This document shows, in pieces, positions 1-34,141 of a DNA stretch of 34,141 nucleotides. Each line of letters opens with the position of its first letter. The first letter of the stretch is position 1. The DNA lies in assembly GCA_035403765.1 (NCBI GenBank), contig DAONFU010000005.1:1-34141 (forward strand), read 5' to 3'. The position numbers were made by a program, and so were the translations under genes. The notes beneath the pieces were generated by a model. That model worked only from the letters and a program-made list of their open reading frames with translations, did not search any database and was not told the DNA's origin. This DNA comes from Bacteroidales bacterium. GTDB taxonomy: Bacteria; Bacteroidota; Bacteroidia; Bacteroidales; CAIWKO01.

Positions 1-2
1 GG

Positions 3-1007
3 TTGGAGACGCTGGTTCATTATGGTTTTGTGATTCCTCATCACAAAACCATGCAGCACCTTACACAAAGTCATTTCCCATGTTTTGAGGTCAATCTGTC
101 GGAACAAACGCGCGGAAAACAGCTATGGGAACAACTTTTTAAATACCCCTTAAAAGGCCTTGGGTTATATTACTCGCCGCTTGGCAATACCAGTGAGTTG
201 GGCCAAGCCCTGGCTGTGTATCCCTACATTAATTTTTGCCTTACCCGTGGCAAAAAAGTCAACCTGTATTTTCGTGTGGCTGCCGGTCTGGGTTATCTGA
301 CAAAAAGATTTGATGCGGAAACTAATTACAAGAATATTGCCATTGGATCACACTTCAACGCCTTTATACAACTCCGCTATGAGCTGAGATGGCATATAAC
401 CGACCGGCTGGGCTTTTCGGCCGGCATATGTATTTCGCATTTTTCCAACGCGTGTTTTAAGGTCCCCAATTTTGGCATCAATGTTCCCACACTGAATATG
501 GGGTTTTCGTACCGCTTAAACAAAACACCGGCTGCGATAATAAAAAACGAAATACCCCCTGCCGACAAAAAATGGCAGTTTTCGATTTTGGGCAGTTTTG
601 GTGTAAACGAGTTGGCGGGGCCGGGCGGCAGAAAATACCCTTATTACTGTTTGAGTGGATTTTTTATGAAGCCGGTAAGACTGAAGCGGCAATTTGGCGT
701 CGGTCTGGATGTATATTACAGCGAAGCGCTTGGAACTCTGGTGCAGCGCAGCGATAGTGTGTCGAACATCAAATATCAGGCTATCAGACCGGGTGTAAGC
801 TTCGCTTATATCATGAACTTTGGACGGCTTTCGTTCGTGGCCCAATTAGGTGCCTATCTTTACACTAAAGAAAAAACCGATGGCTATATCTGGGACCGGG
901 TGGCGTTGCGTTATACGGTAAAAGAGCATTATTTATTCCAAATGGGACTGAAAACACATCTTTCCAGGGCCGAAGTGCTGGAGTTGAGCGTGGGATATAA
1001 ATTTTGA
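3..1007 (+). CDS. PagL-like lipid A deacylase / acyloxyacyl hydrolase family outer-membrane protein (5' end runs off the window)
   Basis: The ORF is open to the window edge. The motif ICISHFSNACFKVPNFGINV resembles the His/Ser catalytic region of the PagL family. The sequence has a beta-strand-like alternating pattern and an aromatic C-terminus (GYKF) typical of OM barrels. Confidence 0.55.
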   Translation: METLVHYGFVIPHHKTMQHLTQSHFPCFEVNLSEQTRGKQLWEQLFKYPLKGLGLYYSPLGNTSELGQALAVYPYINFCLTRGKKVNLYFRVAAGLGYLTKRFDAETNYKNIAIGSHFNAFIQLRYELRWHITDRLGFSAGICISHFSNACFKVPNFGINVPTLNMGFSYRLNKTPAAIIKNEIPPADKKWQFSILGSFGVNELAGPGGRKYPYYCLSGFFMKPVRLKRQFGVGLDVYYSEALGTLVQRSDSVSNIKYQAIRPGVSFAYIMNFGRLSFVAQLGAYLYTKEKTDGYIWDRVALRYTVKEHYLFQMGLKTHLSRAEVLELSVGYKF

Positions 1008-1436
1008 TTATTGCCCGTAGTCCTGGTCTTTTTGCCGCACTCCGTTTTCGTCCCAAAATTTCCAGATGCCGGTTTTTTTGCCGTCCTGGTATTTTCCCTC
1101 AAAATGTTTGTTTCCGTTTTCGTGGTAGGCAGTGCGCAACCCGTTATCAAGGCCGTTATTAAATGATCCTTCGCTCCATGTGTTGCCGTTTTGATACCAG
1201 CTGGTCCATTTGCCTTGGCGTTTGCCGTTTTTGTATTCTCCTTCCATGTATTTCTGATGATTGGAATAATACAGTGTTTCCTTAAATAATATGCGTTGAT
1301 CTCCATCATCCTTATAATAACGCACCATTTTGGGCGAACCGTCGGGATATGTTTCGATGGTATCCTCCACAATTTTAGTAGTACAGCCCTCGCATAAAAA
1401 AGCAAGCAGCGCCAGCATCAATATCTTAATTTTCAT
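1008..1436 (-). CDS. MORN-repeat (YwqK-like) lipoprotein
   Basis: The internal ATG at 1436 gives MKIKILMLALLAFLCEGC, a signal peptide plus lipobox Cys. Repeated G-x-Y-K/Q-N/D-G-K-x-x-G-x-W units (YKNGKRQGKWTSWYQNG, KYQDGKKTGIWKFWDENG) are typical of the MORN variant repeat. The first 60 nt of the tracked ORF overlap the upstream gene and were trimmed. Confidence 0.7.
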   Translation of the reverse strand: MKIKILMLALLAFLCEGCTTKIVEDTIETYPDGSPKMVRYYKDDGDQRILFKETLYYSNHQKYMEGEYKNGKRQGKWTSWYQNGNTWSEGSFNNGLDNGLRTAYHENGNKHFEGKYQDGKKTGIWKFWDENGVRQKDQDYGQ

Positions 1437-1446
1437 AGTACAGCGA

Positions 1447-2190
1447 TTACTTGGCCTTTTCGGGTTCGGCAGCTCCTGCTGCTGATTTTTTTTCATATTC
1501 TTTATTCAACAAATTCAGAATATCATTGGTTATATCAAAGGCCTGATTGACAAACAGCAATCCGCCGCCATAGGATTTTTCAAAAATAAAAGTAAAATTT
1601 TTGGTTTTGTTGTATCGGGCAATGACGTTTACTATAGTGTCGTGCACCTCCATATTGCGCTTCAGTTTTTCCTCCTGTAACTGCATTGCCAGGTTGGATT
1701 CCAGTTCCTGTATAGCCATTTGTTCTTTAGACAGCTCTTCTTCTTTTTTCTTTTGTTGGTCGAGTGTCAACAGGCCGGCGGTAGCTCTTTTGATGTAATC
1801 ATTATACTCTTTTTCAAAGCCTTTGGCTCTGGCAGTATATTGATTTTGGAGGTTTTTTTCAAAATTGGCCAGCTCAACCTGAACATCAAGCACAAAATCA
1901 TAATCCTGCATCAAGGTATCGGTGTTTACGTATGCAAACGATATATTGTCAATGGTTGGAGGAGTACTATTTGTTGCCGAATTTTCTTTGTTGCGGAAAA
2001 ACAAAATAAACAAAACGATGACACCTGCCAGCGCCATAATGCTTATAGCTGTTAACGTATACTGGAGTGCATTGCCTGATTTTTTTTGCGAATCGGACGT
2101 TTCTGTGGGCTTGTCTTGTGGAAGTTTGGTGTGTTCATCAAGAAAGGCAGGAATTGCATCCTGGTTTTCATTTCGTGTTTCTTCGTTCAT
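1447..2190 (-). CDS. OmpH/Skp-like periplasmic chaperone family protein with an N-terminal membrane anchor
   Basis: ATG at 2188-2190. One hydrophobic segment (LTAISIMALAGVIVLFILFF) is followed by a long Lys/Glu/Gln-rich coiled-coil region (ELANFEKNLQNQYTARAKGFEKEYNDYIKRA...QQKKKEEELSKEQ) characteristic of OmpH family proteins. It lies 21 nt downstream of recQ on the same strand. Confidence 0.7.
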   Translation of the reverse strand: MNEETRNENQDAIPAFLDEHTKLPQDKPTETSDSQKKSGNALQYTLTAISIMALAGVIVLFILFFRNKENSATNSTPPTIDNISFAYVNTDTLMQDYDFVLDVQVELANFEKNLQNQYTARAKGFEKEYNDYIKRATAGLLTLDQQKKKEEELSKEQMAIQELESNLAMQLQEEKLKRNMEVHDTIVNVIARYNKTKNFTFIFEKSYGGGLLFVNQAFDITNDILNLLNKEYEKKSAAGAAEPEKAK

Positions 2191-2211
2191 TATTGTTTTT
2201 TTTTAATTTTA

Positions 2212-4407
2212 TTAATTACCAACTTCAGATAAGAATTTCAGTCGGACCAGCCGTATTTCTTCCTCGGAAAATTCTTCTTCGCCGAGCTCTTTTAAGGCGT
2301 CTTCCACCGAATCCGTTTCTGCTTCATAAAAATATTCATATATTTCTTCCTGGTGATAAGGCTCGACATACTCTTCAATATAGTAGTTGATATCAAGCTT
2401 GGTGCCAGAGGCCACAATACTTTCGAGTTCTACCAGTAGTTCTTCGATAGTCAGGTTTTTGGCATTGGCAATATCTTCCAGGGGTATTTTACGGTCAATA
2501 TTTTGAATTATGTACACTTTCAGTCCGGATTTATTTACGACAGATTTGACAATCATGTCCATGGGCCTGATAATTTCATTTTCCTCCACATATTTTGCTA
2601 TCAGGTCCAGAAAGGGCTTTCCGTACTTTTGTGCTTTGCCTGCGCCCACTCCCGTTATTTGCAACAATTCATCCATTTTGATGGGGTATTGTATGGCCAT
2701 ATCTTCGAGGGAAGGGTCCTGGAAGATGACAAAAGGCGGCAGGTTTTCTTTGCGGGATATTTGTTTCCTAAGGTCTTTCAATAGGGTGAACAGTGTTTTA
2801 TCAGCGGTGCTGGTTTTTCCTCCGCCGGCAAAAAACTCATCTTCCTCCGCAGAGTCGTAGTCGTGGTCCATTGTAAGCATGATAGTTTCCGGTTCATCCA
2901 GAAATTTCTCCCCTTCTTTGGTGATTTTTAGAATCCCGTAGTTTTCAATATCTTTGCTCAACAGCCCATTGACAATAGTTTGGCGAATTACTGCGGTCCA
3001 GAATTTTTCATCATGGTCGGCGCCTTTGCCAAAGACGCTCACTTTGTGGTGTTTGAAAGATTTTACCTGGGCTGAAACTTTGCCGACAATAATGTTCACC
3101 AAATGTGCGCCCTTACATTGTTCCTTAGTTTCCATAACGGCTTCCAATACTGTTTCTACGTAAGCGGTACCGTCAAATTTTGTTTTCGGATGCAGGCAGT
3201 TATCGCAACACTGGCAGTTTTCTTCCTCATAAACTTCGCCGAAATAATGCAGCAGCAATTTTCGTCTGCACACCGAAGATTCGGCATAGGCTATAGTTTC
3301 CATGAGCAGTTGTTTGGCTATTTCCTGCTCGTTGACCGATTTTTTCGAGGTAAACTTTTCCAGTTTCTGGATGTCTTCATAAGCATAAAAAGCAATACAG
3401 TTGCCCTCGCCATCATCGCGTCCTGAGCGGCCTGTTTCCTGATAATATCCTTCGAGGCTTTTGGGCATATCGTGATGGATAACATAGCGCACATCGGGCT
3501 TGTCGATACCCATGCCAAAAGCGATGGTTGCCACGATCACATCAACCTCTTCCATCAGAAATTTATCCTGGTTTGCTTTGCGTATTTCCGATTCGAGGCC
3601 GGCATGATAGGGCAGCGCCTTGATTCCATTGACCTGAAGGGTTTCTGCAAGTTCTTCCACTTTTTTGCGGCTGAGGCAATAGATGATTCCTGATTTGCCG
3701 ATGTTGCTTTTTACATATTTTGTGATGTCGCGCTGTACGTCCTTGGTCTTTGCCCTTACTTCATAGTATAGGTTCGGGCGGTTGAACGACGATTTGAAGA
3801 GGCCGGCATTCATCATGCCCAGATTTTTTTGGATATCGTGTTGCACCTTAGGGGTGGCCGTGGCGGTTAGCGCCATCACGGGAACTTTTTTGCCGATAGC
3901 TTTAACGGTGGGTCTGATATTGCGGTATTCGGGCCGGAAATCGTGACCCCATTCCGAAATACAGTGGGCTTCGTCGATGGCGTAAAAAGAAATTTTGAAC
4001 TGTTTAAAAAATTCAATGTTTTCTTTTTTGGTGAGCGTTTCGGGGGCAACATACAGCAGTTTTGTTTTTCCCGCAAGCAGGTCGGCTTTCACATCGGTCA
4101 TTTCCTGCTTCGAGAGAGAAGAGTTTAAAAAGTTTGCGATCCCTTTGTCCACGCCAAAATTCCGGATATTGTCCACCTGGTTTTTCATGAGCGAAATAAG
4201 TGGCGAAATGATAATAGCCGTTCCTTCGCTTATAAGGGCGGGGAGCTGATAGGTGAGCGATTTACCTCCCCCCGTAGGCATGATAACAAATGTATCCTTG
4301 CCGTCCAGCACATTTTTAATGATGGCTTCCTGATTTCCCTTGAACGTGTCGAACCCGAAAAACTCTTTAAGAACTATATGTAATTTATCTCCTGATTTTT
4401 CTTTCAT
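2212..4407 (-). CDS. recQ: ATP-dependent DNA helicase RecQ
   Basis: 731 aa. It has a Walker A-like motif (MPTGGGKSLTYQLPA), DEAH box (AIDEAHCISEWGHDFRPEY), helicase motifs (TATAT, IVATIAFGMGIDKPDVRYVIH, QETGRSGRDG), a RecQ zinc-finger Cys cluster (CRRKLLLHYFGE...CQCCDNC) and a C-terminal HRDC-like region. Confidence 0.95.
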   Translation of the reverse strand: MKEKSGDKLHIVLKEFFGFDTFKGNQEAIIKNVLDGKDTFVIMPTGGGKSLTYQLPALISEGTAIIISPLISLMKNQVDNIRNFGVDKGIANFLNSSLSKQEMTDVKADLLAGKTKLLYVAPETLTKKENIEFFKQFKISFYAIDEAHCISEWGHDFRPEYRNIRPTVKAIGKKVPVMALTATATPKVQHDIQKNLGMMNAGLFKSSFNRPNLYYEVRAKTKDVQRDITKYVKSNIGKSGIIYCLSRKKVEELAETLQVNGIKALPYHAGLESEIRKANQDKFLMEEVDVIVATIAFGMGIDKPDVRYVIHHDMPKSLEGYYQETGRSGRDDGEGNCIAFYAYEDIQKLEKFTSKKSVNEQEIAKQLLMETIAYAESSVCRRKLLLHYFGEVYEEENCQCCDNCLHPKTKFDGTAYVETVLEAVMETKEQCKGAHLVNIIVGKVSAQVKSFKHHKVSVFGKGADHDEKFWTAVIRQTIVNGLLSKDIENYGILKITKEGEKFLDEPETIMLTMDHDYDSAEEDEFFAGGGKTSTADKTLFTLLKDLRKQISRKENLPPFVIFQDPSLEDMAIQYPIKMDELLQITGVGAGKAQKYGKPFLDLIAKYVEENEIIRPMDMIVKSVVNKSGLKVYIIQNIDRKIPLEDIANAKNLTIEELLVELESIVASGTKLDINYYIEEYVEPYHQEEIYEYFYEAETDSVEDALKELGEEEFSEEEIRLVRLKFLSEVGN

Positions 4408-4714
4408 TACCTTACCAATTTATTTTATGTAAATATACGCAAATTTCGTCTATTTGACAATATTTTTTTCAATTATATTACGAAATTATAAAAATTTATT
4501 AGTAATCAAAAAAACTTTATTTATTTGTGTAGTCTTTTAGGTTTTAAGTTTTTTTCTTTTTTTACTTCCGGATTGTTTTTTGTTTATAACACAAAAATAA
4601 AAATTGTTTCATTAGAAAAAAAATTTTTAAAATTTTGGGGAAGTTAGGAATTAAATTGTTCACGAAAGATTAAAATCAAGTTCAAAAAATTTCAATAGGA
4701 ATTGATAAGTTCCT

Positions 4715-4811
4715 TCTATAAAACTTTGGATTTTTTTGTTACCTGCCTACCTGCATGGCAGGCTCGCTCCCACAGCTGCAATCCGCCAATTGGCTGACTC
4801 GTGAACCTTCA
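4715..4811. repeat. Copy A of a ~90 bp hairpin-containing repeat; inverted partner at 12422..12510
   Basis: A 28-nt block, aactttggatttttttgttacctgccta (4722..4749), is identical to the reverse complement of 12476..12503. The match continues imperfectly through ggcagg..cgctcccacagc..ccaattgg..gactcgtgaac.ttca. Confidence 0.8.
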
Positions 4812-4840
4812 TAAATTCATTGTTTTATATCCAGTTTGTG

Positions 4841-4848
4841 TATATTTG
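4841..4848 (+). promoter_or_regulatory. Candidate Bacteroidota -7 promoter box (TATATTTG) for the GT2 operon
   Basis: Matches the TAnnTTTG consensus 43 nt upstream of the ATG at 4891. It sits between the arms of a perfect 14-bp inverted repeat (4804..4817 and 4852..4865). Confidence 0.3.
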
Positions 4849-4890
4849 CAAAATTTATGAAGGTTTGTATCATATTTTTTCATTTTCAAA

Positions 4891-5598
4891 ATGGTAAAAG
4901 TTGCGGTCATTGTTCCTGCTTATAACGAAGAAAAAGCTATTGCTGGTGTTGTAAATGGAATAAACGCTGTTGATCCCGGCACAGATATTTTTTTGGATGT
5001 CATTGTCATCAATGATTGTTCTGTTGATCAGACGGCCCCGATAGTTTCTGAACTCAAATGTACGCTGCTCGACCTGCCGGTCAACACTGGCATTGGCGGG
5101 GCGGTGCAAACCGGGTTTAAATTTGCCTTTGAAAATAATTACGATTATGCCATGCAGGTGGACGGTGACGGACAACACCCCCCGGCAGAAATACCGAAAC
5201 TTATTCATGCTATTATTGAAAAAAACCTGGATGTGGTCATCGGTTCACGGTTTTTAGAAAATAAAGGGTTTCTCTCCACTTTTTCAAGAAGGGTGGGTAT
5301 AGTGTTTTTCAAACACCTGATTCAAATGCTCTGTGGCATCAGGATTACGGATGCCACTTCCGGTTTCAGGATCGTCAATAAAAAGGTGCTTTCCCTTGTC
5401 AGTGAACAATATCCTGATGAATACCCGGAACCCGAATCTATTATTTTATTATGGAAACATAATCTTAAAATAGGGGAAGTTCCCGTTCAAATGCGTGAGA
5501 GGCAAGGTGGCCAGTCCAGCATAAGGGCTTTTAAATCTTTATATTATATGGTCAAGGTCAGTCTTGCGATTTTCTTTAAATATCTTAAATCAAAATAA
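4891..5598 (+). CDS. Family 2 glycosyltransferase, polyprenyl-phosphate sugar synthase type (Dpm1/GtrB/ArnC-like), without C-terminal TM helices
   Basis: VAVIVPAYNEEKAI, INDCSVDQT and QVDGDGQHPP (DxD region) are hallmark GT2 / GtrB-Dpm1-like motifs. At 235 aa it is short and has no evident membrane-spanning segment. Confidence 0.85.
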   Translation: MVKVAVIVPAYNEEKAIAGVVNGINAVDPGTDIFLDVIVINDCSVDQTAPIVSELKCTLLDLPVNTGIGGAVQTGFKFAFENNYDYAMQVDGDGQHPPAEIPKLIHAIIEKNLDVVIGSRFLENKGFLSTFSRRVGIVFFKHLIQMLCGIRITDATSGFRIVNKKVLSLVSEQYPDEYPEPESIILLWKHNLKIGEVPVQMRERQGGQSSIRAFKSLYYMVKVSLAIFFKYLKSK

Positions 5599-5603
5599 AA
5601 TAT

Positions 5604-5978
5604 ATGGAAAACGTAGTACCAATTAAAATTCAAATCATCAGCATTGCTATGAGTATATCCTTTTTGATATACATCGGGCGCCTCATAATAAAAGGCAAAC
5701 TCCGCGAGGAATATGCCATATTCTGGATCATCAGTACATTGGTCCTTATTACATTTTCAATTTGGAGAAACGGGCTGGATATTATTTCAAAAATGCTGGG
5801 GGTATATAATGCGCCCAATTTAGTGTTTACAGTAGCCATTTTTGGCATCTTCATTTATTTAATTCATTTGTCCCTGGTAGTTTCAAAGCTCCATGATAAA
5901 AATAAAAAACTTTCTCAGGATATCGCTTTGCTTAAAAATAAACTTGAAAAAGAACTAAAAGAAAAGATTAACGAATAG
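5604..5978 (+). CDS. Small integral membrane protein (DUF2304-like) with a C-terminal coiled-coil tail
   Basis: 124 aa with about four hydrophobic segments, then KLHDKNKKLSQDIALLKNKLEKELKEKINE. It starts 6 nt after the GT2 stop and ends 4 nt before the radical SAM start. Size, topology and GT2 adjacency fit my recollection of the DUF2304 family, but this is unverified. Confidence 0.55.
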   Translation: MENVVPIKIQIISIAMSISFLIYIGRLIIKGKLREEYAIFWIISTLVLITFSIWRNGLDIISKMLGVYNAPNLVFTVAIFGIFIYLIHLSLVVSKLHDKNKKLSQDIALLKNKLEKELKEKINE

Positions 5979-5981
5979 GCC

Positions 5982-7418
5982 ATGAATTTCAACAGGCGGA
6001 ACATATATTTTTTATATCCTCCTATTTCAAAATTTGAAAGATACTCCTCCGAGATAGGAAATGCAGGCGGAGAACAAATACCTTTAGGTATTTATTACCT
6101 TGCTTCCTATTTGCGTCAGTTTAACTACAATGTAAAAGTATGCGATGCAGAATCGAACAAAATGAATTCCGCCCGGATCATTGAAGATATAAATAAATTT
6201 CAACCGGCCTATGTTGGGATCAGTTCAACCACGGTGGCGTTCCACAGGGCCCTGGAAGCGGCAAAAGAAATCAAAAATAATTTCCCTGAAATTATAACAA
6301 TTCTTGGCGGGCCGCATGTATCGGCTAACCCGGAACATGCCATGCAATATAAGGAGTTCGACTTTGGCGTACTTCATGAAGGGGAATATACCCTGGTAGA
6401 TTTGCTGGATTCTTTATACAATGGGAAAGAGCACCTGAATGTCAAGGGAATTATTTTCAGGAATAAAGACGGGAAGATAATACAAAACCCCAAAAGAGAA
6501 TACATTGAAGATCTGGACTCGCTGCCCTTTCCCGCTTATGACCTGATAGAAGACATTTCATTATATACGCCTGACCCATCAAATTACAAAACACTTCCTG
6601 TAATAAATATGATGACGAGCCGGGGATGCCCCAATCAATGCACTTTCTGTGATAATAATATCTTCGGGAGAAAATACAGGCAGCGGTCTGCCGAAAACAT
6701 CGCCGCTGAAATCAAATACCTGCGCAAAAATTTTGGCGTTCGTGAAATAGCTTTTGTTGATGACACCTTCCTTATTGATAAAAAACGGCTTTATAAACTG
6801 TTCGAGATACTTGAAGAAGAAAAGATTTCGATTTTCTGGACTTGTTTGAGCCGTATCAATAATACCGATTATGAGTTTCTGAAATTTTTGAAATCAAAAG
6901 GTTGCTGGCATATTTCTTTCGGAATAGAATCGGGAGATGAGAATATTCTTAAGCTAATCAAAAAGAATATTTCCCTGGATAAAGCTGTCGAGGTAATAAA
7001 CTGGTGCAAAAAACTTAAAATTAAAACGAAAGGATTTTTCATTCTCGGGCACCCTACTGAAACAATGGAGACTATAGAAAAATCCATCAAACTTGCCTGC
7101 AGGTTAAAACTCGATAATATCATAGTTACCCTGAATACCCCGATAGCAGGTTCACAACAATTCGAAGAAGCCGGCAGGTATGGAAGTCTGGACAAAGCCA
7201 ACTGGGAAGAATTCAATTACTGGAGGCCGGTATTTGTTCCCACGGGACTGACAAAAGAAATTCTCTTAAAAAAACACCGTGAATTTTATCGCAGGTTTTA
7301 TTTGCGGCCGCGTATAATAATGCAATATTTTTTCAGCTTTTTCGGGAAAGGCGGATTAAAAAGGTTTCTCACTACCTTTCGGGCAAGTTTTTATATTTTT
7401 AAGAAAAAATCAGAATAG
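5982..7418 (+). CDS. B12-binding domain radical SAM protein (class B radical SAM family)
   Basis: CxxxCxxC cluster motif in MTSRGCPNQCTFCDNNIFG. The N-terminal ~150 aa form a Rossmann-like segment (VKVCDAE...YVGISSTTVAF...ILGGPHVS) typical of the cobalamin-binding domain fused to radical SAM cores. Confidence 0.85.
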   Translation: MNFNRRNIYFLYPPISKFERYSSEIGNAGGEQIPLGIYYLASYLRQFNYNVKVCDAESNKMNSARIIEDINKFQPAYVGISSTTVAFHRALEAAKEIKNNFPEIITILGGPHVSANPEHAMQYKEFDFGVLHEGEYTLVDLLDSLYNGKEHLNVKGIIFRNKDGKIIQNPKREYIEDLDSLPFPAYDLIEDISLYTPDPSNYKTLPVINMMTSRGCPNQCTFCDNNIFGRKYRQRSAENIAAEIKYLRKNFGVREIAFVDDTFLIDKKRLYKLFEILEEEKISIFWTCLSRINNTDYEFLKFLKSKGCWHISFGIESGDENILKLIKKNISLDKAVEVINWCKKLKIKTKGFFILGHPTETMETIEKSIKLACRLKLDNIIVTLNTPIAGSQQFEEAGRYGSLDKANWEEFNYWRPVFVPTGLTKEILLKKHREFYRRFYLRPRIIMQYFFSFFGKGGLKRFLTTFRASFYIFKKKSE

Positions 7419-7438
7419 AATATATTCCCCGTTGTCGC

Positions 7439-7921
7439 TCACTGATTTGATTTTGCCCATGCGAGGTTGTTTTTTGCCAACTGAAAATCAGGGTCTATTT
7501 TCAAGGCTTTTTCGCAGGCTTCCGCACCTTTATCATACATTTTCATGGCATTGTAAGCCGAGCAGATATTATTGTAGGCTGTGGCATTCTGTGGATTCAG
7601 TTCCAGCGCTTTTTGACTTGCCTGGATGCACTCTTTGAACATATTATTATTATAATATTCCATGCTTAAATTAATGTAATTGCTTTCGGAAGGCCGTGCT
7701 TTAGCCAGGTCTATTGCTGATTGTAATTTTTCTGCGGGGGAGAACGCCGTATTGTTATCAACATTGGCTGAATCGTGCACGGGGGCCGAGAGATCCTTAT
7801 TTCGGATAAAGTAATTCCAATATACAAGATACAACATGGGAAGAATTATTAAAACCGCGATAATCCATTTGGTGGATTTCAGTTTTGTGTCAGATTGCTT
7901 GCTGTTTACTGGTTTGCTCAT
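7439..7921 (-). CDS. Membrane-anchored TPR repeat protein
   Basis: ATG at 7919-7921. One N-terminal TM (WIIAVLIILPMLYLVYW) is followed by two TPR units (NYINLSMEYYNNNMFKECIQASQKALELNPQNATAYNNICSAYNAMKMYDKGAEACEKALKIDPDFQLAKNNLAWAK). The C-terminal module is paralogous to the C-terminus of 9044..11149. Confidence 0.8.
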   Translation of the reverse strand: MSKPVNSKQSDTKLKSTKWIIAVLIILPMLYLVYWNYFIRNKDLSAPVHDSANVDNNTAFSPAEKLQSAIDLAKARPSESNYINLSMEYYNNNMFKECIQASQKALELNPQNATAYNNICSAYNAMKMYDKGAEACEKALKIDPDFQLAKNNLAWAKSNQ

Positions 7922-8001
7922 GTTTTTTTGTTTAAGTGATTTGTACCTTAAGTGATAAACATGTGAGTGTTATAATCCACTCGATGCCCAACTCGGGTTT
8001 C

Positions 8002-8244
8002 CTATTGCCGACACCATATTTTATTGATTGATTTATTGGATTTGTAATACAGATCATTCAGGTCCGTGTTGTAGTTTCGCAGATAATCAAGGAATCTTGG
8101 GCCATTGTATAAATGGTTAGGCCCGTCCTGGGTTGTAAAATACTTGGTTGCTAATACGGGAAACAGGATGACCAGGACTAATTTAACATAAAGAAGCGGA
8201 TCAATTTTACGATACAATTCTGTAAGATTACCATTATTGTTCAT
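8002..8244 (-). CDS. Hypothetical small protein with one hydrophobic segment; possibly the N-terminal remnant of a larger membrane protein
   Basis: The only evidence is an ORF from the ATG at 8242-8244 (MNNNGNLTELYRKIDPLLYVKLVLVILFPVLATKYF...). I recognise no family. Confidence 0.25.
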   Translation of the reverse strand: MNNNGNLTELYRKIDPLLYVKLVLVILFPVLATKYFTTQDGPNHLYNGPRFLDYLRNYNTDLNDLYYKSNKSINKIWCRQ

Positions 8245-8479
8245 CGGGCTTATTATTTGCACAGAGCAATGATATCAATCATTTCTCAAAGATATAAAAA
8301 AGAACTTGTTTCGATAAAATAATATTATTTTTACAATCTGGATTAGGCGAAAAAATCGTTCATAAAATAAAAATTCATTATTTTTAGTAAGGGTTTCAAA
8401 TAATAATTTTGAAATAGTTTTTAAACGGAGTATTTGACTGATTTTTTAATATTTTTGCCCGTGAAAAAAATTAAATCAA

Positions 8480-9060
8480 ATGGAACAAGGCGATAAAAAT
8501 ATTGATTTCAATGAAGTCGATGGAAAAAGTTCTGCTCCTGAAAACAAAAAAAAGAATTATTTCCACATGATTATGACCGGTATTTTGCTTTTATTTCCTT
8601 TTATTTTTTTATTTTGGTTTTTATATGCAGGTAAGGGCGAACTTAAGGAGGAGCAAAAGTCCGCAACGACATCAGTAACGCAAACTACACTAACCACGCT
8701 AACAGCAGAACAACATTTGGTAATGCAATGAAAACCGCAAAAACAGACTCCTCTGAAGCAGCATTGGCAGACCTTAGATTGGCATATATAGATAATGAAA
8801 TGTATAAAGAATGTATAGAAACACTCAAAAAAGTTATTGCTCTTAATCCCCAAAATATGATTTCTCTGAATAATCTTGGGTTTGCATATGGGGTCATAAA
8901 AGATTGGAATAATAGAATAAAATAGTGCCAAATGGCTATAAAACAGAATCCTGATTTTCAATTAGCAAAAAACAATCTTAAGTGGATGCAGGATGAAAAG
9001 CAAAAAGCTGGGAATTATTTATTAATTTTAAAACAGGACTTCCATGAAAACCTGGTTTAA
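8480..9060 (+). pseudogene. Decayed paralogue of the membrane-anchored TPR protein (one frameshift plus one in-frame TAG)
   Basis: ORF 8480..8731 encodes a TM anchor ending ...LTAEQHLVMQ*. ORF 8728..8925, in another frame, continues the alignment to 7439..7921 (AMKTAKTDSSEAALADLRLAYIDNEMYKECIE versus AIDLAKARPSESNYINLSMEYYNNNMFKECIQ). After the TAG at 8926-8928 the same frame still reads CQMAIKQNPDFQLAKNNLKWMQ, matching CEKALKIDPDFQLAKNNLAWAK. Confidence 0.65.
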
Positions 9061-11149
9061 AGAAAAATTGTATTTTAATCTGACTTGTCTCATACTGCTG
9101 ACGGGCCTTATTATCACGTATTCCAACCATTTTAACAACTCTTTTCATTTTGATGACGATCATGCCATAGTGAATAATATATGGATCAAAGACATCAAAA
9201 ATATTCCCAAATTTTTTACGGATGCCACCACATTCTCCATTCTTCCTCAAAACCAATCGTACCGGCCAGGAACAGTAACATTATCAGCTATTGATTTCTG
9301 GATTTCAAAACACAATCCTCTTGGCGTTAAAAAAAACGAATTGTATCAGGATGAAGGGCTCAATCCATTTTACTTTCACTTATCAATCTTTATCGCCTTT
9401 ATTTTACAGGCGCTCCTGATGTTTCTTTTTTTTAAAAAAATCCTTGATAACACGATAAAACATAAGTGGGACGATTATTTCGCCTTATTTATTACGGCAT
9501 GGTATTGCTATCATACGGCAATCGCTGAAACTGTTAATTATATTTGCGCCCGGACAGATGGCTTTTCTACCCTTTTGATACTTTTTGCGTTTGTGATTTA
9601 TGCTTATTTTCCCCGCAAAAGAAAGTACGGGTTCTTTCTCATTCCTTATATAGCAGGTTTTTTAGTCAAAGAACCCTCCATCATGTTTGGGCCTTTATTG
9701 TTCTTTTACATTTTGCTCATTGAGAAAAAAGCAGACCTGACCACACTTTTTAAAAAGGAAACCTTCGGCAAGGCGCTGCAGTCTTTAAAGGCTGTTGCCG
9801 TTACATTGATCATAGCGATATTTCTTTATGGCTTGTCAATTTATATGAGGCCGGACACATTTTCCCCGAGTTCACACTCAACACTGAGTTATTTGATCAC
9901 ACAGCCATTCGTATATGTCCATTATTTTATGACATTTATTTTACCCGCCAATTTGTCTGCTGATTCTGACTGGAGGCCACTGAGCACTATCTTCGATATT
10001 CGTCTGCTGATGGGATTAATGTTTATTGCCGGAATGATATGGTTTGCGATACGGATATCAAAAAACAAGGCGCTCCTTCCTGTTTCTTTCGGCATCTTCT
10101 GGTTTTTTCTTGCTCTTGCCCCGTCTTCCAGTTTTATTGCTCTTTCGGAGGTATTGAACGATCATAGGATATATTTTCCATACGTGGGACTGGTGCTTGC
10201 ATTCTCGGTCATGTTGATATACCTGCTCATTTTAAAAGATGAAAAAAGATTTTTGAACTCTATTTACCTAAGAGTATTTACAGGTGTACTCGTTTTTGGG
10301 TTGATATGCGGACATGCTTACGGCACTCATCAACGGAATAAAGTTTGGAAGACAGAAGAAACTTTATGGTATGATGTTACCGTAAAAAGCCCCGGAAATG
10401 GCCGCGGTCTTATGAACTACGGGTTGACACAGATGAGTAAGGGAAATTACCCCGTTGCTAAAAAATATTTTGAAAAAGGACTTAAACTTCAGCCTGGCTA
10501 TCCCCTTTTGTTTATTAACCTTGGCATTCTTAATGCGGCCATGGGAAACCCTGCGGAAGCCGAAAACTATTATAAAAGAGCGGTAGCCATAAACCTGTAT
10601 CAAGATGAAAGTTATAGTTATTATGGCGAATTCCTTTATAGCCAAAAACGCTATGATGAAGCAAAAGCTTGTCTGAAAAATGCCCTGAACAAAAACTCTT
10701 CCAATATGCAGGCACGATTTGCTTTAATGGCTTTGTATTACGACACAGAAGACTGGGGAGCACTTTCAAGAATTGCCGAAGAAACCCTGCAATACTTACC
10801 GAATGATGCGAAATGCCTGGCATATATCGACGCTTCTAAGAACAAAAAAACCAAACTCGATGTAGCTATTGAAACAGCGAAAAATAGTCCGACATCAGAT
10901 AATTATATTAATTTAAGCTTACATTATTACGAAGCAGGCATGTATGCCGAATGTATCACTGCCTGCGAAGAAGCGCTTAAAATCAATCCGGATAACGCCA
11001 TTGCCTATAACAACATCTGCTCCGCATATAATGCCCTCAAAATGTATGACAAGGCCATCGCAGCCTGTAACAAAGCTCTTGAAATTGATCCCGTGCATAA
11101 TTTTGCAAAAGGCAATCTGAATTACGCTAAGGAACAACTAAACAAATAA
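9044..11149 (+). CDS. TMTC-like GT-C fold glycosyltransferase candidate: polytopic membrane domain plus C-terminal TPR array
   Basis: 701 aa. The first loop carries SFHFDDDHAIVNNIWIKD, comparable to the FxxDDxxAIxxN loop-1 acidic motif of TMTC O-mannosyltransferases. Many hydrophobic segments span residues ~10-430. From ~440 onward there are multiple TPR units (GLMNYGLTQMSKGNYPVAKKYFEKGLKLQPGY...AYNNICSAYNALKMYDKAIAACNKALEIDP). Confidence 0.6.
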   Translation: MKTWFKEKLYFNLTCLILLTGLIITYSNHFNNSFHFDDDHAIVNNIWIKDIKNIPKFFTDATTFSILPQNQSYRPGTVTLSAIDFWISKHNPLGVKKNELYQDEGLNPFYFHLSIFIAFILQALLMFLFFKKILDNTIKHKWDDYFALFITAWYCYHTAIAETVNYICARTDGFSTLLILFAFVIYAYFPRKRKYGFFLIPYIAGFLVKEPSIMFGPLLFFYILLIEKKADLTTLFKKETFGKALQSLKAVAVTLIIAIFLYGLSIYMRPDTFSPSSHSTLSYLITQPFVYVHYFMTFILPANLSADSDWRPLSTIFDIRLLMGLMFIAGMIWFAIRISKNKALLPVSFGIFWFFLALAPSSSFIALSEVLNDHRIYFPYVGLVLAFSVMLIYLLILKDEKRFLNSIYLRVFTGVLVFGLICGHAYGTHQRNKVWKTEETLWYDVTVKSPGNGRGLMNYGLTQMSKGNYPVAKKYFEKGLKLQPGYPLLFINLGILNAAMGNPAEAENYYKRAVAINLYQDESYSYYGEFLYSQKRYDEAKACLKNALNKNSSNMQARFALMALYYDTEDWGALSRIAEETLQYLPNDAKCLAYIDASKNKKTKLDVAIETAKNSPTSDNYINLSLHYYEAGMYAECITACEEALKINPDNAIAYNNICSAYNALKMYDKAIAACNKALEIDPVHNFAKGNLNYAKEQLNK

Positions 11150-11339
11150 AACCGTAAATATCTGACAGTTCAGGTATTGAGACATTCTTCTGAATTTATT
11201 GATATGACCGGGTCTCTGAATAATAATGACACAAAACCACGCAGGTGAATATTTCAAAAAAAAATTATTTTTCAATAAGCAAAACTTTATGAGATTAAGT
11301 ATGCATTCTAAGCTGTTTAATTCACAAATATTTTTTTCA

Positions 11340-11575
11340 GGATTAAAGTCCTTTTTAGCAGTGCGTGTTAAAGAGGCTGTCTCATAAGACCTCTGTGTAG
11401 CCCTGCCTCGCCGGCAGGCAGGCCTGTGTGTCCTCAGTGTCGCTCTGTGTAATTTTTATTTCACGGTTACACAGAAATTCACAGAGACAACACAGAGAAC
11501 CACGGAGAAAGATATCAATATAAATAGGCTTTTGAGAAAGCCTTTTTAATAAAATAACAATCTGGACTTTAGTCC
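11340..11575. repeat. MITE-like nested imperfect palindrome (~235 bp)
   Basis: The outer arms ggattaaagtcc...ttaaagaggctgtctcataagacct (11340..~11392) match the reverse complement of taggcttttgagaaagccttttta...ggactttagtcc (~11524..11575). The core has a CCTGCC..GGCAGG hairpin and ctctgtgt / acacagag arms that are themselves inverted about ~11455. Confidence 0.6.
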
Positions 11576-11645
11576 AAGTTGTGAATTATTCAGGCTAAAT
11601 AATTATTCAGTGTACATTATCGGATAAAGCCCATTATTAAATATT

Positions 11646-12399
11646 TCAAAAATGAAAAATGCAAAAGAAAATATTATTATTAAAGACGCCCGGGTGCATA
11701 AAATGTTCTTGCCTGGTATCAATGTCATAAGGATGGAAATACCCAAGCACGGGATTCCCCTTTTTCCAGCATCTTTTTATGGACCATCGGGTGAAAAAAA
11801 TGGCAGAAGCCTCATGTAAATACCACCTGCGATAGGGAAGGAGATCAATTTTGATTTGTACAAGGTCATGGGCAATTCCCATATCTTATTATCAATAAGC
11901 TTCACTATCCTGCCAAATTCCGGCCAGCCATATAACACGCTTTTTGTCGGAAAAACAGAGCTGGAATAAACAAAATTTAATTCTTCGAGTATTTCATAGG
12001 CCCAGGCTGTTTTTTCTATGATCGAAAAATTAGGTGCACGGAATCCGTAAATTTTTTCTACTCCGGCATCATGTAAGCATTCATGCTTTTGATCACCTCT
12101 TCTTTAAAAATTTTCGGATTTTGTTTATCAAGCTGAATATGAACGTTTGAATGACTGGCGACCTCATGCCCGTTTTCCGCAATTTTCCGTATCAAACCGG
12201 GATATGCCCTTGCCACATCACCTACCACAAAAAAGGTTGCCTTACAATTATGTTCTTCCAGGAAAGCAAGATATTTTTCGGCCATCAGGGGAAGCCTTTC
12301 CTGATACTTTAAACCATCTTCCATCCAGAATCTCACATCTTCCAGGTCAACAGCGAAAAGATAAATTTTTTTCACCGCTGGGTTAATATCCGTGGGCAT
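11646..12399 (-). pseudogene. Polysaccharide deacetylase (NodB domain plus DUF3473-like C-terminus), disrupted by at least two frameshifts
   Basis: Frame 1 (12399..12058) reads FAVDLEDV...KATFFVVGDVA...GHEVASHSNVH. The reading continues in a second frame as KHECLHDAGVEKIYGFRAPNFSI...ELPMTLYKSKLISFPIAGGIYMRLLPFF. A third frame (11882..11646) reads TRWSIKRCWKKGNPVLGYFHPYDIDTRQE. The shifts coincide with homopolymers at 12087..12090 and 11794..11800. Confidence 0.7.
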
Positions 12400-12421
12400 T
12401 GATTTGTCTGATTAAATATTT

Positions 12422-12510
12422 TGAACGTTCACGAGTCCGCCAATTGCGGCTGTGGGAGCGCTCCTGCCAAGCTGTTAGGCAGGTAACAAAAAAATCCAAA
12501 GTTATATAGA
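12422..12510. repeat. Copy B (inverted) of the ~90 bp repeat at 4715..4811
   Basis: The reverse complement reads tctatataactttggatttttttgttacctgcctaacagcttggcaggagcgctcccacagccgcaattggcggactcgtgaacgttca. This aligns with copy A, including the 28-nt identical block. Confidence 0.8.
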
Positions 12511-12626
12511 ATAAATATTAGTGAAAATATTTCCGGCTGTAAGGAAAAACCGGAAAAATACATTTACCCTATTATTCTTTTTTGCATATTAACATCAGTA
12601 TCTTAAAAAATGCAATAAGTCAGCCT

Positions 12627-12713
12627 GCAGAAGCCTGCGAAAAAGCCCTGAAAATAAATGCAAATTACGAACTGGCAAAAAATAATTTAGCCTGGGCAAA
12701 ATCAAATCTGTAA
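12627..12713 (+). pseudogene. 3'-terminal remnant of a TPR gene (last ~28 codons only)
   Basis: It translates to AEACEKALKINANYELAKNNLAWAKSNL*, against GAEACEKALKIDPDFQLAKNNLAWAKSNQ* at the C-terminus of 7439..7921. There is no upstream TPR body or start codon. Confidence 0.6.
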
Positions 12714-12865
12714 AACGTGGCCTGCATTGCGGCAGGATATTCATGTTCTGTTGAAAAAGCCTATCTGGCGCATGATGCAAACGGGCGAACCTGCCTGTAA
12801 TAATATAATTTAGGGCACAGGATAAAATTTTTATTGAGTGATATGGGATAAACAATTTAAATGAC

Positions 12866-12873
12866 TAATTTTG
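12866..12873 (+). promoter_or_regulatory. Candidate -7 promoter box (TAATTTTG) upstream of gatE
   Basis: Matches TAnnTTTG and lies 26 nt upstream of the ATG at 12899. Confidence 0.3.
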
Positions 12874-12898
12874 ACCGGCCAATTACAATAAAAGAATT

Positions 12899-14872
12899 AT
12901 GAAAGAAAATTTCGATCCAAAGCTAAACTACGAGGAAACTAAAAAAGCCATTGGATACACGCCGTTGAAACAGGCAACACACGAAGACTGGAACCGCATA
13001 GGCTTTATGTCGGGACTGGAAGTTCATCAGCAACTTAAAACCAAAGAAAAACTTTTTTGCCATTGTCCGGCAGGGGTGTACCAGAAAAAAAATCAGTACG
13101 ATGCCGAACTGCTAAGGCATATGCGCCCAACACTCAGCGAACTGGGCGAATACGACGGCACCGCCCTGATGGAGTTTAAAACACGCAAAGAAATTGTGTA
13201 CCGCGTAAAAAACGAAACCACCTGCACTTACGACGTGGACGATACGCCTCCATTTAAACTTAACCGGGAAGCCCTCGAAAACGCCTTGGAAGTAGCCTTG
13301 CTCAGCAAATTGAATATTGTGGGCGAAGTCCACATCACGAGAAAACAATACCTTGACGGAAGTATTCCCACAGGATTTCAGCGAACGGCGATATTGGGCG
13401 TGGAAGGCGAACTACCCTTGAAAACAAAAAAAATCAGGTTGATACAACTCAGTATCGAAGAAGATTCCTGTCGTGAAATTTCCGATATCGGCCACCGCCG
13501 TATCTATTCCACCGACCGCCTCGGTGTGCCTTTAATAGAAACCGTTACCTATCCGGATATGATAAATCCTTATGAGGTAAAAGAAGCCTGCGACTATATC
13601 CGTTTTTTAAACCGCAGCACCGGCAAGGTAAGAACAGGCATCGGCGCCGGCAGACAAGACGTGAACGTTAGCTGTAAAGGCGGTACCCGTATTGAAATTA
13701 AAGGTGTGGCGCATACACGGTGGATACCAAAGCTCACTCATAATGAATGTTTCAGACAATGGGCCTTGTTACATATCCGCGAAATTTTAAACGAAAAATT
13801 CGGAGACGGCTCTTCGTGGAAGATGAATTATCAGGAAGTGCAACTCAAAGATTTTCATTTTTCGAACCTGCCGCTCAACGAAGAAAAAAAGAATTCTTAT
13901 AAATATTATGCCATCAACCTTCCCGGCTTCAAAACACTGCTATCGCATTTCACCCAGCCAGGAAAAACGTTTGCCGACGAAATCAGCGAACGCCTGAAAG
14001 TGATTGCCTGTATTGAGTTGCCCAATATGACCCACTCGGAAGAATTTGAGCCCTTGATAAGCGGCGATGATTTCTCAAATATCCGCACCTCACTAAAAGC
14101 CAAAGAAGACGACGCACAGATTATTCTCTGGGGCCCGGAAGACGATATGAAAACCGCACTGGAAACGATAGAAGAGCGCTGCCAGTGGGCTTTCAAAGGC
14201 GTGCCTAACGAAACCCGCAAATCATTCGAAAACGGCACCACCATTTTTGAACGCGTATTGCCCGGCGCCGACCGTATGTATCCTGATACCGATTCCGTCC
14301 CCATCCCTTTAGAAGACGAATATATCAACCGTTTGAAGAAAAACCTGCCCACCGAAGTCATCGAAAGGTACCAGAAACTTAAAGAATGGGGCGTGCCTGA
14401 AGATACTTATACCTACATATTTAAGAAAAATCTCTTTCCGGTAATTGAAAAAATTATCAGTGTAAACGGTTACAAACCCAAATTTGTAGGTTCTTTTATC
14501 GGACACACCTTAAAATATTTTGAAGGGCAACACACTATATCCCCATACTTTAATTATGAAATGATAGGAGATATGTTTGCTTTCATAAACGAAAAGAAAC
14601 TGGATAAACAGATTGCCAAAAAAATGCTGCCCATCCTGATACAACATCCAAAAATGGATTTTGAATCAATTCTGGCCACGATAAAATTCAAAAAGGTTAC
14701 CAAAGAAGAGATTCTTTCCAATATCCCTTTCATGAAAGAAAAATTCCGTCAGATACGCATTTCGCAACAACCCGATGTGGAAACCAAATGGATAATGGGC
14801 GGTTTGCGCAAAATGGCTACCGGCAACATTTGTCTGGCCGAGTTAAAAGAATTAGTTGAAACCAGTAATTAA
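12899..14872 (+). CDS. gatE: Glutamyl-tRNA(Gln) amidotransferase subunit E (archaeal-type GatE)
   Basis: 657 aa. The N-terminus GFMSGLEVHQQLKTKEKLFCHCP matches the GatE GLEIHQQL..KLFC signature, whereas GatB has HVQL. It also has DRLGVPLIETVTYPDM, an insertion domain, a C-terminal helical tail, and an adjacent GatD partner. Confidence 0.8.
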   Translation: MKENFDPKLNYEETKKAIGYTPLKQATHEDWNRIGFMSGLEVHQQLKTKEKLFCHCPAGVYQKKNQYDAELLRHMRPTLSELGEYDGTALMEFKTRKEIVYRVKNETTCTYDVDDTPPFKLNREALENALEVALLSKLNIVGEVHITRKQYLDGSIPTGFQRTAILGVEGELPLKTKKIRLIQLSIEEDSCREISDIGHRRIYSTDRLGVPLIETVTYPDMINPYEVKEACDYIRFLNRSTGKVRTGIGAGRQDVNVSCKGGTRIEIKGVAHTRWIPKLTHNECFRQWALLHIREILNEKFGDGSSWKMNYQEVQLKDFHFSNLPLNEEKKNSYKYYAINLPGFKTLLSHFTQPGKTFADEISERLKVIACIELPNMTHSEEFEPLISGDDFSNIRTSLKAKEDDAQIILWGPEDDMKTALETIEERCQWAFKGVPNETRKSFENGTTIFERVLPGADRMYPDTDSVPIPLEDEYINRLKKNLPTEVIERYQKLKEWGVPEDTYTYIFKKNLFPVIEKIISVNGYKPKFVGSFIGHTLKYFEGQHTISPYFNYEMIGDMFAFINEKKLDKQIAKKMLPILIQHPKMDFESILATIKFKKVTKEEILSNIPFMKEKFRQIRISQQPDVETKWIMGGLRKMATGNICLAELKELVETSN

Positions 14873-14892
14873 AAGCTAAAAATTATACTACC

Positions 14893-16281
14893 ATGAGCGA
14901 AGATTTTTTTCAGGGATATAAAGGTGATGCACTTGAAATATTAAAAAAATACGCCGTCCGTGTCTGGGGTCAGGCCGAAGTGGACACTACCCGCGGCTTG
15001 TTTAAAGGAACCGTGTTGCCCCGCGCCGAAAATGATGACGATAAACACATAGTCCTCAAAGTAATTACCGGTTATAACATCGGGGTTGACATCAGCACCA
15101 TCCTGACGATGAAAGAAGTTGGTTATAAAAAGGCAAATTACAAAATACCCGAAAAAGAGTTCCCCTATACGCCCGGAAAGCCCAAGGTAAAGCTGATAGG
15201 CACCGGCGGGACCATAGCCTCGCGTCTCGACTACCGTACCGGCGCCGTGATTCCTGCCTTTTCGCCTGGAGAACTTTATGGCGCTGTGCCCGAACTGGCT
15301 GATATCTGCAATCTGGAAACCGAAAAACTTTTCGCAGTATTCAGCGAAAACATGGGGCCCGATCAATACAAAAAACTTGCCGTTGCCATAGGGCAGGAAA
15401 TTGAAAAAGGCACCGATGGTATTATTATAGGCCATGGCACGGATACCCTGCATTATACGGCTGCCGCGCTTACTTTTATGGTACAGAATCCGCCCATACC
15501 TATTGTGCTGGTTGGCTCACAGCGTTCCTCCGACCGGCCGAGCTCCGATGCCGCCCTCAACCTGATGCATGCCGCTACAGCAGCGGCTCATGGCGATATT
15601 GCCGAGGTAATGGTGTGTATGTTTGGGCCTACATCAGACGAATACGGGTTCTTGCATCGTGGCACCCGGGTGCGTAAAATGCATTCGTCTTACCGTTCTA
15701 CCTTCCGCACTATCGGAGATATTCCCGTGGCCACAGTAACACGTAATGGCGTGGTGCCACAAAAGCCCGTGTATAATCACCGCCGCAAGGATACTTCTAA
15801 TGTGAAAATCACACCCGTTTTCGAAGAAAAAGTGGGCATGTTGTATTATTACACCAATATGCAGCCCGATATGATTGACTCTATGGTTGATAATGGTTAT
15901 AAAGGCATTATCATCATCGGTACCGGACTGGGACATGTCAACAAACCTATATATCCGGCCATAGAACGTGCCGTGAAAAAAGGTGTAGCCATTTATATGA
16001 CAGTACAAACCTTGTGGGGCTATGTACATATGTTTGTTTACGACACAGGCCGCGACCTGATGGCCAAAGGCATTATCCCGGCAGAAAACATGCTGCCCGA
16101 AGTGGCCTATATTAAATTGGGATGGGCGCTTGGCCAAACCAACGACCTCGAAAAAGTAAAAGAAATAATGCTGACACCAATCAATGACGACATTACCCCG
16201 CGCGAACCTTACAACGGATACCTGATTTATCAGGGTGGCGTAAAAGAAATCGAAGATTTTATCAAAAAAGTACACAAATAA
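14893..16281 (+). CDS. gatD: Glutamyl-tRNA(Gln) amidotransferase subunit D (archaeal-type GatD, asparaginase-like)
   Basis: 462 aa. The N-terminal domain has DDKHIVLKVITGYNIGVDIS, which is GatD-specific. The type I asparaginase core carries the catalytic motifs GTGGTIASRLDYRTGAV and IIGHGTDTLHYTAAAL. It starts 20 nt after gatE. Confidence 0.8.
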   Translation: MSEDFFQGYKGDALEILKKYAVRVWGQAEVDTTRGLFKGTVLPRAENDDDKHIVLKVITGYNIGVDISTILTMKEVGYKKANYKIPEKEFPYTPGKPKVKLIGTGGTIASRLDYRTGAVIPAFSPGELYGAVPELADICNLETEKLFAVFSENMGPDQYKKLAVAIGQEIEKGTDGIIIGHGTDTLHYTAAALTFMVQNPPIPIVLVGSQRSSDRPSSDAALNLMHAATAAAHGDIAEVMVCMFGPTSDEYGFLHRGTRVRKMHSSYRSTFRTIGDIPVATVTRNGVVPQKPVYNHRRKDTSNVKITPVFEEKVGMLYYYTNMQPDMIDSMVDNGYKGIIIIGTGLGHVNKPIYPAIERAVKKGVAIYMTVQTLWGYVHMFVYDTGRDLMAKGIIPAENMLPEVAYIKLGWALGQTNDLEKVKEIMLTPINDDITPREPYNGYLIYQGGVKEIEDFIKKVHK

Positions 16282-16287
16282 AAAAAA

Positions 16288-16312
16288 GGGCTGAACTTCA
16301 GCCCTTTTTTTT
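16288..16312 (+). terminator. Rho-independent terminator after gatD
   Basis: gggctgaacttcagccc hairpin followed by a T8 run, beginning 7 nt after the gatD stop. Confidence 0.75.
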
Positions 16313-16387
16313 CAATCATTTTTTTTGCACTTACTTCCTCCCTGATTCTCAACTTTTACCCCTCAAAATATACAAGTCAAAACCTCC

Positions 16388-16505
16388 CACTTTCCACTTT
16401 CTACTTTCCACTTTCCACTTTCCACTTGCCACTTGCCACTTGCCGCTTGCTACTTGCTACTTTCCACTTTCTACTTGCAACTTTCTACTTTCCACTTTCC
16501 ATTTC
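16388..16505. repeat. Heptanucleotide tandem repeat, 16 full units plus one degenerate unit, consensus YACTTKC
   Basis: Unit-by-unit reading: cactttc x2, tactttc, cactttc x2, cacttgc x3, cgcttgc, tacttgc, tactttc, cactttc, tacttgc, aactttc, tactttc, cactttc, catttc. It abuts the stop codon (16504-16506) of the minus-strand guanylyltransferase gene. Confidence 0.95.
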
Positions 16506-17598
16506 AAATATATTGTTCCCCTTTTTCAATTTTGATTTTTACATCATTCACAAAATTGCGGATCTGCTGTTCGTCGTTTTTACGGCATATTAACAACACA
16601 TTCCCCGACTCCACCACAATGTAATCGTCGAGGCCCTGCAGCACTACCAGCTTGTCTTCGGGCATATTTACAATGCAGTTGTGGCTGTCGTACATAATTA
16701 CATCTTTGCCAACTATGGCATTGCCGGCTTCGTTTTTTTTGCGGTTTTCATATAAGGAGCCCCAGGTACCCAGGTCAGACCAGCCGAAATCAGAACACAG
16801 CACATATACATTATCAGCCTTTTCCATCACACCATAGTCGATAGAAATGCTTTTGCCAGTGGCGTAAGCGTGCTGAATAAATTCCGGTTCTTTTTCTGTA
16901 TTGTATATCCCCTTACCTTTTCCAAACGATTCGTTGATTTCGGGAAGATGCGTTTCAAAAGCTTGAAGAATACTTTTTATTGACCAGACGAAAATGCCCG
17001 AATTCCATAAGAAATCACCGCTTTCAATAAATTGCCGTGCCATTTCGAGCACGGGTTTTTCGGTAAAAGTTTTTACTTTTTTTAAGCGGGTATCTTCGGG
17101 GTAAGCATCCGTATCCTTGAATTGAATATAGCCATAACCCGTGTCGGGACGGCTTGGGGTAATACCCAGTGTCAGCAGCCAGTTATTTTTTGAGGCTGCC
17201 TGAAGTGCCGAGCTGATGATACCGGAAAAAGAATCTTCGTTAAGGATAATGTGGTCGGAAGGGGCTATTACCACATTGGCATCAGGGTCAGATTCATTGA
17301 TTTTATAACAGGCATAAGCAATACACGGTGCGGTATTTCTGCGGGCAGGCTCAGCAATTATCTGACGCGCTTCCAGAGAAGGTATTTGTTCCCTTACCAG
17401 GTCGGCATATTTTTCGTTAGTAACAATAAAAATGTTATCTTTCGGGATGATCTTTTCAAAACGCCTGAAAGTTTGCTGTATCAGCGTTTCTCCCGTGCCT
17501 AGAATATCAATGAATTGTTTGGGATGGGAAGTGCGGCTCAGGGGCCAGAAACGCGAACCTATGCCGCCCGCCATAATCACACAATAGTTACTGCTCAT
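16504..17598 (-). CDS. Mannose-1-phosphate guanylyltransferase (nucleotidyltransferase domain only, no PMI domain)
   Basis: N-terminus CVIMAGGIGSRFWPLSR..PKQF, which is the NTP-transferase G-rich loop. It also has IIAEPARRNTAPCIAYA, and its length and C-terminal beta-helix-like region are typical of ManC-type enzymes. Confidence 0.8.
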   Translation of the reverse strand: MSSNYCVIMAGGIGSRFWPLSRTSHPKQFIDILGTGETLIQQTFRRFEKIIPKDNIFIVTNEKYADLVREQIPSLEARQIIAEPARRNTAPCIAYACYKINESDPDANVVIAPSDHIILNEDSFSGIISSALQAASKNNWLLTLGITPSRPDTGYGYIQFKDTDAYPEDTRLKKVKTFTEKPVLEMARQFIESGDFLWNSGIFVWSIKSILQAFETHLPEINESFGKGKGIYNTEKEPEFIQHAYATGKSISIDYGVMEKADNVYVLCSDFGWSDLGTWGSLYENRKKNEAGNAIVGKDVIMYDSHNCIVNMPEDKLVVLQGLDDYIVVESGNVLLICRKNDEQQIRNFVNDVKIKIEKGEQYI

Positions 17599-17682
17599 TA
17601 TTATATTTTATTTTAATTTTTGGCAAAAATATCAAATTATCATTGATTATCTGCGGGTTTTTTCATTTTAAATCGCCGGCGC

Positions 17683-18315
17683 TTAATTCAATTCAAAATC
17701 CAAGGCCTTGCTCACCGGGTTAACTTTCATTGCTGCGTTGATCAGATACCAGCGTTTGTTATTCAAACAATAACACTTGTATCGGGTGCGGATTTTTTCG
17801 CCTTTCCGGAAAACCAGCCCGTTATGAATGGAAAATACTGAGTCGGTGGCCAGCTCTGCAAGAAATTCTATAGTTGTAGTGGTATCATATTTCGATAAGG
17901 ACAGTGTCAGGTTATATTCAGCGGTATGCGCAGGTTCACCGGTTTTTACAAAAATCTTTACCAGCGCGTGAGCTATATCGGACGGAAAGATATTTTTTTC
18001 CAATAAAAAAAACACCAGCGACCTGTAATTGGACTTCCACTCATCTCCATGCGGTTTTGCTTTCCTCTTATGAGCATTCCAGGTAATTAAATGGGCATAT
18101 TCGTGAGTAAAGGTTATGAGAAAAGCATATTTGTTCAGGTTGCGGTTGACGCTAATCCTGTGATAGGGCTTTTCCCTGTCGGGAGGGCGGTAGTCGCCCG
18201 ATTTGGTAGCTCTTTCCCGGGTAATAATCAACTGCAAAGGATGTGATTGCATCCAATGAAGTATTGTATCAAAACTTGTTTCGGGAAAATATGGCGCTAA
18301 AGATTCTTTATCCAA
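17683..18315 (-). CDS. SprT-like zinc metalloprotease domain protein
   Basis: HEYAHLITWNAHKRKAKPHGDEW contains the HExxH zinc motif in a SprT-like context (TKSGDYRPP...ISVNRNLNKYAFLITFTHEYAHL). The start is uncertain. I chose the TTG at 18313-18315, which overlaps the upstream mini-ORF stop (aTTGgaTAA). The tracked ORF extends to a TTG at 18417. Confidence 0.6.
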   Translation of the reverse strand: MDKESLAPYFPETSFDTILHWMQSHPLQLIITRERATKSGDYRPPDREKPYHRISVNRNLNKYAFLITFTHEYAHLITWNAHKRKAKPHGDEWKSNYRSLVFFLLEKNIFPSDIAHALVKIFVKTGEPAHTAEYNLTLSLSKYDTTTTIEFLAELATDSVFSIHNGLVFRKGEKIRTRYKCYCLNNKRWYLINAAMKVNPVSKALDFELN

Positions 18316-18451
18316 TGTTTTGAACCTTTTCGGTGGGTTGTGCCTGGCTAAAGGTGGGGCATTGGTTGTACCGGTGTTTTTTAGATGCACAGCCCGAAAG
18401 AATAATAGAGACAACAAACACCAATAGGATGAGAATCTTGTTAGCTTTCAT
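18308..18451 (-). CDS. Mini-lipoprotein (47 aa) with KKHR..CPTFSQ motif
   Basis: The internal ATG at 18449-18451 gives MKANKILILLVFVVSIILSGCASKKHRYNQCPTFSQAQPTEKVQNIG. It has a clear signal peptide and lipobox (LSGC) and is paralogous to the adjacent upstream mini-ORF. Confidence 0.5.
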   Translation of the reverse strand: MKANKILILLVFVVSIILSGCASKKHRYNQCPTFSQAQPTEKVQNIG

Positions 18452-18602
18452 ATAAAATATTGTTTTGAATAGTTGCGTTTTTGATTTGTGAAAATGTGGG
18501 ACAGTCTTTACATTTGTGCTTTTGAGAAGTTTTGCACGATGAGATACCAAATGCATAACCCGCCAGGATTAAAACTACCAGGTATATTTTAATTTTTCTC
18601 AT
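18441..18602 (-). CDS. Mini-lipoprotein (53 aa) with QKHK..CPTFSQ motif
   Basis: The internal ATG at 18600-18602 gives MRKIKIYLVVLILAGYAFGISSCKTSQKHKCKDCPTFSQIKNATIQNNILYES. It has a signal peptide plus Cys. Its 3' end overlaps the start of the next mini-ORF by 11 nt. Confidence 0.5.
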   Translation of the reverse strand: MRKIKIYLVVLILAGYAFGISSCKTSQKHKCKDCPTFSQIKNATIQNNILYES

Positions 18603-18788
18603 CTGGAATTTTATTATAGTAAACTGTTTCGCAAAATTAATGAAAAAACCTTTGATTTCGGGCAAAATTACATACTGGGATTAAAAATAAAATATTCCCA
18701 CATCGCCTCTTTAAAGATAAACAGTTATCAATTTTTGCAGCATGTTTTTAAAATATTGCTAAATTCGCAGAAAATAATAAGTCGCCGC

Positions 18789-19529
18789 TTGAAAAAAGCA
18801 TTAACCACTATAGGGCACTACCTGCTGTTGATGAAGAAGGTGTTTTCGAGACCCGAAAAAGGACCGGTTTTTCGTCAGCAAATTCTGACAGAAATGGACA
18901 ATCTGGGTATTGATTCATTGGGCATCGTGGCCATTATCTCCGTATTTATGGGTGCTGTAGTGGCCATGCAGACAGGTTATAATACCACCAGCGCCTGGAT
19001 ACCCGAATATACCGTTGGATTTACCACCAGAGAATCCATAATCCTTGAGTTTTCAAACACCATTATCTGCCTTATTCTTGCGGGTAAGGTGGGTTCGCGC
19101 ATTGCCTCCGAAATAGGCACCATGCGGGTTACCGAGCAGATTGATGCCCTGGAAGTAATGGGCATCAATTCGGCCAGTTATTTGATTCTGCCCAAGATAG
19201 TGGCGGCCATGTTGATATTTCCTGTGCTGGTTATCGTCAGTATGTTTTTAGGAATTTTGGGCGGATGGTTTGCCGCCGCCTGGATGAATGTGGTAACCGT
19301 TTCGGCTTATTACGACGGCATCACCCTGGATTTGATTCCTTTTGAAATATTTTATTCCATTGTAAAAACTATCGCTTTCTCTTTTATCATCACCTCCGTA
19401 TCCGGATTTTATGGTTTTAATGCCTATGGCGGCGCCCTTGAAGTTGGCCGTGCCAGCACAAAGGCTGTGGTGATGAGCAGTATTCTTATTATATTGTTCA
19501 ACCTGGTGATTACACAGCTGATGTTATAG
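18789..19529 (+). CDS. mlaE: MlaE-family ABC transporter permease
   Basis: LGIDSLGIVAIISVFMGAVVAMQ, EIGTMRVTEQIDALEVMGINS and multiple TM segments are typical of MlaE/Ttg2B. A TTG start at 18789 gives the conventional short N-terminus (MKKALTTIGHYLLLMKKVF). Alternative starts are the TTG at 18735 and the ATG at 18831. Confidence 0.8.
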   Translation: MKKALTTIGHYLLLMKKVFSRPEKGPVFRQQILTEMDNLGIDSLGIVAIISVFMGAVVAMQTGYNTTSAWIPEYTVGFTTRESIILEFSNTIICLILAGKVGSRIASEIGTMRVTEQIDALEVMGINSASYLILPKIVAAMLIFPVLVIVSMFLGILGGWFAAAWMNVVTVSAYYDGITLDLIPFEIFYSIVKTIAFSFIITSVSGFYGFNAYGGALEVGRASTKAVVMSSILIILFNLVITQLML

Positions 19530-19531
19530 GT

Positions 19532-20278
19532 ATGATTGAAACCCGCAATATATCCAAAGGATTTGCCGATAAAATGGTGATTAAAGACATCAGCGTGATT
19601 TTTGAACGCGGAAAAACCAACCTGATTATTGGTCCGAGTGGTTCGGGTAAAACGGTGCTGATGAAATGCATTGTGGGTCTGCTCGAGGTTGATGAGGGCC
19701 ACATCCTTTTTGACAACAGGCCTTTTACCGAGATGTCTTTCAACGAAAAAAAAATTATACGGCAGGAAATCGGCATGATGTTTCAGGGCGGCGCCTTGTT
19801 TGATTCTATGACTGTAGAGGAAAATGTTATGTTTCCGCTGACCTTGTTCACCAAAAAATCGCTGGAAGAAAAACGTGACAGGGTGAATTTTTGCCTCAAA
19901 CGGGTCAATCTCGAAAATGTAAACAAATTGTTTCCTGCTGAAATCAGCGGCGGGATGAAAAAACGTGTTGCCATTGCCCGGGCTATTGCAATGAACCCCA
20001 GTTATCTGTTTTGCGACGAACCCAATTCCGGATTAGATCCAAAAACTTCTATCCTGATAGACAACCTCATCAGCGAGATTACACAGGAATACCAAATGAC
20101 AACGGTTATCAATACTCACGATATGAATTCGGTGATAGAAATAGGCGACAAAATAGCTTTTGTGTACACCGGAAAACTTTGGTGGGTAGGCGACAAACAT
20201 CAAATACTCGATACAGACAACCCGGAATTAAATAACTTTGTGTATGCTACAGAACTCACACGCCGCTTAAAAAAATAG
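19532..20278 (+). CDS. mlaF: MlaF-like ABC transporter ATP-binding protein
   Basis: Walker A GPSGSGKT, Q-loop MMFQGGALF, ABC signature ISGGMKKRVAIARA and Walker B LFCDEPNSGLD. It starts 2 nt after the permease stop. Confidence 0.85.
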   Translation: MIETRNISKGFADKMVIKDISVIFERGKTNLIIGPSGSGKTVLMKCIVGLLEVDEGHILFDNRPFTEMSFNEKKIIRQEIGMMFQGGALFDSMTVEENVMFPLTLFTKKSLEEKRDRVNFCLKRVNLENVNKLFPAEISGGMKKRVAIARAIAMNPSYLFCDEPNSGLDPKTSILIDNLISEITQEYQMTTVINTHDMNSVIEIGDKIAFVYTGKLWWVGDKHQILDTDNPELNNFVYATELTRRLKK

Positions 20279-20279
20279 T

Positions 20280-20819
20280 ATGAATTATCTCGATATTATT
20301 ATCCTGATCCCACTGGGATTCGCTGTTTTCAAGGGCTTGCGCAAAGGCCTGATTTATGAACTGGCGGTACTGGTGTCTTTGTTTGTAGGTATTTTTGCTG
20401 GGATATATTTTTCCGATTTTATCGCAGGGCTGCTGATCCGTAACCTTGGGATGAGTGAAATATACACCAAAGCAGTGGCTTTCACTTTGATTTTTATTGC
20501 CGTGATTGTGCTTGTGCGCATGTTTGCCAAAGCGATAGAATCAATGATTGACATGACCGCCCTGAGCATGGTAAATAAAATCCTCGGGGCCGTGTTTTCT
20601 GTTCTGAAGATTGCCTTGGTGTTGAGCGTAATTTTCTTTATCATCAACCGGTACGACCCACGCGAAGCCCTGATATCCCATCAGGCTAAAGAAAAATCAT
20701 TTATGTATAAACCAGTATCCAGCATTGCCCCCATAGCTATCCCCAAAATAAATTCAGAAATACAAAAATGGCGGGCACAAAAAGATAGTATTCCGCAGGA
20801 TAAGAACCAGCCGGAATAG
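20280..20819 (+). CDS. cvpA: CvpA family membrane protein
   Basis: MNYLDIIILIPLGFAVFKGLRKGLIYEL is the typical CvpA N-terminus. There are about four TM segments and an LSMVNKILGAVFSVLK motif. Confidence 0.7.
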   Translation: MNYLDIIILIPLGFAVFKGLRKGLIYELAVLVSLFVGIFAGIYFSDFIAGLLIRNLGMSEIYTKAVAFTLIFIAVIVLVRMFAKAIESMIDMTALSMVNKILGAVFSVLKIALVLSVIFFIINRYDPREALISHQAKEKSFMYKPVSSIAPIAIPKINSEIQKWRAQKDSIPQDKNQPE

Positions 20820-20825
20820 TGTTTG

Positions 20826-22040
20826 TTAGTCTTCCATTATCGCCTTAACCCCAGGCAGCTCCCGTCCTTCGATAAATTCAAGCATGGCGCCGCCACCGGT
20901 AGAAACATAGCTGATCTGGTCGGCAAGGTTATATTGGTTTATGGCCGCTACCGAGTCGCCGCCGCCGATAAGCGAGAAAGATCCCCTGATAGTGGCGCTG
21001 GCCACGGCAATAGCAATTGATTTGGTGCCTTGCTTGAAATGCGGAAGCTCAAAAACTCCCATAGGACCATTCCAGATAATGGTTTCCGAGGCATTGATGA
21101 TGTCGGCAAACCGACGGCAGGTTTTCCTTCCGATATCGAGCCCCATCCAGTTTTTGGGAATCGCATCGGCCTGGCTTTCCTTAAAGTTGGCTTCATCATA
21201 AAAGCCATCGGCTATCACCGCATCCGTGGGTATATAGAGGTTGACACCCCGCAGCATCATTTCCTGAACCATTTCCATCACCTCGGGAATTTTATCCTCT
21301 TCAACCAGCGAACCGCCTACCTCGCCGCCAAAGGCCTTGATAAAAGTAAAAGCCATGCCTCCGCCAATAATAAGGTTGTCAACCTTATTGATCAGGTTTT
21401 TAATGATAGAAATTTTGGAAGAAACTTTTGCGCCACCAATAATAGCTGTAAAAGGCGATTTGGCTTCGTTAAGGATAAAATTAAGGTTTTTCAGCTCGTT
21501 GGCAAGCAATATCCCGAAGTATTTGTTGTTGGGAAAAAATTCCGCTATGGTGGCCGTGGAAGCGTGTTTGCGGTGCGCGGTAGCAAAGGCATCGTTGATG
21601 TATATGTCGCCCAGAGAGGCCAGTTCTTTGGCAAATTTTTTATCGCCTTTTTCTTCTTCGGGATAAAATCTGAGGTTTTCGAGCAATACCACATCTCCTG
21701 GTTTGAGCGCTCCGCACACCTCAAAAGTTTTCGGACCAAACAGGTCGCGTGTAAAAATAATATTACGGTTGAGCAGGTGCGACAAACGCGGGACAACAGG
21801 CGTCAAAGAATAATCCTGTTCAAAACCTCCCTTGGGACGGCCAAGATGCGACATAAGTATCGCTGTTCCCCCGTCATTCAACACTTTCTGTATGGTGGGC
21901 AAGGACTCTCTGATGCGAGTATCGTCGGTGATCTGCCGGTTTTGATCCAATGGAACATTAAAATCAACCCGTATCAGTACTTTTTTATTTTTAAAGTTTA
22001 CTTTGTCGATGGTTTTTAACCTGAGATTTGAGTTTACCAT
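20826..22040 (-). CDS. pgk: Phosphoglycerate kinase
   Basis: The start was trimmed to the ATG at 22038-22040. Motifs present: KVLIRVDFNVPL, MSHLGRPKG, NDAFATAHR, GGAKVSSKI, WNGPMGVFE and STGGGA. Confidence 0.95.
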   Translation of the reverse strand: MVNSNLRLKTIDKVNFKNKKVLIRVDFNVPLDQNRQITDDTRIRESLPTIQKVLNDGGTAILMSHLGRPKGGFEQDYSLTPVVPRLSHLLNRNIIFTRDLFGPKTFEVCGALKPGDVVLLENLRFYPEEEKGDKKFAKELASLGDIYINDAFATAHRKHASTATIAEFFPNNKYFGILLANELKNLNFILNEAKSPFTAIIGGAKVSSKISIIKNLINKVDNLIIGGGMAFTFIKAFGGEVGGSLVEEDKIPEVMEMVQEMMLRGVNLYIPTDAVIADGFYDEANFKESQADAIPKNWMGLDIGRKTCRRFADIINASETIIWNGPMGVFELPHFKQGTKSIAIAVASATIRGSFSLIGGGDSVAAINQYNLADQISYVSTGGGAMLEFIEGRELPGVKAIMED

Positions 22041-22157
22041 AAAATTATTTTTAAAAATTTCAGTAAAAATAATAATCAATAGCTGATAATCAAAAATAAA
22101 TAGGTGTTTTTTATAAAACAGCAAAAAAAACATATATTTGTTGAAATCAATAATAGT

Positions 22158-22949
22158 ATGCAAGATTTACACATCACCGTCATCCAAAGCAACCTGGCCT
22201 GGGAACAGGTGCGGAAAAATCTCGATAATTTTGATAAGAAACTGGAAGGCCTGAAAAACAAACAGGATGTGGTGGTGCTCCCCGAAATGTTTGCAACGGC
22301 TTTTACTATAAATGTTAGGGATTTTGGCGGCAGCATGGACAGCCCTGTTATAAAGTGGATGGACGAAAAAGCAGTAGCGCTCAACTCGGCTGTTGCCGGC
22401 AGTGTCATCGTTAAAGAAAAGGATGTTTTTTACAACCGCCTGGTGTGGATGAACCCCGATCATACGTTTGAAACATACGACAAAAGGCATTTGTTCCGTT
22501 TTGGCGGGGAACATAATTTTTTTACGGCCGGAGGCAATAAAATTATTGTGGAACATAAAGGTTGGCGAGTTTGTCCCCTGGTTTGTTATGACCTGAGGTT
22601 CCCGGTATGGTCCAAAAATAAATTGCTGAACGAAAACTATCAGTATGATGTGCTGATTTATGTTGCCAATTGGCCTGAAGCCCGTAAGCAGCACTGGAAA
22701 ACCCTGCTTCAGGCACGTGCCATCGAAAACCTTTGTTTTGTGGTGGGAGTGAACCGCACAGGATGCGATGGCCGCGGCATACATCATTCAGGCAATTCGT
22801 TAATCATCAGCCCCAGGGGTGAGATATTACACGAGCTGGCCGATAATACCGAAGAAGTAAAAACCATGGTGTTGCCCAGGGCCGATTTGCTCAACTATCG
22901 CCAAAAATTCAATGTGGCACCCGATTGGGACGATTTTAGGATTTTGTGA
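22158..22949 (+). CDS. Carbon-nitrogen hydrolase (nitrilase superfamily) protein, omega-amidase/YafV-like
   Basis: The ATG at 22158 gives MQDLHITVIQSNLAWE. The catalytic triad context is VVVLPEMF (Glu), YDKRHLF (Lys) and VCPLVCYDLRFP (Cys). Confidence 0.8.
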   Translation: MQDLHITVIQSNLAWEQVRKNLDNFDKKLEGLKNKQDVVVLPEMFATAFTINVRDFGGSMDSPVIKWMDEKAVALNSAVAGSVIVKEKDVFYNRLVWMNPDHTFETYDKRHLFRFGGEHNFFTAGGNKIIVEHKGWRVCPLVCYDLRFPVWSKNKLLNENYQYDVLIYVANWPEARKQHWKTLLQARAIENLCFVVGVNRTGCDGRGIHHSGNSLIISPRGEILHELADNTEEVKTMVLPRADLLNYRQKFNVAPDWDDFRIL

Positions 22950-22975
22950 TTTTCTACCAACCCAATAAATAAAAA

Positions 22976-23010
22976 AGAGGCTGCCTTCATGTTTCGGGCA
23001 ACCTCTTTTG
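22976..23010. terminator. Hairpin between the amidase gene and tRNA-Lys (possible bidirectional terminator)
   Basis: agaggctgcc (22976..22985) pairs with ggcaacctct (22997..23006) with one G-U position. It is flanked by an A-run upstream and tttt downstream. Confidence 0.5.
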
Positions 23011-23013
23011 CTG

Positions 23014-23086
23014 TCTCCTCGCGGGGACTCGAACCCCGGACCCATTGATTAAGAGTCAATTGCTCTACCAGCTGAGCTACGAAGAG
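23014..23086 (-). tRNA. tRNA-Lys (anticodon CTT)
   Basis: The reverse complement reads CTCTTCG TA GCTC AGCTGGTA GAGC A ATTGA CTCTTAA TCAAT GGGTC CGGGG TTCGAGT CCCCG CGAGGAG A. The cloverleaf folds by hand with a 7-bp acceptor stem (one G-U), a TTCGAGT T-loop and anticodon CTT. CCA is not encoded. Confidence 0.9.
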
Positions 23087-23766
23087 AATACGGGTGCAAA
23101 AATATAAAAAAATATTGATTTGCATGAAAAAATACAAAACCAGGCAATTTCTCTTTCTGAGGTGCTGTTATAAAAAAAATTTACGATTGTTGAGTTAAGA
23201 AGATAACCTCGTTTATTATAACACGACATGGAAAATAAACGTTAACAGGGGCAGAGCCCCGAAATATTTGTAAAGCATGGCTGCCCCGTAAAAAAGTAAG
23301 GTGCAAAGCACCGTAACATATTATTTGTTACCCACTTATAAATATTGATTTTCGGGCATGATATTCATGATAAACATTTTACGCTGTACTGTTTATGAAT
23401 ACCCTTTAACAATGCCTGTTTTTCCGTTTGCATAAACAAGATGTACACATCAATGCATATAGGCCCGGCCATAATCAGGAGTATCATATTAGGTACGCCT
23501 GTCTGCCGGACCAGGCTGGCTGTACCTTATTTTTCAAATTAGCCTATTTGTTTTATTGATAAACATGAATTAGTTTCAGTACCTCAAAAAAAGATTTTTC
23601 CTAAACGAACACGAAGCTTGTACATGTTATCTTAGCGCCTAACGAGGAGCTTTTTGTAAGTTTTTTTCGCTGGCTAAAGTATTTTTATCTCAAGTTTTTT
23701 CAGTCAGGCCTGTGGTTTTTACAAATATATACATTTTATAAATTCTTTTTATTGAAAAATATTTAT

Positions 23767-23774
23767 TAAGTTTG
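23767..23774 (+). promoter_or_regulatory. Candidate -7 promoter box (TAAGTTTG) upstream of glnA
   Basis: Matches TAnnTTTG and lies 29 nt upstream of the ATG at 23804. Confidence 0.3.
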
Positions 23775-23803
23775 ACGCCAGATTATTAACAAAAATATCA
23801 GAC

Positions 23804-25312
23804 ATGAGCAAAGACAATTTCACAGAATTAAACCCCAATCCTTTGGTTGGGTTTCTCGACAAACCATCCAAAGATTTCACCAAAAACGATTTGATAAGGT
23901 TTGTCAAAGAAAACGGGATCAAAATGATTAATTTCAGGTATGTGGGTGGCGACAACCGCCTGAAAACCATGAATATCTGCATCAACAACCTCAAGCACCT
24001 CGACACCGTCTTGTCTACTGGTGAGCGGGTGGATGGTTCCAGCCTGTTCTCTTATATAGAAGCCGGTTCCAGCGACCTGTACGTGATACCGAGGTTCCGC
24101 TCAGCCTTTGTTGATCCTTTCAGCAGCATACCCACGTTAAACATATTATGTTCGTACTTCAACAAAGACGGCGAACCCCTCGCTTCTTCTCCGGAATATA
24201 TTCTGCACAAAGCACACAATGTGCTCAAAGAAAAAACCGGCCTTACCTTTGAAACCATGGGCGAACTGGAATATTACCTGATCAGCGAAAAAGATGACCT
24301 TTTCAGGGCCGGCGACCAAAGAGGTTACCATGAATCTTCACCATACAACAAATTCGAAGATTTCCGTACCGAAGCCCTGCAGGAAATTGTACGTTGCGGA
24401 GGCCTGGTAAAATATGCTCATTCCGAAGTGGGAAACTTTTCTATCGACAATTTGGATTACGAGCAGGACGAAATAGAATTTTTGCCTGTAGATGTTGAAG
24501 AAGCGGCTGACCAGCTGGTAATTGCCAAATGGGTTCTCCGGAACCTGGCCTATAAATACGGTGTCAGCATCACGTTTGCGCCGAAAATCACTGCCGGTAA
24601 GGCCGGTAGCGGTATGCACATACATACCCGCCTGATGAAAGACGGCCGTAATGTGATGGTGGACAATAACGGCATCAGCGACACAGCCAAAAAAGCCATT
24701 GCCGGCTATCTTACCCTGGCTCCATCGCTCACCGCTTTTGGAAACACCAACCCCACCTCCTATTTCCGCCTGGTACCTCATCAGGAAGCTCCTACCAACA
24801 TTTGCTGGGGCGACAGAAACCGTTCCGTGCTGGTCAGAGTGCCCCTGGGATGGTGTGGCGCCAACGACATGATAAAAAAGGCAAATCCCCTGGAAGATGT
24901 GCCTACCGACGATTTCACCGACAAACAAACCGTGGAATTCCGCTGTCCCGATGGCTCCGCCGATATCTACCTCCTGCTGGCAGGGCTCACCGTTGCCGCC
25001 CGTCATGGGTTCGAAATGGAAAACTCCCTGCAGTTTGCTAAAGACACCTATGTGGACGTCAATATTTTTTCAGAAGAATTTAAAGACAAATTGCACAAAC
25101 TCGACACCCTGCCGTTTTCATGCTGGGCATCAGCCGAAATGCTGGAAAAACAAGCCGACATTTACAAAAAGCACGGCGTCTTTTCACAGCAGATTATCGA
25201 CGGCATCGTCAACAACCTGAAAAAATTCAACGACCAAGACCTCCGCGCCCGTCTTAAAGACGACAAAGTAGGGATGCTGGACCTGGTAGAAAGATATTTT
25301 CATTGCGGATAA
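23804..25312 (+). CDS. glnA: Glutamine synthetase (about 500-aa form)
   Basis: The N-terminal beta-grasp region reads IKMINFRYVGGDNRLKT. The catalytic domain has ELEYYLI, HSEVGN..QDEIEF, GSGMHIHTRL, NPTSYFRLVP..EAP and WGDRNRSVLVRVP. Confidence 0.9.
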   Translation: MSKDNFTELNPNPLVGFLDKPSKDFTKNDLIRFVKENGIKMINFRYVGGDNRLKTMNICINNLKHLDTVLSTGERVDGSSLFSYIEAGSSDLYVIPRFRSAFVDPFSSIPTLNILCSYFNKDGEPLASSPEYILHKAHNVLKEKTGLTFETMGELEYYLISEKDDLFRAGDQRGYHESSPYNKFEDFRTEALQEIVRCGGLVKYAHSEVGNFSIDNLDYEQDEIEFLPVDVEEAADQLVIAKWVLRNLAYKYGVSITFAPKITAGKAGSGMHIHTRLMKDGRNVMVDNNGISDTAKKAIAGYLTLAPSLTAFGNTNPTSYFRLVPHQEAPTNICWGDRNRSVLVRVPLGWCGANDMIKKANPLEDVPTDDFTDKQTVEFRCPDGSADIYLLLAGLTVAARHGFEMENSLQFAKDTYVDVNIFSEEFKDKLHKLDTLPFSCWASAEMLEKQADIYKKHGVFSQQIIDGIVNNLKKFNDQDLRARLKDDKVGMLDLVERYFHCG

Positions 25313-25456
25313 TGGCATAAAAAACCAGCACAATCCGGGACGAGTGATAAGCTATTGACACGAATCAAGCAGTGCTATATCCTGACATTTATGTCAAAAG
25401 CTTATCACTAATCTGTTTATACAATTATTAATACAGAGAAATACAGGATAAAATGG

Positions 25457-25464
25457 TACTTTTG
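25457..25464 (+). promoter_or_regulatory. Candidate -7 promoter box (TACTTTTG) upstream of the GT4 gene
   Basis: Matches TAnnTTTG and lies 32 nt upstream of the ATG at 25496. It sits in the loop of a 9-bp inverted repeat, caggataaa / tttatcctg. Confidence 0.3.
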
Positions 25465-25495
25465 TATTATCATTTATTTATCCTGTTAATCAGCT

Positions 25496-26749
25496 ATGGG
25501 CGAAAAAGCACGTGTGCTTTATATTTCGTATGACGGCATGACCGACCCGCTGGGACAGTCGCAGGTTATTCCCTATCTGGCAGGATTAAGCCGCAAGGGT
25601 TACCGTATTCATCTGTTGAGTTGTGAGAAAAAAAAGCGTTTCGCCCAACATCAGCAACAGGTTTACGACCTGCTGGACAAGGCAGGTATTACCTGGCACC
25701 CGATATCCTATACTGCCCGCCCGCCAGTGGTTTCCACCATTTATGATATCCGCCGGTTGCTGGCCACCGCCCGCCGCCTGCATAAAGAACATGGCTTTTC
25801 GCTGGTGCATTGCCGAAGTTATATTGCAGCATTTGCCGGACTATACCTGAAAAAGCAAGGTGTCCGGTTTGTCTTTGACATGAGGGGTTTCTGGGCCGAC
25901 GAACGGGTGGAGGGCGGCCTCTGGAACCTCAAAAACCCCGTTTACCGCGCAATATACAAGTATTTTAAACGCAAAGAACGCCAATACCTGCTCCAGGCCG
26001 ACCATGTAATCACCCTGACCGAAAAGGCAAAACAATTGATTCAAACGCATTTTGGGCTGTACGATAAGGTTCCCGAAATCAGTGTAACTCCCTGTTGCGC
26101 CGACACACAATTTTTTTCTGAAAACAATATTGACTACACCGAAAGAGAAGCGCTGGCCCGTCAGCTGACAATAAAACAGGACGACCTGATCATTACCTAT
26201 TCGGGCTCTCTGGGCACCTGGTATATGCTCGACGAAATGCTGGATTTTTTCAAACAGTTATCCTCCGTTTTTCCCAAGGCAAAGTTTTTGTTTATCACCC
26301 ACGACGAGCCGGAAAAAATTTTTGCCAAAGCCAAAACAAAAAATATTGATACTGCCAAAATTCTGATTCACCGGGCATTTTACAAGCAAATGCCATTGGC
26401 GCTTTCGCTGACAAAAGTGGCACTGTTTTTCATACTTCCTGTGTACTCCAAACAAGCCTCTTCGCCCACCAAAATGGGCGAAATCATGAGTATGGGCATC
26501 CCGTTTATTACTAACAGCGGCGTGGGCGACGTTGATACCTTTGTGGAAAAAACCGGAGCAGGACTGCTTGTCGGGGATTTCACAAAAGAAGCTTATGCAA
26601 GGGCCATTTCAAAAATCCCCGGACTGCTGAAACTAAACCCTGCTGACATCAGAATCCTGGCCATGGAAGAGTATTCGCTGGACTACGGCATCAGTGTATA
26701 TTACAACGTCTATGAACAACTTACCGCAAAGCCCCAACCCGTGCTATGA
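25496..26749 (+). CDS. Glycosyltransferase, GT4 (GT-B fold) family
   Basis: VLYISYDGMTDPLGQSQVIPYL is the N-terminal GT-B sugar-acceptor domain. The C-terminal region has SPTKMGEIMSMGIPFITN, which is E-x7-E-like. It is 417 aa. Confidence 0.7.
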   Translation: MGEKARVLYISYDGMTDPLGQSQVIPYLAGLSRKGYRIHLLSCEKKKRFAQHQQQVYDLLDKAGITWHPISYTARPPVVSTIYDIRRLLATARRLHKEHGFSLVHCRSYIAAFAGLYLKKQGVRFVFDMRGFWADERVEGGLWNLKNPVYRAIYKYFKRKERQYLLQADHVITLTEKAKQLIQTHFGLYDKVPEISVTPCCADTQFFSENNIDYTEREALARQLTIKQDDLIITYSGSLGTWYMLDEMLDFFKQLSSVFPKAKFLFITHDEPEKIFAKAKTKNIDTAKILIHRAFYKQMPLALSLTKVALFFILPVYSKQASSPTKMGEIMSMGIPFITNSGVGDVDTFVEKTGAGLLVGDFTKEAYARAISKIPGLLKLNPADIRILAMEEYSLDYGISVYYNVYEQLTAKPQPVL

Positions 26750-29193
26750 CACCCCGTTCTGATAAGCACGAAAAAAAAATCGGCTTCGACCAGATCCGGC
26801 AGTTAGTAGCCGGCTACTGCCTTAGCGAACCGGGAAAACAGCAACTGCAGAAGATTGCATTTTCAAATGTGTTTCAAGAAATTCAGCAGGCACTGGATCT
26901 TACAGCCGAGATGAAAACCTTGTTGACCACGGATGACCCATTTCCTTCTGATGATTATTACGACCTTGGCGATGAACTCGCAAGGCTAAACACAGCGGGA
27001 ACTTTCATCGAAATTGAGGAAATGAACAACCTGCGCCTCTCTTATACCGTCATTCAGGATATCCACCAATATATCCGGCAAAGGCAGGACAAGTATCCCC
27101 GCCTCGACCAGATGGCCTCCACTGTAATTATCCACAGCGATGTTATTCTGAAAATCAACAGGATACTCAACGAAAAAGGCCAGATCAGAGACGATGCCTC
27201 GGAAGAGTTAAAAACTATTCGTATGAGCATGGCCGCGGTACAATCGCAGATTGGTAAACGCACCCGGCAGATATTGATGACCCTGAAAAAAGACGATATC
27301 ATACATGCCGACACTGAAATGACGGTGCGTAACGGCCGCTGTGTAATTCCCATGGCTGCAGCCGACAAGCGAAGGATAAAGGGCTTTGTGCATGATGAAT
27401 CCGCCACGGGTCAAACTGTTTTTATCGAGCCTGCCGAAATTTTCGAGATGAACAATCAGTTGCGAGAGCTCGAAAATGCCGAAAGAAAGGCAATAATAAA
27501 AATTCTCATCCTGTTTACTGACTCTATCAGGCCAATTCTCGGGGAACTGCTGCAAGGGTACGAGTTTCTCGCAACCATCGATTTTAACCGGGCCAAAGCC
27601 CTGTTTGCCATCGGCACCAATGCCGTCAGGCCGCTACTATCGCCAAGGCCAGGCCTGAATTGGCTCAGGGCCGTCAACCCCCTGTTGCATCTGCATTTAA
27701 AAGAAAAAAACAAAAAGCTTGTGCCCTACGACATCAACCTGAATGACAAGCAAAGGATATTGGTTATTTCGGGGCCCAACGCCGGCGGAAAATCGGTGTG
27801 CCTCAAAACCATCGGCCTGTTGCAATACATGTTACAATGCGGGTTTTTGATCCCGGTGAACGAAGGTTCAGAAGCCGGAATTTTTTCGGAAATCTTTATT
27901 GAAATCGGCGACGAACAATCTATCGAAAACGACCTCAGCACTTACAGTTCACACCTGCTGAACCTGAAAAGATTTATTGAAAATGCTAATGAACACACCT
28001 TATTTTTGATTGATGAATTCGGCAGTGGTACCGAACCGATTCTTGGTGGAGCCATAGCCGAAGCTACCCTGGAGGCTTTAAACAACAAAAAATCTTTCGG
28101 GGCGGTAACCACCCATTATGCCAACATCAAAGAATTTGCCGCTAAAACCGACGGTATTAGTAACGCCTCTATGCTGTTCGATACAGCCAAGCTCCTGCCC
28201 TTATTCAAACTTAACATCGGCCACCCGGGAAGCTCGTATGCCCTCGAAATAGCCGACAGCATTGGGTTTCCGAAGCACATCACCGAAAGAGCTACAAGCA
28301 TTGCCGGAATGGAACACATTTCATTTGAAAAACAGATGAAGATTTTTGAAGCCGACAAGGAAGCGATGTTGCTCCAGCAGGAAAAAGTGAGAATGGCCGA
28401 CGAGTTTTTTTCGGAAATGATTGACAAATACCAAACACTACTGTCGGAACTGGAATCGCAGAAAAAAACAATCATTACTGAAGCACAACAACAGGCCGCC
28501 CTGCTGCTGCAAAATGCCAACAAAGCCATTGAAAACACCATACGGCAGATAAAAGAATCGGGGGCCGAAAAGGAAAAAACCAAACAATTAAGAGGTGAAC
28601 TCCAGGAACTGAAAGAAAAAATTATTTCCGAAAAGAATCCCGAAGAAATTATTATTAAACCTCCGGTCGCAAAAAAACAAAAACCTGCAATAGCAGGCAT
28701 CAAAGCCGAAAAGAAAGCCATTATCCTTCAAAAAGGAAATTTTGTGCGTCTGCCCGGACAAAAAAATATCGGCGAAATACTCGAAGTGCACAACGGGCAG
28801 GCCCAGGTGCTTTATGATAATATAAAAATCAGGATACCCGTGGCACAGCTGGAAATGGTGGAACCTTCCAAGTACAGGGATTTTATTAAAAAGAAAACAC
28901 GTACCAACTACGCGGAAATCAGCGGAAAAATGATTGAAAAAGTAGCCGATTTTAAGACCACCCTCGATGTGCGCGGAAAAAGAGCAGAAGAAATTACCGA
29001 AATCATAGAAAAATATATTGACGATGCCTTGTTGCTGAAAATATATAATGTGAGGATACTTCACGGCAAGGGGTCGGGAGTGCTGCGTTCCATCATCCAC
29101 CAACTGTTGTCGGGGCACCGCAGCGTGGTGGCTTTTGAAAACGAGCATGTGGAACACGGCGGCGACGGCATTACCGTAGTTTCTTTAAAATAA
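26746..29193 (+). CDS. mutS2: Endonuclease MutS2 (MutS domain V ATPase plus C-terminal Smr domain)
   Basis: Walker A ISGPNAGGKSVCLKT, LIDEFGSGTEP, THY, a long coiled-coil linker, and a C-terminal Smr domain (LDVRGKRAEE...ILHGKGSGVLR). The ATG overlaps the GT4 stop (ATGA). Confidence 0.9.
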   Translation: MTPRSDKHEKKIGFDQIRQLVAGYCLSEPGKQQLQKIAFSNVFQEIQQALDLTAEMKTLLTTDDPFPSDDYYDLGDELARLNTAGTFIEIEEMNNLRLSYTVIQDIHQYIRQRQDKYPRLDQMASTVIIHSDVILKINRILNEKGQIRDDASEELKTIRMSMAAVQSQIGKRTRQILMTLKKDDIIHADTEMTVRNGRCVIPMAAADKRRIKGFVHDESATGQTVFIEPAEIFEMNNQLRELENAERKAIIKILILFTDSIRPILGELLQGYEFLATIDFNRAKALFAIGTNAVRPLLSPRPGLNWLRAVNPLLHLHLKEKNKKLVPYDINLNDKQRILVISGPNAGGKSVCLKTIGLLQYMLQCGFLIPVNEGSEAGIFSEIFIEIGDEQSIENDLSTYSSHLLNLKRFIENANEHTLFLIDEFGSGTEPILGGAIAEATLEALNNKKSFGAVTTHYANIKEFAAKTDGISNASMLFDTAKLLPLFKLNIGHPGSSYALEIADSIGFPKHITERATSIAGMEHISFEKQMKIFEADKEAMLLQQEKVRMADEFFSEMIDKYQTLLSELESQKKTIITEAQQQAALLLQNANKAIENTIRQIKESGAEKEKTKQLRGELQELKEKIISEKNPEEIIIKPPVAKKQKPAIAGIKAEKKAIILQKGNFVRLPGQKNIGEILEVHNGQAQVLYDNIKIRIPVAQLEMVEPSKYRDFIKKKTRTNYAEISGKMIEKVADFKTTLDVRGKRAEEITEIIEKYIDDALLLKIYNVRILHGKGSGVLRSIIHQLLSGHRSVVAFENEHVEHGGDGITVVSLK

Positions 29194-29235
29194 GTTTGGA
29201 CTGATTATTGATAAAAAAACAAAAATATTCTTTTT

Positions 29236-29646
29236 ATGAAAAATGTGACCATGCTACTTTTAATGGCTTTTATTTTTGCCATTCCAGCTAATATTTCAGC
29301 AAACATAGACACACACAAACAAAACAGTTCCAACGGGGTATTAATACTTACGGATAAAAACTTCGAAAAGACTATAAAGAAGGGTATCGTCCTGGTTGAT
29401 TTTTGGGCTGTATGGTGCGGGCCCTGCAGGATCCTTGGCCCCATCATCGAAGAGCTGGCTCTGGAAATAGGAAAAAAAGCCATCGTAGGCAAAATGGATA
29501 CCGATCAAAATAATCTCACCTCCCTTAAATACGACATCAGGTATCTGCCCACCATCATCATTTTCAAAGATGGTGTTCCCGCCAAACGTTTTGTCGGGTT
29601 GCAGACCAAAGAAACCCTGATCAACGCTATCGAACAACTTCAGTAA
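29236..29646 (+). CDS. Thioredoxin with an N-terminal signal peptide (exported)
   Basis: WAVWCGPC active site. The N-terminus MKNVTMLLLMAFIFAIPANISA looks like a cleavable signal sequence. Confidence 0.85.
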   Translation: MKNVTMLLLMAFIFAIPANISANIDTHKQNSSNGVLILTDKNFEKTIKKGIVLVDFWAVWCGPCRILGPIIEELALEIGKKAIVGKMDTDQNNLTSLKYDIRYLPTIIIFKDGVPAKRFVGLQTKETLINAIEQLQ

Positions 29647-29650
29647 ATTC

Positions 29651-29902
29651 ATGGAAAACAGCAAGCCTGACAGTCCGGAGACGGGCAGAAAAAAGTTTAC
29701 AGAGCAGCTAAAAAAGGCCTTCGCCCTAAGGCATGTCGCCGGTATGATTGCCGGAGGCATAGGTGGTTTCCTGTATTTTTATTTTTCGAAATGCGCTGAC
29801 GGCGCCTGTTCCCTCAAAGCCAACCCGCTTTTTTATACCTTTCTGGGAATTTTGCTGGGCTATCTGATAGGAGATCTTTTTAAAAAGAAAAAACAAAGTT
29901 AA
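29651..29902 (+). CDS. Small two-TM membrane protein with a CxxxxC motif
   Basis: 83 aa. It has GMIAGGIGGFLYFYFSKCADGACSLKANPLFYTFLGILLGYLIG and starts 5 nt after the thioredoxin stop. I am not confident of the family. Confidence 0.45.
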   Translation: MENSKPDSPETGRKKFTEQLKKAFALRHVAGMIAGGIGGFLYFYFSKCADGACSLKANPLFYTFLGILLGYLIGDLFKKKKQS

Positions 29903-29908
29903 TTTGTA

Positions 29909-29924
29909 AATAAGCGCGCTTATT
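29909..29924. terminator. Perfect 16-nt palindrome aataagcgcgcttatt followed by a T-rich tract (weak terminator candidate)
   Basis: It lies directly after the stop of 29651..29902 and before the UbiA-family gene. The stem is AT-rich, so support is weak. Confidence 0.25.
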
Positions 29925-29952
29925 GTTTCCTTTGCTGCAAGAAAAACAAACA

Positions 29953-30831
29953 ATGGCGGCAGCATTGTGTAAAAGGATTTCAGCGTTTTCGTCCCTGGTA
30001 AAAATATCACATACGATATTTTCTTTGCCTTTTGCGGTCATTGGATTTTTTCTGGCTTTGAAGCATCAGGGAAGCACTTTCGAACTGAAAACCTTTGTAC
30101 TCGTAATACTTTGTGTGTTTTTTGCCCGTAACGCCGCCATGAGTTTCAACCGTATTGCCGACCGCCATATCGACAGGGAAAATCCGCGCACACAACAGCG
30201 CGACCTACCTGCAGGTAAAATAAGTCTGCCTTATGCTTATTTTTTTTTGGCAGTCAACATTGTATTGTTTATTGCCACCACTTATTTTCTAAATTTCTTG
30301 TGTTTTTGTCTTTCGCCCCTGGCTTTGCTGGTGATTTTGGGCTATAGCTACACCAAACGATTTACCTGGCTGTCGCATTTTGTTTTGGGCCTTGGGCTGG
30401 CCATGGCGCCCACCGGGGCTTACCTGGCCGTAACGGCACATTTTCACTACATCCCCCTGCTGTATTCGCTCGCGGTGCTTTGCTGGGTCAGCGGGTTTGA
30501 CATCATCTATGCGTTGAGCGACATCAATTTCGACAAAAAACAAGGCCTGCATTCCATCCCTGAACGTTTTGGCATAACCGCCTCTTTAGTCTTTTCCTTG
30601 CTGCTGCACTGTGTATCCATGCTTGTCATCATCGCCGCAGGCATAGCCAATCACCAGGGGTGGTATTTCTGGGCAGGTACGGCCATCTTTGCCGCCCTGC
30701 TTTTTTATCAGCACTATATGGTAAGGCCTCACGACCTGAGCCGAGTTAATTTCGCATTCTTTACCCTCAATGGCCTATCAGGCCTGATATTGTTGCTTTT
30801 CTTTCTTCTTGATTTTTTTCTTTTGATATAA
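29953..30831 (+). CDS. UbiA-family aromatic polyprenyltransferase (4-hydroxybenzoate polyprenyltransferase-like)
   Basis: NRIADRHIDRENPRTQQRDLPAG is the first Asp-rich motif region, and YALSDINFDKKQGLHSIP is the second. There are about 8-9 TM segments. The start was set to the ATG at 29953; the tracked ORF begins at a TTG at 29923. Confidence 0.8.
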   Translation: MAAALCKRISAFSSLVKISHTIFSLPFAVIGFFLALKHQGSTFELKTFVLVILCVFFARNAAMSFNRIADRHIDRENPRTQQRDLPAGKISLPYAYFFLAVNIVLFIATTYFLNFLCFCLSPLALLVILGYSYTKRFTWLSHFVLGLGLAMAPTGAYLAVTAHFHYIPLLYSLAVLCWVSGFDIIYALSDINFDKKQGLHSIPERFGITASLVFSLLLHCVSMLVIIAAGIANHQGWYFWAGTAIFAALLFYQHYMVRPHDLSRVNFAFFTLNGLSGLILLLFFLLDFFLLI

Positions 30832-30914
30832 AACCGATACATTGTTTTTTTTATCTGCTGTCAATTATTATATTTGCATTCATTAACAATAACATTCATT
30901 ATAAAACTTAATTT

Positions 30915-31964
30915 ATGAAAAAGTCAGTTTTTGTACTTTTCTTTCTTTTGCTGGTTTATATGGTCAGCGCCCAGGAAGTTTCCACCGACACCTTGTTTAA
31001 AGGCGATTATCAGAACGCTGAAAAGGTTTATAACGACGGGGTGAAATTTTTTGAAAACAAAAAATACAACGAAGCCATAAAAAAGTTTTCTGAAGCCATC
31101 GCCCTGAAACCTGATTTTGAAAAAGCTTATTTCAACAGAGCTGCCGTAAGTATGGAACAGGGCAAATTTCAGGAAGCCCTCTCCGATTTTTCCAGATACA
31201 TAGACCTTACACCCACCGCCAACGCATATTTCAGCAGAGGAAAATGCCGTTTCGAGCTGAAAGACCATGACAATGCCCTGGCTGATTTTACCAATGCCCT
31301 GGCCTTGGATGTCAATCATGCTCAGGCATACTACTACCGGGGAGAAATACTCTTTGAAAAAAATGAATACGAAAAAGCCATCAGCGATTTTGATGCGGCA
31401 ATAAAAAATAAACCGGATTACGCCTATGCTTACAACGATAGGGGAAGTGCAAAAGTAAAACTCGACAAATATGAAGAAGCAAAAGCAGACTACTACCTGG
31501 CAACACAAATTAATCCCAATATGCCTTTTACCTATAACAACCTCGGCAGCGCAAAAAAGAAATTAAAAGATTTTAAAGGCGCTATCGCCGATTATTCCAC
31601 TGCTATACAAAAAAAACCAGACTATTTTATTGCCTATAACAACCGCGGTACCGCGCATTTTGAACTGGAGGAATATGAAGATGCCATCAAAGATTTTGAC
31701 CAGGCCATAAAACTCAACCCCACGTATTTTTATGCTTACAACAATCGCGGCAATGCAAAATTCAAACGGCAGGATTATGAAGGCGCCATTGCCGACTATA
31801 GCAAAGCCATTGAACTCAACTCCAGCTATGGCTATGCCTTCCTGAACCGCGGCATTGCCTACGAAATGTTGCGAAAACCACAAAATTCCTGCGAAGACTG
31901 GAAAAAAGCAGCCTTGTTGGGTATCACCACCGCAGCCAGTTATTCAAATCTACAATGCAAATAA
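30915..31964 (+). CDS. Secreted TPR repeat protein
   Basis: Signal peptide MKKSVFVLFFLLLVYMVSAQ, followed by about 8 tandem 34-aa TPR units (A..Y.NRG.A...L..Y..AI.D...AI.L.P). Confidence 0.85.
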   Translation: MKKSVFVLFFLLLVYMVSAQEVSTDTLFKGDYQNAEKVYNDGVKFFENKKYNEAIKKFSEAIALKPDFEKAYFNRAAVSMEQGKFQEALSDFSRYIDLTPTANAYFSRGKCRFELKDHDNALADFTNALALDVNHAQAYYYRGEILFEKNEYEKAISDFDAAIKNKPDYAYAYNDRGSAKVKLDKYEEAKADYYLATQINPNMPFTYNNLGSAKKKLKDFKGAIADYSTAIQKKPDYFIAYNNRGTAHFELEEYEDAIKDFDQAIKLNPTYFYAYNNRGNAKFKRQDYEGAIADYSKAIELNSSYGYAFLNRGIAYEMLRKPQNSCEDWKKAALLGITTAASYSNLQCK

Positions 31965-31991
31965 TAATTTCATCATTCAAATAAATCCATC

Positions 31992-34043
31992 ATGAAAAAA
32001 AGATATTCCTTAGTTATCATTGCATTACTTTTCACTTTTTTTTCGTCGGCACAAAATGTCGAATTTGTTAAAAGCAATTTCAAGGGCAGAGAAAAAGAAT
32101 TTAAACAGGCAAGAAACAATTTTACTGTGGGACTAAAATATTACGACATGGGCAAAAGCATGTATGCCACAGCCCTTGAATATTTTTTAGACGCACAAAA
32201 ATTTAATCCCGATAATGCCAAACTTAATTACCTGATTGGCTCCTGTTACCTGAATACCGTGCAAAAAACAAAATCAATAGAATATTTTGAAAAATCACTG
32301 CGCTTAAACCCTCACGAATACAAAGACACAAAATTTAACCTGGCCAAGGCCTATCAACTGAATGCTGATTTCGACAGGGCGCTGGACCTTATCCGGCAGT
32401 ACAAACAATCATTGTCGCCCGCTGACCTGCAGCTGTCTTCAAACGAAATAGAAAAGAAAATAACGGAATGCGAAAACGGTAAAAAAATGATTGCCGCACC
32501 GGTAAGGGTATTTATTGACAACCTGGGCCCTATTGTAAATTCAGTTTTTCCAGAATATTCTCCCCTGATTGGCGCCGATGAATCGGTATTGTTTTTTACC
32601 TCAAGACGGGATAATACCACCGGGGGCAAACGTGATGAAAACGACCTTGGATTCTACGAAGACATCTATATGACTGAAAAAATCAATGGTTCGTGGGCGG
32701 CTCCGAAAAATCCACCCAACCCCCTGAACGGTAGTAAACACGATGCTACCGTAGGCCTTTCACCTGATGGACAAACCCTGCTGATCTACAAGGGAGTTAA
32801 CGGCGGCGATATCTACGAATGCAAACTAAAAGGAACCACCTGGTCAACCCCATCGCGCATAGGAGGCAACATTAATACAGATTATCACGAATCATCGGGC
32901 TCCATTTCCTACGATGGCAAAACCCTGTATTTTGTGAGCGACCGTGAAGGCGGGTTTGGCGGCAACGACATCTATATGTCGGTAAAAGACAAAAAAGGAA
33001 ACTGGGGAACACCCAAAAACCTTGGCGCAGGAATCAACACGCCATACAACGAAGAAGGTGTGTTTATTCATCCTGACGGAAAAACCCTGTATTTCAGTTC
33101 GCAGGGCCATAGCACCATGGGAGGGTACGACATCTTCAAATCGGTTTTTGACGGCACCAAATGGGGCGAACCCGAAAACATTGGATACCCTATCAATACT
33201 CCCGATGATGACGTGTTTTTCTCTATCTCGGCCAGCGGCGTGCATGGCTACTATTCGTCGGTAAAACAGGATGGACTGGGCGGTCAGGATATTTATGTCA
33301 TTACGTTCTTAGGTCCCGAAAAACCTGTGATTAACAACACCGAAGACAACCTGCTGGCCAGTATGGCACAGCCTGTCAACGAAACCGTGATCGAAAAACC
33401 CGTTGAAATAAAGGAAAACCAGGTAACGCTGCTTAAGGGAATTGTCATGGATGATATTACCCTGGCTCCTTTAGGCGCCACTATTGAGATTACGGATAAC
33501 GAACGCAATGAAGTAATAGGTACTTATGAATCGAACAGCGCTACCGGAAAATACCTGGTGTCATTACCTTCTGGTAAGAATTACGGTATCGCCGTGAAGG
33601 CTCCTGACTATTTGTTCCATTCCGAAAACATTATCATCCCACCTACCACTACGTATCGTGAAGTGGAAAAGGACATTAAACTAAAAAAAGTTGCCATAGG
33701 AAGCACTATTGTATTGAAGAACATCTTTTTTGATTTTGACAAATCAACTTTACGTTCAGAGTCAATACCCGAATTGGAAAGACTCCTGAAGTTTATGAAT
33801 GATTTTCCTGCCATAAAAATAGAAATCTCAGGACATACCGACAATATCGGTTCGGCTGCCTATAACAAGACCTTGTCGGAAAACAGGGCCAAGGCCGTGG
33901 TTGACTATTTAGTGAGCAAGGGAATTGATAAAAACAGGATGACCTATAAAGGCTTCGGTTTCGACCAGCCTATTGCCACCAACGATACGGAAGAAGGCCG
34001 TCAGCTAAACAGACGAACCGAGTTTAAGATTATCAGTAAATGA
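31992..34043 (+). CDS. OmpA-family protein with N-terminal TPR, PD40/TolB-like repeats and a C-terminal OmpA peptidoglycan-binding domain
   Basis: It has a signal peptide. Repeated Sxx(S/D)G.TLYF.S.R.GG.GG.DIY units are PD40-like. The C-terminus reads NIFFDFDKSTLR...ISGHTDNIGSAAYNKTLSENRAKAV..YL...GFG...P...N.T.EGR..NRRTEF, the OmpA_C signature. Confidence 0.9.
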   Translation: MKKRYSLVIIALLFTFFSSAQNVEFVKSNFKGREKEFKQARNNFTVGLKYYDMGKSMYATALEYFLDAQKFNPDNAKLNYLIGSCYLNTVQKTKSIEYFEKSLRLNPHEYKDTKFNLAKAYQLNADFDRALDLIRQYKQSLSPADLQLSSNEIEKKITECENGKKMIAAPVRVFIDNLGPIVNSVFPEYSPLIGADESVLFFTSRRDNTTGGKRDENDLGFYEDIYMTEKINGSWAAPKNPPNPLNGSKHDATVGLSPDGQTLLIYKGVNGGDIYECKLKGTTWSTPSRIGGNINTDYHESSGSISYDGKTLYFVSDREGGFGGNDIYMSVKDKKGNWGTPKNLGAGINTPYNEEGVFIHPDGKTLYFSSQGHSTMGGYDIFKSVFDGTKWGEPENIGYPINTPDDDVFFSISASGVHGYYSSVKQDGLGGQDIYVITFLGPEKPVINNTEDNLLASMAQPVNETVIEKPVEIKENQVTLLKGIVMDDITLAPLGATIEITDNERNEVIGTYESNSATGKYLVSLPSGKNYGIAVKAPDYLFHSENIIIPPTTTYREVEKDIKLKKVAIGSTIVLKNIFFDFDKSTLRSESIPELERLLKFMNDFPAIKIEISGHTDNIGSAAYNKTLSENRAKAVVDYLVSKGIDKNRMTYKGFGFDQPIATNDTEEGRQLNRRTEFKIISK

Positions 34044-34141
34044 CCCGAGGAGGTGGAGTTTCTTTTCAGACTTTGTTTTTAATCATATACAGCTTGTCGC
34101 CACGATGTACTTCCGAATGAAGAGGTATTGAACAGATATGG

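Follow-up and report, generated by a model that had tools for sequence, protein, structure and literature searches.

Described systems for sugar transfer outside the cytoplasm

The GtrA/GtrB/Gtr*, CsbB/GtcA/YfhO and pentofuranose systems share a polyprenyl-phosphate-sugar synthase that is followed by an extracytoplasmic GT-C glycosyltransferase. In eukaryotes, TMTC1–4 are protein O-mannosyltransferases of the GT-C/PMT clan (CAZy GT105). In Streptococcus pyogenes, GacI/GacJ/GacK/GacL equip the group A carbohydrate with its GlcNAc side chain. HexNAc-P-polyprenol is the product of the GacI/GacJ and PpgS/Rv3632 pairs, and a GT-C subsequently passes the sugar on outside the cytoplasm (10.1101/180810). 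The GT2 enzyme GacI is found in a complex with GacJ, which stimulates it (Rush et al., 10.1101/180810), and Rv3632 likewise stimulates its own GT2 partner (10.1101/180810). Enzymatic remodelling of the lipid-linked sugar prior to transfer is an additional step in the pentofuranose systems and in that of mycobacterial DprE1/E2 (Kelly et al. 2024, PMC11127046); DprE1/E2 and the ORF13 epimerase are precedents for such a step between synthase and GT-C (PMC11127046). In hopanoid side-chain biosynthesis (HpnI/HpnK/HpnJ) a GT2 attaches a hexosamine to a membrane lipid. HpnJ, a radical SAM enzyme of the B12 type, has been proposed to rework this lipid-bound sugar afterwards, and calditol synthase (Cds) is likewise a radical SAM enzyme proposed to act on a lipid-linked hexose (PMC13459092).

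We consider it about an even chance that the locus analyzed here is a donor-tailoring version of the periplasmic polyprenyl-phosphate-sugar/GT-C glycosylation pathway. A literature search for the combination of a GT2, a B12 radical SAM enzyme and a TMTC-like GT-C found no paper describing it; several bacterial phyla share this set of genes.

Gene layout of the locus

The window, i.e. the whole stretch of DNA that was analyzed, comprises 34,141 nt of a Bacteroidales bacterium (CAIWKO01; assembly GCA_035403765.1, contig DAONFU010000005.1, positions 1–34,141 of the forward strand). All five genes noted in a preliminary description of this DNA were found in the ORF map at the positions given below. 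The GT2, DUF2304 and B12-binding radical SAM genes form a tight operon (4891–7418, + strand); the gaps, noted earlier as 4–6 nt, are indeed narrow and measure 5 nt (GT2/DUF2304) and 3 nt (DUF2304/radical SAM). The recQ gene (2212–4407, − strand) is divergent from the operon, and the intergenic region between them (4408–4890, no strand assigned) is the presumed, putative promoter region. It is the part of the window with the lowest GC content, and its promoter-like matches are of the consensus type only, for example 4845–4873 (+). The segment had been called AT-rich: GC content is lower across 4–9.5 kb (32–39%), a modest difference relative to the flanks (41–47%). A small TPR gene and the gene of a 701-aa polytopic protein follow the operon as described, the TPR gene (7439–7921) lying on the minus strand and convergent with the radical SAM gene. 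The 1.1 kb between these two genes contains two decayed genes.

A predicted GacI/PpgS-type GT2 and its DUF2304 partner

The GT2 gene (4891–5598, +) encodes a short soluble-type enzyme of 235 aa, for which a hydropathy scan predicts no TM segment. The protein contains QVDGDGQHPP and matches Pfam Glycos_transf_2 (1.6e-24). Its top NCBIfam matches are PpgS, AglJ, dolichyl-P hexose transferase, PgfS and ArnC, all of them under the equivalog cut-offs: PpgS is the best match, yet it scores 87 bits against a cut-off of 370. The top PDB sequences are DPMS 5mlz (8e-14), ArnC and GtrB. The enzyme groups with polyprenyl-/dolichyl-phosphate glycosyltransferases (PpgS, AglJ, DPMS, ArnC, GtrB), in agreement with its earlier assignment to the GtrB/Dpm1 type, and on these similarities we predict a GacI/PpgS-type enzyme that transfers Hex or HexNAc to polyprenyl phosphate.

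As in GacI/GacJ and in PpgS/Rv3632/Rv3779 of Mycobacterium tuberculosis, the short GT2 gene is directly followed by a DUF2304 gene (5604–5978, +). The product is a small membrane protein of 124 aa from the GacJ/Rv3632 family (PF10066 at 4e-26), with 3 TM segments in a crude hydropathy scan instead of the ∼4 suggested before. It had also been regarded as a translocator, a role not known for the family, which consists of GT2 activators and has no demonstrated flippase function. By analogy the protein is predicted to be the activating membrane subunit of the window GT2. A search of the window for a flippase gene (GtrA, Wzx, MATE) yielded none. Of the three-component architecture proposed earlier, the GT2 and the GT-C are present; since DUF2304 belongs to an activator family and the window holds no flippase, the ‘three components’ differ from the classical three. 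In contrast to the classical systems there is no flippase nearby (compare the Wzx-type GacK of the Gac system) and the acceptor-side enzyme bears TPRs. The locus further differs from the Gac and PpgS systems in the additional B12 radical SAM gene of the operon, in a TMTC-like GT-C with a TPR array in place of GacL or Rv3779, and in its diderm Bacteroidales host.

The B12-binding radical SAM enzyme

The third gene of the operon (5982–7418, +) encodes a class-B radical SAM enzyme of 478 aa (PF02310 + PF04055) that is HpnJ-like without being HpnJ. The cluster motif C216-x3-C220-x2-C223 is present, CxxxCxxC is invariant among homologues, and homologues across phyla are 57–74% identical. Many small molecules and lipids are substrates of class-B radical SAM enzymes. 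The top NCBIfam match is HpnJ (258 bits, 1.3e-76, spanning residues 51–450), and BchE scores 196 bits; the hopanoid C-3 methylase HpnR, lipid-biosynthesis B12 radical SAM and RiPP C-methyltransferase models match as well. Like the GT2, the enzyme reaches no NCBIfam equivalog cut-off. These matches, together with the presence of TPR genes in a number of RiPP clusters of Bacteroidales (PMC10352776), could be read as signs of an unrelated pathway, either RiPP maturation with the TPR proteins as peptide binders or a hopanoid side chain made by a true HpnJ. We regard this as very improbable: identity with HpnJ was rejected because the score is far under the cut-off of 577, and neither the window nor the recurrent neighbours of the radical SAM gene include hopanoid genes (squalene-hopene cyclase, other hpn) or RiPP features (precursor peptide, peptidase-transporter, SPASM domain), the recurrent neighbours being glycosylation genes instead.

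Gene linkage makes tailoring of the lipid-linked donor sugar the most likely role, which would correspond to that of the remodelling enzyme in the pentofuranose and DprE1/E2 systems, where an epimerase or oxidoreductase is found in place of a cobalamin radical SAM enzyme. HpnJ, the nearest described family, resembles the window enzyme in the proposed logic of a GT2 followed by a radical SAM enzyme on a lipid-bound sugar; unlike HpnJ, the window enzyme is not an orthologue, has no hopanoid genes nearby, is expected to meet polyprenyl phosphate as the lipid and is expected to catalyze a reaction other than ring contraction.

A TMTC-like GT-C with a C-terminal TPR array

The 701-aa protein (9044..11149, +) is predicted to consist of an 11-helix membrane domain (residues 1 to ∼437) and a periplasmic TPR array (∼438–701; TPR Pfam matches at ∼455–700), the same order of an N-terminal membrane domain and an extracytoplasmic C-terminal TPR array as in TMTC1–4. 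Both the GT-C fold and the TMTC-like catalytic loop assigned to it before were recovered. AF2 models reached pLDDT values of 90.7 and, for the N-domain, 91.5, and the top Foldseek matches of the N-domain model are Pmt4, Stt3, PglB and Pmt1/2, although these matches are weak (E 1.8e-3 to 4e-2, TM-score 0.44–0.49). The first loop reads FHFDDDHAIVNN at residues 34–45 and includes the invariant D37-D38. The TMTC motifs DD (D37-D38), SYRP (72–75), RxD (170–172), KE (209–210), DW (309–310) and HRxxF/Y (374–378; EHRxY in distant relatives) are conserved and occur in the same order as in TMTC1–4, five motifs being clear and the sixth (M4) present in part; the PxxP motif has no exact match, unlike in TMTC1–4. 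Pfam PMT_2 and TMTC_DUF1736 gave no significant match to the window protein. Among 20 members of the GT-C/TPR family, 8 match PMT_2 and 2 match TMTC_DUF1736 weakly (best E = 0.035), and homologues carry the JGI label ‘protein O-mannosyl-transferase’. Fold and motifs suggest a TMTC-like GT-C with glycosyltransferase activity. In contrast to TMTC1–4 this enzyme is bacterial and linked to a radical SAM gene, and dolichyl-P-mannose is an unlikely donor.

Conservation of the gene neighbourhood

We compared 80 loci around radical SAM homologues from many phyla, including a closest subset of 42 loci (at least ∼50% identity). Unbiased clustering of neighbours within 5 kb in the 80 loci yielded GT2 46 times, the TPR/GT-C cluster 34 times and DUF2304 17 times. 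In the closest subset a polyprenyl-phosphate-type GT2, the commonest neighbour, lies within 4.5 kb of the radical SAM gene at 29 of 42 loci, and a TMTC-like GT-C occurs at 20 of 42, often as the adjacent gene; the GT2 is out of reach in about one third, several of these being contigs that start at the radical SAM gene. The genes are co-conserved beyond Bacteroidota: loci with all three are found there and in Nitrospirota, Desulfobacterota and Planctomycetota, in varying orders and orientations. The GT2 partner is a short GT2 plus DUF2304, a GT2 with two C-terminal TM helices or a GT2 fused to GtrA_DPMS_TM, all three architectures being typical of polyprenyl-P glycosyltransferases. Where the TMTC-like GT-C is absent, another large polytopic protein stands beside the radical SAM gene (PMT_2, YfhO, DUF6020 or, at some loci, a protein with 10–16 predicted TM segments and no family assigned), which assigns the radical SAM enzyme to the donor side. 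In two more distant Bacteroidia (L084, L087) the frame recQ/GT2-DUF2304/.../GT-C-TPR is kept and a cassette of an FAD-type oxidoreductase, an SDR and a methyltransferase replaces the radical SAM gene.

It is also possible, if rather unlikely, that two independent units lie side by side, with GT2-DUF2304-radical SAM supplying a modified lipid-linked sugar to another GT-C encoded elsewhere or to a 753-aa polytopic protein deleted from the window, and with the GT-C/TPR enzyme and its small TPR partners using another donor such as undecaprenyl-P-mannose. The window GT-C gene lies outside the GT2 operon, with two pseudogenes and a convergent gene in between; the small TPR/GT-C block has the opposite orientation in L001, L030 and L042, and the recQ...CMD frame common to Bacteroidia could be inherited synteny. 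GT-C/TPR homologues also occur without a radical SAM or GT2-DUF2304 gene (L085, and L002 and L086 with a different GT2 and a STELLO-like gene), the locus of a close Bacteroidales relative (L013) encodes a second polytopic protein with TPRs, and the window holds a GDP-mannose pyrophosphorylase-like gene (16504–17598). Against such independence, 20 loci have a TMTC-like GT-C directly beside the radical SAM gene (within 500 bp), and in L016, L043, L032 and L044 the two genes abut on the same strand. This abutment, seen in Nitrospirota, Desulfobacterota and Omnitrophota, is not explicable by inherited gene order.

Proposed pathway

In the donor-tailoring pathway, the GT2, judged by its family, would load undecaprenyl phosphate at the cytoplasmic face with a sugar (most likely HexNAc, cf. 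GacI and PpgS) taken from a nucleotide sugar, with the GacJ-like DUF2304 protein activating it and keeping it at the membrane. The cytoplasmic radical SAM enzyme, its gene presumably translationally coupled to those of GT2 and DUF2304, would then alter the lipid-linked sugar, as gene linkage suggests. For a class-B enzyme the likeliest reaction would be C-methylation, while another radical rearrangement or an epimerization is possible; an HpnJ-type ring contraction would deprive the product of its capacity as a glycosyl donor, and a different reaction is therefore expected.

Alternatively, within the same pathway, the enzyme might act on the nucleotide-sugar precursor ahead of the GT2 or on the polyprenyl carrier, for example by methylating the isoprenoid chain (cf. 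HpnP/HpnR on hopanoids). The wide range of class-B enzymes and the HpnR and lipid-biosynthesis matches would fit this, the order of steps is not derivable from gene linkage, and a more distant paralogue group (38–44% identity), in which the radical SAM gene is followed by those of a cytoplasmic 338-aa GT2, methyltransferases and more radical SAM enzymes in large glycan clusters, has neighbourhoods that suit tailoring of nucleotide sugars or cytoplasmic glycans. However, the most constant partner of the orthologues is a polyprenyl-P GT2 of whichever architecture, often abutting or overlapping the radical SAM gene, and HpnJ is proposed to act on an already lipid-attached sugar (PMC13459092); we hold either of these substrates to be improbable. 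The tailored lipid-linked donor would be carried across the membrane by a flippase, for which no gene was found at the locus, and at the periplasmic face the TMTC-like GT-C would transfer the sugar with its DD, KE, DW and HR loops to an acceptor bound by the C-terminal TPR array. Candidates for this acceptor are periplasmic or outer-membrane proteins, as the TPR array suggests, or possibly a glycan.

Small TPR proteins and pseudogenes

The minus-strand gene at 7439–7921 encodes a 160-aa protein with one predicted TM segment as N-terminal anchor and a predicted periplasmic TPR domain (TPR Pfam matches). The C-terminal 93 aa of this protein and of the 701-aa protein share 60% identity, and small TPR genes adjoin GT-C/TPR homologues in L001, L002, L007, L030, L042, L085 and L086. 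Having the terminal TPR module in common with the GT-C/TPR enzyme, the small TM-anchored TPR proteins are probably its adaptors or partners. Comparison with L013, whose radical SAM enzyme is 98% identical, identified both decayed genes. The first (8002–8262, −) is a pseudogene, the N-terminal remnant of the 753-aa polytopic membrane protein, which ends in TPRs and is intact in L013 (12070–14331, −); DNA alignment shows that ∼2 kb are absent from the window. The second (8480 to ∼9018, +) is also a pseudogene; it derives from a gene for a 176-aa TM-anchored TPR protein and is split into ORFs 8480–8731 and 8728–8925. Alignment with the intact gene (L013:14530–15060) shows that the window copy has a premature TAG stop codon as well as a frameshift caused by a 1-bp deletion.

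Gene content of the locus

In the ORF map, an AT-rich gap of 483 bp separates recQ (2212-4407, minus strand) from three plus-strand genes encoding a GT2 glycosyltransferase of 235 aa (4891-5598; Pfam Glycos_transf_2, 1.6e-24), a DUF2304 membrane protein of 124 aa (5604-5978; Pfam DUF2304, 4e-26) and a B12-binding radical SAM enzyme of 478 aa (rSAM; 5982-7418). Spacings of 4-6 nt had been reported for this run; it is indeed tight, but the measured distances are 5 nt (GT2/DUF2304) and 3 nt (DUF2304/rSAM). The TPR protein described as following rSAM is present at 7439-7921 (160 aa) and is membrane-anchored through one N-terminal TM segment, but its gene lies on the minus strand and is convergent with the rSAM gene. 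The 701-aa GT-C/TPR protein, whose TPR matches occur only in residues ~455-700, is encoded at 9044-11149 (plus strand). All five genes named in the preliminary description are intact according to the ORF map and to a comparison with L013, a Bacteroidales MAG contig carrying an rSAM 98% identical to that of the window.

The same comparison revealed that the 1.1 kb separating the two TPR-bearing genes of the window is decayed. The first 86 codons of a gene for a 753-aa type of polytopic protein with C-terminal TPRs remain at 8002-8262 (minus strand), ~2 kb having been deleted, and a gene for a 176-aa TM+TPR protein (8480 to ~9018, plus strand) carries a 1-bp deletion and a TAG stop. In L013 the 753-aa protein is encoded at 12070-14331 (minus strand) and has ~11 predicted TM segments ahead of its C-terminal TPRs. 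Its membrane part belongs to no Pfam family and did not match the GT-C HMM; the protein could represent another TPR-bearing membrane transferase, of an unclassified type.

Four proteins of the locus (the anchored proteins of 160 and 176 aa, the polytopic 753-aa protein and the 701-aa GT-C) share a C-terminal TPR module of two repeats with the consensus NYINLS..YY....Y.ECI.AC..AL.I.PDNA.AYNNICSAYN. The coordinates concerned are 7439-7921 (minus strand) and 10853-11149 (plus strand) in the window and 14530-15060 and 12070-12350 in L013. The last 93 aa of the GT-C are 60% identical to the terminal module of the 160-aa protein. The shared module might plausibly serve in docking or in ligand binding.

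The GT2 and DUF2304 proteins

All best family and structure matches of the GT2 are polyprenyl- or dolichyl-phosphate glycosyltransferases. The NCBIfam models PpgS (polyprenyl-phospho-GalNAc synthase, 87 bits), AglJ, dolichyl-phosphate hexose transferase, PgfS and ArnC matched best, each with a score below its curated equivalog cut-off, and the closest solved relatives are the Pyrococcus DPM synthase (5mlz, 8e-14), ArnC and GtrB. Cytoplasmic polysaccharide GT2s gave much weaker matches. The GT2 is short and has no predicted TM segment, and the DUF2304 gene starts 5 nt past its stop; this is the layout of a GacI/GacJ-type pair.

The DUF2304 family includes GacJ and Rv3632 (10.1101/180810). In S. 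pyogenes, GacJ and the GT2 GacI form a detergent-stable complex, in which GacJ reduces the Km for Und-P (18.7 to 1.1 uM) and increases Vmax by a factor of several hundred; PpgS is stimulated by Rv3632 in a similar manner, and the Gac flippase is a separate Wzx protein, GacK (10.1101/180810). The small membrane protein had been proposed to translocate the lipid-linked sugar, but DUF2304 is not a known flippase family. Because GacJ and Rv3632 stimulate their GT2 partners and flipping in the Gac system falls to GacK, the DUF2304 protein of the window is, by analogy, best read as an activating subunit rather than as a translocator. No GtrA_DPMS_TM, Wzx or MATE protein came up in Pfam searches of the locus genes and 19 further ORFs of the window.

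The radical SAM enzyme

By domain content rSAM is a class-B (cobalamin-dependent) radical SAM enzyme: an N-terminal B12-binding domain (PF02310, 3.6e-23, residues 26-141) precedes a Radical_SAM core (PF04055, 5.8e-33, residues 212-372) with an invariant CxxxCxxC cluster motif (C216, C220, C223). Homologues with 57-74% identity are spread across Bacteroidota, Nitrospirota, Planctomycetota, Patescibacteria, Omnitrophota, Desulfobacterota, Firmicutes and one archaeon; databases label the family 'BchE-like cyclase' or 'YgiQ family'. The best solved relative is MgmA (9ccb). The nearest NCBIfam model is HpnJ (TIGR03471), followed by BchE and by P- and C-methyltransferases.

The HpnJ match extends over nearly the full length of the protein, but it scores 258 bits against a cut-off of 577.6, and hopanoid genes occur neither in the window nor among the recurrent neighbours. 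We therefore rejected an assignment as HpnJ; RiPP and hopanoid readings of the enzyme in general were likewise rejected on NCBIfam scores and neighbouring genes. Fragments of a polysaccharide deacetylase lie at 11646-12399 (minus strand), where a 113-aa ORF matches PF01522 and the remainder is broken into short ORFs, so that the gene is apparently a pseudogene. We considered this remnant as an HpnK-type partner, by analogy to a set of GT2, deacetylase and rSAM, and rejected it because it is a pseudogene, is absent from L013 and has no deacetylase family counterpart that recurs among the neighbours.

Fold and motifs of the 701-aa protein

AlphaFold modelled the full-length protein with a pLDDT of 90.7 and residues 1-437 with a pLDDT of 91.5 and a pTM of 0.92. 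Foldseek returned only TPR proteins for the full-length model. For the membrane domain, 7 of the 8 best PDB chains were PMT or OST/PglB enzymes, among them Pmt4 (9i5k), yeast Stt3 (8agc, 6ezn), PglB (5ogl), Pmt1/2 (6p25) and human STT3B (6s7t), with probabilities of 0.96-1.00, query-normalised TM-scores of 0.36-0.49 and weak E-values of 1.8e-3 to 4e-2; AftA and EmbB ranked lower, and no TMTC chain was among the matches in the PDB copy searched. The modelled membrane domain thus has a GT-C fold, of the class that includes the protein glycosyltransferases, in agreement with the preliminary description. Neither phmmer with the 701-aa protein nor a HMMER profile of 20 cross-phylum N-domains found a GT-C match among the PDB sequences, so that homology to solved GT-Cs is visible at the fold level only. 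The first 450 residues gave no Pfam match, and the N-domain of the window matched neither PMT_2 nor TMTC_DUF1736 even at E <= 10. Among 20 rSAM-linked GT-C homologues, eight match PMT_2 (best 2.4e-9) and two weakly match TMTC_DUF1736 (best 0.035). The protein has more than 2,300 homologues, mostly in Bacteroidota, some of which JGI pipelines already name 'protein O-mannosyl-transferase'.

In the models, the arrangement of helices is consistent with 11 membrane helices, then ~15 TPR helices from residue 438; because the number of membrane helices is odd and the N-terminus is basic, the TPR array would be on the extracytoplasmic side. Eleven TM helices followed by a TPR array is the architecture deduced for TMTC1-4 (PMC7801869). 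We compared the protein with the published table of seven TMTC motifs (PMC7801869), assigning motifs to loops by the modelled secondary structure rather than by coordinates. All seven lie in the published order, with M4 partial and M6 inexact. M1 (DD) corresponds to D37-D38 in the first extracytoplasmic loop and does not vary among 57 close and 20 cross-phylum homologues. M2 (SHKSYRP) is represented by S72-Y73-R74-P75 with R74 invariant, M3 (RxD) by R170-x-D172 with R170 invariant, and M4 (KE(T/Q)xxT) by its KE half, K209-E210, with K209 invariant. M5 (DW, D309-W310) is conserved among close homologues. M6 (PxxP) has no exact match, the nearest equivalent being P360...P366, and M7 (ERxxY) appears as H374-R375-xx-F378, of which H374-R375 is conserved in close homologues while distant ones carry EHRxY. 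The TMTC-like catalytic loop suspected earlier is borne out, with an invariant DD.

Linkage of the genes across phyla

Loci around homologues of rSAM or of the GT-C/TPR protein were fetched and numbered L001-L087. For 80 loci around rSAM homologues from GTDB species genomes, all flanking ORFs were clustered without bias and neighbours within 5 kb were counted. The commonest were a GT2 (46 loci), the TPR/GT-C cluster (34), a second GT2 type (22) and DUF2304 (17). According to a GT-C membrane-domain HMM, 30 loci have full-length homologues within 5 kb of rSAM; for 20 loci the distance to the nearest one is at most 500 bp, and tandem copies are frequent. In the closest group (the window, L001 and L004-L043; 42 loci with ~50% rSAM identity or more, every one of metagenome or MAG origin), a GT2 lies within 4.5 kb in 29 loci, and 20 loci have a TMTC-like GT-C. 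Loci with all three genes belong to Bacteroidota, Nitrospirota (L011, L015, L016, L043), Planctomycetota (L039) and Desulfobacterota (L014, L025, L032, L033, L038, L040). Conservation of the neighbourhood, which the preliminary description wanted checked across Bacteroidota, thus extends beyond that phylum, with the GT-C linked to GT2 and rSAM in at least four phyla, and inherited synteny does not explain the linkage, since gene orders and strands differ among these loci.

The GT2 partner takes three forms: a short GT2 with DUF2304, a GT2 with two C-terminal TM helices (best NCBIfam matches AglJ, PpgS and ArnC) and a fusion of GT2 and GtrA_DPMS_TM (L011, L014, L016, L040). All three forms are hallmarks of polyprenyl-phosphate glycosyltransferases. 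Where the TMTC-like GT-C is missing, another polytopic protein adjoins rSAM and GT2: a PMT_2 protein in L034, YfhO in L036, DUF6020 in L026 and elsewhere 629-955-aa proteins that have no family assignment and are predicted to cross the membrane 10-16 times. Donor synthase and rSAM are hence constant while the transferase varies, as would be expected of an rSAM that acts on the donor.

The converse sample comprised seven neighbourhoods of GT-C/TPR homologues in Bacteroidota. The rSAM gene is adjacent in two (L001, L042) and 9 kb away in one (the contig P0002). Two more, from Bacteroidia (L084, L087; GT-C/TPR 46-48% identical), keep the order recQ / GT2-DUF2304 ... GT-C-TPR, and the slot of rSAM holds another cassette (L084:12743-17510, L087:12341-17977) encoding a 136-aa protein, a soluble 538-aa FAD-type oxidoreductase with a GSGATG motif, an SDR of the epimerase/reductase type and a class-I methyltransferase. 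This cassette is reminiscent of DprE1/DprE2 epimerisation of a lipid-linked sugar. A further type has a different GT2 and a STELLO-like gene (L002, L086), and L085 has none of these genes.

A distant group of rSAM homologues (38-44% identity) resides in large glycan clusters with cytoplasmic GT2, methyltransferase and Wzx genes and further rSAMs; it probably represents a paralogue whose role is related but not the same.

A candidate pathway of donor tailoring

O-antigens, cell-wall polymers and glycoproteins all bear the mark of periplasmic glycosylation via polyprenyl-phosphate sugars and GT-C enzymes. The observed family assignments, fold, motifs and gene linkage are best accounted for by a four-step reading, for which we infer every catalytic step, the order of the first two, the sugar, the chemistry and the acceptor. 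First, GT2 and DUF2304 would make a polyprenyl-phosphate sugar, probably a HexNAc. Second, the cytoplasmic B12 rSAM would tailor this lipid-linked sugar. Third, a flippase (none was seen in the window scans) would export the tailored donor. Fourth, the TMTC-like GT-C, working in the periplasm, would pass the sugar on to an acceptor bound by the TPRs. To our knowledge, tailoring of lipid-linked donors has so far been confined to redox epimerisation, as by DprE1/E2 and ORF13.

These two systems provide precedents for remodelling of a lipid-linked donor (PMC11127046), and the radical SAM enzymes HpnJ and Cds have been proposed to act on lipid-bound hexoses (PMC13459092). Ring contraction of the HpnJ type would abolish donor function, so that methylation or another edit sparing the anomeric centre is more likely. 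We put forward only tentatively, and as a possibility we rather doubt, the general form of this proposal: a widespread, cross-phylum pathway in which a cobalamin rSAM edits a polyprenyl-phosphate-linked sugar, e.g. by C-methylation, and TMTC-type GT-Cs pass it to TPR-chosen protein acceptors in the periplasm.

The locus shares its working logic with the three-component Gac, PpgS and Gtr systems, but differs from them in having no flippase gene, scores below the equivalog cut-offs and an extra radical SAM enzyme. Its GT-C resembles the TMTC enzymes but has no DUF1736 or PMT_2 Pfam match. In the literature searched, which covered few subscription journals, nothing united radical SAM, GT-C and undecaprenyl or described the gene combination. 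If correct, the pathway would include the first known case of radical chemistry on a lipid-linked glycosyl donor and would represent a bacterial counterpart of eukaryotic TMTC O-glycosylation with an unusual sugar. The cross-phylum association, as read from gene neighbourhoods, predicts new donor chemistry: a B12 rSAM tied to a donor synthase in many phyla would bring it to the donor-tailoring step. An unusual, perhaps C-methylated, sugar would then be expected on the surface of uncultured Bacteroidales, Nitrospirota, Desulfobacterota, Planctomycetota and Patescibacteria. The result also gives a testable role to a highly conserved, unnamed rSAM family, and the abundant bacterial relatives could be tractable models of TMTC structure and TPR-guided acceptor choice.

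Further observations

In the distant clade L044-L083 (e.g. L057:9779-12823, L051:9875-14125), the genes after rSAM encode a cytoplasmic GT2 of 338 aa, a methyltransferase of 210 aa and as many as two more rSAMs; these glycan clusters also hold GT2-DUF2304 and tandem TMTC-like GT-Cs. In two Patescibacteria loci (L020:7399-13347, L021:7361-13354), a GT2-DUF2304 pair has a B12 radical SAM paralogue on either side. After them comes a gene for a protein of 629-634 aa that belongs to no Pfam family and for which 10-12 TM segments are predicted. This layout suggests that candidate-phyla-radiation genomes follow the same scheme, their membrane partner being of an unclassified kind. Outside the genus, the closest GT-C/TPR homologue (68% identity) is that of the P0002 contig (ENA ERZ27297709). 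Between this gene and rSAM a cluster is inserted (9367-19232) with AMP-ligase, FkbH-like, KR/dehydratase, methyltransferase, KAS III, metallo-beta-lactamase-fold and SDR genes.

The remaining window is ordinary Bacteroidales housekeeping (OmpH, a PagL-like protein, MlaE/F, PGK, GlnA, MutS2, a UbiA-family prenyltransferase, a PorE-like T9SS protein and one tRNA), with the deacetylase remnant and a GatD/GatE pair as its two oddities. The tRNA was the only RNA found by an Rfam scan, which detected no cobalamin riboswitch. Promoter and terminator scans were uninformative, the latter being no better than shuffled controls. Two adjoining plus-strand genes encode a 657-aa protein with GatB/GatE catalytic domains (12899-14872) and a 462-aa protein with Asparaginase and GatD_N domains (14893-16281); together they resemble a GatDE Glu-tRNA(Gln) amidotransferase of the archaeal type, here in an apparent Bacteroidales genome. 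The PorE-like gene (31992-34043, plus strand) encodes a TPR / PD40 / OmpA protein, a type IX secretion component, and is preceded by a gene for a 349-aa all-TPR protein (30915-31964, plus strand). T9SS cargo genes also adjoin GT-C/TPR homologues in L001, L002 and the P0002 contig.

What the first reader, a model, noticed from the sequence alone, without database searches (positions are those of the whole stretch)
12899..16281. Intact archaeal-type gatE-gatD operon in a Bacteroidota-like chromosome
Seen in sequence: a 657-aa protein has the GatE-type N-terminus (GLEVHQQLKTKEKLFCHCP). Twenty nt downstream is a 462-aa protein with the GatD-specific N-domain (DDKHIVLKVITGYNIGVDIS) and asparaginase catalytic motifs (TGGTIAS, HGTDT). 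A strong terminator follows. Established knowledge: the heterodimeric GatDE Glu-tRNA(Gln) amidotransferase is regarded as an archaeal signature enzyme, whereas bacteria use GatCAB and/or GlnRS. Inference: this is either an archaea-to-bacteria transfer that now provides Gln-tRNA(Gln) formation, or a GatDE homologue recruited to another tRNA-dependent or amidation role. The flanking genes are typical bacterial envelope genes, and I see no sign of a chimeric junction in the sequence itself. It sits directly beside the repeat-bounded accessory segment.
Basis: partly seen in the sequence, partly recalled or inferred. Interest (0 to 1): 0.7.

Follow-up and report, generated by a model that had tools for sequence, protein, structure and literature searches.

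The report
Bacterial-clade GatDE amidotransferase operon
This Bacteroidales chromosome carries an intact gatE-gatD operon for the tRNA-dependent enzyme that turns Glu-tRNA(Gln) into Gln-tRNA(Gln); reviews still call it archaea-only, yet it belongs to a large, old, purely bacterial branch of the family found in hundreds of uncultured species.

Summary
gatE (12899-14872) and gatD (14893-16281) are separated by 20 nt and followed by a hairpin terminator. Both proteins exceed NCBIfam's curated GatE/GatD equivalog cut-offs and keep every catalytic residue. The GatE model matches the archaeal GatE crystal structures best.

The contig is not chimeric. The identical arrangement occurs on 13 independently assembled contigs, and codon usage is host-like. 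A Bacteroidota-type -7 promoter box precedes gatE.

The operon is not a one-off archaeal import. At least 585 GatE-encoding stretches exist in GTDB species genomes. The best 80 are nearly all Bacteroidota, and 71 of them have gatD adjacent. Relatives also occur in Calditrichia, KSB1, Latescibacteria, Aminicenantes, Desulfobacterota and CSSED10-310.

These bacterial sequences form one clade, separated from all archaeal GatE in 200/200 NJ bootstraps. They lie nearest to the Asgard/TACK enzymes. The root is unresolved.

Databases already name these proteins GatD/GatE. Reviews up to 2022 still say GatDE is archaea-only, and I found no paper on bacterial GatDE.

The most likely function is Glu-tRNA(Gln) transamidation on a bacterial U1-A72 tRNA. 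I could not test whether GatDE replaces GlnRS, the usual Bacteroidetes route.

The parts
12866..12873 (+). Putative Bacteroidota-type -7 promoter box, TAATTTTG (consensus TAnnTTTG), 26 nt upstream of the gatE ATG
   Evidence: The sequence is shown. The motif alone is common in the window (53 matches against 40 expected). However, a TAnnTTTG box lies 15-60 nt upstream of gatE in 39 of 78 related Bacteroidota loci, mostly at 30-49 nt, against 1.4% of equal-sized control windows. Promoter function is inferred, not shown.
12899..14872 (+). gatE: the tRNA-binding kinase/amidotransferase subunit (657 aa). Mg2+ ligands are His43 (13025-13027), Glu187 (13457-13459) and Glu214 (13538-13540).
   Evidence: NF003107 scores 474 bits (cut-off 456) and TIGR00134 scores 405 bits (cut-off 320). 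The protein aligns over residues 30-605 with the archaeal GatE structures 2d6f_C and 1zq1_C. His43, Glu187 and Glu214 correspond to Mth His15, Glu157 and Glu184 and are invariant in 81 sequences. The AF2 model (pLDDT 78.9) best matches 1zq1_C and 2d6f_D (E about 1e-37, target TM 0.73-0.75), ahead of GatB.
14873..14892 (+). 20-nt gatE-gatD spacer (aagctaaaaattatactacc)
   Evidence: In other bacterial phyla the two genes overlap or nearly abut (-14 to +7 nt), which is consistent with co-translation of a complex.
14893..16281 (+). gatD: the asparaginase-type glutaminase subunit (462 aa). Catalytic residues are Thr107 (15211-15213), Thr183/Asp184 (15439-15444) and Lys262 (15676-15678).
   Evidence: TIGR02153 scores 498 bits (cut-off 324) and NF003217 scores 495 bits (cut-off 310). 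Pfam finds GatD_N plus the asparaginase N and C domains. The protein aligns end to end with 1zq1_A and 2d6f_A. The catalytic residues correspond to Mth Thr101, Thr177, Asp178 and Lys254 by my mapping, consistent with the Thr nucleophile plus Thr-Lys-Asp triad described in PMC2330236, and they are invariant in 65 full-length sequences.
16280..16312 (.). Bidirectional intrinsic-terminator-like hairpin: AAAAAAAAGGGCTGAA-CTT-CAGCCCTTTTTTTT
   Evidence: One search reports 15 pairs and a 3-nt loop, with T-runs on both strands. The hairpin sits between the convergent genes gatD and the ManC-like gene (16504-17598, - strand).

Best explanation
The operon encodes a functional heterodimeric GatDE tRNA-dependent amidotransferase. 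By analogy with the archaeal enzyme, it should assemble as an alpha2beta2 tetramer. It is native to this uncultured Bacteroidales lineage and belongs to a distinct bacterial clade of the family.

Proposed mechanism, by homology with the archaeal enzyme:
- GatE binds Glu-tRNA(Gln) through its cradle, insertion and YqeY-type tail domains.
- GatE phosphorylates the gamma-carboxyl of the tRNA-bound glutamate with ATP/Mg2+ (ligands His43, Glu187, Glu214).
- GatD releases ammonia from Gln or Asn (Thr107 nucleophile; Thr183-Asp184-Lys262).
- The ammonia is channelled to GatE, which forms Gln-tRNA(Gln).

The substrate must be an ordinary Bacteroidota tRNA(Gln) with U1-A72 and A73, not the archaeal A1-U72 type. 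It would have to be mischarged by a non-discriminating GluRS.

What is shown: family identity, intact catalytic residues and fold, purifying conservation, bacterial context, native expression signals, and membership of a separate bacterial clade.

What is inferred: the enzymatic activity, the tRNA substrate, and that GatDE is the main route to Gln-tRNA(Gln) in this organism.
For: - Both subunits exceed curated equivalog cut-offs, and the GatB models do not.
- Both subunits align over nearly their full length to the crystallised GatD and GatE.
- All seven catalytic residues checked in both subunits are invariant in 81 GatE and 65 GatD sequences. GatD is 73-99% and GatE 62-94% identical across 80 species-level loci, with no frameshifts.
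- The AF2 model matches GatE structures better than GatB.
- gatE-gatD adjacency holds in 71 of 80 Bacteroidota loci and in five non-Bacteroidota clade members. gatD is the only universally linked neighbour.
- The same arrangement occurs on 13 independent contigs and on complete chromosomes.
- Codon usage equals that of the window's housekeeping genes, and a -7 promoter box is conserved.
- The bacterial clade separates from the archaeal sequences in 200/200 bootstraps. GatD gives the same picture: 58-72% identity within bacteria against 37-51% to archaea.
- tRNA(Gln) genes in two GatDE-bearing loci have U1-A72.
Against: - No activity data exist for any bacterial GatDE.
- In one 2014 survey, 12 of 14 cultured Bacteroidetes used GlnRS with a discriminating GluRS and had no amidotransferase (PMC3927822). 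A GlnRS may therefore coexist here, and I could not inventory glnS, gatCAB or gltX in this genome.
- The tRNA(Gln) genes of GatDE-bearing relatives look like ordinary tRNA(Gln) from GlnRS-containing Bacteroidetes, so nothing in the tRNA argues for the indirect route.
- Archaeal GatDE uses A1-U72 as a recognition element, and that element is absent here.
- GatE passes NF003107 by only 18 bits.
- Nine of 80 loci have gatE without an adjacent gatD.
Confidence: 0.7

Rival explanations
1. The enzyme is the same, but its role is auxiliary. The genome also encodes GlnRS, as cultured Bacteroidetes do. GatDE would then be a redundant or conditional second route, or a clean-up enzyme for Glu-tRNA(Gln) produced by an imperfectly discriminating GluRS.
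For: Twelve of 14 cultured Bacteroidetes have GlnRS and no gatCAB. The tRNA(Gln) of GatDE-bearing relatives resembles the tRNA(Gln) of GlnRS-containing Bacteroidetes: U1-A72, G2-C71, A73 and a similar D-arm. Coexistence of GlnRS and an amidotransferase is documented for 68 bacterial genera (PMC4206432).
Against: Very strong purifying conservation across at least 80 species is unusual for a dispensable duplicate pathway. No co-occurrence data were obtainable.
Confidence: 0.2
2. The bacterial clade has shifted or broadened its substrate. It would amidate Asp-tRNA(Asn), or both Asp-tRNA(Asn) and Glu-tRNA(Gln), as bacterial GatCAB does. This is conceivable because bacterial tRNA(Asn) and tRNA(Gln) share the U1-A72 pair.
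For: The bacterial clade is well separated from archaeal GatE (200/200) and must have changed its first-base-pair recognition. Bacterial GatCAB uses U1-A72 for both substrates. Bacterial GatE carries an N-terminal extension that archaeal GatE lacks.
Against: The GatE-specific insertion domain, which is modelled to clash with a non-discriminating AspRS, is retained. Archaeal GatDE is strictly a Glu-AdT. There is no positive evidence for Asp specificity.
Confidence: 0.07
3. The finding is an artefact or a very recent import: an archaeal fragment mis-assembled or mis-binned into a bacterial contig, or a recent lineage-specific transfer from an archaeon.
For: The family is described as archaea-only in reviews.
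Against: Both junctions recur on 13 contigs from different samples and assemblers. Downstream synteny is shared with five other species, including a complete 4.86-Mb chromosome. Codon usage is host-like. A T9SS-sorted peptidase gene is inserted between gatE and gatD in L058. The nearest archaeal GatE is only about 38% identical, whereas hundreds of bacterial homologues are 62-99% identical.
Confidence: 0.02

Closest known systems
Archaeal GatDE Glu-tRNA(Gln) amidotransferase (Methanothermobacter thermautotrophicus, PDB 2D6F; Pyrococcus abyssi, PDB 1ZQ1)
   Same: Same two-subunit composition. Same domain plan: GatD has the GatD_N domain plus an asparaginase core, and GatE has cradle, AspRS-like insertion, helical and YqeY tail domains. 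All catalytic residues are the same. Both subunits pass the curated GatD/GatE equivalog models, and these are the best structural matches.
   Different: The host is bacterial. The bacterial sequences form a separate clade (200/200 bootstraps). GatE is about 30-38% identical to archaeal GatE representatives (29-34% to the two crystal structures in the structural alignment) and GatD is about 45-46% identical to the crystallised enzymes. The N-terminal extension is longer: the catalytic His is at about position 43 against about 17. The gene order is fixed as gatE then gatD, whereas archaea vary. The cognate tRNA(Gln) has U1-A72 rather than the A1-U72 recognised by the archaeal enzyme.
Bacterial GatCAB amidotransferase
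   Same: It catalyses the same overall reaction. GatB is the paralogue of GatE: it shares the cradle domain, the Mg2+ ligands and the YqeY tail. It acts on U1-A72 tRNAs.
   Different: The glutaminase here is an asparaginase-type GatD, not the amidase GatA, and there is no GatC. GatB models score at most 129 bits against cut-offs of at least 315. GatE has an insertion domain that GatB lacks.
Type I L-asparaginase (TIGR00519 subfamily)
   Same: The GatD core is a type I asparaginase fold with the Thr/Thr-Asp-Lys catalytic set. TIGR00519 scores 376 bits (cut-off 260.5).
   Different: The GatD-specific models score higher (498 bits). The protein carries the GatD_N domain and is encoded next to gatE in 71 of 80 loci.
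GlnRS direct pathway of cultured Bacteroidetes
   Same: It yields the same end product, Gln-tRNA(Gln), and uses the same kind of tRNA(Gln): U1-A72, A73 and a similar D-arm.
   Different: It is an unrelated class I synthetase that needs no mischarged intermediate. Whether it coexists with GatDE in this genome is unknown.

Membership tests
GatDE (Glu-tRNA(Gln) amidotransferase, heterodimeric) | The GatE subunit matches curated GatE equivalog models above their cut-offs and scores better than GatB | tested here: met
   NF003107 scores 474.1 bits (cut-off 456) and TIGR00134 scores 404.7 bits (cut-off 319.55). The best GatB model scores 129 bits (cut-off 338).
GatDE (Glu-tRNA(Gln) amidotransferase, heterodimeric) | The GatD subunit matches curated GatD equivalog models above their cut-offs and carries the GatD-specific N-terminal domain | tested here: met
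   TIGR02153 scores 497.7 bits (cut-off 324) and NF003217 scores 494.7 bits (cut-off 310). PF18195 GatD_N scores 41.1 bits (cut-off 25.7).
GatDE (Glu-tRNA(Gln) amidotransferase, heterodimeric) | GatE kinase-site Mg2+ ligands (Mth His15, Glu157, Glu184) | tested here: met
   His43, Glu187 and Glu214 are present in the window protein and invariant in 81 sequences.
GatDE (Glu-tRNA(Gln) amidotransferase, heterodimeric) | GatD glutaminase residues: Thr nucleophile plus Thr-Asp-Lys triad | tested here: met
   Thr107, Thr183, Asp184 and Lys262 are invariant in 65 full-length sequences.
GatDE (Glu-tRNA(Gln) amidotransferase, heterodimeric) | GatE four-domain architecture, including the AspRS-like insertion and the YqeY-type tail | tested here: met
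   NF003107 is matched over positions 4-623 of 630. The AF2 model's best matches are 1zq1_C and 2d6f (target TM 0.72-0.75), with weak local matches to AspRS and to the GlnRS N-terminal tRNA-binding domain. Pfam GatB_Yqey scores only 23 bits against a cut-off of 27.
GatDE (Glu-tRNA(Gln) amidotransferase, heterodimeric) | The two subunits are co-encoded or co-occur | tested here: met
   The genes are 20 nt apart in the window. They are adjacent in 71 of 80 Bacteroidota loci and in L081 and L083-L086.
GatDE (Glu-tRNA(Gln) amidotransferase, heterodimeric) | Formation of the alpha2beta2 complex with an ammonia channel | not testable with these tools
   No multimer prediction or biochemistry was available.
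GatDE (Glu-tRNA(Gln) amidotransferase, heterodimeric) | Transamidation of Glu-tRNA(Gln) but not Asp-tRNA(Asn) | not testable with these tools
   This requires an in vitro assay.
GatDE (Glu-tRNA(Gln) amidotransferase, heterodimeric) | Recognition of the archaeal A1-U72 pair of tRNA(Gln) | tested here: not met
   The tRNA(Gln) genes in two GatDE-bearing Bacteroidota loci (L010, L058) start with U1 and pair with A72, with A73 as discriminator. The window's own tRNA(Gln) was not available.
GatDE (Glu-tRNA(Gln) amidotransferase, heterodimeric) | Restriction to Archaea ('archaeal signature protein'). This is a distributional statement, not a biochemical one. | tested here: not met
   The context is bacterial in the window and in at least 85 loci.
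GatDE (Glu-tRNA(Gln) amidotransferase, heterodimeric) | The host lacks GlnRS and has a non-discriminating GluRS, the usual context of the indirect pathway | not testable with these tools
The Arg358 proxy applied to the one available GluRS (L076) was uninformative.
GatCAB subunit B (GatB) | Score above the GatB equivalog cut-offs, no insertion domain, and gatA/gatC as partners | tested here: not met
   GatB models score at most 129 bits against cut-offs of at least 315. The partner gene is an asparaginase-type gatD. No amidase signature (GGSS.GS) was found in any ORF of at least 100 aa in the window or the 80 loci.

The most novel reading that the evidence does not exclude
GatDE is not an archaeal signature enzyme. 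An ancient, monophyletic bacterial GatDE clade lies nearest to the Asgard/TACK enzymes. In this reading it is the sole route to Gln-tRNA(Gln), with no GlnRS and no GatCAB, in hundreds of uncultured species of Bacteroidota, Calditrichota, KSB1, Latescibacterota, Aminicenantes, Desulfobacterota and other phyla. It would have switched its acceptor-stem recognition from A1-U72 to U1-A72 and might serve tRNA(Asn) as well. This would reopen the question of whether GatDE was present in LUCA or crossed the domain boundary early.
Probability: 0.3. Interest if true: 0.75.

Novelty: new member of a known kind. Interest (0 to 1): 0.55.

Why it matters
Reviews from 2008 to 2022 treat GatDE as an archaea-specific 'signature' enzyme. 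They build scenarios for the origin of glutamine coding on that distribution: co-evolution of GatDE with archaeal tRNA(Gln), the absence of GlnRS from archaea, and the complement of amidotransferases in LUCA.

A deep, diverse bacterial clade contradicts that premise. Its catalytic machinery is intact, its gene order is conserved, and it carries native bacterial expression signals.

It also provides a natural experiment. The same enzyme family must here read a U1-A72 tRNA(Gln) instead of an A1-U72 tRNA(Gln).

Finally, it raises a concrete and testable question. In a phylum whose cultured members use GlnRS, do these lineages use GatDE instead of GlnRS or GatCAB?

For this window alone the finding is ordinary within its lineage, and databases already annotate it automatically. 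The interest lies in the clade, not in this one locus.

Tried and rejected
(1) GluRS discrimination proxy. The one GluRS found near gatED (L076, 2895-4367, - strand; gltX_bact, 503 bits) aligns Arg to T. thermophilus Arg358, the 'discriminating' residue. Borrelia GluRS (4gri) also aligns Arg there. To my knowledge Borrelia depends on the indirect pathway. PMC3927822 notes that the rule is phylum-specific. I dropped this test as uninformative.

(2) tRNA(Gln) identity elements as a proxy for absence of GlnRS. The tRNAs in L010 and L058 have A3-U70 and C3-G70 respectively, with A73. The paper's main text says G3-C70 is absolutely conserved where GlnRS is present. Its own Additional file 7 shows that GlnRS-containing Bacteroidetes have U3 or C3, an A as the last listed base (discriminator position), and a similar D-arm. 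No inference is possible.

(3) Search for a conserved third partner gene. Only gatD is universally linked. All other neighbours are specific to subclades, each found in at most 13 of 81 sequences (80 loci plus the window). No tRNA gene is consistently nearby.

(4) Sigma-70 promoter scan. This is not meaningful for Bacteroidota. I replaced it with the comparative TAnnTTTG test.

(5) Rooting the GatE tree with three GatB segments over 322 columns. The root was unresolved: the bacterial clade was monophyletic in 137/200 replicates and the archaea in only 14/200. I therefore make no claim about the direction or date of any inter-domain transfer.

(6) Whole-genome inventory of glnS, gatCAB and asnS in carrier genomes.

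(7) Six literature searches. None found a report of bacterial GatDE.

(8) Compositional anomaly. There is none.


Full report
**Observation**

- An ORF at 12899..14872 (+, 657 aa) carries GLEVHQQLKTKEKLFCHCP.
- An ORF at 14893..16281 (+, 462 aa) carries DDKHIVLKVITGYNIGVDIS, TGGTIAS and HGTDT.
- The spacer is 20 nt.
- A 15-bp hairpin flanked by A8/T8 at 16280-16312 overlaps the gatD stop codon. It can act as a bidirectional terminator between gatD and the convergent ManC-like gene.

**Family assignment**

Against NCBIfam, the first protein scores 474.1 bits on the GatE equivalog NF003107 (cut-off 456) and 404.7 bits on TIGR00134 (cut-off 319.55). Every GatB model stays at or below 129 bits against cut-offs of at least 315.

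The second protein scores 497.7 bits on the GatD equivalog TIGR02153 (cut-off 324) and 494.7 bits on NF003217 (cut-off 310). It also matches the generic type I asparaginase subfamily, but with a lower score.

Pfam finds GatB_N, a weak GatB_Yqey match, GatD_N and both asparaginase domains.

Both proteins align over nearly their full length with the crystallised archaeal subunits: 2d6f and 1zq1 give E 3e-84 and 1e-82 for GatE, and E 3e-112 and 3e-116 for GatD.

The review PMC2330236 gives the Mg2+ ligands of M. thermautotrophicus GatE as His15, Glu157 and Glu184. [quoted passage not shown] In my mapping these correspond to GatE His43, Glu187 and Glu214 and to GatD Thr107, Thr183, Asp184 and Lys262. 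All are invariant in 81 GatE and 65 full-length GatD sequences from related loci.

An AlphaFold2 model of GatE (pLDDT 78.9, pTM 0.75) finds the two archaeal GatE structures as its best PDB matches (E about 1e-37, target TM 0.72-0.75). GatB follows at E about 1e-21 or weaker. Weak local matches to AspRS and to the GlnRS N-terminal tRNA-binding domain fit the insertion and tail domains.

**Is the host really a bacterium, and is the contig sound?**

The window's other genes are bacterial housekeeping and envelope genes: RecQ, MutS2, Pgk, MlaE/MlaF, MqnP, a ManC-like nucleotidyltransferase, TPR proteins and a PorE-family T9SS/OmpA protein.

Several results exclude a chimeric contig.
- The exact GatD protein is encoded on 13 contigs from different samples and assemblers (ENA, NCBI, JGI, Logan). 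All show the same genes on both sides.
- The downstream junction (gatD, ManC-like, MlaEF and onward) is shared at 70-85% DNA identity with five other species, including the complete 4.86-Mb chromosome OY782882.1.
- GC, GC3 and codon usage of gatE and gatD are indistinguishable from the window's housekeeping genes.
- A Bacteroidota-type -7 box (TAATTTTG, 12866-12873) lies 26 nt upstream of gatE. The motif alone is common. Comparatively, though, a TAnnTTTG box sits 15-60 nt upstream of gatE in 39 of 78 related loci, against 1.4% of control windows.
- In L058 a peptidase gene with a T9SS C-terminal sorting domain has been inserted between gatE and gatD.

Chimerism, mis-binning and recent import are therefore excluded.

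**Distribution**

GatD has more than 120 clusters (at the 90% identity level) that are 83-99% identical to the window protein. NCBI names them 'GatD [Bacteroidales/Bacteroidota bacterium]', and JGI also names them glutamyl-tRNA(Gln) amidotransferase subunit D.

The best 80 (62-94% identity) are almost all Bacteroidales or Bacteroidota MAGs and include three complete chromosomes.

gatD follows gatE in 71 of these 80 loci. Apart from gatD, no neighbour is conserved beyond subclades. Neighbours include bacterial ValRS, LeuRS and GluRS.

An exhaustive HMMER search of 1.84 billion cluster representatives gave 609 clusters at E<=1e-30. There is a clear step in the scores: about 45 clusters at 42-61% identity, then the bulk at 30-38%.

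A neighbour-joining tree splits these into two clades, A and B.
- Clade A contains the window protein. Its named members are all bacterial: Deltaproteobacteria and CSSED10-310, and Calditrichia, KSB1, Latescibacteria, Aminicenantes, Desulfaltia and a Clostridiales MAG.
- Four unnamed members of clade A sit in plainly bacterial contexts. These include a sigma-54 activator with HPr kinase and PTS genes; FtsEX with LexA and DnaK; a hybrid histidine kinase on a 2.9-Mb contig; and MurC/MurD with MraZ, RsmH and Lnt. Each has gatE followed by gatD, overlapping or nearly abutting.
- One member (L085) is ambiguous.
- Named members of clade B are all archaeal: Heimdall-, Thor-, Hel- and Lokiarchaeota/Promethearchaeota, Bathyarchaeia, Verstraetearchaeota, Thermoprotei, Parvarchaeota and Diapherotrites. 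Their contexts are archaeal (PolD, Pelota, archaeal ribosomal proteins), and their gene order varies.

**Phylogeny**

In a bootstrapped NJ analysis over 617 columns, the bacterial clade separates from all archaeal sequences in 200/200 replicates. The Bacteroidota subclade is recovered in 200/200 replicates. An Asgard/TACK grade lies next to the bacterial clade in 175/200 replicates.

With three GatB segments as outgroup (322 columns) the root is unresolved. The bacterial clade is monophyletic in 137/200 replicates and the archaea in only 14/200.

Mean distance within the bacterial clade (1.01) is close to that within the sampled archaeal set (1.11). The archaeal sample is truncated to the best-scoring clusters, so its spread is underestimated.

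GatD agrees with GatE. Bacterial GatDs from different phyla are 58-72% identical to one another but only 37-51% identical to archaeal ones, with Heimdallarchaeota the closest at 50%.

The operon is therefore not a recent archaeal import into this lineage. It is a member of an old bacterial branch of the family. Whether that branch descends from an ancient transfer near Asgard/TACK or from an earlier split cannot be decided here.

**Function**

The best-supported reading is a working Glu-tRNA(Gln) amidotransferase. Its mechanism would follow the archaeal enzyme: GatE acts as kinase and amidotransferase, GatD as glutaminase, and ammonia is channelled between them.

The substrate has to differ from the archaeal one. 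Archaeal GatDE reads A1-U72 and the D-loop. The two tRNA(Gln) genes I found in GatDE-bearing Bacteroidota loci have U1-A72 and A73. They look like the ordinary tRNA(Gln) of GlnRS-containing Bacteroidetes listed in Additional file 7 of PMC3927822.

That paper also reports that 12 of 14 cultured Bacteroidetes use GlnRS with a discriminating GluRS and have no gatCAB. An amidotransferase is therefore not the phylum's default.

The key open question is whether GatDE replaces GlnRS in these uncultured lineages or coexists with it. Two proxies failed: GluRS Arg358 and the tRNA identity elements. For this reason I put 0.7 on 'functional GatDE acting on Glu-tRNA(Gln)' and keep an auxiliary-role rival at 0.2 and a shifted or dual-substrate rival at 0.07.

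**Novelty**

Reviews from 2008, 2021 and 2022 state that GatDE is found only in archaea. Six full-text searches found no paper on bacterial GatDE.

Annotation pipelines, however, already label these proteins GatD/GatE, and within its lineage this locus is ordinary.

I classify it as a new member of a known kind. It is a bona fide GatDE from a bacterial subfamily that is not discussed in any paper I could find. Interest is moderate (0.55). It would rise if the genome inventories show that GatDE is the sole route to Gln-tRNA(Gln) in these phyla.

Noticed in passing
window 11646-12399 (- strand): A polysaccharide deacetylase gene is broken into three ORF fragments: DUF3473 (78 aa), Polysacc_deac_1 (113 aa) and a 44-aa piece. 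Five of the eight listed independent contigs show the same three fragments and two more show the deacetylase fragment, so this looks like a fixed pseudogene rather than an assembly error.
   Followed up: partly
window 12626-12713, 7441-7526 and 10961-10997: The 'repeat' that bounds the upstream variable segment is TPR-coding homology. The stretch 12626-12713 is a 3' remnant of a TPR gene. It is 78% identical to 10961-10997 and forms an 86-nt, 79% inverted match with the end of the TPR gene at 7439-7921. L001 differs from the window between about 4627 and 12627.
   Followed up: partly
window 23804-25312; L089 3066-4343: A glutamine-synthetase-like gene (GlnA model 237 bits, below the cut-off of 429) recurs within 10 kb of gatE in 10 of the 81 sequences examined (the window included). 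In the Parvarchaeota locus L089 a glnA gene lies directly upstream of gatD. This could be a link to amide-donor supply or could be coincidence.
   Followed up: no
L008, L010, L012, L014, L015, L020, L035, L037, L042: Nine Bacteroidota loci have gatE but no gatD within reach. They include the complete chromosome OY781965.2 (L042), where a CNNM/CorC-like gene and a PpiD-like gene follow gatE. gatD may be elsewhere in these genomes or lost.
   Followed up: partly
L058 11922-13223; L067 gap of 1329 nt: A gene for an M28-like peptidase with a T9SS C-terminal sorting domain is inserted between gatE and gatD in L058. L067 has a gap of similar size between the two genes.
   Followed up: partly
L010 3193-3264 (-); L058 21142-21215 (-): These are tRNA-Gln(UUG) and tRNA-Gln(CUG) genes in GatDE-bearing genomes. 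Both have U1-A72, G2-C71, a variable 3-70 pair (A-U and C-G), A73 and a compact D-loop. The same pattern is seen in GlnRS-containing cultured Bacteroidetes. The main-text claim of PMC3927822 that G3-C70 is absolutely conserved does not hold for the Bacteroidetes in its own Additional file 7.
   Followed up: yes
L085 (contig NODE_384, 153.7 kb): This member of the bacterial GatE/GatD clade has GatD 63-68% identical to bacterial GatDs. Its neighbours (archease, two four-subunit POR clusters, a PAS-DUF835 protein) do not settle whether the host is bacterial or archaeal.
   Followed up: no
L026, L032, L038, L053, L057, L061, L065; P0076, P0085: Contigs titled Thiohalospira, Ignavibacteriaceae/Ignavibacteriales, Eubacteriales and Aminicenantes carry GatE 63-67% identical to the window's. 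Proteins named Syntrophothermus and TA06 are GatD 85% identical to the window's. All fall among Bacteroidota sequences. They are probably mis-binned or mis-named MAG contigs, or else reflect recent transfers within bacteria.
   Followed up: no
window 12899-13024 (GatE residues 1-42): Bacterial GatE carries an N-terminal extension. The catalytic His is at about position 43 in Bacteroidota, about 30 in other bacterial clade members and about 17 in archaeal GatE. AF2 predicts a helix at residues 7-17.
   Followed up: partly
window 23013-23086 (- strand): tRNA-Lys(CUU) is the only RNA gene found in the window.
   Followed up: yes
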